Below, in pieces: positions 1 to 64,000 of a stretch of 64,000 nt of DNA. Each line of letters opens with the position of its first letter. Within the stretch, counting starts at the first letter, position 1. The notes below the pieces were generated by a model that saw nothing but the letters and a program-made list of their open reading frames with translations, was not told the DNA's origin and ran no database searches. The stretch is taken from the NCBI GenBank assembly GCA_964651815.1, contig CAZYWG010000002.1, forward strand, positions 28,522 through 92,521, given 5' to 3'. Source of the stretch: an uncultured Gammaproteobacteria bacterium. Lineage in GTDB: Bacteria; Patescibacteriota; Microgenomatia; Levybacterales; GWA1-39-11. The position numbers were made by a program, and so were the translations under genes.

Positions 1-2
1 CT

Positions 3-593
3 GATAGGCTTGATTATACAAAAGGGTTAAAGCACAGATTAACCGCTCTTGACCGCTTTTTTGATAAGAATCCACAATTCAGAAATAAAGTTATATACCT
101 TGGTATTATTGCGCCGTCGCGCGAAGCCGTTCCTTCTTATCAAAAAGTCAGGATGGATGTTGAAGAAATGGCGGTAGATATAAATCTGAAATACGGAAAC
201 AAACAATGGAAACCTATTCATCTGATTTACGACACGTTTAAACGGGCTGAAATCATTAACTTTTATCATAGAGCCGACGCGTGCGTTGTAACTCCCCTTG
301 ACGACGGGATGAATCTTGTTTCAAAAGAATTTGTCGTTGCGTCCTCAATGGCAGCAGACCCTGGCATGCTGGTTCTTTCACAATTTACGGGCAGTGCTAT
401 TGACTTAACTCCAGCTTTAATAGTTAATCCATATGACATTGAACAGGTTGCCGATTCAATTAAAAAGGCAATCCTTATGCCCAAAACCGAGAGAGTAAAA
501 AGAATTAAGCAAATGGCCGCCTCGCTTGACGAAAACAATTTATATACATGGGGAATAGAATTTATCCGTCAAGCAATTCAATCAAAACAATAA
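3..593 (+). CDS. otsA: alpha,alpha-trehalose-phosphate synthase (GT20), C-terminal part; the 5' end lies upstream of the window
   Basis: Frame-3 translation from nt 3 reads DRLDYTKGLKHRL... (RLDYxKG motif). It continues into track ORF 153-593, which carries GMNLVSKEF, LVLSQFTGSA and LIVNPYD motifs typical of OtsA. Confidence 0.75.
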   Translation, partial: DRLDYTKGLKHRLTALDRFFDKNPQFRNKVIYLGIIAPSREAVPSYQKVRMDVEEMAVDINLKYGNKQWKPIHLIYDTFKRAEIINFYHRADACVVTPLDDGMNLVSKEFVVASSMAADPGMLVLSQFTGSAIDLTPALIVNPYDIEQVADSIKKAILMPKTERVKRIKQMAASLDENNLYTWGIEFIRQAIQSKQ

Positions 594-615
594 TCTCAAC
601 TCAAATTCCTTCGTT

Positions 616-1398
616 TTGCAAATCCTAGAGTATGTGATATCATACACTTTTATGGCTACCTACAAATCCCATATGTTGAGCGCTTTCAGAATTATTTTGA
701 GGAATTTTAGAGCAGAGAGTCTTAGGGTAATTTCGCACATATTTTTAATAACATTATTTTTCTGTTTTATATTTGCAACAATACTTACGCTTCGGCTTAG
801 CTCTATTTTAAATGGGCATGTTGAAAAAATTCTTGCCATGGAAAAAAAGAATTCAGTCACACCGGAATTCATTAAAAACCCACTTCCCTCTCCTACGCCA
901 CCCGCAACTCCGGCACCAAAGCTATATTTAAAACCTAAACCGGCAGGTGAAAATCCTACGTGGGGAGTTGCAAAACAAGTAGATACGGTTACTTGGACAA
1001 TGCAACTTGCACAAGACTCCAATATGGCAACTGCTCAAACAATTTTTCTAGCTTTAAATAATTATCGATCTAAGAAAGGGTCAAATGCTCTATCCTGGAA
1101 TGATAAATTGGCAGAAATTGCCCAAAATCGAGCTGCTACGTTTGTAAAATTGGGTAAACTTGATGATCATGCAGGATTTAACTCATATTTTACGGGTCAA
1201 GGACACATGAAAGATATAGGATTAACGGGGGTAGGTGAAAATTCCAGTTTTGGTTATCACCTTGAAGGTGTTCACCTTATTGAGTGGGTTTTTGCAGGAG
1301 ACGCGCCGCACAACAACAATCAGCTCAATCCCGAATGGACAAACGTCGGAATCGGTGTTGACGGATCTGCCGTAGACATTGTGTTTTCAAAAAAGTAA
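616..1398 (+). CDS. membrane-anchored CAP/SCP (PR-1-like, YkwD-type) domain protein with a Pro/Thr-rich linker
   Basis: N-terminal TM helix, PLPSPTPPATPAPK linker and a C-terminal CAP-like block (LALNNYRSKKGSNALSWNDKLAEIAQNRA...HAGF...GENSSFGY). The start is uncertain; the ATG at 652 is an alternative. Confidence 0.6.
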   Translation: MQILEYVISYTFMATYKSHMLSAFRIILRNFRAESLRVISHIFLITLFFCFIFATILTLRLSSILNGHVEKILAMEKKNSVTPEFIKNPLPSPTPPATPAPKLYLKPKPAGENPTWGVAKQVDTVTWTMQLAQDSNMATAQTIFLALNNYRSKKGSNALSWNDKLAEIAQNRAATFVKLGKLDDHAGFNSYFTGQGHMKDIGLTGVGENSSFGYHLEGVHLIEWVFAGDAPHNNNQLNPEWTNVGIGVDGSAVDIVFSKK

Positions 1399-1407
1399 AA
1401 TTTAAAC

Positions 1408-1436
1408 TTGACAACAGATAGAGCTTTTGGTATTCT
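1408..1436 (+). promoter_or_regulatory. putative sigma70-like promoter immediately upstream of guaB (possibly a leaderless transcript)
   Basis: TTGACA at 1408-1413, a 17-nt spacer, then TATTCT at 1431-1436. The guaB ATG at 1442 has no SD. Confidence 0.3.
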
Positions 1437-1441
1437 TAACT

Positions 1442-2587
1442 ATGGAGCCCTCAAATATTATTGTAGGCACAGCCCTCACCTTCAACGATGTTTTACTCGT
1501 TCCCGGTTACACTGATTTTTCAAGATCTGATATTGACCTCACTACAAATTTAACAGGCAACATAAAACTAAAAATCCCATTTATATCATCCCCAATGGAT
1601 ACGGTGACTGAAGCTGGTCTTGCAATAGCACTCGCAGAAATTGGAGGAATTGGAATAATTCACAGGAATTTAACCGTTTCAGAACAAGCAGGCAATGTCA
1701 AAAAAGTGAAAGACAAAAATTTGCTTGTCGGGGCAGCAATAGGGCCAAGTTCTGGCTTTGAAGAAAGGGCAAAAGCGCTTATCACTGCCGGAGTAGATGT
1801 AATCGTTGTTGATTCCGCCCATGGATTTACAAATTCAACAATTGAAACCATAAAATTTCTCAAGAAAAATTATTCAGGGATTCAAATTATTGCCGGAAGT
1901 ATTGCAACTTATGACGGCGCTATGGGATTAATTCAGGCGGGTGCTGATGCGCTCAGAGTAGGAATGGGGCCGGGAGCAATTTGTACAACCAGAGTAATTT
2001 CAGGAATGGGGGTCCCCCAAATTACGGCACTAATTGAAACTTCTCGTGCAGCAAAAAAAAGCGGAATACCAATAATTGCAGACGGCGGAATTACACATTC
2101 GGGTGACATTACAAAAGCGTTGGGGGCAGGCGCATCAAGTATTATGATGGGGTCATTTTTTGCCTCAGCGTCAGAATCTCCTGGTAAAAAAACTACACTG
2201 ACTACAGAACAAGTGCCTCATCGTTTTAAAAGCATTTTTAATCACTCGGGAAAATACGTTTTTAAAGAATATCGTGGCATGGGATCTGAAGCTGCCATGC
2301 AAAAAGGGGCAAAAATTAAATCGGAAAGTGAGTTTCATGGAAAAAGTTATAAGGATAGAACTCTGATTGCAGAAGGCGTTGAAGGGCTAGTGCCGGTAAA
2401 AGGGACGGTTGCAGAACTTGTTGAAATGGCTGTTGGGGGAATCAAATCAGGTTTTTATTATTGCGGAGCAAAATCAATTTCCGAACTACATAAATCTGCT
2501 CGCTTTATACAGATAACACAGGCGTCGCTTACCGAATCCCATCCTCATGATATCTTAGTAACAAACGCAGGAAAAAGTTATACATGA
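1442..2587 (+). CDS. guaB: IMP dehydrogenase (short form without the CBS subdomain) / IMPDH-GMP reductase family
   Basis: The track ORF starts at TTG 1427. The start was moved to the in-frame ATG at 1442 (MEPSNII...TFNDVLLVPGY). Motifs: GIGIIHRN, IVVDSAHG, catalytic loop GMGPGAICTTR, GSEAAM. The stop overlaps guaA (ATGA). Confidence 0.85.
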   Translation: MEPSNIIVGTALTFNDVLLVPGYTDFSRSDIDLTTNLTGNIKLKIPFISSPMDTVTEAGLAIALAEIGGIGIIHRNLTVSEQAGNVKKVKDKNLLVGAAIGPSSGFEERAKALITAGVDVIVVDSAHGFTNSTIETIKFLKKNYSGIQIIAGSIATYDGAMGLIQAGADALRVGMGPGAICTTRVISGMGVPQITALIETSRAAKKSGIPIIADGGITHSGDITKALGAGASSIMMGSFFASASESPGKKTTLTTEQVPHRFKSIFNHSGKYVFKEYRGMGSEAAMQKGAKIKSESEFHGKSYKDRTLIAEGVEGLVPVKGTVAELVEMAVGGIKSGFYYCGAKSISELHKSARFIQITQASLTESHPHDILVTNAGKSYT

Positions 2588-4110
2588 TTTTAATAGTCGA
2601 TTTTGGTTCTCAAACGACACACTTAATAAAAAGAAGGCTTACTGACCTTGGTATTGTCTCGGAAATCATTCACCCCGAAAACGCTTTAGCAGAAATTAAA
2701 AAAGTCGCACCGTCCGGAATTATTCTCTCGGGAGGCCCCGCGTCGGTATATGAAAAAGACGCGCCGTCTTTAGACAAAAGCATCTTTCAACTCAACATAC
2801 CCATCCTTGGAATATGTTATGGCATGCAACTTACATCTCATTTACTTGGGGGTAATGTTGTGTCCGGAAGAAAAGAATACGGCCCGGCAAAAATGTCAAT
2901 TGTCAGTGGTCAATCGTCAATTGTCAATGGATTATCTAATCAATCTACTGTCTGGATGTCACACGGAGATGAAGTCAAATCTGTTCCCAAAGATTTTGAA
3001 ACTATCGCATCAACAGAAACTGTACCTTTTGCATTTGTCGCAAATTTCAAAACTAAAAATTTTGGTGTCCAATTCCACCCGGAGGTAGAACACACGGAAG
3101 AAGGAATTAAAATTCTCACTAATTTTTTAAGAATTTGTGAGATCGTGGGAGAAAAGAAAAAAATCAACGTTACAGATCTGGTTGATAACATAAAACAAAT
3201 AGCTCGGGACAATTACGTTATCGGTGCAATCTCTGGCGGTGTTGATTCAACTGTCGCCGGGACTTTAGTTGCCAGAGCGATAGGGGATAAATTCATCCCT
3301 GTTTATGTTGAAAATGGATTGATGCGTCCTAGAACGGCTGATCATGTCAAGAAAATTTTCAAAAAATTTGGGATACAGCCCATTATTGTTAACTGTGAAG
3401 ACGAGATGCTTATGATTTTGAAAGGGGTAACTGACCCTGAAAAAAAAAGAAAAATCATAGGTAACTTTTATATTGAGATATTCGATAGAGAAGTTGAAAA
3501 ATTAAAAAAATCTAGCAAAGATATAAAATTTTTACTTCAAGGAACAATTTATTCGGACGTCATTGAGTCACAGGGGACAAAAAATGCTGACAAAATTAAA
3601 AGTCATCACAATGTTGGTGGACTACCTGCCGACATGAAACTAAAGCTTCTTGAACCGCTAAGATTTTTTTATAAAGACGAGGTCCGGGCAATTGGAAAAG
3701 AATTGGGGTTGTCTGACGAATTTGTGTGGAAGCAGGTTTTCCCAGGACCCGGCTATGCTGTGAGAATACGTGGAGAAGTGACTGCTGAAAGGCTTGAGAA
3801 AATTAAAATGGCAGATGAAATAATTTTGGAAGAACTTGAGAATTCAAAGCTTTTGAATAAGGTATTTATGTCTTTTCCTATTATGACCGGTGCTTCATCT
3901 GTTGCTGTTAAGGGCGACGGGCGGTTTTTTGGGGAAGTAATTGCATTAAGGATTGTGGAATCAAAAGACGTCATGACAGCCGTCTGGGCCAATATTCCTT
4001 ATGACGTTTTGCAAAGAATTTCAAGCCGGATTGTCAACGAAGTCCCTCAAATTTCCCGAGTTGTTTATGACATCTCCACCAAACCTCCGGCAACTATGGA
4101 GTGGGAGTAA
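2584..4110 (+). CDS. guaA: GMP synthase (glutamine-hydrolysing)
   Basis: Class I GATase N-terminus (ILIVDFGSQTTHLI, GICYGMQL, HPE), PP-loop SGGVDSTV and a C-terminal GMP synthase domain. Confidence 0.92.
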   Translation: MILIVDFGSQTTHLIKRRLTDLGIVSEIIHPENALAEIKKVAPSGIILSGGPASVYEKDAPSLDKSIFQLNIPILGICYGMQLTSHLLGGNVVSGRKEYGPAKMSIVSGQSSIVNGLSNQSTVWMSHGDEVKSVPKDFETIASTETVPFAFVANFKTKNFGVQFHPEVEHTEEGIKILTNFLRICEIVGEKKKINVTDLVDNIKQIARDNYVIGAISGGVDSTVAGTLVARAIGDKFIPVYVENGLMRPRTADHVKKIFKKFGIQPIIVNCEDEMLMILKGVTDPEKKRKIIGNFYIEIFDREVEKLKKSSKDIKFLLQGTIYSDVIESQGTKNADKIKSHHNVGGLPADMKLKLLEPLRFFYKDEVRAIGKELGLSDEFVWKQVFPGPGYAVRIRGEVTAERLEKIKMADEIILEELENSKLLNKVFMSFPIMTGASSVAVKGDGRFFGEVIALRIVESKDVMTAVWANIPYDVLQRISSRIVNEVPQISRVVYDISTKPPATMEWE

Positions 4111-4111
4111 C

Positions 4112-4756
4112 TCAAACAAGCTTCCTAACTCTTTCCAACAAATCCAGAAAATTGTTAAACTCAAAATCAGGATTTGTTTTTCTATAAACATCGAGATTTA
4201 TAAAAGACATATTTGTATGTGGGATAAACAATGCCGTCATTGTTCCGGCATTTTTACCTGTAAGGATATCCCAGTTGGTATCACCCACCAATAGAGTTTC
4301 ATTCGGTGTTACGCCGAGATCATCCATTGCAATATTTGCAATCTCTGGATCTGGTTTACTTTTTTTAACATTGTCCCCTCCCCACACAGACTCAAAAAAA
4401 TTATTAAGTTTTAGTTTTTTTAACTGATTAATAATTCTATAACTCTCCGAAAACGATATGATTGCCATTTTTATCGACAATTTTTTAAACTCCGCGAGCG
4501 TCAGGTCAATATCTTGATGTTTTTCAAGGTTCTCATATGCTTCGTCGAGATATTTCTCGTAGAGCTTAAAACGCTCGGCATTAAGTTGATATTTTTCATC
4601 TTTTTCACTTTCAACTTGGTAAAATATTTTTTCAACTACTTCCTTATCCGTAAGGTCTGATCCGGTTTCAAAAAAACTTCTTTTCCAAGCATGCAAATGA
4701 TGTTTCAATGAATCCACAATTGTGCCATCAAAATCAAATAAAACTGCTTTTAACAT
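4112..4756 (-). CDS. HAD-superfamily hydrolase (phosphatase / beta-PGM-like)
   Basis: N-terminal DxD motif MLKAVLFDFDGTIVDS, and LLVGDTNWDILTGKNAG (motif III/IV). Confidence 0.75.
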   Translation of the reverse strand: MLKAVLFDFDGTIVDSLKHHLHAWKRSFFETGSDLTDKEVVEKIFYQVESEKDEKYQLNAERFKLYEKYLDEAYENLEKHQDIDLTLAEFKKLSIKMAIISFSESYRIINQLKKLKLNNFFESVWGGDNVKKSKPDPEIANIAMDDLGVTPNETLLVGDTNWDILTGKNAGTMTALFIPHTNMSFINLDVYRKTNPDFEFNNFLDLLERVRKLV

Positions 4757-4773
4757 AGTGATATAATTATATC

Positions 4774-5097
4774 ATGGCAACTATTGAGGATTTTCAAAAG
4801 CTCGAATTTAAAACAGGCAAAATATTGTCTGCAGAAAGCGTTGAGGGATCTGAAAAATTAGTTCGACTTCAAGTTGATGTTGGAGAAGAAACATCACGAA
4901 ATATTTTTGCCGGAATAATAAAGTTTTATACGCCCGAGGACCTTGTAGGAAAAACTGTCATAGTTGTTGCAAATTTGGAACCGCGCAAAATGATGGGCTC
5001 GGAATCTCAGGGGATGCTTCTTGCAGCAGACGGTGGAGAAAAACCAATACTCTTAACTACTACAGAGCCTGTAGAACCGGGAGCAAAAATTAGGTAG
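4774..5097 (+). CDS. tRNA-binding domain protein (CsaA/Trbp111/MetRS C-terminal-like)
   Basis: FKTGKILSAESVEGSEKLVRLQVDVGEE...VANLEPRKMMGSESQGMLLAA matches the OB-fold tRNA-binding family. Confidence 0.75.
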   Translation: MATIEDFQKLEFKTGKILSAESVEGSEKLVRLQVDVGEETSRNIFAGIIKFYTPEDLVGKTVIVVANLEPRKMMGSESQGMLLAADGGEKPILLTTTEPVEPGAKIR

Positions 5098-5485
5098 ACA
5101 ACCCCAAAAGTTTTAGAACATACGGAAGAAAAATATAAATCCCAACAATTGCCGCGCCAATTGAAACAACCAAGACCATTCCTGCCGCAACATCTTTTGC
5201 TATTTTTGCCTCTTGTTTATGTTCTGATGTTATCAAATCAGTCATCTCTTCAAGTGCGGTATTAATCATTTCTGCAGACAATACCAAAATAATCATGACT
5301 ATCAAATCTACAAATTCATCTTTCTGAATACGGAAGAAAAAACCCGCCGCTAAAACCAGAGCAGCAACTACCAAGTGAATTTGCATGTTTCGGTTTTCTC
5401 GAATTGCATGATTTATTCCCGAAAAAGCAAACCCGAAAGAATAAACAATTTTGACCTTTTTTTCCATACTACAAATATAGCACAA
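5090..5485 (-). CDS. dgkA: diacylglycerol kinase / undecaprenol kinase (DgkA family)
   Basis: NxxIHLVVAALVL...SAEMINTALEEM...AKDVAAG pattern with 3 TM helices, as in prokaryotic DAGK. Confidence 0.75.
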   Translation of the reverse strand: MCYICSMEKKVKIVYSFGFAFSGINHAIRENRNMQIHLVVAALVLAAGFFFRIQKDEFVDLIVMIILVLSAEMINTALEEMTDLITSEHKQEAKIAKDVAAGMVLVVSIGAAIVGIYIFLPYVLKLLGLST

Positions 5486-6050
5486 TACCGTAAGCGATTA
5501 AAACGACAGCAATTCCAAAGATTGTCCCTACAACTACTTCGCGAGGCGTATGCCTTTTTAGAATTAGCCTTGACCAAGCGACCACGGGCGTGAATAGAAG
5601 TATAACCCAAAATAAACCTCCATATAAAATTCCCATAGCCGTTGCGAAACCAACAAATATTGCAAGATGCATGCTTGCTTTAACTTTAGTATTTATTATT
5701 TCGGCAAGAATTATTCCAAAAAACAACGTCGCAAGCCCCACAAAAATAATTTTTGGACCATTGAAAAAGATAACAATTAAAAGGTAAATGAAACAAACGG
5801 CTCCGGTAAATAAAAAAAGTTTAGGTCTCTGGCGGCGGTCTGAAACATCTAGGTTTGTAAAAAATCCTTTCCTTACACCGTAGTAAACAAACGCCCCAAC
5901 AATTGAAACAAAAACCAAAGAAACTATAGACCAGGTAAGTGCAGTAGATTCGCTACCAGTAGTTTTAAGAATAATTATGTAGCAAAATGGAATAGCAATA
6001 ACTAGAGGACTTGCAATAGCAGAAATAAGTTGGGCAATAAATAAAATCAT
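5469..6050 (-). CDS. polytopic membrane protein, PAP2-like phosphatase (possibly a lipid-phosphate or undecaprenyl-PP phosphatase)
   Basis: Degenerate PAP2 motifs in order: RRQRP, SMH, and SRLILKRHTPRE (SRx5Hx3E). Six predicted TM helices. Overlaps dgkA by 17 nt. Confidence 0.45.
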   Translation of the reverse strand: MILFIAQLISAIASPLVIAIPFCYIIILKTTGSESTALTWSIVSLVFVSIVGAFVYYGVRKGFFTNLDVSDRRQRPKLFLFTGAVCFIYLLIVIFFNGPKIIFVGLATLFFGIILAEIINTKVKASMHLAIFVGFATAMGILYGGLFWVILLFTPVVAWSRLILKRHTPREVVVGTIFGIAVVLIAYGIVLYL

Positions 6051-7291
6051 TTAATTCTTGAGAGGCTTTCCTCTCGCCCCAATGCTTCTAAAAAGTCTGG
6101 GAGTGGTAATCCATGCTCGCGGCCTGTAAAAATTTTATAAAGAACCGGCATTTTTATTTTATTATTTTCCATGATTTTTTTAAACGCCTCGAAAATCTTA
6201 TCTTTTAACCATTCAGTGTCGCTTATTTTACTTAGCTCTGATAATAATTCTTTCTGTACCGGCTCGTTTGAATTCTCTTTTGAGCTTTTTTCAACAAAAT
6301 TTTTAAAATCCATAAGCGTCGTCATTCTTGTTTTAGCAAGTTTTATGATTGCATCGTTTTGAACATATTTTCCGATTTCATTCTCATTTTTATAAAAGTC
6401 TAAAAGTTTTATTTTTAATTCCTCGTCCGAAATTTTCTCACGCATATACAGTCCGTTCATCCATTCCAATTTTTTAGGATCAAATATTGGACTTGCAGTA
6501 TTCACATGTTCTAGATCGAAGAGTTCAACCATTTCAGGAATGGACATTAATTCCCTATCTCCACCAGGACTCCATCCAAGAAGTGCCATATAATTAAGAA
6601 GCGCTTCAGGTAAATATCCTTTGTCTCGATAATCTAGAGCAGACTCTGCCCCATGCCTCTTAGACAATTTAGAATGGTCGGATCCCAATATAACAGGCAG
6701 ATGACAAAATACAGGGTGCTGCCAACCAAAAGCCTTATATAAAAGGATGTGTTTTGGGGTTGATGATATCCATTCGTCCCCGCGAATTACATGGCTTATT
6801 TCCATCAAATGGTCGTCAATAACATTTGCGAGATGATAAGTTGGAAAACCATCAGACTTTAGAATTACAAAATCTTCAAGGTCATCAGATTTAAAAGAAA
6901 TTTCTTTCTCTCCGACGGCATCTTTCCACTCAACAATCTTTCCTTTTGGAATTTTAAATCTTACCGCACCTTCATCTTGATATGCCAATTCTTTTAAAAG
7001 CAGTTCTTCTGTATGTTTTCTATAAATATCAAGTCTCTCCGACTGTTTATATTTTTCATCATATGTAATTCCGAGCCATTTAAGGATTTCAAAAATTGCC
7101 TCTTCAGATCCCGTTACAAGCCTCGCTTGGTCAGTGTCCTCAATTCTTAAAATAAAGTCACCATTATTATGTCTTGAAAACAAATAATTAAAAAACGCGG
7201 TTCTAGTATTTCCTATGTGTGGAATCCCTGTGGGACTTGGTGGAAAACGAACTCTAACTTTTTTATTCATACGCTTGATTTTATCATACAA
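6047..7291 (-). CDS. gltX: glutamate--tRNA ligase (short form)
   Basis: RFPPSPTGIPHIGNTRTAFFNYLF...LRIEDTD (HIGH region) and KLSKRHG (KMSKS). Confidence 0.9.
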   Translation of the reverse strand: MYDKIKRMNKKVRVRFPPSPTGIPHIGNTRTAFFNYLFSRHNNGDFILRIEDTDQARLVTGSEEAIFEILKWLGITYDEKYKQSERLDIYRKHTEELLLKELAYQDEGAVRFKIPKGKIVEWKDAVGEKEISFKSDDLEDFVILKSDGFPTYHLANVIDDHLMEISHVIRGDEWISSTPKHILLYKAFGWQHPVFCHLPVILGSDHSKLSKRHGAESALDYRDKGYLPEALLNYMALLGWSPGGDRELMSIPEMVELFDLEHVNTASPIFDPKKLEWMNGLYMREKISDEELKIKLLDFYKNENEIGKYVQNDAIIKLAKTRMTTLMDFKNFVEKSSKENSNEPVQKELLSELSKISDTEWLKDKIFEAFKKIMENNKIKMPVLYKIFTGREHGLPLPDFLEALGREESLSRIK

Positions 7292-7340
7292 ACTTTCCTA
7301 TACTCAATGTGAGGCATCTTTTGATTTTCAAATTCATACT

Positions 7341-8369
7341 ATGGCTAAACTTGCAGATATTACATCGGAAACGAGAATTGTTCTTAAAATATTGGCAGGT
7401 TCACTTATTACCGTAATTGCTCTCTTCTTAATCCTAAAGGGTGGAATAATATTTAAAACTATATTTTTCCCTGCACCAACTCCTCCTCCACAAGAGCAAT
7501 TTGGGAAATTACCATTCCCTGCATTTCCTAAACAAGATCATGTGAGTTTCGACTATCAAATTAACACCATAGACGGAAAACTACCAGATTTCCCACCATA
7601 CAGAATGAACATTTATAAAATCTTTGAAAATCAGCCTAGTCTTGTTGCTCTCCAAAATGCCAGGTCTACCATGCAAAATGCAGGTTTCTTCCAGGATGAG
7701 ACAAAATTAAATGATTCAATATATCAGTGGTCTGATTCAAATGGAAACACAATTCAATATGATATATTTACCAATAACTTTAAAGTTTCTTCTAATTTAA
7801 GTGCTTCAGGCAATGGTATTTCATTGACAAAAGAATCTGCATTACAAGGGGCAAACAATTTTTTGGGCAACGTTTCAGAAGATACATCTGACATAAATCA
7901 GGATAAATCGACACTGTTATATCTTAAACTTGATAATGGAAATCTAGTTCAGGCAGAGGGGCAAACCGACGCACAGTTTGCCAAAATAAACTTGTTTCAA
8001 AACGACTTAAACAAATATCCAATTTACTACCCAGAAGGGGCTGAATCTTCAATGTATTTCATTTTCCGAGATGACTCGGGGTTCCCTAAGTTAGTCAACG
8101 CAGGCTATTTTCATTTTCTTCCTGACTTAAAAACCTTCTCAGATTATCCAATAAAATCGGCCGAGCAAGCATTTGAGGATCTAAAAAAAGGAAATGCATA
8201 CGTTGTAACTGGCGTTAAACAGGGGAGTACTATTGATATTCTAAATGTAACCCTTGGATATTATATTGGGGAAGGGAAGCAGGATTATTTTCTTCCGGTT
8301 ATTGTTTTCTCAGGAAACGGATTTACGGCTTACGTTCCGGCAATTCCCAATGAATTAATACAACAGTAA
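7341..8369 (+). CDS. hypothetical membrane-anchored extracytoplasmic protein
   Basis: The track ORF starts at 7215 and would overlap the gltX start. The internal ATG at 7341 is followed by a signal-anchor (ILAGSLITVIALFLIL) and a PAPTPPPQ linker. No recognised domain. Confidence 0.5.
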   Translation: MAKLADITSETRIVLKILAGSLITVIALFLILKGGIIFKTIFFPAPTPPPQEQFGKLPFPAFPKQDHVSFDYQINTIDGKLPDFPPYRMNIYKIFENQPSLVALQNARSTMQNAGFFQDETKLNDSIYQWSDSNGNTIQYDIFTNNFKVSSNLSASGNGISLTKESALQGANNFLGNVSEDTSDINQDKSTLLYLKLDNGNLVQAEGQTDAQFAKINLFQNDLNKYPIYYPEGAESSMYFIFRDDSGFPKLVNAGYFHFLPDLKTFSDYPIKSAEQAFEDLKKGNAYVVTGVKQGSTIDILNVTLGYYIGEGKQDYFLPVIVFSGNGFTAYVPAIPNELIQQ

Positions 8370-9257
8370 TTTAATTTTGCGGACAGCTCCATCAATAATC
8401 TTTTCAGTATCACCAAATCTGTCTTGACCGTTTAAAACATCTACTATATAAGTCCTATCACCTTGGTTTATAGAAGTAACAAGTACATCTCCTGCCTCAT
8501 CAGTATGTCCGGTTTTTATACCGGTAACGCCATTTTGGCCAAGGAGAATATTGAGATTGTTTAAAACATGAGGAGTTTTACCCGTTAAATCATAAACAGT
8601 TTTATTTTTTGTGGCGACAATTTTTGCAAAAGTATTGTTTTGGATTGCATACGCTCCAAGTCTTGCCAAATCATATGCGGTTGTAAAATTTTGGTCATCA
8701 TATCCGTCAGGATCAAAAAAACGCGTATTTGATAATTTCAGCGTTTCAGCTTTTTCATTCATTTTAGCAACAAACGCGTCAACTCCCCCCGGATAATTTT
8801 CTGCCAAAACATACGCGGCGTCGTTACCAGACGGTAGCATCATTCCATAAATTAGATTAATAACAGTCATTTGTTCCCCCTCCGTAAGTCCCATTTTTGA
8901 ACTATCAGCACTAATTGTTGCTATGTTTCGTGCAGTTAATACCTGGTCTGGTCTGTAAGAATTAAGCGCAATTAATGCAGCCATAATTTTTGCTGTGGAC
9001 GCCGGAGCAAACCTTAAATTTTGGTTTTTACCCGAGATTACTGAACGCGCTGCCGTGTCATAAATTATATAGGCTTTTGAATCAAGACTAATAAGTCCCA
9101 CATTTTTAAGATATGGGATGACACTTTCAGAATTGCTACTTATTGTTACGATTGAATTACGGTCAACAAGTGATTTGAAGTAAATCACGCCGGCAATAAG
9201 ACTTAAATTAACAAAAATTAAAATCAAGAGTGTACTTTTTTTAAGAAGGGGCCTCAT
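8355..9257 (-). CDS. dacA: D-alanyl-D-alanine carboxypeptidase (peptidase S11, PBP5/6-like)
   Basis: Active-site triad motifs SxxK (ASTAK), SxN (LPSGNDAA) and KTG (KTGHTDEAG), plus an N-terminal signal anchor. Confidence 0.8.
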   Translation of the reverse strand: MRPLLKKSTLLILIFVNLSLIAGVIYFKSLVDRNSIVTISSNSESVIPYLKNVGLISLDSKAYIIYDTAARSVISGKNQNLRFAPASTAKIMAALIALNSYRPDQVLTARNIATISADSSKMGLTEGEQMTVINLIYGMMLPSGNDAAYVLAENYPGGVDAFVAKMNEKAETLKLSNTRFFDPDGYDDQNFTTAYDLARLGAYAIQNNTFAKIVATKNKTVYDLTGKTPHVLNNLNILLGQNGVTGIKTGHTDEAGDVLVTSINQGDRTYIVDVLNGQDRFGDTEKIIDGAVRKIKLLLY

Positions 9258-9262
9258 AAAAT

Positions 9263-10603
9263 CTAGTCGAGTTCCGCAGAAAAACGAACATCAATTCTCT
9301 CCATGTCGCGCGGAAAAAGACTTGCTTGTCTGACATTTAACAATTCAAGCATTTTCATAGTCATTCGCTCGAGCCCAAAAGAAAATCCACCATGAGGAGG
9401 CATTCCGTAACGGAATGCTTGAAGGTACATTTCAAAATCACTTTCATTCATCCCCCGCTCTTTAATAAGAGCCACCAATTTTTCATAATTATCTACCCGT
9501 TGACTCCCGGAAAGAATTTCTATTCCGCGGAATAACAGGTCGTAACTCAAAGAAAATTCGGGATCTTCGGCATCAGGATGAGTATAAAACGCGCGTTTTT
9601 TAGTTGGATAATGAGTAATAGTTACAAAATCAGATTCGTGGTTTTCAAGCGCCCATGCGCATATTTCTTTTTCGTCATCAGGTCCCAAATCTTTTTCTTG
9701 CCTTACATCGCGTTTAGTACGCTCATAAATTATTTGCTGCGCCTCACGCATTTTAAGTCTTGGGATTTTGGCGGGAATTTTTGGCTTTTCAATGTTAAAT
9801 TGTTTAAGAATGGACTCACATTCTTTACTTGCATGTTTTAGAGTTTCCGATCCAACAAATTCTAATGAATCCAAAAGCTCTTCAAAATTCATAAATCCCA
9901 ACTCGCAATCCATTTGTGTTGATTCTGAAAGGTGACGCGTTGTTACTGATGGCTCTGCGCGATACGCATGGGATATAAGGAAAACTCTCTCAAATGTTGG
10001 CACCATCATTTGTTTGTAAAGCTGGGGACTTTGAATTAGAAATGCTTTTTTGTCATAATAATCAACTCTGAAAACTTCAGCGCCCCCTTCTGTTGAGGAA
10101 TAAGAGATTGTTGGCGTAAAAATTTCCGTGCATTCAAGTTTCTTTGCAGCTAATCTAAATCCTTCAACTATTGCCTCCTGCATTTTGAAAATTGGGCGGA
10201 CAGACTGGTGTCTTAAAGTTAATGTTCTAAAATCAAGAAGTGTAGGAAGTTCTAAATCCAAGTTTTTTCCACCCATGTCAAATGGCATTGCCTCAGCTTT
10301 TGCAATCAATTCAACGTTTTCTAAGCGAACCTCAACCTTTCCGGTCTCAAGATCCGGATTTATATATTTTTCAGACCTGGCAACAACCTCTCCTGTAACT
10401 TTTACAACATCTTGAACTGAAAGGGTGGCAACCTCTGCAGCAAGCGCGTCAAAAGCTGCAATTTGTATAATTCCGGATCTGTCCCTTAGATCAAAGAAAG
10501 AAATTTTTCCGTGTGTTCTCACGCGCTCTACCCAACCGGAAAGATTCACTTTTTTTCCCACCAGATCATTACAAGATATAATTGTGCTTCGCGACATATG
10601 CAT
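9263..10603 (-). CDS. aspS: class IIb aminoacyl-tRNA synthetase, archaeal/short-type aspartyl- (or asparaginyl-) tRNA ligase
   Basis: N-terminal OB anticodon-binding domain (VNLSGWVERVRTHGKISFFDLRDRSG), class II motifs, and GGFSFGLERMTM motif 3. A 446-aa length fits AspRS/AsnRS, not the bacterial long form. Confidence 0.8.
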   Translation of the reverse strand: MHMSRSTIISCNDLVGKKVNLSGWVERVRTHGKISFFDLRDRSGIIQIAAFDALAAEVATLSVQDVVKVTGEVVARSEKYINPDLETGKVEVRLENVELIAKAEAMPFDMGGKNLDLELPTLLDFRTLTLRHQSVRPIFKMQEAIVEGFRLAAKKLECTEIFTPTISYSSTEGGAEVFRVDYYDKKAFLIQSPQLYKQMMVPTFERVFLISHAYRAEPSVTTRHLSESTQMDCELGFMNFEELLDSLEFVGSETLKHASKECESILKQFNIEKPKIPAKIPRLKMREAQQIIYERTKRDVRQEKDLGPDDEKEICAWALENHESDFVTITHYPTKKRAFYTHPDAEDPEFSLSYDLLFRGIEILSGSQRVDNYEKLVALIKERGMNESDFEMYLQAFRYGMPPHGGFSFGLERMTMKMLELLNVRQASLFPRDMERIDVRFSAELD

Positions 10604-10625
10604 ATTTTATAGCGAATTGAACTCA

Positions 10626-10654
10626 TTGACAAGCGGTAATGCTTTTGATAAATT
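10626..10654 (+). promoter_or_regulatory. putative sigma70-like promoter in the aspS/ORF10810 spacer
   Basis: TTGACA at 10626-10631, a 17-nt spacer, then TAAATT at 10649-10654. Confidence 0.35.
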
Positions 10655-10747
10655 ATTAATAGTGAAGTTATTTATTTTTCAAGTTACATGTGACTGAACT
10701 CTGATTTAATCAGAGGGAGGTTGCCTTTTGAAAAGAAGTAATATACT

Positions 10748-10775
10748 CCCTGCAATATTGCGGGGATTTTTTTTG
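10748..10775 (+). terminator. intrinsic terminator-like hairpin plus U-tract, 35 nt upstream of the ORF10810 ATG (candidate attenuator / sRNA 3' end)
   Basis: CCCTGCAAT-ATTGCGGGG stem (9 bp with one G-U pair) followed by TTTTTTTT. Confidence 0.45.
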
Positions 10776-10809
10776 ATCAGATCCGATTGTAAGTAGAATT
10801 TATATAATT

Positions 10810-11190
10810 ATGCGCCCTGAAAAAGTTAGAGCTGTAGAAAAATATATTGAGCAACATACTGATGTCATTGCTCTTCAAACTAATGCTATTTTGGCAATTA
10901 CCGATCAGCCTGATCTTATTAGAAGACGTGGAGCAAGACGGGACGGAGTGCAGTTTAGTTCAACACTATACAAACTCTCACTTTATATGAAAGGGATTTC
11001 CCCTGCGGATATTAAAAGGAACGTTGACAATGCAACCGCCTCTGCAAGTAGCAGAAAACCTGCAATGAATCTAATAAGAACCGCCTCAGCAATATGGCCT
11101 TTTGAATCTGGAGCTCGAACAATGGAAACAAGAGTACCGCATTTTTCCGGCGAGGTTGCTCTAGAACACCAAGTTGTTCGAAAGATTTAA
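10810..11190 (+). CDS. hypothetical protein
   Basis: 126-aa ORF with no recognised motif. Its 3' end overlaps the recJ stop convergently. Confidence 0.35.
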   Translation: MRPEKVRAVEKYIEQHTDVIALQTNAILAITDQPDLIRRRGARRDGVQFSSTLYKLSLYMKGISPADIKRNVDNATASASSRKPAMNLIRTASAIWPFESGARTMETRVPHFSGEVALEHQVVRKI

Positions 11191-12854
11191 GAATTTTTTA
11201 CGTCCCTCACTTTTAGTTGTATTTTTTCGTTTCCATTCCAATTGTCTTCGTCAATTATGTAAGCGATGTTGATATTGTCGCCTACTTTTACTTCCGGATA
11301 ATTTTCTGCACTAAATAAAATTGCATCTAGTACTTTTTTACCTTGAGACAACTTAAGCTTTAAATGTTTTCTATCACGTCCCACAAATGCTAGGTTCTCG
11401 ACTGTAGCTCCATTCGTTACAAAAACCGGCTCAAAATTTCCCATTCCAAACGGCGAAAGACCTTGAATTGCTTGATACAGATTAAAATTAATGTTCGCAA
11501 ACGAAAGTTCCATATCAACGGTTAGGGATCTTGTGAGGATTTCTTCTGGAATAAGCCTTACAGAAGCCTCTGCAAGCGCAATTTTGAGCTCTTCTATCCT
11601 ATTTGTCTCAACAGTAAAACCTGCTGCCATTGGATGTCCACCTACATCCACTAAAAGGGCTTCGTGTAGTCTTAGGAATTCAATAATATTAAATCCCGCA
11701 ATAGAACGCGCAGACCCTTTGGAATATTTCTCACCAATAGATACAGCAACGGCCGGCTTATAATGTTTTTCGACAAGACGCGATGCAACAAGCCCAATTA
11801 CCCCTTGGTTATAATTTTCACTACCTACAAAAATAAATTTTTGCTCTGCAGTTATTTTGTCTGTTAATTCATTGGCATGCAGGGTTGCTTCTTGAGTAAA
11901 AGCCTGGCGGTCGCGATTTGTAGCAGAAAGTTCATTTGCCAGTTTTGCGGCTCTTGCCGAATCTTTAGTACAAATAAGACGGAGCGAGTCTAGTGCGTGA
12001 GTTATTCTGCCTGAGGCATTTAGCCGTGGGGCAATTATATGTCCAATCTCATACGTACTTATTTTGTCCTTATGAATCTGTGCTTCCTTATATAATGCCA
12101 GTAAACCCGGTCTTTTTGTCTTCTTTAAAGCTTCAATGCCAAATTTAACGACTGCCCTATTTGGCCCAATAAGTGGCACGAGGTCAGCAACGGTAGCAAG
12201 CGCCACAAGCTCGAGATAATTCTGATTTATGAATTCTGAATTATGAATTAAGGCAATTTCTTTAGAAAGTAAATACGCTACTCCTGCTCCGCATAACTTT
12301 GTTGTGTGAACTATTGAATGTGCTTTCGGTTTTTTGTCAGAGGCAACATGGTGATCCGTAATAATAACATCTATCGCTTTTTCTTTTGCATATTCTACTG
12401 CCTTATTTGCAACAATTCCATTATCAACTGTAATTATAAGCTTTACGTCAGGGTGCTCGTTCAAAACACTCTCAATTCCATTGACAGACAAACCATATCC
12501 CTCATCAACTCTATGAGGTATATGTGGCATCACGTTTTTATGAATCTCGAACAATCCTTCCCAGAGAATTGCAGTACCGCAAATACCATCAACGTCATAG
12601 TCCCCAAAGATTATTATTTTTTCATTATTTTTTATAGCTTGCTCAACTCTTTTTAAAGTTTTATCTACTTCTTTCCTATCTATCCCAGCATTTTCAAAAT
12701 TTATGGATTCGAGTTTCGGGTTTAAAAATTCCTCTTTTTCTTTTTTAGTTTTAATCCCGCGGTTCTCAAGCAGAATATTTACGATTTCATCCACCCCGTA
12801 TTCTGTTTTCTTGCTGATGTCTTCAATAATTATTTTCCATTTCGCTCCTTTCAT
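11187..12854 (-). CDS. recJ: single-stranded-DNA-specific exonuclease RecJ
   Basis: DHH domain (IIIFGDYDVDGICGTAIL, ITDHH) followed by DHHA1 (GGHPMAAGF) and a C-terminal OB region. Confidence 0.88.
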   Translation of the reverse strand: MKGAKWKIIIEDISKKTEYGVDEIVNILLENRGIKTKKEKEEFLNPKLESINFENAGIDRKEVDKTLKRVEQAIKNNEKIIIFGDYDVDGICGTAILWEGLFEIHKNVMPHIPHRVDEGYGLSVNGIESVLNEHPDVKLIITVDNGIVANKAVEYAKEKAIDVIITDHHVASDKKPKAHSIVHTTKLCGAGVAYLLSKEIALIHNSEFINQNYLELVALATVADLVPLIGPNRAVVKFGIEALKKTKRPGLLALYKEAQIHKDKISTYEIGHIIAPRLNASGRITHALDSLRLICTKDSARAAKLANELSATNRDRQAFTQEATLHANELTDKITAEQKFIFVGSENYNQGVIGLVASRLVEKHYKPAVAVSIGEKYSKGSARSIAGFNIIEFLRLHEALLVDVGGHPMAAGFTVETNRIEELKIALAEASVRLIPEEILTRSLTVDMELSFANINFNLYQAIQGLSPFGMGNFEPVFVTNGATVENLAFVGRDRKHLKLKLSQGKKVLDAILFSAENYPEVKVGDNINIAYIIDEDNWNGNEKIQLKVRDVKNS

Positions 12855-12873
12855 CGTGATATAATTCTAACAT

Positions 12874-14259
12874 ATGGAGAAAGTCGTGCCTTCTAAGGTT
12901 TTATCAATTTATCAACAACTCCAGTCCGCCGGTTATCAAGCTTTCTTTGTTGGAGGATGCGTAAGAAATTATCTGATGGACATGCCAATTAAAGACTGGG
13001 ACATGACAACTAACGCAACACCTGAACAAATCCAAAAGGTTTTCCCGAATTCATTTTACGATAATCGCTTCGGAACAGTTGGAGTTATTTTTAAAGAAAA
13101 TGATGAAGAAAATCAGGATAAAAATTTTGTTGAAATAACAACGTTTAGAACAGAAAGTGGATATGGAAATTTACGTCACCCGGAAAAAGTGGAATGGGGG
13201 AAAACAATTGAAGAAGATTTGTCACGTCGCGATTTTACAATGAACGCAATCGCAGGAAATCTCGAACCAAAAAATACAGACCTCGAATCACCAACCAGCT
13301 TTATCGATCCTTACGACGGACAAAAAGACATTGAAAAAAAAATAATATGTACTGTTGGAGATCCTGATGAAAGATTTGGTGAAGATGCATTGAGACTTCT
13401 CAGGGCAATTCGTTTTGCAACCCAGCTAGGTTTTAATATTGATGAACCAACATGGAAATCTGTAGTCAAAAATGCTTCACTCATTACCAAAATTTCCGGG
13501 GAAAGAATAAGAGATGAACTTTTGAAAATTTTAGAAAGCCCAAATGCTTATGACGGAATCAAACTTCTTGACGCGGCAGGAATGCTAGATTTAATTTTTC
13601 CGGAGCTTGCCGCAGGGAAGGGAGTTTCACAAGTCCGTCCTGGCCGTCATCATACAAGTGACGTTTTTACACATAATATTGAATCGCTCAGACATACTCC
13701 GTCAACCGACCCGATAGTCAGGTTGGCAACTTTACTTCACGATGTTGGAAAACCATATGTTAAAAACGAAGATGCGGAAGGACATGTAATTTTTTACAAT
13801 CATGAAGTAAAAGGGGCTAGCGTTGCTTATGAAATTTGTGACCGCTTAAGACTTTCAAAAGCGCAAAGACAAAAAATAGTAAAGCTTATCCGGTGGCATA
13901 TGTTTACGGTGGACGAAAATATAACGGATTCGGCAGTCCGCCGATTTATTAGAAAAGTTGGGCTTGAAAATGTTGCGGATATGATGGATTTACGGATTGG
14001 TGACAGACTTGGAGGTGGTACGCAGGTTGCGGAAAGTTGGAGACTCAAACTTTTTAAAGACCGCGTTGCAACAGAACTTAATCCCCCATTTTCAATTAAT
14101 GACATGGCAATAGATGGCAACGACATTATGAAAGAGCTAAAAATTGAGCCGGGCCCAAAGATTGGTGAAATCCTTAAAAAGTTATTCGAGGAAGTAGATG
14201 AAAACCTAGAACTCAATACACGCGAACATTTACTTAAGCGGATAAAAGAATTACAATAA
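12874..14259 (+). CDS. cca: CCA-adding enzyme (tRNA nucleotidyltransferase with HD domain)
   Basis: PolyA-polymerase head domain (GYQAFFVGGCVRNYLM, DWD), HD motif LLHDVGKP, and a C-terminal tRNA-NT tail. Confidence 0.85.
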   Translation: MEKVVPSKVLSIYQQLQSAGYQAFFVGGCVRNYLMDMPIKDWDMTTNATPEQIQKVFPNSFYDNRFGTVGVIFKENDEENQDKNFVEITTFRTESGYGNLRHPEKVEWGKTIEEDLSRRDFTMNAIAGNLEPKNTDLESPTSFIDPYDGQKDIEKKIICTVGDPDERFGEDALRLLRAIRFATQLGFNIDEPTWKSVVKNASLITKISGERIRDELLKILESPNAYDGIKLLDAAGMLDLIFPELAAGKGVSQVRPGRHHTSDVFTHNIESLRHTPSTDPIVRLATLLHDVGKPYVKNEDAEGHVIFYNHEVKGASVAYEICDRLRLSKAQRQKIVKLIRWHMFTVDENITDSAVRRFIRKVGLENVADMMDLRIGDRLGGGTQVAESWRLKLFKDRVATELNPPFSINDMAIDGNDIMKELKIEPGPKIGEILKKLFEEVDENLELNTREHLLKRIKELQ

Positions 14260-14263
14260 GCTT

Positions 14264-14719
14264 ATGGCACTAAAACAAAAAATTCAGGACGATTTAAAAA
14301 CCGCAATGCTAGCGCAGGACGCAGAAAAACTTTCCACAGTCAGAATGCTCAAGTCTGCTATTCAGTATTATGAAATTCAAAAGGGAGGCGCTGGATATGA
14401 AGCAACTGATGAAGATGTAATAACTATTCTTGGGCGGGAAATTAAAGCAAGAAAAGATTCAATTGATCTATATAAAAAAGGTGGACGGAAAGAGCTTGCT
14501 GAAAAAGAACAAAAAGAAATTGAAATTCTTGAAAAATATTTACCTGAACAAATGTCGGAATCAGAAGTAAAACAATTGGTAAAAGAAGCCGTTGGACAAA
14601 CGGACGCAAAAGGCTTTCAAGATATGGGAAAAGTGATGGCGTACCTCATGCCAAAAGTTAAAGGAAAAGCCGACGGTACCCTTGTTTCAAATCTCGTCAA
14701 AGAAGAACTCTCAAAATAA
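14264..14719 (+). CDS. yqeY: GatB/YqeY domain protein
   Basis: LKQKIQDDLKTAMLAQDAEKLSTVRMLKSAIQYYEIQKG...EIEILEKYLP is a typical YqeY sequence. Confidence 0.85.
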   Translation: MALKQKIQDDLKTAMLAQDAEKLSTVRMLKSAIQYYEIQKGGAGYEATDEDVITILGREIKARKDSIDLYKKGGRKELAEKEQKEIEILEKYLPEQMSESEVKQLVKEAVGQTDAKGFQDMGKVMAYLMPKVKGKADGTLVSNLVKEELSK

Positions 14720-15619
14720 TTACTTACTTTTATTTTTCCTCTTTTTGTCAAATTCAAACCAGACAACCAGCAACTGAGAGGCATTGAAGATTGAAGAATA
14801 GGTTCCGGAAACTATTCCTGCAAGTAAAGCTACAACAAACCATCTGATTGATTCTCCACCAAAAAGTAATAATGCAAACAAAACGATTATAACTGTGAGC
14901 GATGTATTAAGTGAACGGTTTAATGTCTCGAGAAGTGAATTATTTACAACTTCTTCAAAAGGTAGGCTGTAATTTTTCTGTAAGTTTTCCCTGATTCTAT
15001 CAAATACTACAATTGTGTCATGGACTGAAAATCCCATAACAGTTAACAGTGCAGTGATAAATAGTGAATCGATTTCTATTCCAAATAACCATCCGAGGAT
15101 TGAGAAAATCCCAACTACAACCAAAATATCATGGAGCAATGCGGCAATTGCGCAAACCCCAAATTTCCAAGAAGCCACGGGTTTTGAAACTTTTCTGAAA
15201 GCAAATGCAATATATAAAGTTATGGCAATTGAAGCAATTAAAACGGCTTTCAAGGCATTTGATTCCGTCTCGGCACCAATTGTTGGACCAACCGTATCAA
15301 AGCTTTTTTCAACAACACTTGGGTATTCTCCTTTAAGGTTTGTGACTATTCTTGTTTTTGTTTTTTGATCAAGCGGGGCAGTTCTGACAGAGGCGTTTTG
15401 GCCGGTTAAAGTAATTGCTTCCACCTTTGCATGTTCGTTTGTAAATATTTTTTTTATAACTGCGTTATCAACTTGCTTTTTGTAGGAAAATTCAAGCCGA
15501 GAACCTCCGGTAAAATCAATTGACGGTTTTAATCCAAATAAAATAAGCGATATCAGACCCGGAATAATAACAATTCCCGAAAGCAAAAAATAAAGTTTTC
15601 TGTTTTTAACAATATTCAT
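14720..15619 (-). CDS. secF: protein translocase subunit SecF
   Basis: Six-TM SecF pattern with the conserved FDTVGP...ALLHDILV...VVFDRIREN block. Confidence 0.88.
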   Translation of the reverse strand: MNIVKNRKLYFLLSGIVIIPGLISLILFGLKPSIDFTGGSRLEFSYKKQVDNAVIKKIFTNEHAKVEAITLTGQNASVRTAPLDQKTKTRIVTNLKGEYPSVVEKSFDTVGPTIGAETESNALKAVLIASIAITLYIAFAFRKVSKPVASWKFGVCAIAALLHDILVVVGIFSILGWLFGIEIDSLFITALLTVMGFSVHDTIVVFDRIRENLQKNYSLPFEEVVNNSLLETLNRSLNTSLTVIIVLFALLLFGGESIRWFVVALLAGIVSGTYSSIFNASQLLVVWFEFDKKRKNKSK

Positions 15620-15624
15620 ATTTT

Positions 15625-17001
15625 TTATTTGTGAACAGAGTCTTTTTCAAATACTCTCAATAAGTTTCGTGTGACAACTATTGCTGAAAACATAGATACG
15701 GCAATTCCAATGAAAAGCGCTATTGCAAAGCCCCTAATTATACCGGATCCAAAGTAGAATAATATAAATGTTGTAATAAGGCTTGAAATATTTGAGTCCC
15801 TAATTGATGGCCAAGCTCTTGAAAATCCGAGCCTTGTTGCAACCTGCGCGGGTTTGCCAAGACGCAATTCTTCACGCATTCTTTCAAAAATTAAAATGTT
15901 GGCATCAACCGCCATTCCAATTGATAAAATAAAACCTGCAATTCCCGCCAAAGTTAGTGTTATCGGGACCACTTTGAAAATAAATATAACTATAATTGTA
16001 TAGATAACGAGAGCAACTGATGCAAGAATACCTTCTTTTTTATAAAGATATATCATAAATGCAGCGACCGATATAAACCCTACAATTCCACCAAGCAAAC
16101 TCTTTTTGAGGGATTCTATTCCTAAGGACGGACCAACAGTTGACTCACCAATTAGTTTTAGAGGCGCGGGTAAAGCTCCCGAATTAAGCTGTATTTGAAG
16201 GTTTTTTGCCTGGTCCTGAGTAAAATTACCAGAAATTACAGCGTTACCATTTAGAATTGGCTGCTGAACAACAGGTGCTGAGATTGCAACGTTATCCAAA
16301 ACTATCGCGACCTGTTTTCCCACGTTTCTTTGGGTAATATCTGCAAAATAGCGTGTACCTGTGGACGAGAAATTAAGCTGGACTTGTGGGGTACCGTTTC
16401 CCGTATTGCCGTATACAACTTGCGCGCTTTTCAAATCTTTTCCTGTGAGTTTTGATGCAATGGGGCGGTTTTTATAAATATTTGTAAGTCCTACCGGTAA
16501 TAGATAGGCGTCTGCTGTTGCTATCTTTTGATTCCCTTCTTCCCAGAATGAAAGCTGGGCAGTTCTTCCGATTAAATCAAGTGCTTGGTCAATTTGCGTT
16601 GCACCCGGAAGCTCGACAATTATCCTATAATCCGTTCCGAGTTTTAAAGACTGAATTGTTGGCTCGGTTACCCCAAAAAAATTGACACGTCTGTCAATTA
16701 CATTTCTTGCACCGGCAAATGCGTCATCCCGTTGTGAAGCGGGTATCCCCTTCATATCCACTTGATATGTAAGACTGGTACCACCTTGCAGATCAAGACC
16801 AAGTCTGTAAGAAAGGTCCCTCTGGAAATTAATTGGACCAACTTTAACGTTAAGCCGTGAAGTATCAAGGTTAAAACTAAAAGTTTTATTAATAACTGGA
16901 ACTTTAATTTTTCCAAAATTTAGTGGAAAAGGAATATCAACAAAAAAGAGTATCAAAGCAACAAAAAAAAGAACAAAGAGAAAATTTCTGGGGGTTTTCA
17001 T
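15625..17001 (-). CDS. secD: protein translocase subunit SecD
   Basis: Large periplasmic domain followed by the RND-like TM bundle (LGLDLQGG...IFERMREE). Lies directly upstream of secF. Confidence 0.88.
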   Translation of the reverse strand: MKTPRNFLFVLFFVALILFFVDIPFPLNFGKIKVPVINKTFSFNLDTSRLNVKVGPINFQRDLSYRLGLDLQGGTSLTYQVDMKGIPASQRDDAFAGARNVIDRRVNFFGVTEPTIQSLKLGTDYRIIVELPGATQIDQALDLIGRTAQLSFWEEGNQKIATADAYLLPVGLTNIYKNRPIASKLTGKDLKSAQVVYGNTGNGTPQVQLNFSSTGTRYFADITQRNVGKQVAIVLDNVAISAPVVQQPILNGNAVISGNFTQDQAKNLQIQLNSGALPAPLKLIGESTVGPSLGIESLKKSLLGGIVGFISVAAFMIYLYKKEGILASVALVIYTIIVIFIFKVVPITLTLAGIAGFILSIGMAVDANILIFERMREELRLGKPAQVATRLGFSRAWPSIRDSNISSLITTFILFYFGSGIIRGFAIALFIGIAVSMFSAIVVTRNLLRVFEKDSVHK

Positions 17002-17002
17002 A

Positions 17003-17638
17003 TTAAGAAATTAAGGCCTCTTCGTCTCCTATCAACATTACGCGGGAACCGTAAATTATTGAGGTTATAAATGGATCCCTACGCTTTTTCCTGAAAACAA
17101 ATTCTTCCTCAGTCATAACAGTATAATTTATTTCGTGTTTTCTTTTTGCTTCTTCCGCGCGGACTACAACAGAAAGCTCAGGGACGACAATTGTGCCAAC
17201 AAGAAGCAGATCTACTTCTTCAGGATTATCGCGAAGACCCCGTGCAAATTTTCCTGACAACATTGCAAATTTTATTTTACCGAGCTTTATGCGGTTTTTA
17301 ATAATGTCAGCACCTATTCCAATAGTTTTTGCGTAGACATTAAGTAAGTCAAAATAAAAAGGGTATGATTTGTCTAAATAGTAATAAACTCGATTGACAC
17401 GGGGTTCACGTTTTAATATTCCATTTTTCTCAAGATATATAAGCTCACGGCGGACAGCATTTATTTCTTCCTCTACTCGGCGCACCACCTCTCTGACATG
17501 AAACATTTCGGATGGAAACTCCAAAAATAGGGAAAGCACTTTGACCCGAGTTTTAGACGTAATTAAATCGGAAAACATAAAAAATTTACTCGTTTGATTT
17601 TCTGGATCAATTATAAACCAAGAGGCCCTATTTGACAA
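17003..17638 (-). CDS. winged-helix (HTH) domain protein fused to a minimal nucleotidyltransferase-like domain
   Basis: N-terminal wHTH-like region (VREVVRRVEEEINAVRRELIYLEKNGIL), and C-terminal GS-x9-D-x-D-like LSGKFARG...DLLLVG. Confidence 0.45.
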   Translation of the reverse strand: MSNRASWFIIDPENQTSKFFMFSDLITSKTRVKVLSLFLEFPSEMFHVREVVRRVEEEINAVRRELIYLEKNGILKREPRVNRVYYYLDKSYPFYFDLLNVYAKTIGIGADIIKNRIKLGKIKFAMLSGKFARGLRDNPEEVDLLLVGTIVVPELSVVVRAEEAKRKHEINYTVMTEEEFVFRKKRRDPFITSIIYGSRVMLIGDEEALIS

Positions 17639-18809
17639 TAACCGGAGCAGCTATCCCTAAAACATCAAACCATATGAGTCCGCGATCAAATTTTACCTGC
17701 TGTCCATTATTATCTTTAATCATCAATCTTGCTGTTCTGCTCTTTTTGCTCCATGTGCCCACTGTTTCTTGCCCATCCATAAATATCTCTGCCTTACCCG
17801 TACCTTTGGTGCCATAAAGCATGTGTTCATTATCTGTATAACCGTCATTCGCGTGGGATTCATTCATGAAAAGAATCACCACATTTTTTGCTGCTAGCTG
17901 CTTCCCCGTATCTTTATCTAGATGAGCATTGCCACCATTTGTTCTTTTATAAGTATTTGTAATTGGATCATAATTCCATTTCACAGAATAATCTGTGTAG
18001 CCTCCCGAAAAATTAAAGCTTATTACTTGAGATTTCGATCGAGAAGAGGCTTGCGCGTCATCTTTAAATATATATGGAACAAAATTTGCATCCCATGAAG
18101 CCCCATCCTTATCAACATTTGTTAGCTTTCTGCTTTTACCCACGTCCCAAAGCTTACTCGTTGTTGAATACATTGTGTGTTCTGTGGCAACTGTGTGACC
18201 AAGTCTTTCATAATCTCTCCAATAAGTTGGAAAACCTATAGAAAATTGATTTAAATCATTGTATCCGGTCCATCCATAGCCATCAATTTGTCCCAATGCG
18301 TCAGCGGGCCCCGAGGTATTCGCTCCACCTACGTGGGCATAAAGCGGGTTATCTGCGTATTCTGAAATGAAGTCCAAGAAATATGTTCGGGCAGAACGCA
18401 CCGGCCCAACAATCCCTGCGTCTTGGCAGTAGAATACAACTAGAAATCGAGTAATCCCACCTTCCGCAACTGCTTCATAAACAACATCTGCTGATGAAAT
18501 ACCTGACTGGGGACGCGCGTCAAGCGAATTTTCTATCATGACGCCAAGAGGACGATGCTGTTTCCACCATGATTCTTGTTGAGTTGAATATTTTACACCA
18601 TTCAGAGGACATGGTTGTGTTTTTGGAAGTTTGGGATCAAATCCAACTTGCTGGTTTGACCCTGATGAAGGTAACGCAACCGGCGTAACCGTTTGGTTTG
18701 TGCCAATCATTGAACCTCCGGAAAATTTAGTGAATGCAAAGTACGAAACAGCTGCCGCAACTATATATATTACAATTCCAATAATTAAATTTTTCTGTTT
18801 TTGGTCCAT
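17628..18809 (-). CDS. DUF3048 (YerB-like) lipoprotein/secreted protein
   Basis: Signal anchor, then RPLGVMIENSLDARPQSGISSADVVYEAVAEGGITRFLVVF, the hallmark DUF3048 block. Confidence 0.7.
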   Translation of the reverse strand: MDQKQKNLIIGIVIYIVAAAVSYFAFTKFSGGSMIGTNQTVTPVALPSSGSNQQVGFDPKLPKTQPCPLNGVKYSTQQESWWKQHRPLGVMIENSLDARPQSGISSADVVYEAVAEGGITRFLVVFYCQDAGIVGPVRSARTYFLDFISEYADNPLYAHVGGANTSGPADALGQIDGYGWTGYNDLNQFSIGFPTYWRDYERLGHTVATEHTMYSTTSKLWDVGKSRKLTNVDKDGASWDANFVPYIFKDDAQASSRSKSQVISFNFSGGYTDYSVKWNYDPITNTYKRTNGGNAHLDKDTGKQLAAKNVVILFMNESHANDGYTDNEHMLYGTKGTGKAEIFMDGQETVGTWSKKSRTARLMIKDNNGQQVKFDRGLIWFDVLGIAAPVIVK

Positions 18810-18812
18810 AGA

Positions 18813-19286
18813 TTAAACGGTTTGGGACAAATTTTTTGCACCTTTCAAAGCTTTTTTCTCGTCTTCTGAAAGATCATATTCTACCCCTTTCCCTGCAACA
18901 ACACCTTTTGCGTACCAACGCGTTCCAGTCCTTGTGTGAAGACTTGAAATTACTACTCCTGTGTCTTCAGCATCTACTAGAGCTAAAATAAAACTCTGAT
19001 CTCCCCCGGTCTCTTTAAAAGGGTTAAACCTAACAAGTCCTATTTTTTGGATATGCGAGGCGCTATCCTTTTTTAGTTTATCATATTCAAGTATCAGATG
19101 GTCAACTGCCTTTTTGTTATTTGCTTCACGAGACAAAACGTCCTCAAGCAGTGAGGTCAATGACTCTTTTTTTCCATTCTGTAAAAGCTTTGAATGATAG
19201 ACATACAACTTAAAAAAGAAGAAAGACAAAACTGATAGCCATAGAAAGTAAAGAGCGAAAATTACAAAATTGGGAGTCAAATTCAT
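18813..19286 (-). CDS. DUF4446-like membrane protein
   Basis: N-terminal TM helix and a conserved GLVRFNPFKETGGDQSFILALVDAEDTGVVISSLHTRTGTRWYAK block. Confidence 0.5.
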   Translation of the reverse strand: MNLTPNFVIFALYFLWLSVLSFFFFKLYVYHSKLLQNGKKESLTSLLEDVLSREANNKKAVDHLILEYDKLKKDSASHIQKIGLVRFNPFKETGGDQSFILALVDAEDTGVVISSLHTRTGTRWYAKGVVAGKGVEYDLSEDEKKALKGAKNLSQTV

Positions 19287-19525
19287 AGGATTCTACCATT
19301 TTAGCCTGTCTAAACGAGTACTGTCAACCCCGATTTAGCCGGGGCCAAGAAATTCTATTTATCCTATTAACTCAGTCTAAAGCGTTTTTCGTAAATTGTC
19401 TTAGCTTCGATTCCCTCTTGACAGGCACGTGATGAATGTGGTACTTTTTCACTCATCGGCTATTTACGCACGAATATAAATATCTTTAGCCTAACTTTTT
19501 ATTTTTTAAAAAGGCTAAAAACATT

Positions 19526-19810
19526 ATGAGCAAGAAAAGAAAGACAAGAAAGGAAAAAATGCTCGCCGCGACACGCCACGATTTTACGAATGTTTTGAGT
19601 TTGCCAAAAGTTCAAGACATAACCGCGTCTATTGTAGAGTCCGGTGAAAAAGTACAAAAACAGATTTACGTAAAATCAAATAATTATTCTTATGTAGCAA
19701 TTGATGTTCGTAAAACTTTATTTATAACACTGACACTTGTTGTTCTTGATATAGTCCTGTTTTCAATTTTGAAGTTAAAACTTATTAGTTTTTCAGGAAT
19801 TGTTTTTTAA
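19526..19810 (+). CDS. hypothetical small protein (basic N-terminus, C-terminal TM helix)
   Basis: The ORF and its position in a divergent spacer. No known motif. Confidence 0.35.
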   Translation: MSKKRKTRKEKMLAATRHDFTNVLSLPKVQDITASIVESGEKVQKQIYVKSNNYSYVAIDVRKTLFITLTLVVLDIVLFSILKLKLISFSGIVF

Positions 19811-19835
19811 TTCTGAAAGGGGGTGAACAAAACTT

Positions 19836-19979
19836 ATGGCAAGCATGTATTGTGTAAAATGTCGCGCAAAGAGAGAAGATCCAGCAGCAGTAAAGGTAAC
19901 CATGAAAAATGGAAAACCAGCTATGAAAGGAAAATGCCCAGTTTGTGGAACAGCAATGTTCAAAATTGGAGCAGCATAA
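19836..19979 (+). CDS. 47-aa zinc-ribbon protein (CxxC-x21-CxxC; DUF5679-like)
   Basis: Not in the ORF track (below 60 aa). Strong SD AAAGGGGG at 19816-19823, 12 nt upstream of ATG 19836. Translation: MASMYCVKCRAKREDPAAVKVTMKNGKPAMKGKCPVCGTAMFKIGAA. Confidence 0.65.
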   Translation: MASMYCVKCRAKREDPAAVKVTMKNGKPAMKGKCPVCGTAMFKIGAA

Positions 19980-20010
19980 TTTCTCTTTTGCAAATTTGCA
20001 AATAGATTAA

Positions 20011-20060
20011 AAACCCGATTCGAAACGTCTTTAAAAGAGTTCCTTATCGGGTTTTTGCTG
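20011..20060 (+). terminator. hairpin plus T-tract between the small Zn-ribbon gene and the convergent GT2 gene (candidate bidirectional terminator)
   Basis: AAACCCGAT(20011-20019)...ATCGGGTTT(20046-20054) followed by TTTTG. Preceded by the 14-nt perfect palindrome TTGCAAATTTGCAA (19988-20001). Confidence 0.4.
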
Positions 20061-20907
20061 TCTTGAAGTATTTAGGGAAATATTTATATTTTGGAGGAGG
20101 GAAATTTCCCTTTTCGAACGCTTGTTGAAACCCTTTGTATTTTTCAACCCGCTCAGGATACCAAGTCTGCCCTTTAATTAATGGGTCATTTTTATGTTTT
20201 TTGAATATTTGTTCAAATGCTTTGCCCTGATCAACATAAGAAGTATTAGAAACTATTCCATCTTTCCCAAATTTCTGAACATATTCAAATAAAACGTATG
20301 GTATATGCATATATCCATTCGGGAATGATTTACCAAGATTCATTATGAAATCCAAGTCATCAAGCATTCTAAAATTTTTATCCCATTTGACCCCTTTTCT
20401 TATTACGATCGATTTGTGAAATATTCCGGTACCACATGTTCTTACCTTCCAGTGGTAAAAATCTTGTAACTTCACGTCTAAATTTTGCGCCGAGCTTGAA
20501 TTAGTAAAATCTATGAGCTTGTTATTTTCATAAAGTTCAACTCGCCGGTTATAATTACATGTCGCAAAAATTTTCTTAGGATTTTTCTTAAAGAACTCAC
20601 GAGCAACAGAAAGATAGTTTTCATAAACGGGGTCGTCACTATCAATATAGGTAATTATATTTCCATTAGCTCTTTTGAGACCATAATTGCGGGCCGCCGA
20701 ACCACCACCCCTATTTGTTTTAAAAAATTTAATTCTCGGATCTTTTTGAAATTCTGCAACAACCTGCTCCGTATTATCAGTTGAACCGTCGTCAACAATT
20801 ATCATTTCCCAATTTGGATAAATTTGTTTTTGAACTGACTGAATTGTTTTCCAAATTATATAGCCCCGGTTAAAACTTGGAGTAACTATCGAAAATAAAT
20901 CTGACAT
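20044..20907 (-). CDS. family 2 glycosyltransferase
   Basis: IVTPSFNRGYIIWKTIQSVQKQIYPNWEMIIVDDGSTDNT...YIDSDD (DxD) GT-A signature. Confidence 0.8.
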   Translation of the reverse strand: MSDLFSIVTPSFNRGYIIWKTIQSVQKQIYPNWEMIIVDDGSTDNTEQVVAEFQKDPRIKFFKTNRGGGSAARNYGLKRANGNIITYIDSDDPVYENYLSVAREFFKKNPKKIFATCNYNRRVELYENNKLIDFTNSSSAQNLDVKLQDFYHWKVRTCGTGIFHKSIVIRKGVKWDKNFRMLDDLDFIMNLGKSFPNGYMHIPYVLFEYVQKFGKDGIVSNTSYVDQGKAFEQIFKKHKNDPLIKGQTWYPERVEKYKGFQQAFEKGNFPPPKYKYFPKYFKTAKTR

Positions 20908-20953
20908 TTGCCGCTATTATACTGAATAAGGTGTATTATTTCTATTAATATCT

Positions 20954-21619
20954 TTGATGTATAATTTACCAAATAATACTATGAACAACATAAAAGCGGT
21001 TATTTTTGATTTGGATGGCACAATAATTGACACTGAGGATATTTGGACACTAATAGATACAGAATTTATAAAAAGAAAAGGGCATGTTTATAGAGAAAAG
21101 GATACAAAACATTTGATGATGGGTAAAAGCGTTAGTGATGGTGTTGAAATTCTTCGCGAGATTTATTCCTTTGAAGGTGATAATGCAATTCTTGCAGATG
21201 AAAGAAGGGGGATTGCAACTGCGTTTCTTTCGAATAACGTATATTTTGTTGACGGGTTTTTAGAGTTTTTTGAAAAGATAAATCAAAAATACAAAGTTGC
21301 AATTGGTACATCAATGGAAAAAGTTTTTCTTTCGGCAATTGATAAAAGACTTAGTTTTACAAAGTATTTTGGGAGTCACGTTTATTCAATTGAAGATGTA
21401 GGATTTGTCTCAAAACCAAGCCCAGACATTTTTTTACACGCCGCAAACAAATTGAAAACAAGACCCGAAAATTGCGTAGTTATTGAAGATTCTCCAAATG
21501 GAGTTGAAGCAGCAAAACGGGCAAAAATGAATTGTGTAGCAATTACAACAACTACAAAAAGAGGGCAATTATCAAAAGCAGATGTTATAGTTGATTCATA
21601 TCAAAAAATCTCGCTCTAG
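20954..21619 (+). CDS. HAD-superfamily hydrolase (beta-phosphoglucomutase/phosphatase-like)
   Basis: IKAVIFDLDGTIIDTE DxD motif and a C-terminal VVIEDSPNGVEAAKRAKM block. Confidence 0.75.
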   Translation: MMYNLPNNTMNNIKAVIFDLDGTIIDTEDIWTLIDTEFIKRKGHVYREKDTKHLMMGKSVSDGVEILREIYSFEGDNAILADERRGIATAFLSNNVYFVDGFLEFFEKINQKYKVAIGTSMEKVFLSAIDKRLSFTKYFGSHVYSIEDVGFVSKPSPDIFLHAANKLKTRPENCVVIEDSPNGVEAAKRAKMNCVAITTTTKRGQLSKADVIVDSYQKISL

Positions 21620-21636
21620 ACTTCTTCTGAATCCCT

Positions 21637-23256
21637 TTATTTTCGGGGTGAAATGTGATTCACAAATACAGGCTTTGGCGACTCTTTATAATGCACTAAC
21701 TTGTAAACCTTGAGTACCGACACAGGCCACTCTGCCGCAATTTCAGCTCGCCCAAAACCTGCCACCTCCCAAAGAGACGCGCCAAGCGGCTCGCAATTTG
21801 GATCTTCACATACTACAAACAATTGGTTGGTTACACTTTTTCGCTCAGGATCTATACCTGTATATTGAATTGTTACCGGCGGGTGTCCGTCAACTTCAAA
21901 GATATATCTATACGCATGGTCTGAATTTCCTAACGTCAAAAGAGCAAAATTAAATGGCTTATTTTCTGTTTTTTGAAGAATAAATTCAGAGATTTTTTTT
22001 ACTTGTATGTACTGCTGATTGCCAGGTGCGGCATATGGATATCCAAGCAAATTAAGATATATTAAAACAACAAAAATCAAGGCAGCGACTAATTTATAAA
22101 ATATTTTTTGTAACCAAAAATAAGACAATAAATTTCCTACAAGCAAGAAGGGCACGGGAAACATAAATTCAAAATAATAATCGTAAATTGGCTTACGATA
22201 AAACCCAAACAAAATTACGCCAAACGAAAACCAAAGCAAAATTAGAAGATATTTAAGAAAATCGCGCTTTTTAGATCTGGCAGATTCGACAAATTGAAAT
22301 ACAAGAAATGTCGTTGAAAAAATTCCAAGAATAATTGCTCCCCAGTACCAATATGGAATTGCTTTTGCATAGACATACATCCTTTCCGGCGGTGGAAAAT
22401 ACATAACAAGTCTTGCAAAACTTCTGAAGAAAATATCCCCAACAGTTTGAATGAAAGTTGAATGTGTTAAATCTGTTGCCGTAGTGTCGCCATGCACAAT
22501 GAAATTTATTACAGTTTTGACATTGGGAAAGCCGTGGCGTGCTTCAAATGCTAGAAAAGGGGATAGTCCGATTAGAAATCCAACAAGAATTGCAATATAT
22601 TCTCTCCCTAGCCTGACAATCAGATCTTTTTTACCAATAAAAATATTTCCAATTAAAACATATAAAAAGATAATTACACCGACAAAAATTTCGATATAAT
22701 GAAGTTGAAATGCAATTCCGTAGAGAATTCCTATGATTGCGAATTTTGGGACTGTTGGCTTTTGGATCCACCGGTACAATAAGTAAAAAATCACCATTGA
22801 AAAAAAAGGCATAGGGTTTGGGTTCCAAGATGACCTTGAGTATTGAATTACGAGTGGCGAAATTGCGTAAAGCGCGGCGGCAATAAGCGCGGCTGTTGGG
22901 TTGAACCAGCGGCGGCCAAATTCGTAAATCATGTATGTTGTTATAACCGAAAGTAGGGCAATCATTATTGCGGGACCCACCGGATTGTAATTTGCCAAAA
23001 ACAGAAACGGCGCCATCATATAGTAATAAATAGGCCCGGTAAAAAAGTCGCCAGCGGATGCGCGTGGGCCAAGAAGTGTAAAATGTCCATGTAGAATATC
23101 GCGGACTATTAAAACATCTCTCCCCTCATCACCTAAAAAAGTAAGGTAATCTTGGATTTTATAGATTCTAAAAAATGCAGCAATTATTAAAATTACAGCA
23201 AGTATTATGATTTGAATGTAATTTTTACGAATAAACAATGTAGCGTCCGAAAGCAT
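21637..23256 (-). CDS. GT-C fold membrane glycosyltransferase (ArnT / PMT family 39-like)
   Basis: About 13 TM helices, with a first-loop FLGDEGRD motif region and YYYMMAPFLF; the general architecture of polyprenyl-phosphate-sugar-dependent transferases. Confidence 0.65.
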   Translation of the reverse strand: MLSDATLFIRKNYIQIIILAVILIIAAFFRIYKIQDYLTFLGDEGRDVLIVRDILHGHFTLLGPRASAGDFFTGPIYYYMMAPFLFLANYNPVGPAIMIALLSVITTYMIYEFGRRWFNPTAALIAAALYAISPLVIQYSRSSWNPNPMPFFSMVIFYLLYRWIQKPTVPKFAIIGILYGIAFQLHYIEIFVGVIIFLYVLIGNIFIGKKDLIVRLGREYIAILVGFLIGLSPFLAFEARHGFPNVKTVINFIVHGDTTATDLTHSTFIQTVGDIFFRSFARLVMYFPPPERMYVYAKAIPYWYWGAIILGIFSTTFLVFQFVESARSKKRDFLKYLLILLWFSFGVILFGFYRKPIYDYYFEFMFPVPFLLVGNLLSYFWLQKIFYKLVAALIFVVLIYLNLLGYPYAAPGNQQYIQVKKISEFILQKTENKPFNFALLTLGNSDHAYRYIFEVDGHPPVTIQYTGIDPERKSVTNQLFVVCEDPNCEPLGASLWEVAGFGRAEIAAEWPVSVLKVYKLVHYKESPKPVFVNHISPRK

Positions 23257-23262
23257 AAGGGA

Positions 23263-24414
23263 TTATTTTTTCTTCCAAATAATTTTTGAGTAAACAGTAA
23301 AATTCCAAATAAGCAAGAGCCCTGTCCCAAGTACAAAATATATATAATAATATTTGAGACTAATTATTAAATGCAGTGTCCCTTCTCCAAAAAAACGGTC
23401 ACCTAAGAAAATTGCTCCTGTTTGAATGAAAATTACGCCAATTGCGCTAGTTGCATAAAATTGAAGTAACTTCCAGATATATGACGTGACATTTTTTGTC
23501 GCGTGCTCGGAAAAAGTCCATAAATTGTTGAGATTGTAGTTTGAAAAAATAGCACAAGCAGCCCCTACCAAATTTGCAACCGAATGGTCAAAATGATAAT
23601 TATCAGACAAAACTTTTAGTATCGCGAAGTTAATAATAAACCCTATTCCTCCAACAACCAAAAATTTGCCCAATTTTCCAAAAATTATCTCCTTTAACCT
23701 TGTTGTAATAACGAAAGTTAAAACGTTGATTATGTATGATAGAGGAGCAATTTTAGAATCCCCTTCGTTTCTTTCACCAAAATGGAACGGGACTTCCCCT
23801 ATTTTAAATCCGTCGCGAATTGCTTTTTTTAAAAATGAAACTTGAAATGTGTAACCTTTAAACTCGGTTAATTCGCTTTTTTCCTTAAGGAAAACTTCTT
23901 TTTTCAAAGCCCTAAAGCCACCCGTCCAATCGTGTACGGAAAACTGTGTAAAAATTATTCTTATAATTAAATTTGCGCAAATTGAAAATATCTTGCGGAT
24001 TAAAGGCCAATGTTCGGGAATTGAACCTCCCTCGCTATATCTGTTGCCAAGTACCATATCATACCCATCATCAATCTTTTTTAGAAATTCCGGAATTTTT
24101 TCTGGGTCATGCTGCAAATCAGCATCCATCTCAAAAACAATATCTGCTCCCATTTTATCTATTGCGTACGTCATCCCCCTAACGTAAGCAGCGCCCAGTC
24201 CGTGCTTAGGACCGCTTGAAATCTCAATGTTTTTATATTTTTCACCTAATTTTTTAACTTCTTCGGCTGTCCCGTCCGGAGAAGAATCATCTGCAACTAA
24301 AATTTTCATCTCATAATTTTTTATCTTGGGGAAAATTTCATCCTCAAGAATTGGAATAATTTTAGCAATGTTATTGCGTTCGTTGTATGTAGGTAGAATG
24401 ATTACTGCTTTCAT
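23263..24414 (-). CDS. polyprenyl-phosphate glycosyltransferase (GT2; DPM-synthase/Ppm1/ArnC-like) fused to a C-terminal GtrA-like TM domain
   Basis: ILPTYNERNNIAKII...VADDSSPDGTAEEV...VFEMDADLQHDP, then 4 TM helices (KFLVVGGIGFIINFAILKVL...). Confidence 0.8.
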   Translation of the reverse strand: MKAVIILPTYNERNNIAKIIPILEDEIFPKIKNYEMKILVADDSSPDGTAEEVKKLGEKYKNIEISSGPKHGLGAAYVRGMTYAIDKMGADIVFEMDADLQHDPEKIPEFLKKIDDGYDMVLGNRYSEGGSIPEHWPLIRKIFSICANLIIRIIFTQFSVHDWTGGFRALKKEVFLKEKSELTEFKGYTFQVSFLKKAIRDGFKIGEVPFHFGERNEGDSKIAPLSYIINVLTFVITTRLKEIIFGKLGKFLVVGGIGFIINFAILKVLSDNYHFDHSVANLVGAACAIFSNYNLNNLWTFSEHATKNVTSYIWKLLQFYATSAIGVIFIQTGAIFLGDRFFGEGTLHLIISLKYYYIYFVLGTGLLLIWNFTVYSKIIWKKK

Positions 24415-24479
24415 AAAATAAACGGCTACATGGTTAAATAGCTATATGGTGTTTCGACAATTTGAACCAAATAACCATT

Positions 24480-25439
24480 TTAACCATTTAATGTCCTGAA
24501 GTATTCTATCGTTTTTGCAAGCCCTGCGGCAAGCGCCACTTTTGGTTGAAAGTCTAAAATTGCGTGTGCTTGAGTTATATCAGGTTTCCTTTGGTGGGGG
24601 TCATCTTCTGGTAAGTCTTCGTGAACTATTTCCGAGCTTGAATCTGTTAATTTCTTAATCTTTTGCGCAAGTTCCAAAATTGTATACTCTTCCGGGTTTC
24701 CCAAATTTATTACGCTACCTGAAATGTTTTTTTTAAACATAGAAGAAATTAGACCCTCTACCATATCGTCGACATAGCAAAAGCTCCTAGTTTGGGCGCC
24801 GGTCCCATAAATCGTCAGTGGTTCATCGAAAAGTGCTTGAACAATAAAATTTGACACCACACGCCCGTCATCTTTTTGCATTTTAGGTCCATATGTATTA
24901 AAAATCCTGGCAATTCTAACATCTAAATTATATTTTCTGTAATATGCCATACTTGCGGCTTCTCCAAATCTTTTTCCTTCGTCATAAACAGAACGGATCC
25001 CTACGGGATTTACGTTCCCAAAATAGCTCTCTTTTTGAGGAGATTGGTCTGGGTCTCCATAGACTTCTGATGTTGATGCAAAAACAAAAGTTGAGTTTTT
25101 AGCAAGTGCCAAATCCAGTAAGTTTATAGTTCCTTGTGAATTAACCATAAGTGTCTCAATTGGATAAGCAATGTAACTTCTCTCACTTTTGGCATTTGGG
25201 GAAGCAGGGGACGCTAGGTGAAAAATACCCTTCAGACTGTGATTGATATTTGGAACGGTATGAATTATATCGTAATTTATAAAAATAAAATTTTCATTGT
25301 TATAAAGATGTGAAATATTCTCCTCAGCGCCCGTTATGAAATTATCAACACAAATCACTTTATTATTTTCTTTTAAAAGCGACTCACAAAGGTGTGAACC
25401 AATAAATCCTGCCCCACCGGCAACTAAAAATGTGTGCAT
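24480..25439 (-). CDS. UDP-glucuronate decarboxylase (UDP-xylose synthase) / ArnA-like SDR
   Basis: GGAGFIGSHLCESLL, YDEGKRFGE, NTYGPKMQKDDGRVVSNFIVQAL; a close match to the UXS family. Confidence 0.8.
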   Translation of the reverse strand: MHTFLVAGGAGFIGSHLCESLLKENNKVICVDNFITGAEENISHLYNNENFIFINYDIIHTVPNINHSLKGIFHLASPASPNAKSERSYIAYPIETLMVNSQGTINLLDLALAKNSTFVFASTSEVYGDPDQSPQKESYFGNVNPVGIRSVYDEGKRFGEAASMAYYRKYNLDVRIARIFNTYGPKMQKDDGRVVSNFIVQALFDEPLTIYGTGAQTRSFCYVDDMVEGLISSMFKKNISGSVINLGNPEEYTILELAQKIKKLTDSSSEIVHEDLPEDDPHQRKPDITQAHAILDFQPKVALAAGLAKTIEYFRTLNG

Positions 25440-25549
25440 TAAACTATTGTAACAAAATGTTGATGAATCATGAAACCCTGCGTCTTTAAGAAGACAGCCT
25501 GGACCCGCAATCGACTCTTGAGAAAACCAATCACTTTATGTAGAATTAT

Positions 25550-26560
25550 ATGAATATGTCCAAAAAGGCTCTTATTGTCGGCGTTTCTTCCCAAGACGGA
25601 TCTTATTTAGCAGATCTTCTTCTTGAGAAAGGATATGACGTTACTGGCACTATCCGTCACACTACAAATTTTAATCAAGAAAATATAAACCATCTTTATG
25701 GAAAGATAAAAATAATAGCAGCGGATTTGGTTGATAACGAAAGCCTTGCTAATGCTGTCCGGAAAACCAAACCAGACGAAGTTTATAATATTGCCGCTCA
25801 AAGTGTTCCGGGAGATTCTTGGACGCATCCGTTCTATACGGGTGAAGCAACAGCTTTAGGGCCTGTACGTACTCTTGAAGCAATTCGTCATTTTGCGCCG
25901 GACGCGAAATTTTATCAAGCAACAAGCCGCGAAATTTTTGGGAATATCGAAGCGGATACTGCAAACGAAACAACTTGTTTTGACGCAAATAATCCATACG
26001 GAATAGCAAAGGCTTATGCCCACATGATGACCAGGTGTTATCGCGAATCTTATGGAGTTTTTGCTTGTGGTGGTATTTTGTTTAACCATGAGAGTCCAAG
26101 ACGAAGTCTTCATTTTGTGACGAGGAAGATTTCTGCCGGTGTTGCCTGTATTAAAAACAAAGTCAAAAACCCACCGCTCAACGAATTAGGTCAACCCTTA
26201 ATTGATAAAGAGGGGAAGCTCCATCTTGGTAATCTTGATGCAACGCGAGATTGGGGTTATGCAAAAGAATATGTTGAAGCCATGTGGCTTATGCTACAAA
26301 ATGATAAGCCAAAGGATTATGTTATTGGGACAAATACGTCAAATTCTGTCAAAGAAGCTTGCGAAATTGCTTTCAAACATGCTGGTCTTAACTGGGAAGA
26401 CCACGTTGTTAGTAATGAAAAGTTACAGAGACCTACAGAAATAAAGGATTTGAAAGGCGATTTTTCTCTTGCCAAAAAGGAGCTTGGGTGGGAACCAAAA
26501 ACGTCATTTGAAGATATAATGAAATTAATGGTAGACGCCGACCTCGAAAGATTTAAATAA
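25550..26560 (+). CDS. gmd: GDP-mannose 4,6-dehydratase
   Basis: ALIVGVSSQDGSYLADLLLEKGYDVTGTIRHTTNFNQENINHLY, YGIAKAYAH, LFNHESPRR. Confidence 0.88.
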   Translation: MNMSKKALIVGVSSQDGSYLADLLLEKGYDVTGTIRHTTNFNQENINHLYGKIKIIAADLVDNESLANAVRKTKPDEVYNIAAQSVPGDSWTHPFYTGEATALGPVRTLEAIRHFAPDAKFYQATSREIFGNIEADTANETTCFDANNPYGIAKAYAHMMTRCYRESYGVFACGGILFNHESPRRSLHFVTRKISAGVACIKNKVKNPPLNELGQPLIDKEGKLHLGNLDATRDWGYAKEYVEAMWLMLQNDKPKDYVIGTNTSNSVKEACEIAFKHAGLNWEDHVVSNEKLQRPTEIKDLKGDFSLAKKELGWEPKTSFEDIMKLMVDADLERFK

Positions 26561-27196
26561 TCACTTTTTAACTTTTGCAATTACTTTGATGAATGCAGCT
26601 TTGATTGAATAAAATTTTTCTTCCCCTTCCTCAAGCTTAAGTATTTCGAACTTCCCATCCAAGCAATCTTTTACATAACCTCTGCTGAAAAAATGTCTAA
26701 TGTGACCCTCATTTTCAAACATGTCTTTTTCAAGCTCAAATCCTTTTCCAAAAAGATGATCGTTCGTTGATTTGCAAACGAAACAAAGAAGGCCATCTTG
26801 TTTTAATATTCTAAAAATCTCTTTAAAGATCTTCTTAGTTTTTTCATCGGTAAAATAATGCAACGAGAGCATTGCGTATACAACATTAAATTCTTTATCT
26901 ACAAAACGCAGCGGATAGTTCAGGTCAAGAATTTCAAAAGTTAGATTTTGGATATTTTTGTATCGGCTTTGATTCTTTTTAATTGCGATTTCTGAGAAAT
27001 CAGTTGCTGTGACTTTGTATCCTGCTTTAGCAAATAAAGCAGCATCATTTCCCACTCCACATCCTAACTCTAAAATTTTAGATTGGGGCTTAATAATTTT
27101 TAAAACTTCGTTTGCAAAATTACTCTTCTCTTCAACGTAATGATCAACGTCTCCTTGCAAATGCTTCTTGTTCCAGTGTTGCTTCTGATCGTTCAT
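26561..27196 (-). CDS. class I SAM-dependent methyltransferase
   Basis: Motif I ILELGCGVGNDAALFAKAGYKVTATDFS. Embedded in the sugar-nucleotide cluster. Confidence 0.75.
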   Translation of the reverse strand: MNDQKQHWNKKHLQGDVDHYVEEKSNFANEVLKIIKPQSKILELGCGVGNDAALFAKAGYKVTATDFSEIAIKKNQSRYKNIQNLTFEILDLNYPLRFVDKEFNVVYAMLSLHYFTDEKTKKIFKEIFRILKQDGLLCFVCKSTNDHLFGKGFELEKDMFENEGHIRHFFSRGYVKDCLDGKFEILKLEEGEEKFYSIKAAFIKVIAKVKK

Positions 27197-27205
27197 TAAT
27201 TCTCG

Positions 27206-28165
27206 TTACTGTTGGGAACGCCAATAATCGAGGGTTTCCTTGAGCGTTTCGTCAATTGGAATTACTGGTTTCCATCCTGTGTTTTTTTCAATTTTTGAAT
27301 TATCACAAACCAAATCTGCCGTATCAACTGGTCTAATCAAACCTGGATCGCTTTCTACTTTTATTTCTTTACTAGAAAGAGAAAGTAAGCGGTTTAAAAT
27401 ATCCTCAATTTTATACGATTTTCCAAAACCTATGTTGTAGACTTCCCCAGCCTCCCCTTTTTCAAGAATTTGAATATATGCCGACATCATGTCGCGAACA
27501 TCTGTAAAATCTCGTCTTGCCGTAAGATTTCCTACTTTTAAAATTGCTTCACTCTTACCTTTTTCAATTTCAGCAATTTTTTTTGCAAACGCCGCCACAA
27601 CAAAATTCGGCGACTGCCTTGGTCCTATATGGTTAAACGGTCTAACACGAACTATCGGAATTTTATACGACAGAAAATATTGCAGTCCCAAAAAATCCTG
27701 AGCTATTTTTGATATTGCATATGGATTTACAGGTCTTAACGGAGTTTCTTCATCTATTGGTAAATCTTTTGCTAAAACATCTCCATAGACTTCTGCAGAT
27801 GAAACAATCAAAACTCTTGGAGAAATTTTGGCATACCTTACAGCTTCCAAAACATTGACTTGCACGTCTATATTATTGTTTATAAATTGCGACGGATTAT
27901 CAAAACTCTGAGCAGCAGATGATAGTGCTGCAAGATGGAAAATATAGTCGGGAGTATTCTCGGCTAAAACTATGTTGACGTCTTGTGAGTTTTGAAGATC
28001 AACCTTACTTAGTTTAATCTTGTCTTTAATTGACGAAATGTTAATCAAGCTATCGTCTGATAGGTAAGTACCGGAAACATCAAATCCTTGAGAAACTAGT
28101 TTCTCGGCAAGAAAACTACCTGCAAAACCAGTTATTCCCGTAATAAATACTTTCTTCATATACAA
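27206..28165 (-). CDS. NAD-dependent epimerase/dehydratase, GDP-4-keto-6-deoxy-D-mannose reductase (Rmd)-like
   Basis: VFITGITGFAGSFLAEKL Rossmann motif, and YAISK (YxxxK). Assignment by family resemblance and proximity to gmd. Confidence 0.55.
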   Translation of the reverse strand: MYMKKVFITGITGFAGSFLAEKLVSQGFDVSGTYLSDDSLINISSIKDKIKLSKVDLQNSQDVNIVLAENTPDYIFHLAALSSAAQSFDNPSQFINNNIDVQVNVLEAVRYAKISPRVLIVSSAEVYGDVLAKDLPIDEETPLRPVNPYAISKIAQDFLGLQYFLSYKIPIVRVRPFNHIGPRQSPNFVVAAFAKKIAEIEKGKSEAILKVGNLTARRDFTDVRDMMSAYIQILEKGEAGEVYNIGFGKSYKIEDILNRLLSLSSKEIKVESDPGLIRPVDTADLVCDNSKIEKNTGWKPVIPIDETLKETLDYWRSQQ

Positions 28166-29455
28166 TCATCTTCCAACTCCCGTATAGTTGAAACCATCAC
28201 CTCTTAATTTCTTAGGATCATACATATTGCGAGCATCGATAATATTGGGTGACTTCATATTTTTTTTGACTTTCTCGAAATCCAGTTCTGCAAAATCATT
28301 CCAATCAGTAAGTACAATTAACAAATCTGCATTCTCTGTTGTTTCATAAATATTTTCGGCGTAAGTAACATTTGGTAAAATTTGCTTTGCATTTTCCATA
28401 GCTTCTGGGTCAAATGCTGTAACACTAGCTCCGTCGTTTATAAGCCATGAAATAATATCAATTGCCGGTGCATCTCTCATATCATCCGTGTTTGGTTTAA
28501 ACGCAAGACCTAATATTCCAATTTTTTTTCCACGGAGTTCACCTAAAATTTTTCGTGATTTTCTCACAATATCGCGTCTAGTTTGGTGATTTATATTTTC
28601 AACTTCAGAAAGCAATGAAAAAGCGTAGTCATTGTCTTTTGCAATGGATATTAACGCGCGTACGTCTTTTGGAAAACAGCTTCCGCCATATCCCGGACCC
28701 GGCGAGAGAAACAAATTACCTATTCTCTTATCCATTCCAATACCTTCTAAAACTCTTAACGCATCTGCACCAAGAAGTTCTGAAAGTTTTGCTATTGCGT
28801 TTGCGTAAGATATTTTGAGCGCAAGAAAAGAATTCGCAGCGTATTTTATAAGCTCAGCAGTCTCGAAATTAGTTAAAAGTACAGGTGCGTGAATTGGTTC
28901 ATGGAGTGAAACCAAAAGTTTTTGGGCCCTTGGATCTTCAGTTCCTATAATAACTCTATCTGGACCGACAGTATCGTTTATTGCACTCCCTTCTCGTAAG
29001 AATTCTGGAACCGATGCGTAAGAAACCTCAGCTCCTTCCGGCTTTGTTTCTTCTAAAATTCTTTGCACTTTCTTGTTAGTACCTATTGGAACCGTACTTT
29101 TTGTAGCAACAACAGTGTATCCTGAAAGATTTGCTCCAATCTTTTCCGCGACACCAAGAACTGCTGAAAGGTCCGCGTCCCCTGTTTTCATCGGAGGTGT
29201 CCCGACTGCAATAAAAACAATATCAGAATCGGAAATAGCGGGTGCGTAATCAAGAGTAAAAAATAACCTACCAGCTTTTATGTTTTTCATAACAAGTTCT
29301 GATAGACCAGGCTCAAATATTGGAATTACCCCTTTTTTTAAATTCTCAACTTTTTCCTTTGTATGTCCTATAACGTATACAGTATTACCAAAATCGGCAA
29401 AAACCGCAGCAGTTACAAGACCTACGTATCCATGTCCTATGAATGTTATTTTCAT
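28166..29455 (-). CDS. ugd: UDP-glucose 6-dehydrogenase (UDP-Glc/GDP-Man dehydrogenase family)
   Basis: MKITFIGHGYVGLVTAAVFADFG, GGSCFPKD catalytic Cys motif, and GLAFKPNTDDMRDAP. Confidence 0.85.
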   Translation of the reverse strand: MKITFIGHGYVGLVTAAVFADFGNTVYVIGHTKEKVENLKKGVIPIFEPGLSELVMKNIKAGRLFFTLDYAPAISDSDIVFIAVGTPPMKTGDADLSAVLGVAEKIGANLSGYTVVATKSTVPIGTNKKVQRILEETKPEGAEVSYASVPEFLREGSAINDTVGPDRVIIGTEDPRAQKLLVSLHEPIHAPVLLTNFETAELIKYAANSFLALKISYANAIAKLSELLGADALRVLEGIGMDKRIGNLFLSPGPGYGGSCFPKDVRALISIAKDNDYAFSLLSEVENINHQTRRDIVRKSRKILGELRGKKIGILGLAFKPNTDDMRDAPAIDIISWLINDGASVTAFDPEAMENAKQILPNVTYAENIYETTENADLLIVLTDWNDFAELDFEKVKKNMKSPNIIDARNMYDPKKLRGDGFNYTGVGR

Positions 29456-30384
29456 TGCGTTTTAATTTTTTTCAGGGCTTCAAAAAAATCCGTCACTTGA
29501 AAACCTAAGTCTCTAAGTTTATCATTTTCAAGCATTACTTTAAAGGGTCGATTAGCCCTCCCGTGATAGAGATCTGCCCGTGTTGTAAGCTCAATTTTAG
29601 ATTCCGGAAGGCCAAACTCCCGTGCAATCGCAATACCAATCTCATAAGGCGAAAGAAAATTTTTTCCAACAAGATGAATCAATCCCGAAACATTGTTTTC
29701 TATTAAAAAATTAATTCCTCCCGCAATATCTTCTATAAATGTTGGGGTAATTATTTGGTCCGATATCAGCTTAACTACCTCACGTGTGCCTAATAAATCA
29801 ACCAAATTCCAAATTAAATCCTTTTTAAGGCTGCTTTTATACCCAAAAGGATAAGAAATTCTACATGTTAAAGAATCATTGTTCAGAACTTTCTCTCCGT
29901 AAAATTTTGTTTGTCCATACCAATCAATCGGGTCAGGTATGTCAGCTTCTGAATATCTACCCTCTTTTTCTCCGTTAAATACAAAATCGGTTGATATATA
30001 TATTATTTTTAGATTATTTTTAATTGCGTAATCGGAAAGATTTTTTGTTCCAACTGTATTTATCCCGAATGCGGATTTAGACTTTTTCCAGAAATCTAGA
30101 TCAATTTTTTCAAAATCTATCTCTCCATCTATGTATGCTTTTTGTTTTTCAAGTAACTTAATGTCACTTTCGCGATCATCCTCACAAGAATCTACGTTTG
30201 TTTTTGCTGCAAAATGAAGAATAAGGCTCGGTTTTTTTTGCGATAAAAATTTATGCAGATGACGTCTGTCAGTAATATCTACTCCGTATGACGAAGATAT
30301 TGGAATGAGTTCATAACGACTTTTAAATAAATCAAAAAACCTGGAACCTACAAGGCCGGTCGCGCCAGTTATTGCTACTTTCAT
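29452..30384 (-). CDS. rfbD: dTDP-4-dehydrorhamnose reductase-like (RmlD family, with an insertion)
   Basis: MKVAITGATGLVGSRF, a YGQTK YxxxK motif and an RmlD substrate-binding C-terminus. Overlaps ugd and rmlB by 4 nt each. Confidence 0.65.
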   Translation of the reverse strand: MKVAITGATGLVGSRFFDLFKSRYELIPISSSYGVDITDRRHLHKFLSQKKPSLILHFAAKTNVDSCEDDRESDIKLLEKQKAYIDGEIDFEKIDLDFWKKSKSAFGINTVGTKNLSDYAIKNNLKIIYISTDFVFNGEKEGRYSEADIPDPIDWYGQTKFYGEKVLNNDSLTCRISYPFGYKSSLKKDLIWNLVDLLGTREVVKLISDQIITPTFIEDIAGGINFLIENNVSGLIHLVGKNFLSPYEIGIAIAREFGLPESKIELTTRADLYHGRANRPFKVMLENDKLRDLGFQVTDFFEALKKIKTQ

Positions 30385-31394
30385 GAATTTTTATATTGTT
30401 TTTCATAGTATTTCTTATATTCACCATCCTTAACGTCGCGCCACCACATCTCATTATCGCGATACCAATTAACGGTTTTCTCGAGCCACTCATCAAAACC
30501 ATGAAGAGGCTGCCATCCCAGTTCTGTCTTAATTTTTGACCAATCCACAGCGTATCTCCTGTCATGCCCGGGCCTGTCTGCAACAAATTCAATCATGTCA
30601 TCCGACATTCCCAACAAGTGAATTATTTTTTTTGCTACATCTAAATTTGAAATGTCCTCTGTTAAACCTCCTACAACATATGTTTCCCCAATTCTGCCAT
30701 TATTCAAAACTGCATCGATTGCCCGGGCATGGTCCTCAACATACAGCCAATCTCTTACATACAATCCATCGCCATAAATCGGAATTTTTTTACCTTCAAG
30801 TAAATTAGTTATAGCCAGAGATATAACTTTTTCTGGAAATTGATAAGGGCCAAAATTATTTGAACAATTTGTGATGGTAAACGGTAAATTAAAAGTATGT
30901 CCATACGAACGGACTAGATGATCCGAACCGGCTTTGCTTGCTGAATAAGGACTTCTGGGGTCATAAGGTGTTCGTTCATTAAATTTGTTCATGTCTCCCA
31001 ACTCAAGCGCTCCAAAGACTTCATCAGTTGATACATGATGAAATCTTTTTACGTTATTTTTGAGTGAAGCGTCAAGCAAAACTTGAGTCCCAACCACATT
31101 TGTCAAAACAAACTGCGCGGGATCATGTATGGAGCGGTCAACGTGGCTTTCGGCGGCAAAATGCACAACCGTGTCGATTCCCATCATGACGCTATTAACT
31201 TCATCTACATTTGTAATATCCCCCTTAACAAATTTATAATTGGGATTTTTTTCAACTTCCGTAAGGTTTTCAAGATTCCCGGCGTATGTCAATTTATCAA
31301 AATTAATGATTTCATCATGAGGGTGATTTTTAATCCAATACAATATGAAATTTGATCCAATAAAACCTGCTCCGCCGGTAACAAGAAGTTTCAT
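30381..31394 (-). CDS. rfbB: dTDP-glucose 4,6-dehydratase
   Basis: MKLLVTGGAGFIGSNFI...DKLTYAGNLENL, YSASKAGSD, FHHVSTDEVFG. Confidence 0.88.
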   Translation of the reverse strand: MKLLVTGGAGFIGSNFILYWIKNHPHDEIINFDKLTYAGNLENLTEVEKNPNYKFVKGDITNVDEVNSVMMGIDTVVHFAAESHVDRSIHDPAQFVLTNVVGTQVLLDASLKNNVKRFHHVSTDEVFGALELGDMNKFNERTPYDPRSPYSASKAGSDHLVRSYGHTFNLPFTITNCSNNFGPYQFPEKVISLAITNLLEGKKIPIYGDGLYVRDWLYVEDHARAIDAVLNNGRIGETYVVGGLTEDISNLDVAKKIIHLLGMSDDMIEFVADRPGHDRRYAVDWSKIKTELGWQPLHGFDEWLEKTVNWYRDNEMWWRDVKDGEYKKYYEKQYKNS

Positions 31395-31400
31395 AAATGT

Positions 31401-32135
31401 TTAGAGTTCGTTGGCCTTTACTTTTTCTGCAACCAAATTATTTGCGCGGAGGAGTTCATCATGAGAAGTCCCAGCATCTATCCACCAATCTAAAAGTTCA
31501 CATTTCAAAGTCCCTTCTTTGAGATATTCATTATTAAGGTCCGTCACTTCCAATTCACCTCTTTTTGACGGTTTTAACTTACTTATAAAATCAAAAACGC
31601 GGTTGTCATACATATATACTCCGGTCTGTGCTATATTTGATTTTGGGTTCTCGGGTTTTTCTTCAATTGAAATTACTTTACCTTTTTCGTCCATTTCTAT
31701 CACTCCGTACTGGCCGGATTTTGTTGGCATTATCATCCCAAAAACAGTTGCACCCTTTTCTTGTTTCTCAAATTCATTCACTATATCGCTCAGATTAAAT
31801 CCGAATATTCCATCTCCCAGTAATACTAAAATTTGTTCGTTATCCGAAAACTCTTTGGCGAGAAGCATTGCTTCTGCAATACCCCCCGGTTTGTCCTGCA
31901 CGGTAAAATAAAGTCTCAACCCAAATTCCTCCCCAGATTTTAACAAACTAGTAAACTGTCCTGCATGATCTGGCGATGAGGAAATAAGCACTTCCTTTAT
32001 TCCCGCGCGAACCATAGATTCGATTGGGTAATAAATCATTGGCTTATTGTAAACCGGAAGCAAATGTTTATTGGTAACAAGGGTTAATGGTCTGAGTCTG
32101 GTTGCAAGTCCACCTGCGAGTATTACACCTTTCAT
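31401..32135 (-). CDS. rfbA: glucose-1-phosphate thymidylyltransferase (short RmlA)
   Basis: MKGVILAGGLATRLRPLTLVTNKHLLPVYNKPMIYYP...EEKPENPKSNIAQTGVYMYD...PSKRGELEVTD. The start was taken at ATG 32135, which forms ATGA coupling with the upstream small ORF. The track's longer start at 32165 is less likely. Confidence 0.8.
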   Translation of the reverse strand: MKGVILAGGLATRLRPLTLVTNKHLLPVYNKPMIYYPIESMVRAGIKEVLISSSPDHAGQFTSLLKSGEEFGLRLYFTVQDKPGGIAEAMLLAKEFSDNEQILVLLGDGIFGFNLSDIVNEFEKQEKGATVFGMIMPTKSGQYGVIEMDEKGKVISIEEKPENPKSNIAQTGVYMYDNRVFDFISKLKPSKRGELEVTDLNNEYLKEGTLKCELLDWWIDAGTSHDELLRANNLVAEKVKANEL

Positions 32136-32344
32136 ATTTTTCCAACGGAAAGAAACAAAAAGCAAGCAAAAATTAAGATGCTTACAAGAATATATTCTAC
32201 CACAATTTTTGTTCTGAGTGTGTGGTGAAGCTTATGATGAAAAGTGCCTACCAATGTGTATATTACTAGAATAACAATTAATGCTGTTTCTTGAGCGTGA
32301 AAATTGTAAGACAAGCGATAAACAAAGAAGAATCCGATAAGCAA
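32132..32344 (-). CDS. small (70-aa) two-TM membrane protein, translationally coupled to rmlA
   Basis: Its TGA stop overlaps the rmlA ATG (ATGA). Hydrophobic, with an HHKLHH motif. No homology recognised. Confidence 0.4.
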   Translation of the reverse strand: MLIGFFFVYRLSYNFHAQETALIVILVIYTLVGTFHHKLHHTLRTKIVVEYILVSILIFACFLFLSVGKI

Positions 32345-32394
32345 AATTAAAAGCTCAATAACATAATAAAGCTGGTGCGGAAATTTGACGCGGC

Positions 32395-33339
32395 TTATAT
32401 GATTACCCCTCCTTTTAGAATTATCATGAACAAGATAAACGTAAGAATTAACATTATATGGTCAAGATTATGCCCAACAATTCTTGGAATTTTTTTCCGC
32501 TCTATTATTACCAAATCCATAAGAAGCCCAAATCCTATAAAGGATAGGGCAACGCTTGTTGCGGCTTTTGAAGTTATTGAAACATCAATTTTTGGCTTGT
32601 TAACTACAGCAGTATGTGCAGGTTGCGATGCGGAGGCGGTTTTTACAACAACTTTTGCTTGAATAGGAGTTGGTGTTGGCAAAACTTTTGGACTTTGAGC
32701 GTTTGTTTCTTGACCCGCTACATTTGACTGAGCTGACGCAGTTGTAGCAGGCGGTAAAACGGCAAGATTTTCACCGGCTGTTGAACCAAATTCCTGAACA
32801 ATTAAAACTGTATCTTCACCCTGCAATGTACCGGGCACTACTGCAAAGCCTACGTCCTTAAAATGAGTTGATAAAATATTTTCCCGGTGTGATGATGAAT
32901 TCATCCACGCGTTGACTGCTGACGACGAATCAGTAAAACCTTTAGCTAAATTTTCGCCTGCAAATTGATAATTATACCCTGCAGCGCGTATAAATCCCCA
33001 TGGGGAAGTTGATCCGTCTGGCGCAAAATGCGCCCAGTAATTTTTCTGGAACATGTCAGCCGCTTTTCTTCTTGCAGCGTCTGCCAACTCTGAATTTTCA
33101 ACCAAAGCAGGCAATCCATTTGATACTCTCTGTTGATTAACAAGTGCAAGCAGGTCACTTTCTGATATTGAATATGAAACACCTAAGACGTCCGGATGCG
33201 ATTTATTAATGTTGTACCCCAAAAACGTAACGCTGAATATAAAAAGAATGATTATTACAAGACTCGAATGGTGCAATACCCGGGCGCGGTGATTATTTCT
33301 CTTGTGGGGAGTAAGCAAGTGCTTTAGAAACTTAATCAT
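32395..33339 (-). CDS. CAP/SCP (YkwD-like) domain protein with an N-terminal signal anchor, PT-containing linker and C-terminal TM helix
   Basis: LVNQQRVSNGLPALVENSELADAARRKAADMFQKNYWAHF...GENLAKGF...AVNAWMNSSSHRENIL...HFKDVGFAV, a classic CAP domain. Confidence 0.7.
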   Translation of the reverse strand: MIKFLKHLLTPHKRNNHRARVLHHSSLVIIILFIFSVTFLGYNINKSHPDVLGVSYSISESDLLALVNQQRVSNGLPALVENSELADAARRKAADMFQKNYWAHFAPDGSTSPWGFIRAAGYNYQFAGENLAKGFTDSSSAVNAWMNSSSHRENILSTHFKDVGFAVVPGTLQGEDTVLIVQEFGSTAGENLAVLPPATTASAQSNVAGQETNAQSPKVLPTPTPIQAKVVVKTASASQPAHTAVVNKPKIDVSITSKAATSVALSFIGFGLLMDLVIIERKKIPRIVGHNLDHIMLILTFILFMIILKGGVII

Positions 33340-33368
33340 ACATCCATCATAGCAAAAATTGAATTTTA

Positions 33369-33680
33369 TTAATATTCTGGAAGTTCTATTTCTCCAATTT
33401 TTTTACCATTTATTTTTATAGACGAACTAAATGAAAGTGCATTCGCTATTGAAATTCCAACCCTAAGACCCGTGAATGACCCAGGGCCTTTTTCAATTTT
33501 AATCTCATCAATTTCATTTGTTTTTAAACCGGATTTTTTTAAAAGTTTTTCAATTAATGGAAGAGTTGCCTGCGCCTTTTGTACGTTTGCTTCCGACTCC
33601 TCAATAAATTCTTGTTTGTTTGTTTTGATTCTAACAATTATCCTACTGTTATCTCTTGTATCTATATATAAAATATTCAT
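33369..33680 (-). CDS. tsaB: tRNA t6A biosynthesis protein TsaB (YeaZ), minimal N-domain-only form
   Basis: MNILYIDTRDN...EIKIEKGPGSFTGLRVGISIANAL. Confidence 0.75.
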   Translation of the reverse strand: MNILYIDTRDNSRIIVRIKTNKQEFIEESEANVQKAQATLPLIEKLLKKSGLKTNEIDEIKIEKGPGSFTGLRVGISIANALSFSSSIKINGKKIGEIELPEY

Positions 33681-33703
33681 CTTTTTCTATTTTCGATTTA
33701 ACG

Positions 33704-34282
33704 CTAAAAGCTGACTTTCACAGCGCCATCCCTTAAAATTTTAAACGGCATTTTTGTACAATCTACAACCGTTGAGCTTTGTTTTATGGTACAGCGTCCA
33801 AGAATTACATAATCCACCAATTCGACGAGCTTCGGGTCGAGGTCTGATATTTTTAATGGAGTCAAACCTCCGGAAAAATTTGCCGAGGGAGCCAAAATCG
33901 GTACACCGACTTTTTTAATTAACTTCAGGAGTGTTTTGTGGTTTGGCATTCGAATTCCAATTGTGTCACCACCACCACGAGCAGGACTCGGAATTTTTTC
34001 TTTCCTACATTTTAAAACAATAGTCAAACCACCGGGCCAATACTTATCCATAAGAAAACGTACTTCCGGGTCTATTTTGTCTACGTATTCCTCTGCCATT
34101 TCAATTGATGAAACAAGTACCGGGACAGCTTTATAGTGTGGCCTTTTGCGAATTTCAAACAAACGCGCGACAGATTTCTCATAGTCAATTCTGCACCCTA
34201 TTCCAAATACGGTATCTGTTGGAAAAATAACTATTCCTCCCTTTTTAATAATTTCTGACGCTTGTTCTAAGTTTTTATCCAT
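33704..34282 (-). CDS. tsaC: L-threonylcarbamoyladenylate synthase (TsaC/YrdC/Sua5 family)
   Basis: GGIVIFPTDTVFGIGC...GGLTIVLK...APSANFSG YrdC fold motifs. Confidence 0.85.
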   Translation of the reverse strand: MDKNLEQASEIIKKGGIVIFPTDTVFGIGCRIDYEKSVARLFEIRKRPHYKAVPVLVSSIEMAEEYVDKIDPEVRFLMDKYWPGGLTIVLKCRKEKIPSPARGGGDTIGIRMPNHKTLLKLIKKVGVPILAPSANFSGGLTPLKISDLDPKLVELVDYVILGRCTIKQSSTVVDCTKMPFKILRDGAVKVSF

Positions 34283-34736
34283 GTTTTAAAAAAGTAATTC
34301 GTCGTTTATTGTCTCCGATAATTTCAAAATTTATTTTCCATGTGTATTCTATCTTAGACCTGTCCCCCCATTCAATTAAAAATACTCCTTCATGATCTTC
34401 AAGAATTTCATCCAAACCTAAACCTTTTATTTCTTTCACATCTTCTAGTCGATACAAATCAATATGATACAAAGTTTTAATGTCTTGCCGTTCTCCTTTG
34501 AATTTTGATTCAACTTCGTGTTTACGAATTAAAACAAATGTTGGTGAAATAATTCTTCCTCTTATATTGAAATGCTTAGCAATTCCTTGTGTGAAAGTTG
34601 TTTTCCCCGCTCCCAACTCTCCTATGAGAAATATTTTGTCCCCGGGTTTTATGTCTTTTGCAAAATTTTCACCGGCTTTAATTGTTTGATTTGTGTCTTC
34701 CGTCAGGAGGATCTTTGATTCTTCCATATTCATCAA
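34275..34736 (-). CDS. tsaE: tRNA t6A biosynthesis ATPase TsaE (YjeE)
   Basis: Walker A GELGAGKTTFTQGIAK, then SPTFVLI and HIDLYRL motifs. Confidence 0.85.
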   Translation of the reverse strand: MMNMEESKILLTEDTNQTIKAGENFAKDIKPGDKIFLIGELGAGKTTFTQGIAKHFNIRGRIISPTFVLIRKHEVESKFKGERQDIKTLYHIDLYRLEDVKEIKGLGLDEILEDHEGVFLIEWGDRSKIEYTWKINFEIIGDNKRRITFLKHG

Positions 34737-34757
34737 AAATTGGGCAAATTTAGTTAT

Positions 34758-35636
34758 TTACTTTCCAATTTTTTGGCGGAGAAAGGATACTATTTTATCT
34801 CCAAACTGAAAGTAAGCAAGTATGCCACACACCGCCAAGAATATCAAACCTAAAACAATAAAAATAACCGGTTGGACTGATGTTGATATTCCTAATACTT
34901 CAGTTTTAACCGCTTTTGTAGGAGTACCTTGTTTGAATATATTGTTGCCCGCATCTGATCCTAGCTTAAGACTTGAATTTGGATCATCAGTTGGTGTGGG
35001 ACCTCTTTCCGAATTCGGATCATTACTTAAAGTTTTATTCCCTAGAGCAGGCGTTTTAGTAGGAGTTGGAGCAGACGTTGGAACTTTGGTTGGCGTCGCA
35101 CTAGGTGCAGGTGTTGGAGTTGGTGTTTTTGTAGGTGTAGGTGCGTTAGTTGGTACGGGAGTTGCCGTTGGAGGTGGAGCAGAATTAGTCGCTCCCTCTG
35201 TCGAATCAGTATTATTTACAAACGAACCCGTACCATTTGGAATTCTTGACCAAGATTTATCTTGCGTTGTCGAATCAAACGACATGGAATCGATTGTCTG
35301 GCCAGAATCATCTTTCAACTCGACACCATCCCCGGTATTATTAAGTGATATTCCTGTTGTTTGTTTGTTAAACGAAATATATGCTCCTGCAGACAAACTA
35401 TTCTCTGGTATTGTATAAGTATTGGTCGAACCTGTTGTATCCGAAATTTTCCAGTTTGTAATTGAAACAGAGTCAGATCCATTATTAAATAGTTCGATAA
35501 ATTCTGAATCCTCGGATGAAGATCCGCTGGGGTTAGGAAAAACCTCATTTATTACAACATTTGAAGCAAAAACGCTTCTCGGGAAAAAATAGAAAATCAA
35601 AAAAAGAATTGATAACGTCTGAAGAATCTTCCTCAT
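34758..35636 (-). CDS. secreted lamin-tail-domain (LTD) protein with a long Pro/Thr linker and C-terminal TM anchor
   Basis: Signal peptide, then VVINEVFPNPSGSSSEDSEFIELFNNGSDSVSITNWKISD (LTD signature). This is followed by about 45 aa of PTPT repeats and a C-terminal hydrophobic helix. Confidence 0.7.
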   Translation of the reverse strand: MRKILQTLSILFLIFYFFPRSVFASNVVINEVFPNPSGSSSEDSEFIELFNNGSDSVSITNWKISDTTGSTNTYTIPENSLSAGAYISFNKQTTGISLNNTGDGVELKDDSGQTIDSMSFDSTTQDKSWSRIPNGTGSFVNNTDSTEGATNSAPPPTATPVPTNAPTPTKTPTPTPAPSATPTKVPTSAPTPTKTPALGNKTLSNDPNSERGPTPTDDPNSSLKLGSDAGNNIFKQGTPTKAVKTEVLGISTSVQPVIFIVLGLIFLAVCGILAYFQFGDKIVSFLRQKIGK

Positions 35637-35700
35637 GAATTATGCTTATAGAAGTCTATCAAAAAGTAGGATAATTTCAAAATGCAAAAATTTAACTTTT

Positions 35701-36972
35701 TTAATTTACAACAACTTTGTCAATTTCAAAAATACTTGCAACGGAATAGTGGTCTGTAAAACTTATATCTTTCCCATTTGGAATATATGGGTCTCGCATT
35801 GTATAACTACCACCAGAACCGCTTTTAATGACAACGAAATGCGTCCCACCATATGCATGAATTCCAACTATTGCAGGATTCCCGCCGGATAACGCATCAT
35901 CTAACGCAGAACCTGTTCTTGATGCTGTTGCGCCGTCCGCATGAACTGTATACAAAAGGTATGCTGGATAATAAGATGCAAAATTACCGGGGTCGGAATT
36001 AATAGAGATAGGCGTGACTCCGTGATGACCGTAATGTGTAAATATCATCGCAACTGACGTAACCAAACAGCCGTCGGACGCGATTGTGTATTGTGTACCG
36101 TTGAGCGACAAACCACCCCATTGAGTGTCACGCTGGTTATAATAACAACCCCAGTCATCACATGATGTTTGGCCAGATAGTAAGGAAGATCCACCAAGGT
36201 TTGCGGTAAATTTGGAAAAGCCTGCTAACTGCGCCTGGGCTGCGGCAAGCAATTTTTCATAACTTGATTCATTCCCTTGAGTTTGGGCGAGCAAGGTTTG
36301 CTTATCTTTTTTCTGACCATCAAGCTGGTCTGTGTAATCAGAAAGTTTTTTATTTAATGCCTCCGCTTGAGCTTCCTCACCCTGATAAATTGTTTTTTGG
36401 TTTGTGTAATCGTTTTTATTTTGTTCAGCAGCGTATACCTTCCGCTTATCGTAAACCTGGACGATTCTAAGATATGTTAGCCGCTTGAATACATCGGCAA
36501 GATTTGTTGCAGACAAAAAAATCTCCCATGGCTTTATAGTCCCAACCTGATAAACTGCCGCAATTCTGGCAATTAAAACTTTTGTAGAAGAGTCAATATC
36601 GTGTTGTAAATTGGCTACTTTCCCTTTAGCAATTTCTATATCCTTGTTTAAATTTGTAATTTGATCTTTAGTTGCTTCAATTCGGAGCTCAGTTAATTTT
36701 ATTTGATTGTCCATTATTCCAATTTGTGAATTGAGTGTTTTTTCCTGTCCTTGAAGATCCGTTATTTTCTGCTGATATTCTTTTATTTGTTTTTCGAGAT
36801 CTGCCTGCGCTGCCGAATTATCCTGACTAGGAGTTGGGGTAGCACTAGGCGTTGGAGTTGGATCATCCGCGTAAACTAAACAAAATCTTGCTGCAAAAAG
36901 AGCAACAAAAGAAATTATTATAGTGGCAATTAGAAAATTTTTAAATCCTGAATCTTTTGACCATTTAACCAT
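35701..36972 (-). CDS. PcsB/EnvC-like coiled-coil protein with a C-terminal papain-like (peptidase C39_2-like) domain; putative FtsEX-controlled peptidoglycan hydrolase
   Basis: N-terminal TM helix, PT linker and about 200 aa of heptad-rich coiled coil. The C-terminus carries SDGCLVTSVAMIFTHYG (Cys motif) and GGTHFVVI (His). Lies immediately downstream of ftsX. Confidence 0.6.
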   Translation of the reverse strand: MVKWSKDSGFKNFLIATIIISFVALFAARFCLVYADDPTPTPSATPTPSQDNSAAQADLEKQIKEYQQKITDLQGQEKTLNSQIGIMDNQIKLTELRIEATKDQITNLNKDIEIAKGKVANLQHDIDSSTKVLIARIAAVYQVGTIKPWEIFLSATNLADVFKRLTYLRIVQVYDKRKVYAAEQNKNDYTNQKTIYQGEEAQAEALNKKLSDYTDQLDGQKKDKQTLLAQTQGNESSYEKLLAAAQAQLAGFSKFTANLGGSSLLSGQTSCDDWGCYYNQRDTQWGGLSLNGTQYTIASDGCLVTSVAMIFTHYGHHGVTPISINSDPGNFASYYPAYLLYTVHADGATASRTGSALDDALSGGNPAIVGIHAYGGTHFVVIKSGSGGSYTMRDPYIPNGKDISFTDHYSVASIFEIDKVVVN

Positions 36973-36985
36973 GTGACCATTTATT

Positions 36986-37846
36986 TTACTTTAAGTATCG
37001 AAGAACTGCCAAATAGCTTGCGAATGCTCCAAGGGACATTGCTACTAGAATCTCAAGAGCTAATAGTTCTAGGAGAATTATTGGAGAAAGTGGAAAAATC
37101 GCAATACCATTTAAAAATGTTTCTATCCCTGGTGAAAAGTAATAAAAAAGAGCAATTGAACTGAGTCCTCCAATGACAGATCCCAAAAGTCCGTAAAACG
37201 CCCCTTCTGCTAAAAATGGCGCTCTAATAAACCAATTAGATGCTCCAATTAGCTTCATTATTTCAATTTCTTCTTTTCTAACCGTAATTTTTATTCCAAT
37301 TATTGTAATTATCATAAGAACTGAAACAACCAAAAGAATTCCAATAACGCCAAGTCCTATTCTTCTGAAAGCATCAGTCCAAGAAATTAGCTTATTTACC
37401 ACATCTTTTTGGAATGCTATTTGCTCAACAATATCTGATTTTTGAACTATAGTTGCGAGACTTGATAAATCCTCTGCCTGTAACGACTGTACTTCAATTG
37501 ATGCCGGCAAAATATCGGCTGTTACTAGATCAAGAAGTATAGGATCACTCTTATTTTGCTCTTTATAAAATTTAAGAGCTTCATCTTTTGAAACAAAGGT
37601 GACAGATGATGTTTTACCTGTTGATTCAAGCTGTTTTTCAAGTGACGTAATTTGTTGCATAGTAGTTGTATCCTTAAAGAAAACCGTGAGCTGGGGTTTT
37701 GATTCAAAATATGAAACAAGGCGTAGCGAAAGAATTGTTAAAATTGCAAAAACAGAAATTGCAAAAAAAGTAAGACTCATAATTGCCGCTGCAGATATTG
37801 CTTGATAAGGGGACCTTCTTATATATTTTGAAACGGTTTTTATCAT
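36986..37846 (-). CDS. ftsX: cell-division ABC transporter permease FtsX
   Basis: One N-terminal TM helix, a large extracytoplasmic loop and three C-terminal TM helices (MKLIGASNWFIRAPFLAEGAFYG). Overlaps ftsE by 4 nt. Confidence 0.85.
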   Translation of the reverse strand: MIKTVSKYIRRSPYQAISAAAIMSLTFFAISVFAILTILSLRLVSYFESKPQLTVFFKDTTTMQQITSLEKQLESTGKTSSVTFVSKDEALKFYKEQNKSDPILLDLVTADILPASIEVQSLQAEDLSSLATIVQKSDIVEQIAFQKDVVNKLISWTDAFRRIGLGVIGILLVVSVLMIITIIGIKITVRKEEIEIMKLIGASNWFIRAPFLAEGAFYGLLGSVIGGLSSIALFYYFSPGIETFLNGIAIFPLSPIILLELLALEILVAMSLGAFASYLAVLRYLK

Positions 37847-38697
37847 TTTCCTTTATGTGCGGCCAGCGTTGCAAGTTTTATTTTGTGGCGGTGGTCATCG
37901 TCTTCTTCTTTTTCTTTTTTCACATTTTCTTTTGAATCAATATGCTTTGCAGGTTTTTCATCTTTCTCTTCAATTGGCTTTGTTTTTTCTGCGTCTTCTT
38001 TTTCACTTTTTTCAGTAACTTTTGGTTCAACTTTTTTGGCTTTTTTGTCATCAACTAATTTACCTTTTGAGATAACTAATATTCTGTCGCTTGATTGCTC
38101 AATTATTTTGTCGTTGTGTGTTGCCATAAAAACCGTTGTTCCGTTTTTATTTATACTTTTCAACAAATCAAGAATTTGAAATGAAGTTTTGTTATCAAGA
38201 TTTCCGGTAGGCTCGTCAGCAAGTATTATTTCAGGGTCAAAAACAAGAGCCCTGGCAATTGCAACTCTTTGACGCTCTCCGCCTGAAAGCTGGAGAGGGA
38301 ATTTATCAAATTTTCCTTCAAGTCCAACGCTTATCAAAATTTCCTCAGCCCTACTCTTGGCTTCTCCACCTGCACCGGAAAGCTCCAGAGGCAACATAAC
38401 GTTTTCAATTACAGTTCTGTCAACCAAAAGCTTTAAATCCTGAAAAACTACGCCTACCTTTCGCCGGAGTGTTGAAATCTTTGACTTAGGCAAATTTACC
38501 AAATCCCATTCTCCTATATTAATTTGCCCTTCGCTTGGAAGAAGATCGCGGATTATTAAGCGGAATATTGTAGTTTTCCCAGACCCGGTTGGCCCAACCA
38601 AATAAACAAAACTGCCCCTTTCAATATCGAAATTAATCTTATCAAGGACAGGTTCTGCGTTTCCGTACTGTTTTGTAACATTGGCAAATACTATCAT
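37843..38697 (-). CDS. ftsE: cell-division ABC ATPase FtsE with a roughly 70-aa Lys/Glu-rich C-terminal extension
   Basis: Walker A GPTGSGKTT, signature LSGGERQRVAIARAL, Walker B ILADEPTGNLD. The tail is KKAKKVEPKVTEKSEKEDAEKTKPIEEKDEK... Confidence 0.85.
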   Translation of the reverse strand: MIVFANVTKQYGNAEPVLDKINFDIERGSFVYLVGPTGSGKTTIFRLIIRDLLPSEGQINIGEWDLVNLPKSKISTLRRKVGVVFQDLKLLVDRTVIENVMLPLELSGAGGEAKSRAEEILISVGLEGKFDKFPLQLSGGERQRVAIARALVFDPEIILADEPTGNLDNKTSFQILDLLKSINKNGTTVFMATHNDKIIEQSSDRILVISKGKLVDDKKAKKVEPKVTEKSEKEDAEKTKPIEEKDEKPAKHIDSKENVKKEKEEDDDHRHKIKLATLAAHKGK

Positions 38698-38767
38698 GAG
38701 ATTAAATAGCTATAACCGTAAATAAACCATGTAGCCATCAGCTATTTTAACTATTTTTTTTACTTGG

Positions 38768-39283
38768 CTATTCTATTTGAAGCCTGCCGACGTCCATAAG
38801 CCAACCGGCTTTTTGTGCCGAATTGGTCTCACCCCAGACTTTTACTTTTTTTCCTACGAAAGTTGATAAATCAATAACTGAAGATGTCAAATAAACGGTT
38901 TGTGAATCGCCGCCGGGACGGTCAAGATGATACGCACCTTCACCATCTATTCCACCTGCTTTTAGGTCCCCCTCCGCGCTGTCTTTAAATGAAGCATCTT
39001 TGGAACCAAATATCTGCCCTTTTGCAGCTGTCGTTGTGGATACTTTTCCATTTGGGCCGGCCACTTGGACAGTTGATGCGCCCCCAACTTGCGCCAAAAC
39101 ATAACCCGTTGCAATTCCAAGAAGGGCAAGGACCGCAAATAAAACAATTGGCGGTTTGGTTTTTCCCATAATTTCACTAAAATCCGATGGTTTTTTATCC
39201 CCTTTACTTTTTACAGTGGGAGATTCATCAAAAGAATGGATTATTTTATCCCGATTAGATCGGGATTGATCCTTATCTTTCAT
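38768..39283 (-). CDS. hypothetical membrane-anchored protein
   Basis: Basic N-terminus, one TM helix (IVLFAVLALLGIATGYVL) and a Gly/Ser-rich ectodomain. Confidence 0.4.
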   Translation of the reverse strand: MKDKDQSRSNRDKIIHSFDESPTVKSKGDKKPSDFSEIMGKTKPPIVLFAVLALLGIATGYVLAQVGGASTVQVAGPNGKVSTTTAAKGQIFGSKDASFKDSAEGDLKAGGIDGEGAYHLDRPGGDSQTVYLTSSVIDLSTFVGKKVKVWGETNSAQKAGWLMDVGRLQIE

Positions 39284-39458
39284 GATCTAAGTAAACCATA
39301 TTTGACAAACTTTTACAAGTTTAAAATTCCAAAAATCAAGCACCAAATTACAAATTAGTTTTAAATTTTGTTATTTAAATTTGAGAATTTATTTGGTATT
39401 TGCCCCTCGGTCCTGAGAACCTCGGGGTCGAAGGAGAATTTGGATCTTGGTGCTTAAA

Positions 39459-39923
39459 CTACATTATCTGATCCACCACTATTTTTGTATCTCCGTGGGT
39501 CGGAAGGTTGGCAATTTCTGCTTTTGTGAACCAACCAATGTCATGGGTTTCATCTTTGTTAAAAACAAATTTTTGCTCATCTACTTCCACTACATAATTT
39601 ATATCTATATGAAAATGCTTGGGTTGGTCTTTATGAGAAGGAATCATTTGCTCCATGACAAATTTTGGGACGGGTAAAAAACTTGCGTCTTCATCAATAT
39701 AATTTATTTCTTTCAATAAAAAATTTATATTGAGACCCGTTTCTTCCTGGACTTCCCTGACTGCTGCCTCAACCGGATTTTCAAACCTCTCGATGTGACC
39801 GCCGGGTTGTTGCCATTTGCCAAGTTTTTTGTGGTGGATAAGTAGCATTTTCTTGGGAGTACTCGAACTTAAAATCCAAACAGACGCGGTATATTGTTTC
39901 TCTCCCTCAATGACCTTATTCAT
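39459..39923 (-). CDS. NUDIX hydrolase
   Basis: Nudix box GHIERFENPVEAAVREVQEETGL. Confidence 0.8.
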   Translation of the reverse strand: MNKVIEGEKQYTASVWILSSSTPKKMLLIHHKKLGKWQQPGGHIERFENPVEAAVREVQEETGLNINFLLKEINYIDEDASFLPVPKFVMEQMIPSHKDQPKHFHIDINYVVEVDEQKFVFNKDETHDIGWFTKAEIANLPTHGDTKIVVDQIM

Positions 39924-39942
39924 AATAGCTAGTGTCTAGTTG

Positions 39943-40320
39943 CTAGCGTTTAGCGTTCAGTTGTTTAAACTTCGACGTCATAGAATTTAACATTTTTGAA
40001 ACCTCAAGCAATAAATTTTCTGCCTCGGCGAAGTCTTCCAGTTTGGCAAACTTTAAATCTTTCGAAATTATAAGTTGGGTTTCAATCTCTAGTGCTGATC
40101 CATATGCAATAGAAAAGAATTGACTGTATTCCTTTGGCGATTTACGACCATATCCTTCAGCAATTGTAGAAGGGATTCTTATTACGGCTCTTCGCAACTG
40201 AGCAGTCATTATATAAAGTTCTGATCCTGGGAATTTATTTGTGAGAACATATATTTCCTTCACTAACCGAACCGATTTTTGCCAAACTATCAATTCCTTG
40301 TAAGATTTTATATAAGTCAT
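39943..40320 (-). CDS. four-helix-bundle protein (TIGR02436; 23S rRNA intervening-sequence protein family)
   Basis: YKELIVWQKSVRLVKEIYVLTNKFPGSELYIMTAQLRRAVIRIPSTIAEGYGR...ALEIETQL family signature. Confidence 0.8.
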   Translation of the reverse strand: MTYIKSYKELIVWQKSVRLVKEIYVLTNKFPGSELYIMTAQLRRAVIRIPSTIAEGYGRKSPKEYSQFFSIAYGSALEIETQLIISKDLKFAKLEDFAEAENLLLEVSKMLNSMTSKFKQLNAKR

Positions 40321-40345
40321 TTTTCTAGACGCTAGACCCTAATAA

Positions 40346-41347
40346 CTAGACGCTTTTTAGCTCCGCGTCAATAAACATATCAATATCTCCATCCAAGACT
40401 GCTTCAGTATTACTTGTCTCCGCTTTTGTCCGCAAGTCTTTTACCATTTGATAAGGGTGCAAAACATATGAACGGATTTGATTTCCCCAGGAAGCAGGTT
40501 TATATTTTCCTTTTAAAACCGATTCCGCATCTTTTCTCTCTTCTTCCTGCTTCACCCAAAGTTTTGCTTTTAACAATTTCAATGCATACTCACGATTTTG
40601 TGCTTGGAATCTTTCCGTTTGACAGGTTACTATAATTCCCGTCGGTTTATGTTTCAGCCTGACTGCGCTAGATACTTTCTGGACATTTTGTCCGCCGTGA
40701 GAAGACGCACGGTAAAAATCCCACTCAAGATCATCTTCTTTTATTTCTAAATCGACGCTCTCAACTTCCGGCAATACTTCAACAAGCGCGAATGACGTTT
40801 GTCTGAGTTGATTTGCATTGAAAGGAGACAAACGAACCAACCTATGTGTACCCTGCTCACCTCTTAAATATCCGTATGCAAAATTTCCTTCAACAGAAAG
40901 CGTTGCAGATTTAATCCCCGCCTCTTCTCCTGCCGTTTCATCAACTACTTCATAATTCCAGCCTTTTCTTTCAAAATACCTGATATACATCCGCTCAAGC
41001 ATCACGGCCCAATCCATTGCGTCAGCCCCTCCTTGGCCCGCGTGAATTGTCATAATTGCATTATTTTTGTCGTAAGGACCTGAGAGATACAAATAAACTT
41101 CCATGTCAGAAAGAAGTGTTTGCAGACCGGTTGTACTGTCTGACTCAATATATTCTTGAAGTTTTTTGGCGTCTTCCGTTTCTTTTTGGAGGGCGGCCAT
41201 TTCCTTCATTTTCTTTGTTGCCGCTTGGCTGTCTTTCCAGAAATCCGGATCCATGGAAAGTGCCTCTATTTCCCTAATTCGGGTTTCTTTTTCATTTATA
41301 TCTATTTTTGATAGTAAAACTTTTGCGCGTTCAATTAAATCATCCAT
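40346..41347 (-). CDS. prfB: peptide chain release factor 2 (no programmed frameshift)
   Basis: SPF tripeptide (RLSPFNANQ) and GGQ motif (SSHGGQNVQKV). One continuous 333-aa ORF. Confidence 0.85.
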   Translation of the reverse strand: MDDLIERAKVLLSKIDINEKETRIREIEALSMDPDFWKDSQAATKKMKEMAALQKETEDAKKLQEYIESDSTTGLQTLLSDMEVYLYLSGPYDKNNAIMTIHAGQGGADAMDWAVMLERMYIRYFERKGWNYEVVDETAGEEAGIKSATLSVEGNFAYGYLRGEQGTHRLVRLSPFNANQLRQTSFALVEVLPEVESVDLEIKEDDLEWDFYRASSHGGQNVQKVSSAVRLKHKPTGIIVTCQTERFQAQNREYALKLLKAKLWVKQEEERKDAESVLKGKYKPASWGNQIRSYVLHPYQMVKDLRTKAETSNTEAVLDGDIDMFIDAELKSV

Positions 41348-41449
41348 GCTTGCTTCGATTTTACCAGAAAATGCTTATAGACTACAGCCTAATATCTACA
41401 ATTACATGCCGTAGTCGGTAGTCTGTAGAGCATAAGCACCTTTATAGCC

Positions 41450-43834
41450 TTGACTTCTTTTCACGGAATTGGTTATATTAAGATAGTGCACGTAAAGAAT
41501 TTATCACAAGAGCCGGGTCACACAGAACATAAAAAACATTATCCCTTTTTGGATATTGAGCATAAAATTAGTCTTTTAGTATTTGCGTTACTTGCCATTG
41601 TTGGAATTTCTTTAACTTTTTTTATCAACAATAGTACCAAAAGAATTCTATTCACCACAGAAAGTTCAAATTCTCTCCAAATATCAAGTTTCAATCCCAG
41701 TTACTTTGGGCAGAAACTCTCAGTTCCACACACAGACAATGAAATGATTGTGAGATACCGTCCGACGGTCGATATTCAAGCTGGAAGTCAAGGTTCGTCA
41801 AGTTTTAAACCTAGTGATATAACAGGAGGCATTCCACAGGAAGCAATAGATGCTTTAAAACAGATTGGTGTCACATCAATGGAAAAAGTAATAAAAAACG
41901 CAAGCACAACTTCAACTGCAGCCCAAACTTATATATCAAATATTTATAAACTTACACTTTCTCCGGGTGCCGATCTTACAGCTGCGATGCAGGCAGTTTG
42001 TACTGATTCGAGTATTGAAATGTATTGCGAACCAAATTATAAACTTTCCCTTGCAACGCAACCCTCATCGGCCGGTGTCGGGCAGCTCTCAACTGTAGCG
42101 ACAACAGGGGACCCTAGAGGTGGGAAAATAGCTTTAGTTGATGCGCCTCTTCCGGTAGGCTACAACGCAGCAGCACAGGCTATGGGAATGCCATCAATTT
42201 CCCAAAGTCAGGTTATGAGTGGTGCAGAGGCGCCAAGAACAGATCAGTACTTAGGACATTCACTTGCTATAGCAATTGAATTGTTCTCTGTAGACTCAAT
42301 TACTCCGATTATATACGCCGGTGCTTGTGGTGATCTTTGCTCAAATAGTGATATAGCAAATGCAATTGTTTACTCCTCAGATAACGGCGCAAAAGTAATT
42401 TACCTTGGAATAAGTGGTAATTTTCCCCAAGGCGTTGAACCTTTAAGTATTAATAGCGCTGTTAGTTATGCCAAAAGTAAAGGTGCAGCTGTAGTCATAG
42501 CCAACATTAATAGTTCTCTTACTTCCTACGCTTCTCAGCACAAAAAATTGTCACTCCTTGAGAAATTCTTTTCCCTACTCGCTCCACACAAAGCGTTTGC
42601 AGATCCACCTGCACCTCCAACTTCTACATGTGGAAATTGCAGTGGCACTGCTCCCACAGCCGGCAGCGTAGCTAACAGTCTAAATACATTAGCTAACTCA
42701 TTCAACAGTGGTACGATCACCAATGCAACTCAGGTACAAGCTTATATGGCCATATATAACGCTAATGCAGGTACGCTAAACCAATCAAATGGAGGGCAAC
42801 AAGCCCTAACTATGTTGAATGCATCCGGAGCTAAAGCAATAGAAGCAGAAAAAACATTTCAAGAGACCCAGGGAGGAGGATTATTTGCATTAAATCAAGC
42901 TCTTCAGAATTTTAGTAACGATGCCGAAAAAGCTAACACAGCTCTCCAACAAAATTTGCAAGCAAAAGGTGATAATTCAAATCCATTAAATGATGTTAAG
43001 GGTGGTCTGGGAGGCGCGCTTCAAAGTGCGGTATTCCTCCAGGCAAAAGATATAAATCCAGGAGCTGAGAACGCACAAATTTTGGAAACTATGGCTAAGG
43101 GTTTCTCAGAAGAAACTGGGACTTACGATATTGACGCGATTATGTCACAGGTTGCCTTACTACCTTCGGCTCCTCAAAACCCTGATGATCCAGCTGCGGA
43201 TCATAATATACCACCCCCGGGTAGTAATACTAACGGAACTGGCACGGGTACTGGCATGCATAATGGTGGACTCACTACCGGGTCAACGAATCAAAATAAT
43301 GGACCATATACATTTGGTGGTGGACAAACTGGTGTTTTTTATAACTCCGTCGCAGGACAGGGCTATCCTGTTGGTACATCAGCTATTACTTATAATACTC
43401 CCCCTGCTGGAACTCACTACGGGTCACTTGCAGGGGCGAATTATTCCGGTCTGGGTTCTGCCTACAACGCAGCTCCTGGATCTCAATTTACGGTAGTCGG
43501 TAGTGCTTATGGACCAAATTATGGGCAAACAACTATGCAGATGGCTGCCAATGGTGCCTGGCAACAGGTTGGATTTAGTTATGGTCCTGGACAGAATCCG
43601 GGCCCTGGCTACGGGCAGCCGGCCCAAGGAACAACTATGGCTGGTGGTGGCGTTTACAACGGAGCGGGCGCATGGATATTTGGGGGAGCCGGAGGACCAG
43701 ACGGACCTAATTATGGAGGAGGAAGCGGAGGAGGAAATGGTGGTGGAGCGATAGACACAAGTGGTTTTGGTTCTTCTGCAGCGAATGATAATGGCGGAGG
43801 TGGAGATGCAGGTAATGGAGGCTTAGGGCTCTAA
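41450..43834 (+). CDS. large (794-aa) membrane-anchored secreted protein with a possible degenerate subtilase-like core and a Gly/Asn/Tyr/Gln-rich low-complexity C-terminus
   Basis: TTG start from the track (start uncertain), with a TM helix near residue 40. Residues 290-350 (SDIANAIVYSSDNGAKVIYLGISGNF...AVSYAKSKGAAVVIANIN) resemble the S8 region around Asn155, but the GTSMA Ser motif appears as GTAPTA. The tail is GGGNGG-rich. Confidence 0.45.
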   Translation: MTSFHGIGYIKIVHVKNLSQEPGHTEHKKHYPFLDIEHKISLLVFALLAIVGISLTFFINNSTKRILFTTESSNSLQISSFNPSYFGQKLSVPHTDNEMIVRYRPTVDIQAGSQGSSSFKPSDITGGIPQEAIDALKQIGVTSMEKVIKNASTTSTAAQTYISNIYKLTLSPGADLTAAMQAVCTDSSIEMYCEPNYKLSLATQPSSAGVGQLSTVATTGDPRGGKIALVDAPLPVGYNAAAQAMGMPSISQSQVMSGAEAPRTDQYLGHSLAIAIELFSVDSITPIIYAGACGDLCSNSDIANAIVYSSDNGAKVIYLGISGNFPQGVEPLSINSAVSYAKSKGAAVVIANINSSLTSYASQHKKLSLLEKFFSLLAPHKAFADPPAPPTSTCGNCSGTAPTAGSVANSLNTLANSFNSGTITNATQVQAYMAIYNANAGTLNQSNGGQQALTMLNASGAKAIEAEKTFQETQGGGLFALNQALQNFSNDAEKANTALQQNLQAKGDNSNPLNDVKGGLGGALQSAVFLQAKDINPGAENAQILETMAKGFSEETGTYDIDAIMSQVALLPSAPQNPDDPAADHNIPPPGSNTNGTGTGTGMHNGGLTTGSTNQNNGPYTFGGGQTGVFYNSVAGQGYPVGTSAITYNTPPAGTHYGSLAGANYSGLGSAYNAAPGSQFTVVGSAYGPNYGQTTMQMAANGAWQQVGFSYGPGQNPGPGYGQPAQGTTMAGGGVYNGAGAWIFGGAGGPDGPNYGGGSGGGNGGGAIDTSGFGSSAANDNGGGGDAGNGGLGL

Positions 43835-43841
43835 AAAATCT

Positions 43842-44801
43842 ATGGAACACACATATCAAAAAGGGTCATTTTGGGAAAGATTATTGGCCTATTTAATTGA
43901 TAATGTACTAGTCCTAATCCCAATCTTTTTGGTTAATACAATTTTGACCTACCTTCACCTAAATTTCTTTTATCTTAACCTTCTTCTCCCAATAGACTTT
44001 TTAATTATTGCGCTTTACAACGTTTTTCTTGTAGCAAGGACAGGATCCACAATTGGTAAAAAACTTCTAAAACTTAAGGTGGTTGACACTGAATACCTTG
44101 ATGTATCTCTGAAAAAAGTTTTAATGCGCGAAGTTTTAGGAAAACTTATCTCTAGTGCAAGTTTTGGCTTAGGCTTTGTTTGGGTTTTAAAGGACAAGCA
44201 AAAACAAGCCCTTCATGACAAAGTTGGAAAAACGTATGTTGTAAAACTAAATAAAGAAGGAAGTTTAATTCCTTCTGAAGCGAGTCGCCCAAAACTTTTT
44301 GAAACTGTTCTCTTTTTTGTTTTTTCTATTCCGCTTTTTCTTTTACTCATTTATTTCATTACCTATTCAACCGTTGGTATTCCAACACAAATTACAGGTG
44401 ATATGATGGAACCTACTCTAAAACCAGGCCAATATGTCTTAGTCAGACCGCCAATATTTATAAAACGGTCCGATATTGTAGTTTATAATGCAGTGATTGA
44501 TGGAAAACCGGTGCAGTTTTTGCAAAGAGTAATTGCCCTTCCGAATGAAACTATCGTTTTAAAAAATTCAGAGATTTATATTAATGGCAGAAGGCTTGCA
44601 CAAAGCAGAGTCATACCAAAAGGTGTAAAAACAAAAGCAGGTCTCTTTTTACAAGAGAATAGGGCTATAAAACTTTATTATGGCTTTTTCATCTTAATGG
44701 GAGATAATAGAGAAGCAAGTCTTGACTCGCGAGATATGGGAGCAATTCCAATTTCTGCAATTACAGGAAAAGCATCTAGTTGTGTTTGGAATTGTCGTTA
44801 A
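43842..44801 (+). CDS. RDD-family membrane domain fused to a signal peptidase I (S26) homologue that appears catalytically degenerate
   Basis: N-terminal ERLLAYLIDNVLV... RDD pattern with TM helices. The C-terminus has box B as GDMMEPTL (Ser to Met), box D as LQRVIALPNETI (Lys to Gln) and a conserved box E, GDNREASLDSRDMG. Confidence 0.6.
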   Translation: MEHTYQKGSFWERLLAYLIDNVLVLIPIFLVNTILTYLHLNFFYLNLLLPIDFLIIALYNVFLVARTGSTIGKKLLKLKVVDTEYLDVSLKKVLMREVLGKLISSASFGLGFVWVLKDKQKQALHDKVGKTYVVKLNKEGSLIPSEASRPKLFETVLFFVFSIPLFLLLIYFITYSTVGIPTQITGDMMEPTLKPGQYVLVRPPIFIKRSDIVVYNAVIDGKPVQFLQRVIALPNETIVLKNSEIYINGRRLAQSRVIPKGVKTKAGLFLQENRAIKLYYGFFILMGDNREASLDSRDMGAIPISAITGKASSCVWNCR

Positions 44802-45704
44802 CTAATTACTCTTTAGTTTACCTTTAATCACCGAATAGCTGGTTGCGTAAAAGACTCCAATTGTGATTAGTAATCCCCCTATTATTAGTTGTCCCGATAT
44901 TTTTTCGTGTGCCAGGGGAATCGCGGTTAATGAAGAAAAAACAGGGACAAAATATGTAAAAATAGAAGCAACAAATGAGGAGGTTTTACTTATTCCGTAT
45001 TGGTAAAGAAATACGAGGGCACCTGACGAGATAATACCGACCCCAAAAATACTTCCTATAACCTCTGGTCTTAAATGGTTTAGATTGATACTTGTTGAAG
45101 AAAATTCAAAAGGTGAAATTATACCAACTATTAAAAGTGTGATAAGGAAACTAAAAAAGGTTGTTACAACCGGTCCATTGCGATCGGTTAATTTCTTAGA
45201 AAATGAAAAATAGAAAGACCATGATATAACAGCGCACAATATTATGACATTCCCAAGAGGCGTACCTAGAGATATAGATTGTACCTTGCTAAAAGATTCC
45301 CAAATTAAAAATGCTGTTCCTGAGAGTGCTATAGCAGCTCCAATTATTTTATTTTGTCCAATTTTCTCTTTGAAAAGGAAAAATGAAAAAAGACCAACAA
45401 AAAGAGGCACTAAAGTGTATAGAATTTGAGATGTTATTATGGTTGTGAATCTGAGTCCAATTGCAAATAAAGTTGCATTCAGCATGAAAAAGATAGAATT
45501 AAAAATGATTTTTGGGAAATCCTCTGAATGAAATTTCTTCCTTTGTGAAAGAAAAATAGGAAAGAATACAAGAGTCGCAACGAGAAATCTTAAAGCAGTA
45601 AATGTTATGGGCGGAATCTCGCTTGTACCAATTCTGACAAAAAGAGGGCTGAAAGCCCCTCCCAGAAAATTAGCAAAAATTAGAGCAAAAATTCCTTCTG
45701 TCAT
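44802..45704 (-). CDS. DMT-superfamily (EamA-like) transporter
   Basis: Ten predicted TM helices in two EamA-like halves. Confidence 0.6.
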   Translation of the reverse strand: MTEGIFALIFANFLGGAFSPLFVRIGTSEIPPITFTALRFLVATLVFFPIFLSQRKKFHSEDFPKIIFNSIFFMLNATLFAIGLRFTTIITSQILYTLVPLFVGLFSFFLFKEKIGQNKIIGAAIALSGTAFLIWESFSKVQSISLGTPLGNVIILCAVISWSFYFSFSKKLTDRNGPVVTTFFSFLITLLIVGIISPFEFSSTSINLNHLRPEVIGSIFGVGIISSGALVFLYQYGISKTSSFVASIFTYFVPVFSSLTAIPLAHEKISGQLIIGGLLITIGVFYATSYSVIKGKLKSN

Positions 45705-46114
45705 TATTTATTGTTACAAACCAAATTACAAAATGCGCCTAACGCGCCCTTTTTACCCTGGAGAGTCTGAAGGTCGCCAATTAATTTCTGAATTGCGCTG
45801 TCCGAGGCTCCTACATTGTCTGAAGTAATTTGTGAAAGTGTAGTTTTTGCGTTTTGAATTACACTATCAATATCTTTTTTTGTTGGAAGCGGAGGTACAT
45901 TTTGGGAAGCAACGCTTGCTGTTGAGACACCGAGTACACGAATATTTTTGGCTTGACTTAAAGTGTTGTCCATAAATTTAAAAAAGTATGAACCCACTAT
46001 AAAAAGGAATATTAACACTACAATTCCTATTCCAATTTTTTTGAGATCCCAGGAGGATTCAACAATCTCACCTTCTTGGGCTTCTTCATCTCTGTCAATT
46101 TTAAGTTTCGCCAT
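45704..46114 (-). CDS. hypothetical single-TM protein
   Basis: The ORF, with an N-terminal acidic segment followed by one TM helix. No motif. Confidence 0.35.
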   Translation of the reverse strand: MAKLKIDRDEEAQEGEIVESSWDLKKIGIGIVVLIFLFIVGSYFFKFMDNTLSQAKNIRVLGVSTASVASQNVPPLPTKKDIDSVIQNAKTTLSQITSDNVGASDSAIQKLIGDLQTLQGKKGALGAFCNLVCNNK

Positions 46115-46242
46115 TTACACTGATTATAATATATCCACTTAAATTTATTCTAATATTTCCTGCTGTTTTTTATTTATAATACTAATTTAAACTGGATTGA
46201 TTTTTTGCGTTTTGAGTTGATCTATTATGCTATAATCCAGTC

Positions 46243-46581
46243 ATGGACTTAAAAATTATCGAAGAAAAAGTGCGTAGAATCAATGACAAAACCAGCTTTG
46301 ACTACACGCTCAACACACCAAAAGAAAAAGAAATACTCGCTAAAACTGTCAAACTGAATGAAGAAGTTGGCGAGTTATGTAACGATATATTGTCAATTTT
46401 ACGCCTCCAGAGAAAATCAAAACTTGAGCGCTTTGACAAAAGGAATATATACCAGGAATTTGCAGATGTATTGATAACTCTTATGCAGCTCGCAATTGCT
46501 TCAAATGTTGACCTGGACCGCGCTGTAAAAGATAAAATTGAAACTATTTCAGCGAGAATTGAAAAAGAGAAACGAGGATAA
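46243..46581 (+). CDS. MazG-like all-alpha NTP pyrophosphohydrolase
   Basis: EEVGELCNDIL...EFADVLITLMQLA (E-x-x-E / D metal-binding helices) in a 112-aa protein. Confidence 0.6.
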   Translation: MDLKIIEEKVRRINDKTSFDYTLNTPKEKEILAKTVKLNEEVGELCNDILSILRLQRKSKLERFDKRNIYQEFADVLITLMQLAIASNVDLDRAVKDKIETISARIEKEKRG

Positions 46582-46665
46582 ATTGCTCTTACCTGTTTCT
46601 TACAATACTCTGTATGTTTTTTGACCGATATAGATCATTATTAAGCTTGTAATTTTAATAAATCT

Positions 46666-47331
46666 ATGACCCAGAAAATTTTAGTTGTCGAGGACGACGC
46701 ACCACTTCAAGAATTATTAAAAGATTTGCTTTCCGAGGCCGGGTTCTCAGTTGAGATTGCTTCAGACGGTGTTGAAGCGCTCGCTCTAATGAAAAAATCG
46801 CCGGCAAGTCTAGTTGTTTTAGACCTTGGATTACCCAAAATCAGTGGGGAAATGGTTTGTACAGAAATTAAAAAAAAGTACCCAGAATCACCAATCATTA
46901 TTTTGACAGCCCGTGGAGATACCTCCGATGTCATAAGGGGACTAAATCTTGGCGCAGATGATTATCTTGCAAAGCCTTTTGACGGAAATGAGCTAATTGC
47001 AAGAATCAATGCAAGGCTTCGTGAAATAGTTGATACAAAATTAAAAGTTGCAGACTTAGAACTTGACCGTACTACTCTTGAGATAAAAAGAGGAAGGAAA
47101 CCAATAAATCTCACGCCAACGGAATTTAAATTACTAGAATACCTCATGAGTAATAAAGGGCGAGTATTATCAAGGGAAATGATCCTAAACCGTATTTGGC
47201 TTACGTCTCCTGATATTGAGACACGAGTTGTAGATGTTTATATGGGATATCTTCGCAAAAAAATAGATAACGGGTTTGAAAAAGCACTTATACAATCAAT
47301 GCGCGGATTTGGCTACGTAATAAAAGACTAA
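46666..47331 (+). CDS. OmpR-family two-component response regulator
   Basis: Receiver domain (ILVVEDDAPL...LVVLDLGLP...DYLAKPF) and a winged-helix trans_reg_C domain (LTPTEFKLLEYLMSNKGRVLSRE...VDVYMGYLRKKI). Confidence 0.88.
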   Translation: MTQKILVVEDDAPLQELLKDLLSEAGFSVEIASDGVEALALMKKSPASLVVLDLGLPKISGEMVCTEIKKKYPESPIIILTARGDTSDVIRGLNLGADDYLAKPFDGNELIARINARLREIVDTKLKVADLELDRTTLEIKRGRKPINLTPTEFKLLEYLMSNKGRVLSREMILNRIWLTSPDIETRVVDVYMGYLRKKIDNGFEKALIQSMRGFGYVIKD

Positions 47332-47522
47332 GGGCTCGTCCATTAATAACCTGGTTGTTATTTATGATTGCGGCACTGTGTGGCGAGGTCGATCCTGATA
47401 TTATTAACGAACGCGGGCCTAATTCCTCTAAAGCTTTTAATTCTTACTTTACTCTTACTGCGTCTTCATTTGCTTTATATCAATTGCTTCTAAAATTGAC
47501 GAATGATTGGGGGTGAGAAGAT

Positions 47523-47780
47523 TTGAATATAATACTCTGGATAATATTCGGGGCAATTGCCGGCTGGATTAGTTCAGTTATAATGAAAACCGATGGTGAA
47601 CAGGGCTTATTCATGGATATTCTACTTGGAATTGTAGGCGCTGTTTTTGGCGGGTTTATCATGAGCCTTCTCGGAGAACCCGGTGTAACTGGATTTAACC
47701 TCTATAGTTTTATTGTAGCAATTGTAGGATCTGTTGTCTTAATTGCTATAGGTAGGGCATTAACAGCCTCAAGATACTAA
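47523..47780 (+). CDS. GlsB/YeaQ/YmgE-family (transglycosylase-associated) small membrane protein
   Basis: TTG start with a GGGGGTGAG SD. Sequence: IILWIIFGAIAGWISSVIM...LLGIVGAVFGGFI. Confidence 0.7.
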   Translation: MNIILWIIFGAIAGWISSVIMKTDGEQGLFMDILLGIVGAVFGGFIMSLLGEPGVTGFNLYSFIVAIVGSVVLIAIGRALTASRY

Positions 47781-47788
47781 TAAATAAA

Positions 47789-47828
47789 AAGAGGGCGGTA
47801 AATATAAAAACTTCCGCTCTCTTTTTTT
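47789..47828. terminator. bidirectional intrinsic terminator between the convergent YeaQ-like and YggT-like genes
   Basis: AGAGGGCGG ... CCGCTCTCT stem flanked by an A-tract 5' and a T-tract 3', so a hairpin plus U-run forms on either strand. Confidence 0.6.
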
Positions 47829-47844
47829 GTGAAATTAGTGCTGC

Positions 47845-48168
47845 CTATCTCAGATGAGCGTGTTCGTGGTGAAGGATTATTGGGGTAAAAATTGCATTAA
47901 TAAGTGCGATTAGAAGCGAGAAAATAATTGTGTACGCTATCAGCGCAACAAACGCTGAAACGTCAACGACCCCGCCAATGTTTATATCTCCAAACATTCC
48001 TTTGAAGGGATAAATAAAACCGTTACTTATTGAATATATCCATGAAACAATAGGAGTCGCTGGATTAGCAGAAAAAAATCTAAGTATAATCCTTAGAGCT
48101 AAAAATATACCAATGAACCCTCCTATCACATTTATGACTCTTGTCAAAATAAGTTTTAGATTTTCCAT
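47845..48168 (-). CDS. YggT-family membrane protein
   Basis: VIGGFIGIFLALRIILRFF ... WIYSISNGFIYPFKGMF follows the YggT consensus. Confidence 0.65.
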   Translation of the reverse strand: MENLKLILTRVINVIGGFIGIFLALRIILRFFSANPATPIVSWIYSISNGFIYPFKGMFGDINIGGVVDVSAFVALIAYTIIFSLLIALINAIFTPIILHHEHAHLR

Positions 48169-48408
48169 GTTATCTGATTGCTATTCTTCCGTTAAATATA
48201 GAGAGGGGTTTGAAGTAATTTACCTTCACGCTTCTCTGTGAAACAAAACTTACTTTTCTATATGTGCGGTGATTTTTGGGTTCAACATCAGTTTTTGAAC
48301 TTAAAACAACATAGAAATCGTTTAGAACTGTGTCTTTTAGAAAGTTATTCATAAGACATATAATAGCTCCTGGACTTAAGATTACAAGAAAAAAAACGTA
48401 AGAATTTG

Positions 48409-48966
48409 CTAAGAATTGCTATTTGCGAGGGTTTTTAATTTTTTAAAATCATCTATAAATACTTGTTTGAATTTTTGAAAACGTATTGCAGCTGCCGGAT
48501 GATAAGAGAAAAAATATTTTACTCCATTTCTTATAAGTATTTTTCCATGTTCTTTTGCAACAGGTATTTTCTCACCTAAAACACCACGCGCAGCAACGCT
48601 ACCCATTAAAACTACAATTTTGGGTTTTATTACAGCTAATTGTTTTGACAAATGTATCATTCCATGCAAAATGTCGCGCTCAGTTGGAGTTTTATATACC
48701 GGTAAATATTTAACTGGACTTGTTATGTAAACCTCGTCTTCTTTCAGTCCAATTGAGAGAATAGTTGAGCGTAATAATTTTCCAGACCTACCTACAAACG
48801 GTCTCCCGGTTGCTGCCTCCGTTTTCCCGGGAGCCTCGCCAATAAATATTATTTTGGCGTCCGGACTTCCTTCTCCTGGGACAGCCATTCCGATTTTGTC
48901 TTTTTTGCAAATTTCACAATTTTCAATTTCCTCTGCTATTTTCCTAAGTTGCGTTGCTTTATTCAT
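48409..48966 (-). CDS. uracil-DNA glycosylase, family 4
   Basis: CEICKK...GEGSPDAKIIFIGEAPGKTEAATGRPFVGRSGKLL...HPAAAIR. The start was placed at the internal ATG 48966. The track start at 49038 would add a dubious TM segment and overlap the divergent HK gene. Confidence 0.75.
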   Translation of the reverse strand: MNKATQLRKIAEEIENCEICKKDKIGMAVPGEGSPDAKIIFIGEAPGKTEAATGRPFVGRSGKLLRSTILSIGLKEDEVYITSPVKYLPVYKTPTERDILHGMIHLSKQLAVIKPKIVVLMGSVAARGVLGEKIPVAKEHGKILIRNGVKYFFSYHPAAAIRFQKFKQVFIDDFKKLKTLANSNS

Positions 48967-49029
48967 AACAAAGATTATAACAAACATTATTATTGCCATT
49001 GCAATTGTAAAGATGTACACTACTCTCAG

Positions 49030-50181
49030 ATGCTTCAAGGTATATACATATCGGCATTAAATTTTCTAAGTCCTCAAACTCTTGAAGAAACTTATAAAAC
49101 TGCAGTCCGCGAAGCAACAAAAATTACACAATCAGATTACGGAACGCTTTATTTAAGATTAAATGGAGAGCTGACTCGTGTTTATACAAACTTTCCTAAA
49201 TTTAAGACCTTAGTTCCAAGAAAAACGGGTTTTACTCAGAAGTCATTCGAAACTAAAAAGTCATATGTTATAGCAAGTTCTAAACTAGCAAAAACTCACC
49301 CTGATCTTCTAGAGAAAGGTATTAAATCTCTTATCATAATTCCTTTAATACATCACAAAAAATCAATTGGAGTTCTTTCTTTGCAGGCCAAAAATACCAA
49401 ACATTTTACTAAGGAAAGAATTGATGCGCTCAGGGTATTTGGTTCACTTTTGAGTCTCGCGATTGAAAAAAATAGACTTTACTTGGATATGCAAAACGCC
49501 CTTAAAACTCGGGATCTTTTTATTTCTATGGCGGCACATGAATTGCGTACACCCACGACAACCATACAAGGCTATACACAAATGATGATAAAAAAGTACG
49601 CAAAAGGCGAGAAGTTACCACTCAAATGGATTGAAATTTTAAATTCTGAGACAATTAGGCTTAATAATTTGCTTAAGGAGCTTTTACAAATCGAGCAAAT
49701 AAAAACAGGTCAATTTAAGTACACCTGGAAAAAAAATAGCTTACTAGAAATAATTGATAGGGTTTTAGCATATTCAAAAGTAAGTCATCCGCACCATAAA
49801 GTAATTTTCAAAAATATGTTGAAAGGCCGTGACCATATGTACTATTGCGATTTTGACAAAATCATGCAAGTTTTGATAATTCTTGTTAACAATTCGGCAA
49901 AGTTTTCAAAAAATCACTCGACAATTGAGGTTGGCCTATCGGACAAGGATTCATTTTTTAATTTATGGGTAAAAGACTATGGCAGTGGAATAACAAAAGA
50001 CGATTTGTCTCATATTTTTGAGGGATTTTACAAAGGGAAAGACAATTCAAAGGATGGGTTTGGACTTGGTCTTTTTTTAGCCGAGAATATTGTTAGAAGA
50101 CACTATGGAACTATTTTCGCGACATCGAGTCCTGGCCGTGGAACAAAAATAGAAATGAAACTACCGATATTCAAAAAGTGA
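49030..50181 (+). CDS. cytoplasmic sensor histidine kinase (GAF-like N-domain, HisKA, HATPase_c)
   Basis: H-box ISMAAHELRTPTTTIQGY, N-box ILVNNSAKFS, G1 DYGSGI, G2 GFGLGLFLAE. The start was chosen at ATG 49030 (MLQGIY...). The track start at 48949 is possible. Confidence 0.8.
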   Translation: MLQGIYISALNFLSPQTLEETYKTAVREATKITQSDYGTLYLRLNGELTRVYTNFPKFKTLVPRKTGFTQKSFETKKSYVIASSKLAKTHPDLLEKGIKSLIIIPLIHHKKSIGVLSLQAKNTKHFTKERIDALRVFGSLLSLAIEKNRLYLDMQNALKTRDLFISMAAHELRTPTTTIQGYTQMMIKKYAKGEKLPLKWIEILNSETIRLNNLLKELLQIEQIKTGQFKYTWKKNSLLEIIDRVLAYSKVSHPHHKVIFKNMLKGRDHMYYCDFDKIMQVLIILVNNSAKFSKNHSTIEVGLSDKDSFFNLWVKDYGSGITKDDLSHIFEGFYKGKDNSKDGFGLGLFLAENIVRRHYGTIFATSSPGRGTKIEMKLPIFKK

Positions 50182-50183
50182 AT

Positions 50184-50513
50184 TTATGAATCAGACTTTA
50201 TTTTTCTGATATCCTCAAGTAGTTCTTTCTTAACCAATCCGGCCGCTTTTATAATTTTTTCTTCCGCGTCAACTACTTTCTCATTTAAAAATTTCCAAAT
50301 TTTTTCGTGATTGAGGGTATTTATGTATGAAACAAATGCCTTTTTATCCTCAGACGTGAGCTCTGACAAAATTGTATCAAGTATTACTTGATGTAAGTGC
50401 GACTCTGCTAAATCTTTTAAATGACTTTTCTCGGTATCTGACATGTGAAGTGAATCAATTTCTAACTCAATTGACTCCATCTCAATTTTAAAGCTATAAA
50501 AATGTTTAATCAT
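50184..50513 (-). CDS. hypothetical acidic helical protein
   Basis: The ORF, with a 4-nt overlap with the upstream gene. No motif. Confidence 0.35.
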   Translation of the reverse strand: MIKHFYSFKIEMESIELEIDSLHMSDTEKSHLKDLAESHLHQVILDTILSELTSEDKKAFVSYINTLNHEKIWKFLNEKVVDAEEKIIKAAGLVKKELLEDIRKIKSDS

Positions 50514-51463
50514 TTAATCTCAACAGGGCCTAGTGGTATTTTATCACCCGGATCATCAATAAAAAAATAAAGGACTGGCCCTTTTTGTTGTCCATCTTTT
50601 CTTTCAAGATATGTCATAACCTCAGGCGAACCACCAAGTTGTTTTCCTGTTGACTCACCGGGCCCCGCATCCCCAATTACCGCAACTACTGCTTTTCCAT
50701 TTTCCGGATTAACAACAAGCATTTTGCGGTATTTAAAAAATGAAATATATTCTCCAGTATGCTCGGCAAACCCGGGTGCCAGAAAAGTCTGAGTCGCAAT
50801 ATAATATTTTTCTCGCTCTATATCTTTTTGGGTAAGTGCTTCTTTTGATGGAGCAAAATACCCCCATGCTCCTAATCCCGGCGCCATTCCCGAATTATAA
50901 GTTTGCGAGGAATCCGAATCTTCAAAGTGAGTTTCAATATTGTCTCCTGGATACAACATTAAATGCTGCTCAGCCCCTACGTATCCATAGGAGCGATTTA
51001 AGCGAATTCCGCTAAGCTCGGGAACTATTTTAAATCCAAAATCCCTTGATAATATCCCTGAGATAGAACTTTCCTCATCAGGAGTTAAAGCGCGGACTTC
51101 TTTTGGGAGAAAAGATGAAAGATCAGAAACTAAAAAAACATTCTTTTCTACAGGAAGTCTTTGTTCTTCAACGGCAGGCAATGTGTTTGGTTGAAGATAT
51201 CCCGCGACAGGACTTGAAAGAAGCATGAGTGCAGAAACAGAACCAATTGCAAAATTTTTTGTCCCGTTTACAAAATCTTCAACTATGTCTCCGTGCTTTT
51301 CCCAAAACGCAGTTTGAAATTCTCTGTGTTTTGAAACCCACTTCTTTGAAAGTTTTTCGTAAGAACCCGAATTTTTATTATCCATTACATTAATAATACC
51401 AAAAAAATCAGGCAGTATTGAAGCAATGAGGAAAAACCAGTATACTACCTCTATGGCAAGCAT
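50510..51463 (-). CDS. membrane-anchored protein with a possible RlpA-like double-psi beta-barrel (DPBB) C-terminal domain
   Basis: N-terminal TM helix (VVYWFFLIASILPDFFGII). The C-terminal KMLVVNPENGKAVVAVIGDAGPGESTGKQLGGSPEV resembles the RlpA/3D V-x-V-x-D-x-GP block. Confidence 0.4.
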   Translation of the reverse strand: MLAIEVVYWFFLIASILPDFFGIINVMDNKNSGSYEKLSKKWVSKHREFQTAFWEKHGDIVEDFVNGTKNFAIGSVSALMLLSSPVAGYLQPNTLPAVEEQRLPVEKNVFLVSDLSSFLPKEVRALTPDEESSISGILSRDFGFKIVPELSGIRLNRSYGYVGAEQHLMLYPGDNIETHFEDSDSSQTYNSGMAPGLGAWGYFAPSKEALTQKDIEREKYYIATQTFLAPGFAEHTGEYISFFKYRKMLVVNPENGKAVVAVIGDAGPGESTGKQLGGSPEVMTYLERKDGQQKGPVLYFFIDDPGDKIPLGPVEIK

Positions 51464-51761
51464 TACTCAAACCTGCTCCAATTGTGGAAAACAATTTCTC
51501 ATAATTGACTCCGAACAAAAATTTCTGCGTGAAAAAAACCTACCTGATCCCGTTAAGTGTTACTCTTGTAGACAAGCAAGAAGAATGGCTCTGAGGAGTG
51601 AACAGAATCTATATAAAACTACGTGTCAAAAATGCGGAAAACAAATAATTGTCGCTTTTGATCCTCAAAAAACTCAAAATGCAATTTATTGCAAAGAGGA
51701 CTTTGATAAGTATTTCATGGAGAATGATCCTATAATTTCCGATCCACTTCCGGAAACTTAA
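51426..51761 (+). CDS. small multi-CxxC zinc-ribbon protein
   Basis: CSNCGK...CYSCRQ...CQKCGK...C spacing, i.e. two treble-clef/ribbon units. The start may be ATG 51453. The stop lies 1 nt before the next gene. Confidence 0.5.
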   Translation: MRKNQYTTSMASITQTCSNCGKQFLIIDSEQKFLREKNLPDPVKCYSCRQARRMALRSEQNLYKTTCQKCGKQIIVAFDPQKTQNAIYCKEDFDKYFMENDPIISDPLPET

Positions 51762-51762
51762 A

Positions 51763-52683
51763 ATGACATCTGAAGCATTTTTTATAGAACTACAAAGGCT
51801 GATATCTTCACACCCAAAGAGGAATTCGCATAACGTAAATTCTGAAGACTGCGATTATGGAGATCAACTTTATTTTTGCAAAAATATGCTCTACTGTTTT
51901 GATTCCGTGCGCTCTGCGGATTGTATATATGGTACAGACATCCATAATTCTGTCAAATGTGTCGATTGCGACTATATGGATAAATCCGAACTTTCATATG
52001 AATGTGTAGACAGTCGCAGTTGTTTCAATTCAAATTACTTGGAGTATTGTTCAAATCTGACCGATTCATCATATTGCTATGACTGCCATAACTGCAGCAA
52101 TACTTTCGGATGTGTTGATCTTAGAAACAAGTCATTTTGCATATTCAATAGACAGCTTTCTGAAGAGGAATATAAGAAAACAATTGAAAAATACAAAATA
52201 TTGTCTACGGAAAAAGTACTTTCTATGGTTGAGGAGCTTAAAAAAAAATATCCCCTAACTCAGACCCGAGGTTTAAACAATGTAAACTCGCCTTATGGGA
52301 ACAATACGGACGACAGCCGTGATAGCTACTTATGTTTTGATTCAAATTCGCTTGAGAATTGCGGTTACTTATATGATTGCGGCGAAAGCAAATATAGCTA
52401 TGATGGAACCTTCTCAAGTGATCTGGAACTTTCTTACGAATCTATAGATTCGGGAGTTTTATTTAACTGCAATTATTCTTTGTGGTCGGGAAATTCTCTA
52501 GACAGTAACTATATCGTTTCGTGTGTCGATGTTAAAAATTGTCTCGGTTGTGTTAACCTTGGACATAAAGAGTATTGTATTTTGAATAGGCAATTTACGA
52601 AAGAGGAATACGAAAAAATTGCGCCGGTCATCTTAAAAGAATTGGTCGAAAAAAATTTGGGTTGGGGAAATTTAATATTCTAA
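51763..52683 (+). CDS. cysteine-rich repeat protein (34 Cys; two internally duplicated halves)
   Basis: Repeating about 13-aa units of the type C-x-D-C / YCYDC...C..L.NK.FCI. Both halves end in FCIFNRQLSEEEY and YCILNRQFTKEEY respectively. No signal peptide. Confidence 0.5.
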   Translation: MTSEAFFIELQRLISSHPKRNSHNVNSEDCDYGDQLYFCKNMLYCFDSVRSADCIYGTDIHNSVKCVDCDYMDKSELSYECVDSRSCFNSNYLEYCSNLTDSSYCYDCHNCSNTFGCVDLRNKSFCIFNRQLSEEEYKKTIEKYKILSTEKVLSMVEELKKKYPLTQTRGLNNVNSPYGNNTDDSRDSYLCFDSNSLENCGYLYDCGESKYSYDGTFSSDLELSYESIDSGVLFNCNYSLWSGNSLDSNYIVSCVDVKNCLGCVNLGHKEYCILNRQFTKEEYEKIAPVILKELVEKNLGWGNLIF

Positions 52684-54989
52684 ATTATTGGCTCGGGAAA
52701 ATCAGTATCAGTATTAGTCATTAATTTCTCTGCCGAACTACTCCAATTTTTAATTTCGTTTTCAACAGCTGTTTTGTTACTACCGTATTTTACTCTTGAA
52801 TTGTCAATAATTTCCCTTGAATAATCAATTCCGGGTTTTGGGACATTAATGGTTTTGGCAGAAAAAGGTGGCGTAAGCTTGCCATCAACAGACATTTTAA
52901 TGTACATTTCGCGGGTGTTAAGATTAATCATATCATCCGCAGAAAATGTGGGAGCAAATTCGTGGGATAGATATGCCGCATCATCTCCTCCAACTGCAAA
53001 TGAAATAATTGTACCTACATTCCCAAAAGCCGTTGCTTTTACATCATCTGGAAGTTGTGCAATATATTGATGTGCAATTGTTAAATCAAGATGATATTTA
53101 CGGGCTTCTGATAAAATAGAAGAAAATGCGTCTGTCGCAAAGTTTTGGAACTCATCAACATAAAAATAAAAATCGCGCCTCTCTTCTTCTCTGACTTTTG
53201 CTCGGGCAAGAGCCGCCTGCTGAATTTTTGTTATAAACATAGATCCCAAAAATGCGGCATTCTCATCGCCCACTTTACCTTTTGAAATATTCAATAAAAC
53301 GATTTTCCCTTCATCCATAAATTTCCCAAAATCAAGGACGTTTTTCCCTTGTCCAACCATATTTCTTATTGTGGGATTGGAAACAAACTGGCCAACCTTG
53401 TTTAGAATCGGAATAACCGCGTCATTTGAAAAACGCTCGTTCCATGATGAAAATTCATTAACCCAAAAACTTTTTACAACAGGATCCTGGATTTGTTTAA
53501 TAACCCGTTGGCGATATGTTGTGTCGGAAAGAATTCTTGGAATGCCTAAAACATTCGAGTCGGGTGTTTCGAGCAGAGCAAGCGTTATAAATCTGATTAT
53601 ATGTTCCATCCTGGAATTCCAATTAGATTCAAATTGCTTTTTGAATATTGCTATGAAAAAAGTTGCTAAATGTTGTCTCATCTCAGGGTCGCGAACCGGT
53701 TCAAGCGGATTAAATGCAATGGGAAAATCCCTGTCTGCTGGGTTTACATAAACAACATCCTTTATTCTTTTTTGGGGGACATATTTTAAAAGCTCTTGTG
53801 CTAAGTCTCCGTGCGGGTCCAGAATGCAACAGCCTTCTCCACCTTGAATATCCGCAATCAAAAGTAATTGCATTAACCGGCTTTTTCCGCTTCCAGTTTT
53901 CCCAACAACATATAAATGACGCCTTCTGTCAATTCTTTTTAAGCCGAATCTTTTGCCTTCATTTCTGTAATTTGTTTCTCCAAAAATTGAAATTTCATTT
54001 TCCTTGACGCTTCCTTCACGGGGTAAAATATCTGGTGCCGGCGCTCGCTTTGAGGTAGTATTCACAACGTTTGAAACTACAGTTCCTTTGTATGGAAAAT
54101 GATAAACGGTTGCTATCTCCGGAATTGACCAAAGATCCCCATTTTCAAAAATTCGCGCCGAGTATGCATTAGCCAAACCTTCACTAATCCTCCCTTTTTT
54201 GAATTCGTTGCCGTGGCTTTTTAACGCTTTATATAAATTTGCAATTGTCGTAAGTTTGGATTTGGCACTCGTGTGGTCCGGAGCAGAATAAGCAATCCTT
54301 AGTTTTCCAAAAAAAACATCACCATCAAATTTTGTGGCCTCGCGCGTTTCGTCCGTGGAACGACCCGAAAGTCTATACACGAACCCAGTTATACCCCGCT
54401 CCCAGAATTTTGAACCGGTGCGCTTTAGACACAATTGAACATAAACCTTTTCGTTCATTGCAGTTTTTGATAAGACAGCAGAAAGATTTTTGAGTAAATC
54501 TTCTTGAATGTTGCGCCAAGTAATAAGCGAATTAACGCTGGATTTTTTAAAACCGAGTTCTATAACAATTGGATGGTCGTTTGAAGAAAAATAATCTTTT
54601 GTTTCCTCAAGCTCCGCTTCTGGAAATTGTGCATAAAGCTGAGATTCAATTATGTTTTTAAAGTGTTTTGGAATAACTATATAAAAAGTCATGAATTGCT
54701 CATTTGATACCATTTCTAGACTTAAATGAGTACCTGATGGAAGAAGTCTGTGAATAGACTTAAGAAAAGCTTCCATTGCTTCCTCTTTTTGTTCGTTGTT
54801 TGAAGGAATTTTTATTCTCAGAAAAACATTCGCCCGCTCCTCAAGTTTTTTAGAAAGCATTTGTTGGAAAAGCAATTTCTTGACTATTTTCCAGACAAAA
54901 AATGCGACAATTGGAGTACTCACGACAACAAAAAGGAGTTCGACGAGCAAAATAATTCCGTTTATTAGAAAGTCAATAACACCTTGCAT
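52680..54989 (-). CDS. VirB4/VirD4/TraG-like (FtsK-HerA superfamily) P-loop ATPase with an N-terminal TM anchor
   Basis: Walker A YVVGKTGSGKSRLMQ, then ILDPHGDL, Walker B YFYVDEFQNF, and an N-terminal hydrophobic hairpin. Convergent 4-nt stop overlap with the Cys-rich gene. Confidence 0.65.
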   Translation of the reverse strand: MQGVIDFLINGIILLVELLFVVVSTPIVAFFVWKIVKKLLFQQMLSKKLEERANVFLRIKIPSNNEQKEEAMEAFLKSIHRLLPSGTHLSLEMVSNEQFMTFYIVIPKHFKNIIESQLYAQFPEAELEETKDYFSSNDHPIVIELGFKKSSVNSLITWRNIQEDLLKNLSAVLSKTAMNEKVYVQLCLKRTGSKFWERGITGFVYRLSGRSTDETREATKFDGDVFFGKLRIAYSAPDHTSAKSKLTTIANLYKALKSHGNEFKKGRISEGLANAYSARIFENGDLWSIPEIATVYHFPYKGTVVSNVVNTTSKRAPAPDILPREGSVKENEISIFGETNYRNEGKRFGLKRIDRRRHLYVVGKTGSGKSRLMQLLLIADIQGGEGCCILDPHGDLAQELLKYVPQKRIKDVVYVNPADRDFPIAFNPLEPVRDPEMRQHLATFFIAIFKKQFESNWNSRMEHIIRFITLALLETPDSNVLGIPRILSDTTYRQRVIKQIQDPVVKSFWVNEFSSWNERFSNDAVIPILNKVGQFVSNPTIRNMVGQGKNVLDFGKFMDEGKIVLLNISKGKVGDENAAFLGSMFITKIQQAALARAKVREEERRDFYFYVDEFQNFATDAFSSILSEARKYHLDLTIAHQYIAQLPDDVKATAFGNVGTIISFAVGGDDAAYLSHEFAPTFSADDMINLNTREMYIKMSVDGKLTPPFSAKTINVPKPGIDYSREIIDNSRVKYGSNKTAVENEIKNWSSSAEKLMTNTDTDFPEPII

Positions 54990-55019
54990 ATGAGTAGTAT
55001 ACTATGTTTTAGTGGTGAG

Positions 55020-55835
55020 TTAAACGAGGGCAAGTCCGCCGTAAAGGCCAGCTTCACCGAGTTCGGATTTTGCAATTTTTGGTAAATCAAAAGGTATAAT
55101 TTTCTTCAACTCTTCATTTAATGACCCTATAAAATAATCAAACTGGTTTGAAACCCCTCCTCCAAGAATTATCACTTCAGGAGACCATAATGCAGTAACA
55201 TTTGCTATGCCGGGTGCAAGATATACGCTTCCATATTCCTTCCAAATTGCCTGATCATGACAATCCTCCCCAGCAACACCAAAGATTTTACGAAACGCGC
55301 TCCCCGACGCGTAAGATTCAAAACATCCATACTGCCCGCAATTCCAAATTTCTGTTTCTTTAAAATTTATAATCTGATGCCCGGGCTCAAAGCCTACATG
55401 GCTCTCAACAATTTTACGCTCCACTACTAAACCCCCACCTATACCAGTACTCAGCGTTATAAATCCAACCGTCTTATAGTCTCGCCCGGCCCCAAAAGCC
55501 GCTTCTCCAAGCGTTGCCATGCTTGCATCATTTTCTATTACAAATTTTGCGTTGGGAAATTTTTTACCCAGCCACCCTGAAAAACTTTCACCCTTCCAGT
55601 TTTGACGATGTCCCCACCAGGCTAATGCCGATTTTTCCCTGTCTATAACACCCGCTGCTGCAATAGAAAACTGTTCAACTTCTGCGCTATAAGACATGAG
55701 ACTTTCCGCAATTTTGTTGATTAAATCGGAAAACTGCTGAGGAGTACTAAACTTCTTGATGTCTAAGAACGTCTTTCTGTCTTCCGAAACTCCAACTCTA
55801 ACAAATGTCCCACCTATATCTATACAAGCAATCAT
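55020..55835 (-). CDS. ROK-family sugar kinase (glucokinase-like)
   Basis: IACIDIGGTFVRVG, ROK zinc motif NCGQYGCFESYASG, and GTGIGGGLV. Confidence 0.75.
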   Translation of the reverse strand: MIACIDIGGTFVRVGVSEDRKTFLDIKKFSTPQQFSDLINKIAESLMSYSAEVEQFSIAAAGVIDREKSALAWWGHRQNWKGESFSGWLGKKFPNAKFVIENDASMATLGEAAFGAGRDYKTVGFITLSTGIGGGLVVERKIVESHVGFEPGHQIINFKETEIWNCGQYGCFESYASGSAFRKIFGVAGEDCHDQAIWKEYGSVYLAPGIANVTALWSPEVIILGGGVSNQFDYFIGSLNEELKKIIPFDLPKIAKSELGEAGLYGGLALV

Positions 55836-55855
55836 AATTTGATTATATATTAAAA

Positions 55856-56569
55856 CTAACTATTAAATAATGACTTTATTATTGCAAATGCACGCTCAAC
55901 TTCCCTATCTTCTAAAATTAGTGTTAGTTCGTGAAGAGTCGAAACTACCTCCAGAATGTTGACACCTTCCCACGCAAGGGATTTTAAGAAAAAGTAATAG
56001 ATTCCAGAATTATTTAATGCTTCACCGGGTAAATAAACCGTAAGAGTGGAAATATTTTTCAGATTTATCTGAGGATTTTTACTTTCAATTGTCGCTTTTT
56101 CCTGGTCAAATAAATCTTGGCTTAAAATAAACGACGTTTCGTGTATTCCCTGATTCTTTAAATATAATGAACGTGAAGTAGAATCCCGTGACAAAAGAAC
56201 GGATAAACCCGCAGTTTCATTATTTGGAAGAACGAAAAAAATAAGATTAGAACGAACCGCAATCTCAGGTGCACTTTTAAACACGCTTTGCTGCTGGTAT
56301 TTTGGTTTAAATTCAGACTCGAGCCTGTTGAGCGCCATAACAATTGATGCAACAGAAATTTTTTTGATGAGCATTTGTTCCAGCTCCGGCTTTATATAAC
56401 GCGCAAGTGAAGAATAATTTATAAGACCCTTAGATATCGCTTCCGACAAGTAACGCGAGCGCTCAACAATTTTTTTTGTAGCTTCTGGTACAGTTATCAT
56501 AAATTCAATGTCATTGCGAGGAACGAAGTTACGAAGCAATCTCTTGCAAGAAATTGCAGATACCTCCAC
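55856..56569 (-). CDS. hypothetical protein (possible ACT-like regulatory domains)
   Basis: GTG start in the track. The internal ATG at 56500 is an alternative. No firm motif. Confidence 0.35.
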   Translation of the reverse strand: MEVSAISCKRLLRNFVPRNDIEFMITVPEATKKIVERSRYLSEAISKGLINYSSLARYIKPELEQMLIKKISVASIVMALNRLESEFKPKYQQQSVFKSAPEIAVRSNLIFFVLPNNETAGLSVLLSRDSTSRSLYLKNQGIHETSFILSQDLFDQEKATIESKNPQINLKNISTLTVYLPGEALNNSGIYYFFLKSLAWEGVNILEVVSTLHELTLILEDREVERAFAIIKSLFNS

Positions 56570-56685
56570 AATGCTAATACATGTTTAAATTTTAACACAA
56601 TAAAGTAAAATGTAAACTTTTCTATAAAATTTGACGATTGTGTTTTAATGCCTTACGATTACTCTTGTGAAAGGAGGTATAAAAA

Positions 56686-57003
56686 ATGTTTAAAGGAGAA
56701 AGACCAAGCTTAGACCCAGACTACGGAAATTATATTGGAAACATGGTCAAATTAGAATCAACAAGGGTTGTAAATAAACAACCCATTGTAAAACAAACGC
56801 TAGCGCTGGTTCGCAATCCCGAACCGGATCAAATAAATGGACTTGACGGAGATGGATTTGTTGATAGACGATTCAATCCCTATGCTGAACCCAAAAGAGC
56901 TTTTGATGAAGAGGCAAAGGCTAGAGCGGAAAGCGAGGGAATGGTAGCAAGAAATGTTCAAAGACGAATACCCCGCGGCCAAGCTGTTAGAGTAAGCAGG
57001 TAG
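56686..57003 (+). CDS. hypothetical 105-aa protein
   Basis: Strong SD AAAGGAGG 8 nt upstream of the ATG. No motif. Confidence 0.45.
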   Translation: MFKGERPSLDPDYGNYIGNMVKLESTRVVNKQPIVKQTLALVRNPEPDQINGLDGDGFVDRRFNPYAEPKRAFDEEAKARAESEGMVARNVQRRIPRGQAVRVSR

Positions 57004-57019
57004 CCAGGTAGGTAAACCA

Positions 57020-57048
57020 TTGACATTAATCTTTTGCTGTAATATAAA
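57020..57048 (+). promoter_or_regulatory. putative promoter of purH
   Basis: TTGACA at 57020-57025, a 17-nt spacer, then TATAAA at 57043-57048, 11 nt before the purH ATG. Confidence 0.35.
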
Positions 57049-57059
57049 GGATTGTCCAC

Positions 57060-58631
57060 ATGGCAAAACCAACAGCAAAAAAACAGGATCGCTATGCACT
57101 AATAAGTGTTTTTGATAAAGCGGGAATTGTAGATTTTGCAAAGGTTTTAGATAAAATAGGCTACAAAATAATTTCAACCGGCGGCACTGCAAAAGTCTTA
57201 ACAGGAGCCGGGATTAAAATCATCCCCATCGAACAAGTCACTGGTGAACCTGAGAGCTTTGAAGGGAGAATGAAAACAATAAGCTTTCAGATTGAATCGG
57301 GGATTCTATACGATAGGACTAACCCAAAACACCTCAAAGAAGCCGAAAAACTTAAAATTAAACCTATAGATATTGTAGTAAACAACCTCTACCCGTTTGA
57401 ACAATCCGTTGCCAAGGTAAGCGTAAAACTTGTGGATGCTGTTGAAAATATTGACGTTGGCGGCCCTACAATGATTCGCGCGGCGGCCAAAAACTTCAAA
57501 AATGTTTTAATTGTCGTAAACCCAAAAGATTATTCGGAAGTTGCGTCAAAATTGCAAAAAAATGATCTAAACGAAAAATATCGTCAGACTTTGGCCGCAA
57601 AAGCCTTTCAACATTTGTCTTTCTATGATTCCCAAATTGCACGATTCCTGAATCAAGAAGAATTTCCGGAAGAATTGACTCTTCCAGGGAGAAAAGCGTT
57701 GACCCTTAGATATGGAGAAAATCCTCACCAAAAATCCGCTGTATATATAGAACCAAATACAAACTCTCCGCTTGCAAAACTTCAAAAACACACAGGACGG
57801 GATCTTTCATACGTTAATTTTACCGATATTGCGGCTGGTCTTGAATCTGTCCGTTTTTTTGATGAGCCGGCAGCAGTTGTCATAAAACATAATAGCCCTT
57901 CTGGTGTGGCACTTGGACAAGACGCCGCGGAATCATTAGAACGCGCTGTTGCTGCAGATCCTGAATCTGCTTTTGGAGGGGTAATGGTATTAAATAAGCC
58001 TCTCGATTTAAAAACTGCCAAAACTTTTGCCGGATTTAAAGAAGAAAACGGAGTTTTAATAGATATAGTTGCAGCGCCGTCAATCAATTCCGACGCGATG
58101 GAATTTATAAAAACAGTTCGAAAGACGACTGGAATTTATACTTTTGGGAAAATTCCTGTTAAGCGAACTAATAATCAACATGTGAGGTTTTTTGATGGAG
58201 GATTCGTTGTTCAAGATTGGGACGACGGCGCGAATTTTGATAATTGGAAAGTAGCTGGGAAAGTTAAACCCACAAAAAAGCAAATGGAACAGATGCAACT
58301 CGCATGGAAGTTTGTTGCAAGAATAAAATCAAATACAATCCTTGTAGTAGATAAAAATCTACCAATGACAAGAGGAATTGGCTCGGGTCAGACGTCGCGT
58401 GTAAGATCCACTAAAATCGCGCTGGAACAAGCGGGTTTATATTCCAAAGGCGCGATTCTTGCAAGCGACAGCTTCTTCCCATTCGACGACAGTGTAAAAC
58501 TGGCTGCTAAGGCAGGAATTGCCGCAATAGTAGAACAAGGAGGCTCAATTAATGATCAGCTTTCGATCAACGCGGCAGACAAGGCTGGCATACCTATTAT
58601 ATTCACTGGCGAACGCCGCTTCTGGCACTGA
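57060..58631 (+). CDS. purH: bifunctional AICAR transformylase / IMP cyclohydrolase
   Basis: N-terminal MGS-like cyclohydrolase domain (YALISVFDKAGIVDFAKVL...ISTGGTAK) and a C-terminal AICARFT domain. Confidence 0.9.
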   Translation: MAKPTAKKQDRYALISVFDKAGIVDFAKVLDKIGYKIISTGGTAKVLTGAGIKIIPIEQVTGEPESFEGRMKTISFQIESGILYDRTNPKHLKEAEKLKIKPIDIVVNNLYPFEQSVAKVSVKLVDAVENIDVGGPTMIRAAAKNFKNVLIVVNPKDYSEVASKLQKNDLNEKYRQTLAAKAFQHLSFYDSQIARFLNQEEFPEELTLPGRKALTLRYGENPHQKSAVYIEPNTNSPLAKLQKHTGRDLSYVNFTDIAAGLESVRFFDEPAAVVIKHNSPSGVALGQDAAESLERAVAADPESAFGGVMVLNKPLDLKTAKTFAGFKEENGVLIDIVAAPSINSDAMEFIKTVRKTTGIYTFGKIPVKRTNNQHVRFFDGGFVVQDWDDGANFDNWKVAGKVKPTKKQMEQMQLAWKFVARIKSNTILVVDKNLPMTRGIGSGQTSRVRSTKIALEQAGLYSKGAILASDSFFPFDDSVKLAAKAGIAAIVEQGGSINDQLSINAADKAGIPIIFTGERRFWH

Positions 58632-58674
58632 GTACAATTAAATTCCCGAACGACTCGAACCAAACTTATAAATC

Positions 58675-61638
58675 CTAGGCTGCACGAAGAGTATCCCAAT
58701 CACTTTGAATACTTAATATTGCTTGCTCTTGTTCTGTTAAAGATCCACCGTCATTAAGCTTACCCGCAATTTGAGATACACGATCTATCATTGTGACAAA
58801 CACCGACTCCATTGCATGACGAAACATAACCTCGTGATCTTTTGCTCCGGGATAATTATGAGCTATCTCATGCCCAAAAGTCCTCAAGGCCTCAGTAAAA
58901 TTCACATCCAAAAGTCCTTTGTGTAAACCTATTGCTTTTTGGCCCAAATTAATTCCTTTACTACCGGTTCCCTCATAAATAAAAAGATCATTTACTACGG
59001 CCATGCCAGTCGTAAGCTCCGCATACGTTTTAAGTAGTCCCAGTTGCGCAAGTTGCCTTTCTGAGGGACCTACTACAATTTCAAATTCATTAACGTCATC
59101 CCCTTCCGGATTCAACCGACTTACAACGCTTCTTAGCTTCTGCATCAACGCATTTCGAGTAACATCGGCAGGTGTTGCTTCCGTCACTGTTCGTACTGTT
59201 GAAATTTCAGCTTGATTTTGCTCATTAACTAAGTCCACTAAATGTCTTCCGGTTAAGTAACCTGCGCTCTGACCAAGCCTACCGTAAAAATCTCCACTAT
59301 TTCTCCACTCCATATATTTTTCGATTTCAGATTTGCCGTGTACTTCAATTTTTGGTTTCGGCACTACCTTATCCAGAGCATTAACCATACCAACTAATCC
59401 CGGTAAATTTTCGTCCATTTTTGCAACTCTTTCTTTTTCACTATCAGAAATTTTAACTTCTCTTTCAATAACTTCTCCATGTTGAATTAGTTCTGGACTG
59501 TCCGGTTGAACAACATGAACTTCCCCGAATTGTCTCTGAAGTTCTTTGTGTCTATTAATTAAGTCTTTTTCATCTTCTGCAAGAGCGGCCGGATCTTTTG
59601 AAATTGCTAAAATGTATAAATTTTCATCCTCGGCAGTCCAAGGCTTTTGATTACCAGGAAATATTTCTCCTATATCTTTTGGGCCCGCTTCTCCGGCTTG
59701 TCTGTCGGAAGAATCCGAGATGTCAATCTGCCCGACAATTTCTTCCCCCGAATCTCCTGCCGGATTCGCCTGCAAACCTTCCGCCAGAGCTGAGTTCGAC
59801 GCATTTTTTAAGGCTTCCCTAAATATGGAGGTGAACTCAGGATTGAAATCAATTTCAATAAAAGTACCTTGGTCATTTTCATTTTTGATATTTCTTGTAA
59901 TAAGAGCCGTTTCTTCCGTTGTAAAATCATATTTTGCATCAAATGTTGTTAAAAATTCTCCTTGAGATGTAAAAATCTTGTCAAAAACATGCTCGCTTAA
60001 ACCATATGCTACTACACCGCGCAATAAAAATAACAGTCTTTGGGCATCATCTTTTTGCTTTGGTAAAGCGTGGAACAGTAAATCTTTTGATATTTTATCT
60101 TTTAAATATAACCTGGCGGTGTCAGGTCTCTCTTCTCTTTCTTCCAATCTCAAAATATGAGGAGCAAGACGACTCGCCGCCATTTGCAAAAAAGCGGAAG
60201 GATCTTCTATTTCCGGAAAGTCTTCATAAAAAACCTCCATTCCAAATTCTTGGGCAAATTTTTCTTTTTCATGCTGAGGCAATTTAGGTGCTTCATTGCT
60301 TGCAACTTCAAGAGAACCTAGCTTGCTGCTCGCTTTTGGCATACCGATTTGTTCAAAATATGATGGGCAAATAATATATCCCTGTTTTTGTAGTTCGGCA
60401 ATTTGGCCACGGTCCGCAGCACGATCGAAACTCAAATACTTTTTTGATCCGAATTCTTTTGAGTAATTTTCTTTATCCCAACCCTTTTTATAAGGCAGTT
60501 TCCTTGCAAGTTTTTCTATTATTACACTTGCACCTTCCGCTTCACCGAAATTCGAATCAATATGTCCAGCCCACAGATATTCTGATGTGTGTAATTGTCC
60601 TACAACATCGTCCATCGACATATTACTAATCATGGGATCAAGATACTGCGCCAATTCAAATTGATTAACCGGCGGCCGATCAATACTCATTTTATATTTA
60701 ATGTTATTTAGTCTTATTGTTGCATTCTCTGGTCCAACCCAATAATCTTCTGCTGTTGCCCCCTTTCCTTTGTAATTCATAACTTGGCCGTTTATAAAAA
60801 GGCGTCCTCGAGTGGGGACTGATCCGTCTGATAATGGTAGCCATTTTATTGCTCCGTATTGATTTTCGTAATCCATATTTTGTAAATAAGGATTTTCTTT
60901 GGATACGCCAAGAGATGGTAGCTGCTGCAATGCTTGAACTACATCAGGGTTTGCAGTTGTAATAATATATGCATTTTTTCCGGTAGGACGTGCTTCAGCA
61001 ATATCAGCAACCAACCAATCATGATTTACACGATAACGTGGATCCAGATTCTGCATTTCCGCAAGCTCTCCATTAACCTGGGCAGCTTTTGCTAAACGAT
61101 AATGTACGGCCCATCCTTCTCCATCTATTTCAAATTGTTCAACTCCAAAGTCTCTTAAAAAACGAATTGCGGTTTGTTTAAGACCAATTCCGTTTCCACC
61201 GGCAGTATTAATATCTGCTGGTTTCTCCGAATGAGGACTTAAAACTCCTGTTGGATCGGCAAATGGCCAGTCTCCTTCTATTCTGAATTGTGTTGCGCCA
61301 TCTTTATGAGGAACACCCGAAAATCTTACTCCGTCAAGCGTACCGGGATGCTGAGGATTATGATCAACAAAGTTTTGAACGAGTTCTCTTGTAAGCCATG
61401 CGGCGTTGTACTCATCCCTAGATTTATCCAAAAAACTATCTGTAGCTATTGCGTGAACATCAACTTTTTTTCTTCTATAAAATTCCTGTAATAATCTTTG
61501 GTCTGTAACTACTCCGTCAATTTTTATTGCTGCATCAGGACGAACCTGACGCGCATCTCCTCTTCCCGGAATTAATCTTCTTAGTCCGCTAAATTTTGTA
61601 TCTTTGGGACCTCCGGCTCCCGCGTCTACTGGCTCCAT
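58675..61638 (-). CDS. orphan 987-aa protein with an N-terminal GHKL (Bergerat-fold) ATPase-like region and a C-terminal HExxH zincin-like motif
   Basis: N-box-like RELVQNFVDHN, G2-like NTAGGNGIGLKQTA, and C-terminal FGHEIAHNYPGAKDHE. GC is locally higher (about 43-50% in sampled segments) than the flanks. Confidence 0.5.
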   Translation of the reverse strand: MEPVDAGAGGPKDTKFSGLRRLIPGRGDARQVRPDAAIKIDGVVTDQRLLQEFYRRKKVDVHAIATDSFLDKSRDEYNAAWLTRELVQNFVDHNPQHPGTLDGVRFSGVPHKDGATQFRIEGDWPFADPTGVLSPHSEKPADINTAGGNGIGLKQTAIRFLRDFGVEQFEIDGEGWAVHYRLAKAAQVNGELAEMQNLDPRYRVNHDWLVADIAEARPTGKNAYIITTANPDVVQALQQLPSLGVSKENPYLQNMDYENQYGAIKWLPLSDGSVPTRGRLFINGQVMNYKGKGATAEDYWVGPENATIRLNNIKYKMSIDRPPVNQFELAQYLDPMISNMSMDDVVGQLHTSEYLWAGHIDSNFGEAEGASVIIEKLARKLPYKKGWDKENYSKEFGSKKYLSFDRAADRGQIAELQKQGYIICPSYFEQIGMPKASSKLGSLEVASNEAPKLPQHEKEKFAQEFGMEVFYEDFPEIEDPSAFLQMAASRLAPHILRLEEREERPDTARLYLKDKISKDLLFHALPKQKDDAQRLLFLLRGVVAYGLSEHVFDKIFTSQGEFLTTFDAKYDFTTEETALITRNIKNENDQGTFIEIDFNPEFTSIFREALKNASNSALAEGLQANPAGDSGEEIVGQIDISDSSDRQAGEAGPKDIGEIFPGNQKPWTAEDENLYILAISKDPAALAEDEKDLINRHKELQRQFGEVHVVQPDSPELIQHGEVIEREVKISDSEKERVAKMDENLPGLVGMVNALDKVVPKPKIEVHGKSEIEKYMEWRNSGDFYGRLGQSAGYLTGRHLVDLVNEQNQAEISTVRTVTEATPADVTRNALMQKLRSVVSRLNPEGDDVNEFEIVVGPSERQLAQLGLLKTYAELTTGMAVVNDLFIYEGTGSKGINLGQKAIGLHKGLLDVNFTEALRTFGHEIAHNYPGAKDHEVMFRHAMESVFVTMIDRVSQIAGKLNDGGSLTEQEQAILSIQSDWDTLRAA

Positions 61639-61699
61639 ACTTCAGTATAGCAAAATCAGGTGATCGTACAAATCCGACAATGGAGTATTATATGTATGA

Positions 61700-64000
61700 C
61701 TAGGGGTTAGTGTATTCTTTCCAGGATTTTATTTTTATGTCCTCGAGCTTTTTTTTAGTTATAGCTTTGATAAAGAGTTCTGCTTTTTGAAAATTGGTAA
61801 AAATAGGAATATTTTTGTCAACTGCCATGCGCCTCATTATATATCCATCCGCAAAATCTTTTCTTGCTTCGTCATCTGAAATATTTACTGCCATATCTAC
61901 TTCACCGTTCTGGAAATAATCGAGAATATTAGGATTTTTATTCTCATGTATTTTATTCAATTTTCTCACTCGTATCCCTTTTTTCTGAAAATAAGCGCTA
62001 GTTTTTTCTGTTGCAAAAAGAGGAATTTTTAGAGTTGCAAGACGTCTCGCACTTTCTAGAAATCTTGCTTTATTATCGTCTCCCCCAAGGCTTATAAAAA
62101 TTCCTTTCTTAGGGATTTTTCCTCCAACGGAAAGCTCCGCAAGTAAAAATGCTTCTTCAGCATCGTCTCCAAAACATGCAACTTCCCCAGTTGATGCCAT
62201 TTCTACATCTAAAACTGGATCTGCCCCAGTCAATCTAGCAAAAGAAAACTGCGCTACTTTTGCCGCAACAAAATCAAAATCAGCAAAATTATTATGTAAA
62301 TACTGAATTTTTTTATGGAAGAAGGCATCAGTTGCCGCTTCAATCATGTTAATTCCTGTCACTTTTGAAATGAATGGAAAAGTCCTTGATGCTCTGAGGT
62401 TAATTTCGATAACAGAAACTACGTTGTCGCGCGCTAAACATTGAATGTTGAATGGCCCAGTAATTTTAAGAGACGAAGCCAGATCGCGCGCTATTTTTTT
62501 AAGTGAGCGGAGAGTTTCAAAATAAATTTTTTGAGCCGGCAAAAGAATGGATGCGTCGCCCGAGTGGACTCCCGCATTTTCAACATGCTCCGAAACAACA
62601 AATATTTTTAACTCTCCATCTTCCGCAACGCAATCTACTTCAATTTCTTTTGCGTCTTTTATGAATTTAGAAACCGTTACCGGGTGGTCTTTTGAAACAA
62701 CTATTGTCTTGAAATATTTTAAAAGGTCTTCTTTGGTATAACAAACTTTCATATTACTTCCAGACAACACATAAGATGGACGGATCAATACTGGAAACCC
62801 TAAATTTTTGGAAAATTTTGTAACTTCTGAAACTTTTACAAATTTAAACCAAGATGGTTGACTGATTTTGAGTGAATCAAGAAGCGCCGAAAATTTAGTT
62901 CTGTCTTCAGCCCTATCAATATCTTTTGAACTCGTTCCCAAAATATGGCACCCATACGCATCCAGAGATTTTGCGCGATTATTAGGGGTTTGACCACCAA
63001 CTGAAATTATTACGCCGTATGAATTTTCAAAATCATAAATGTCAGCTATTCGCTCAAATGTCAATTCTTCAAAATAAAGACGGTCAGAAATATCATAGTC
63101 GGTTGAAACAGTTTCAGGATTGCAATTGATAGTAATTGAGCGCTTTTTGTTTTTCTTAAGTGCAAGAACTGTATTGACACTTGTCCAATCAAATTCCACT
63201 GATGAACCGATTCTATAAGGACCCGAACCCAAAACAATTACTCCTTCCTTTTTTAGCGGCTCAACATCATTGTGGCTTCCTGCATAAGTCATGTAAAGAT
63301 AATTGGTTTTTGCGGGAAATTCTCCTGCCAGAGTATCTATTTGAAAAACAGATGGAATAATATTGTATTTTTTACGAATCTCCCTAATTTCAAGCCCTTT
63401 TTTCCCAACCAGCATTCCAATTCTTTTGTCTGAAAACCCCAAGATCTTCAGTTTTAAAAGCGTATCAGCATCCAATTTTTTAGAGCTATATAGCTTCTTT
63501 TCTTCATCAACTATGTTTTTGATTCTGTAAAGAAACCAGGGGTCAATTCCTGAAAGCCGATAAATATCATCTACGGAATAACCTTCATAAAAAGCCCTCG
63601 CTATACCAAACATTCTGAAAGAGGTTGGTGCAAGTAGTGTTTTGATATCCGGCTTCTTGTTTTCGTTTCGGAAAACATCTTCATCAACTGCTCCTTCAAA
63701 ACCCAAATCAAGCATGCGCAGCGCCTTCTGATATGCTTCTTCAAAAGTTCTACCAATTCCCATCACCTCACCTACTGACCTCATACTGCTACCAATTACG
63801 TCTTCTGCGTGTTTGAATTTTTTCGTATCCCAACGCGGTATTTTAACCGTTACATAGTCTAATGCCGGCTCAAAACAAGATTGAGTTACTTCAGTTACCT
63901 TATTTTTTAATTCAGTTAAACTTTTCCCCAGCGCCAATTTCGCTGCAACATATGCAAGTGGATAACCGGTTGCTTTACTCGCTAAAGCTGAGCTACGTGA
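61700..64000 (-). CDS. carB: carbamoyl-phosphate synthase large subunit, C-terminal half plus MGS-like domain; the 5' end lies beyond the window
   Basis: ATP-grasp domain 2 (GVHSGDASILLPAQKI), an oligomerisation domain and C-terminal MGS-like GIFISLGGDDNK. The reading frame continues past nt 64000 (ASKATGYPLAYVAAKLALG). Confidence 0.9.
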   Translation of the reverse strand, partial: SRSSALASKATGYPLAYVAAKLALGKSLTELKNKVTEVTQSCFEPALDYVTVKIPRWDTKKFKHAEDVIGSSMRSVGEVMGIGRTFEEAYQKALRMLDLGFEGAVDEDVFRNENKKPDIKTLLAPTSFRMFGIARAFYEGYSVDDIYRLSGIDPWFLYRIKNIVDEEKKLYSSKKLDADTLLKLKILGFSDKRIGMLVGKKGLEIREIRKKYNIIPSVFQIDTLAGEFPAKTNYLYMTYAGSHNDVEPLKKEGVIVLGSGPYRIGSSVEFDWTSVNTVLALKKNKKRSITINCNPETVSTDYDISDRLYFEELTFERIADIYDFENSYGVIISVGGQTPNNRAKSLDAYGCHILGTSSKDIDRAEDRTKFSALLDSLKISQPSWFKFVKVSEVTKFSKNLGFPVLIRPSYVLSGSNMKVCYTKEDLLKYFKTIVVSKDHPVTVSKFIKDAKEIEVDCVAEDGELKIFVVSEHVENAGVHSGDASILLPAQKIYFETLRSLKKIARDLASSLKITGPFNIQCLARDNVVSVIEINLRASRTFPFISKVTGINMIEAATDAFFHKKIQYLHNNFADFDFVAAKVAQFSFARLTGADPVLDVEMASTGEVACFGDDAEEAFLLAELSVGGKIPKKGIFISLGGDDNKARFLESARRLATLKIPLFATEKTSAYFQKKGIRVRKLNKIHENKNPNILDYFQNGEVDMAVNISDDEARKDFADGYIMRRMAVDKNIPIFTNFQKAELFIKAITKKKLEDIKIKSWKEYTNP

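What the first reader, a model, noticed from the sequence alone, without database searches (positions are those of the whole stretch)
58675..61638. Orphan 987-aa GHKL-like / HExxH protein with locally raised GC, wedged between carB and purH
The longest ORF in the window has no recognisable housekeeping identity. Its N-terminus carries Bergerat-fold ATPase signatures: an N-box E-L-V-x-N-x-x-D-H (RELVQNFVDHN) and a MORC/Hsp90-style G2 box (GGNGIGLKQTA). The far C-terminus has a zincin HExxH motif (HEIAHN) followed by DHE. Long acidic low-complexity segments lie in between. Sampled 60-nt segments have about 45-52% GC, against about 38% in the neighbouring housekeeping genes, which suggests horizontal acquisition. 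A GHKL ATPase combined with a metallopeptidase-like module recalls ATP-dependent effector, defence or chaperone-protease proteins. I do not know this exact architecture.
Basis: partly seen in the sequence, partly recalled or inferred. Interest (0 to 1): 0.75.

Follow-up and report, generated by a model that had tools for sequence, protein, structure and literature searches.

The report
Unannotated GHKL ATPase–zinc protease fusion
This 987-residue gene belongs to a small, unannotated bacterial family that joins an Hsp90/topoisomerase-type ATPase domain, a degenerate second copy of that fold and a Wss1-like zinc protease; it looks native to the genome and is not an orphan.

Summary

Two further findings are new. 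Residues about 476-622 form a second, degenerate Bergerat fold. In about 25 divergent homologues, a single membrane-spanning segment separates the ATPase module from the protease module.

- The gene is not an orphan. There are 116 close homologues and 358 representatives among 1.84 billion proteins, mostly Patescibacteria plus Vampirovibrionia.
- Its GC content is not raised (0.401, z +0.97; GC3 is below the window mean).
- Nothing supports a defence or mobile-element role. PADLOC, phage, plasmid and viral-contig searches found nothing, and no neighbour is conserved.

The most likely function is a metalloprotease regulated by ATP through its GHKL module. That mechanism is inferred, not shown. 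No curated library covers the family, and I found no paper describing this architecture.

The parts
58675..61638 (-). Complete ORF, 987 aa plus stop codon. The ATG at 61638 lies 61 nt downstream of the carB stop on the same strand. The gene is convergent with purH across a 43-nt gap.
61522..61638 (-). Residues 1-39: basic, disordered N-terminal tail (pI 10.3, pLDDT below 50 for residues 1-33). It is poorly conserved and has no signal peptide or TM segment.
60904..61521 (-). Residues 40-245: first Bergerat-fold (GHKL) domain. It carries the conserved catalytic motifs and an N-terminal strap with invariant S73 and Y77.
61357..61389 (-). Residues 84-94, RELVQNFVDHN: N-box (motif I, ExxxNxxD). R84, E85, Q88, N89, D92 and N94 are invariant.
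   Evidence: MutL's KELVENSLDA aligns here, but only at E 0.15.
61162..61203 (-). Residues 146-159, AGGNGIGLKQTAIR: G2-box glycine loop (GxxGxG) followed by invariant K154 and Q155 and near-invariant R159.
60214..60903 (-). Residues 246-475: conserved beta-rich and alpha/beta insert. It carries invariant N283-G-Q285, D320-R321-P-P and W356. No confident fold match was found, and no S5-type transducer was detected.
59773..60213 (-). Residues about 476-622: second, degenerate Bergerat-fold domain (pseudo-GHKL). It has no N-box and no glycine loop. R540 is invariant in the helix LRGxxxxGL.
59635..59772 (-). Residues 623-668: acidic disordered linker (pI 4.05, pLDDT 35-46). About 25 divergent homologues have a single TM-like hydrophobic segment at this position.
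59254..59634 (-). Residues 669-795: helical domain preceding the protease (pLDDT about 80-92). No fold assignment.
58678..59253 (-). Residues 796-987: WLM/Wss1-like mini-zincin metallopeptidase domain.
58822..58881 (-). Residues 920-939, TFGHEIAHNYPGAKDHEVMF: zinc site. T920 lies at -3; H923, E924 and H927 form the HExxH; H935 is the third ligand; F939 follows. The spacing is HExxHx7H here, whereas the family consensus is HExxHx5H, as in Wss1.
   Evidence: The Wss1 ligands H115, H119, H125 plus E116, T112 and N83 are taken from PMC5557861.

Best explanation
The gene encodes a member of an uncharacterised protein family found mainly in Patescibacteria (CPR) and Vampirovibrionia, and it looks native to this genome.

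Shown (on predicted structure and conservation):
- The protein carries a GHKL-type domain with an intact N-box and glycine loop.
- A conserved insert follows it.
- A second, degenerate Bergerat-fold domain lacking both ATP motifs follows the insert.
- A variable linker comes next.
- The protein ends with a helical domain and a Wss1/WLM-like mini-zincin whose HExxH...H zinc site is complete.

Inferred: it works as an ATP-regulated metalloprotease.
- ATP binding and hydrolysis in the first GHKL domain would drive a clamp-like conformational switch. The switch could act between two protomers or against the in-cis pseudo-GHKL domain.
- That switch would control substrate capture or unmask the zincin active site.
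- Mini-zincins of this type are known to be auto-inhibited until a switch releases them. Proabylysin is blocked by its own C-terminal tail, and the same has been proposed for Wss1.
For: - Second Bergerat fold.
- Catalytic residues of both centres are conserved in at least 98% of members, so both are under purifying selection.
- The two modules co-occur in essentially every full-length member. They also co-occur in a distant sister group with different motif variants, which points to functional coupling.
- The zincin shares the Wss1 core residues: Thr at -3, HExxH, the third His, and the Asn on the beta strand.
- Auto-inhibition of proabylysin, and the proposal for Wss1, come from PMC5557861.
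- GC and GC3 are native, and the gene stands alone in housekeeping contexts.
Against: - No biochemical evidence exists, and all structural evidence rests on predicted models whose coordinates I could not inspect.
- The canonical G1-box Asp that binds adenine has no conserved equivalent. Position 123 varies between D, N, E and H, and D128 is present in only 85 of 113 sequences.
- No sequence profile links the N-module to any GHKL family. Only 2 of 51 members hit HATPase_c_3, at E 0.047.
- No S5-type transducer domain with a gamma-phosphate sensor was found.
- In about 25 homologues a single TM segment with a positively charged N-side flank separates the modules. That would put the ATPase inside the cell and the protease outside, so direct substrate hand-off cannot be general.
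- In the sister group the presumed catalytic Glu is Asp.
Confidence: 0.45

Rival explanations
1. The protein is an Hsp90-like chaperone fused to a triage protease. The N-module would hold non-native client proteins as HtpG does, and the zincin would degrade those that fail. This would give proteostasis capacity to reduced genomes.
For: - The best Foldseek hits are Hsp90 NTD-MD structures (E 1.7e-5, about 520-620 aligned columns).
- The second Bergerat domain is closest to Hsp90, TRAP1, GRP94 and HtpG N-terminal domains and also matches sacsin SR1.
- The protein is acidic throughout, like cytosolic chaperones.
- It sits in housekeeping neighbourhoods.
Against: - No Hsp90 middle or C-terminal domain was identified, and hhalign against E. 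coli HtpG is not significant.
- The family is rare: 358 representatives in 1.84 billion proteins, and 29 loci in 185,579 species genomes, though that scan was limited by its peptide patterns. It is therefore not a core proteostasis factor.
- TM-bearing members put the protease on the other side of the membrane.
Confidence: 0.2
2. In many lineages the protein is a bitopic membrane protein whose two modules act in different compartments. A cytoplasmic GHKL switch would control an extracytoplasmic surface protease by inside-out signalling, or would report on it. Possible substrates are surface or pilus proteins, or host-cell proteins, in episymbiotic bacteria. The soluble form in this window would be a derived variant.
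For: - About 25 divergent members have one hydrophobic segment in the linker. The upstream flank carries net charge +2 to +7, and the downstream stretch is neutral or acidic and rich in Pro/Thr/Ser.
- Sister-group members carry N-terminal membrane anchors.
- The TM-bearing Peregrinibacteria homologue P0114 overlaps the 3' end of a PilB-type (MshEN + T2SSE) pilus ATPase gene.
- The family is confined to CPR and Vampirovibrionia. My own knowledge, not tested here, is that many of these organisms live attached to or prey on other cells.
Against: - The window protein and its closest relatives have no TM segment or signal peptide.
- Topology was inferred only from hydropathy and the positive-inside rule, not from a dedicated predictor or an experiment.
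- The PilB adjacency is a single observation, and no neighbour recurs across the family.
Confidence: 0.15
3. The protein is a DNA-associated clamp protease. A MORC- or topo II-like GHKL clamp would load on DNA and position a Wss1/SprT-like protease to remove DNA-protein crosslinks.
For: - The closest solved relatives of the C-terminus are the crosslink-repair proteases Wss1, SpWss1b and Spartan.
- In one clade the gene is embedded in a dUTPase-ThyA-DHFR-Tmk operon (L007, L028 and L034/L036). Here it lies between carB and purH, and in L002 it is near CTP synthase and IMPDH.
Against: - Every domain is acidic across the family (median pI 5.1-5.5).
- No DNA-binding domain, S5 transducer or zinc-binding subdomain was detected.
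- TM variants would place the protease outside the cell.
- The nucleotide-metabolism neighbourhood is limited to a few lineages and is not family-wide.
Confidence: 0.1
4. One reading: a horizontally acquired defence or conflict effector that combines a MORC-like ATPase with a peptidase effector.
For: - GHKL/MORC modules and zincins both occur in conflict systems, according to literature listed but not read in detail.
- The phyletic distribution is patchy across distant classes, and the position differs in every genome.
- One homologue, P0074, lies among transposases and Fic and RhuM genes.
Against: - There is no PADLOC hit at E<=10.
- GC and GC3 are native.
- Phage, plasmid and IMG/VR collections hold no homologue.
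- There are no conserved partner genes.
- Most neighbourhoods are housekeeping or cell-envelope genes.
Confidence: 0.07

Closest known systems
GHL-class GHKL ATPases (type II topoisomerase/ParE ATPase domains, MORC, MutL, Hsp90/TRAP1, SMCHD1)
   Same: - Invariant ExxxNxxD N-box and GxxGxG loop.
- A conserved N-terminal strap precedes the N-box helix.
   Different: - No sequence-profile link to any of these families.
- No conserved DxGxG G1 box.
- No S5 transducer or Hsp90 middle domain was found. A novel insert and a second, degenerate Bergerat fold follow instead.
- The two structure methods disagree on which subfamily is closest.
Wss1 / WLM-domain metalloproteases (ScWss1 5xbn, SpWss1b 5jig/5ln5)
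   Same: - Shared T-x-x-HExxHN-x(4)-HD-x-x-F signature, and the Asn on the preceding strand.
- 24 of 51 members hit the Pfam WLM model, and one reaches its threshold.
   Different: - The window protein gets no Pfam WLM hit, and its spacing is HExxHx7H.
- The family is bacterial, acidic, and has no ubiquitin/SUMO- or DNA-binding modules.
- It is fused to GHKL domains.
- There is no evidence for a role in DNA-protein crosslink repair.
Minigluzincins / YgjP-like (DUF45) / M48-type mini-zincins (proabylysin 4jiu, projannalysin, selecase, 3c37)
   Same: - Profile E 2e-3.
- YgjP-like model hits in 24 of 51 members. NCBI names homologue P0072 a 'DUF45 domain-containing protein'.
   Different: - Those proteins are about 100-aa stand-alone zymogens or membrane-protease cores. 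Here the zincin is the C-terminal about 190 aa of a roughly 1000-aa multidomain protein.
- Auto-inhibition by a C-terminal tail was not tested here.
AAA+ ATP-dependent proteases with fused protease domains (FtsH, Lon)
   Same: The resemblance is functional only: one polypeptide carries an ATPase module and a protease module (a zinc HExxH protease in FtsH). This is my own knowledge.
   Different: - The ATPase here is a GHKL fold, not AAA+, and no AAA+ domain was detected.
- The domain order and the likely oligomeric logic differ: a dimeric clamp as opposed to a hexameric translocase.
- This protein is not a member of that family.
Sacsin repeat regions (Hsp90-like SR1 domains in tandem)
   Same: - Giant sister-group proteins carry two copies of the N-module.
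   Different: - There is no sequence similarity, and NCBIfam and Pfam give no hits.
- Sacsin has no protease domain.

Membership tests
GHKL (Bergerat-fold) ATPase superfamily | Bergerat alpha/beta sandwich fold | tested here: met
   [not shown]
GHKL (Bergerat-fold) ATPase superfamily | Motif I / N-box ExxxNxxD (general-base Glu, Mg-binding Asn) | tested here: met
   E85 110/110, N89 111/111, D92 111/111. The sister group has Asp at the Glu position.
GHKL (Bergerat-fold) ATPase superfamily | Motif II / G1 box DxGxG with the adenine-binding Asp | tested here: inconclusive
   The family reads IxGxWPFxDPTG. Position 123 is D38/N33/E12/H8, and D128 is present in 85 of 113 sequences.
GHKL (Bergerat-fold) ATPase superfamily | Motif III / G2 box GxxGxG (phosphate-binding lid hinge) | tested here: met
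   G147 113/114, G150 114/114, G152 112/114, followed by K154 114/114.
GHKL (Bergerat-fold) ATPase superfamily | Match to the curated sequence models (Pfam HATPase_c or HATPase_c_3) | tested here: not met
   The window protein gives no hit at E<=10. Two of 51 members reach E 0.047, below threshold. The N-module profile finds no GHKL chain in the PDB.
GHKL (Bergerat-fold) ATPase superfamily | ATP binding and hydrolysis | not testable with these tools
   Needs biochemistry.
GHL subclass (GyrB/ParE, MutL, MORC) | S5-fold transducer domain supplying a Lys to the gamma-phosphate | tested here: not met
   [not shown]
Hsp90 family | NTD-MD-CTD architecture recognisable by sequence, with a middle-domain catalytic Arg loop and a C-terminal dimerisation domain | tested here: not met
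   No Pfam or NCBIfam hit. hhalign against E. coli HtpG is not significant. The Foldseek similarity is explained in part by the second Bergerat fold.
WLM domain (Pfam PF08325; Wss1-like) | Mini-zincin fold | tested here: met
   [not shown]
WLM domain (Pfam PF08325; Wss1-like) | HExxHx5H zinc site with catalytic Glu, plus Thr at -3 and the Asn on beta3 (PMC5557861) | tested here: met
   H923, E924, H927 and H935 are conserved at 98% or more; N897 is 106/109; T920 is 70/108. They are aligned to the Wss1 residues. The window protein has x7 spacing where the consensus has x5.
WLM domain (Pfam PF08325; Wss1-like) | Score at or above the Pfam gathering threshold | tested here: not met
   The window protein gives no hit. 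24 of 51 members hit below threshold. Only P0078 reaches it, at 26.5 against a cutoff of 26 bits.
SprT/Spartan-type DNA-protein crosslink proteases | DNA-binding elements (zinc-binding subdomain or basic region) and DNA-dependent activity | tested here: not met
   No such domain was detected. All domains are acidic, pI 5.1-5.5. DNA dependence of activity is not testable here.
Known anti-phage defence systems (PADLOC-DB) | Match to a defence-protein model and a conserved system neighbourhood | tested here: not met
   No PADLOC hit at E<=10. No neighbour recurs in more than 4 of about 30 loci.

The most novel reading that the evidence does not exclude
This family is the first ATP-dependent protease built on a GHKL ATPase instead of an AAA+ ATPase. 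An active GHKL domain would pair in cis with a degenerate GHKL domain, an intramolecular mimic of the usual ATP-driven homodimer. That pairing would gate a Wss1-like zinc protease. In some lineages the signal would cross the membrane to a protease displayed on the cell surface of ultra-small episymbiotic bacteria.
Probability: 0.25. Interest if true: 0.85.

Novelty: new variant of a known kind. Interest (0 to 1): 0.6.

Why it matters
To my knowledge, every characterised energy-dependent protease uses an AAA+ motor. A conserved fusion of a GHKL ATPase to a metalloprotease would be a second, independent way to couple nucleotide state to proteolysis.

The family is also an example of conserved "dark" proteins in Candidate Phyla Radiation genomes. 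It is about 1000 aa long, has two near-invariant catalytic centres, and is covered by no curated library. The tandem active and degenerate Bergerat folds, together with the variants split by a membrane segment, give concrete hypotheses that can be tested. The catalytic residues to mutate are already identified: E85 and N89 in the ATPase, and E924 in the protease.

Tried and rejected
- **Single-sequence library searches.** Pfam, NCBIfam, PADLOC and PDB-phmmer gave nothing for this protein.
- **N-module profile against PDB sequences.** It returned only a spurious deformylase hit at E 1.1.
- **hhalign of the N-module against E. coli HtpG and MutL.** Neither was significant. MutL's N-box aligned, but only at E 0.15. 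The templates were single sequences, so this test was weak.
- **hhalign of Bergerat domain 1 against domain 2.** E 0.07, so an internal duplication is not demonstrated.
- **A conserved nucleotide-metabolism operon.** I considered this after seeing carB/purH here, the dUTPase-ThyA operon in L007 and CTP synthase/IMPDH in L002. I rejected it as a family-wide feature: clustering neighbours over about 30 independent loci found no partner in more than 4 loci, and the dUTPase/ThyA context is confined to one clade.
- **Horizontal transfer or a mobile element.** Rejected on composition and on the lack of any phage, plasmid or viral-contig relative.
- **Naming the host lineage from purH homologues.** This failed because the source names were truncated and showed no organism.
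- **The stray precomputed PF26404 annotation on P0010.** It was not reproduced.
- **Literature searches.** Three searches for a GHKL + zincin/WLM fusion, or for a CPR-specific family of this kind, found no description. The library is limited to open-access papers, so this is not proof that none exists.
- **Promoter and terminator scans.** Results were at background levels.
Full report
**Observation**

The ORF is real. It runs from 58675 to 61638 on the minus strand, encodes 987 aa, and is the longest ORF listed in the window. Its neighbours are as described. carB lies upstream on the same strand (61700-63937, cut by the window end; full length 1072 aa on matching contigs). purH (57060-58631) is convergent with it. 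The quoted motifs are all present.

The composition claim does not hold. Gene GC is 0.401, against a mean of 0.375 (sd 0.027) for 53 ORFs in the window, so z is +0.97. That is lower than purH (0.408). GC3 is 0.274, below the window mean of 0.298 (z -0.72). The small excess is at codon position 1 (0.559), so it reflects an Asp/Glu/Gly/Ala-rich protein and not foreign DNA.

**Not an orphan, but not annotated**

Pfam, NCBIfam, PADLOC and a PDB sequence search return nothing for this protein, even at E<=10. Even so, a search of 5.8 billion proteins finds 116 homologues. Most are 900-1040 aa, full-length, and 31-58% identical.

The sources that give names call them Daviesbacteria, Berkelbacteria, Paceibacterota, Gracilibacteria and Peregrinibacteria. 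A genome scan adds Levybacteria, Nomurabacteria, Magasanikbacteria and records labelled Saccharibacteria. It also adds Vampirovibrionia/Caenarcanales, which lie outside the CPR.

An exhaustive profile search of 1.84 billion representatives finds only 358 proteins at E<=1e-3 and 135 at E<=1e-30. The family is therefore real, widespread across Patescibacteria classes, and rare.

I could not name the host lineage of the window. The closest homologues, at 56-58% identity, are from Levybacteria and Daviesbacteria.

**Conservation**

Counting only sequences that cover each column:

| Centre | Residue | Conserved |
|---|---|---|
| GHKL | E85 | 110/110 |
| GHKL | N89 | 111/111 |
| GHKL | D92 | 111/111 |
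| GHKL | G150 | 114/114 |
| GHKL | K154 | 114/114 |
| Zincin | H923 | 108/109 |
| Zincin | E924 | 108/109 |
| Zincin | H927 | 108/110 |
| Zincin | H935 | 109/110 |

Other invariant positions are S73, Y77, W124, N283, Q285, D320, W356 and R540. The N-box and the HExxH co-occur in essentially every full-length member. Both catalytic centres are therefore under strong purifying selection, and the motifs are not chance matches.

**Structure**

An AlphaFold2 model built from the 116-sequence alignment has mean pLDDT 88. Only residues 1-33, 624-662 and 791-794 fall below 50.

- **Foldseek against the PDB** puts Hsp90 NTD-MD first (E 1.7e-5, probability 1.0). GRP94, MORC2/3, Topo VI-B and GyrB follow. 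For the C-terminus it finds proabylysin 4jiu (probability 0.99, TMt 0.61) and the M48-type peptidase 3c37.

The methods disagree on which GHKL subfamily is nearest.

**Sequence support differs between the two ends**

The zincin has sequence support:
- A profile of the C-terminal module hits SpWss1b at E 1.2e-3, proabylysin at 2e-3 and Wss1p at 8e-3. All align through one signature: family HEvAHNasmdHdneF against SpWss1b HELTHNVHGEHDSSF.
- 24 of 51 members hit the Pfam WLM and YgjP-like (DUF45) models. One member, P0078, reaches the WLM threshold.
- The Wss1 structure paper lists the zinc ligands H115, H119 and H125, the catalytic E116, and the conserved T112 and N83 (PMC5557861). The family has equivalents of all of them: T920, H923, E924, H927, H935 and N897.
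- The window protein has a two-residue insertion, giving HExxHx7H where the family consensus is x5.

The GHKL module cannot be detected by sequence. The N-module profile finds no GHKL chain in the PDB. hhalign against E. coli HtpG and MutL is not significant. Only 2 of 51 members touch HATPase_c_3, at E 0.047.

The canonical G1-box Asp has no conserved equivalent. That is the main caveat on ATP binding.

**New anatomy: a second Bergerat fold**

From the secondary structure (helix, two strands, helix, four strands, long helix) I place this second fold at residues about 476-622. It lacks both the N-box and the glycine loop, so it is a degenerate pseudo-GHKL. Its similarity to domain 1 is not significant (hhalign E 0.07), although the weak alignment is in structural register and skips exactly the glycine loop.

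Residues 246-475 are a conserved insert carrying the invariant NGQ and DRPP motifs. I found no confident fold match for it.

**New anatomy: the linker**

In the window protein the linker (residues 624-662) is acidic and disordered. About 25 divergent members, including named Gracilibacteria and Peregrinibacteria proteins, have a single hydrophobic segment at that position. Its upstream flank is strongly positive (+2 to +7), and the downstream stretch is neutral or acidic. By the positive-inside rule, the ATPase module would be cytoplasmic and the helical-plus-zincin module would be outside the cell. I cannot reconcile this with direct substrate hand-off between the modules, and I record it as unexplained.

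**Sister group**

More distant relatives of about 530-770 aa repeat the same two-module logic with different motifs: R-D-x-x-Q-N-F-x-D, GxxGEGxK, and a C-terminal HELxHKxGGDxSxxFS. Several carry an N-terminal membrane anchor. Giants of 1400-1900 aa carry two N-modules. That the pairing persists despite motif drift argues for functional coupling.

**Genomic context**

No neighbour is conserved. Clustering the neighbours across about 30 independent loci finds no partner in more than 4 loci. The contexts seen were:
- carA-carB and purH in this window;
- rhamnose-synthesis and glycosyltransferase genes;
- CTP synthase, IMPDH and an amidase;
- transposases and Fic;
- a tight dUTPase-ThyA-DHFR-Tmk operon, confined to one clade;
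- MetH;
- a PilB-type ATPase.

Phage, plasmid and viral-contig collections hold no relative, and there is no PADLOC hit. The defence and horizontal-transfer reading is not supported.

**Mechanism**

What is shown, on predicted structure and conservation, is a domain series: GHKL, insert, pseudo-GHKL, linker, helical domain, then a WLM-like zincin, with two conserved catalytic centres.

What is inferred is that the GHKL module acts as an ATP-driven conformational switch that gates a protease which would otherwise be auto-inhibited. The switch could work by homodimerisation, as in the gyrase/Hsp90/MutL class, or against the pseudo-GHKL domain in cis. I put this at 0.45.

The rivals are:
- an Hsp90-like chaperone with a triage protease (0.2);
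- a protein that spans the membrane in many lineages, with the modules acting in different compartments (0.15);
- a DNA-clamp crosslink protease (0.1), weakened by uniformly acidic domains (median pI 5.1-5.5) and by the absence of any DNA-binding element;
- a defence effector (0.07).

**Novelty**

Both catalytic folds are known. No curated library covers the family. I found no paper describing the architecture in three searches of an open-access library, which does not prove that none exists. I classify it as a new variant of a known kind.

If the ATPase does drive or gate the protease, this would be, to my knowledge, the first energy-dependent protease not built on an AAA+ motor.

**Limits**
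- All structural evidence comes from predicted models.
- I could not inspect coordinates or PAE.
- Membrane topology rests on hydropathy and flanking charge alone.

Noticed in passing
Homologues P0062, P0064, P0073, P0079, P0098-P0101, P0104-P0109, P0112-P0116 (linker region, roughly residues 600-730 of each): About 25 divergent family members have one TM-like hydrophobic segment between the ATPase module and the zincin module. The N-side flank is positively charged. This implies the ATPase is cytoplasmic and the protease is outside the cell. The window protein has an acidic disordered linker at this position.
   Followed up: partly
Proteins P0194, P0195, P0198, P0202-P0204, P0208-P0213; giants P0181, P0191, P0199, P0205: A distant sister group repeats the GHKL-like + zincin pairing with altered motifs: RDxxQNFxD, GxxGEGxK and HELxHKxGGDxSxxFS. 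In the last motif an Asp sits where the third His would be. Some members have N-terminal membrane anchors followed by coiled-coil-like sequence, and some proteins of 1400-1900 aa carry two N-modules.
   Followed up: partly
L007:7562-12828 (also L028 and L034/L036): In one clade the homologue sits 4-5 bp from its neighbours on the same strand, between dUTPase and ThyA-DHFR-Tmk, with dCMP deaminase upstream and PyrB/PyrI/PyrC downstream. In this window it lies between carB and purH, and in L002 it is near CTP synthase and IMPDH. This may be a weak recurring link to nucleotide metabolism. It is not family-wide.
   Followed up: partly
L041:4314-8952: The TM-bearing Peregrinibacteria homologue P0114 begins 11 nt before the end of an upstream PilB-type (MshEN + T2SSE) type IV pilus assembly ATPase gene. 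This is a single observation.
   Followed up: no
window 52680-54989 (-): A 769-aa ORF matches TrwB/VirD4-type coupling-protein and HerA-like ATPase models (E 3.7e-8 and 2.2e-7). It lies about 4 kb from the target gene.
   Followed up: no
window 48949-50181 (+): A GAF-HisKA-HATPase_c histidine kinase. It is a canonical GHKL protein that Pfam detects easily (E 2.3e-21). That contrasts with the target's GHKL domain, which sequence searches cannot detect.
   Followed up: no
window 50510-51463 (-), 51763-52683 (+), 55856-56569 (-), 56686-57003 (+): Four nearby ORFs of 105-317 aa have no Pfam match at E<=1e-5.
   Followed up: no
window 61639-61699 (-): The 61-nt gap between carB and the target has no obvious Shine-Dalgarno sequence. 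It has TATAAT-like and TATACT-like hexamers, the latter ending about 6 nt before the ATG. This may indicate a very short leader or a gene-specific promoter. Promoter scan counts were at background level.
   Followed up: partly
L014, L015, L016, L021, L026 ('uncultured Gammaproteobacteria') and L024 ('Candidatus Altiarchaeota archaeon'): Several genome records that carry family members have taxonomic labels at odds with the otherwise CPR/Vampirovibrionia distribution. These are probably automatic labels or binning errors, not real occurrences.
   Followed up: no
window 41450-43834 (+): This 794-aa ORF has the highest GC of any ORF in the window (0.439), but its GC3 is ordinary (0.291). As with the target, the excess comes from amino-acid composition.
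   Followed up: no
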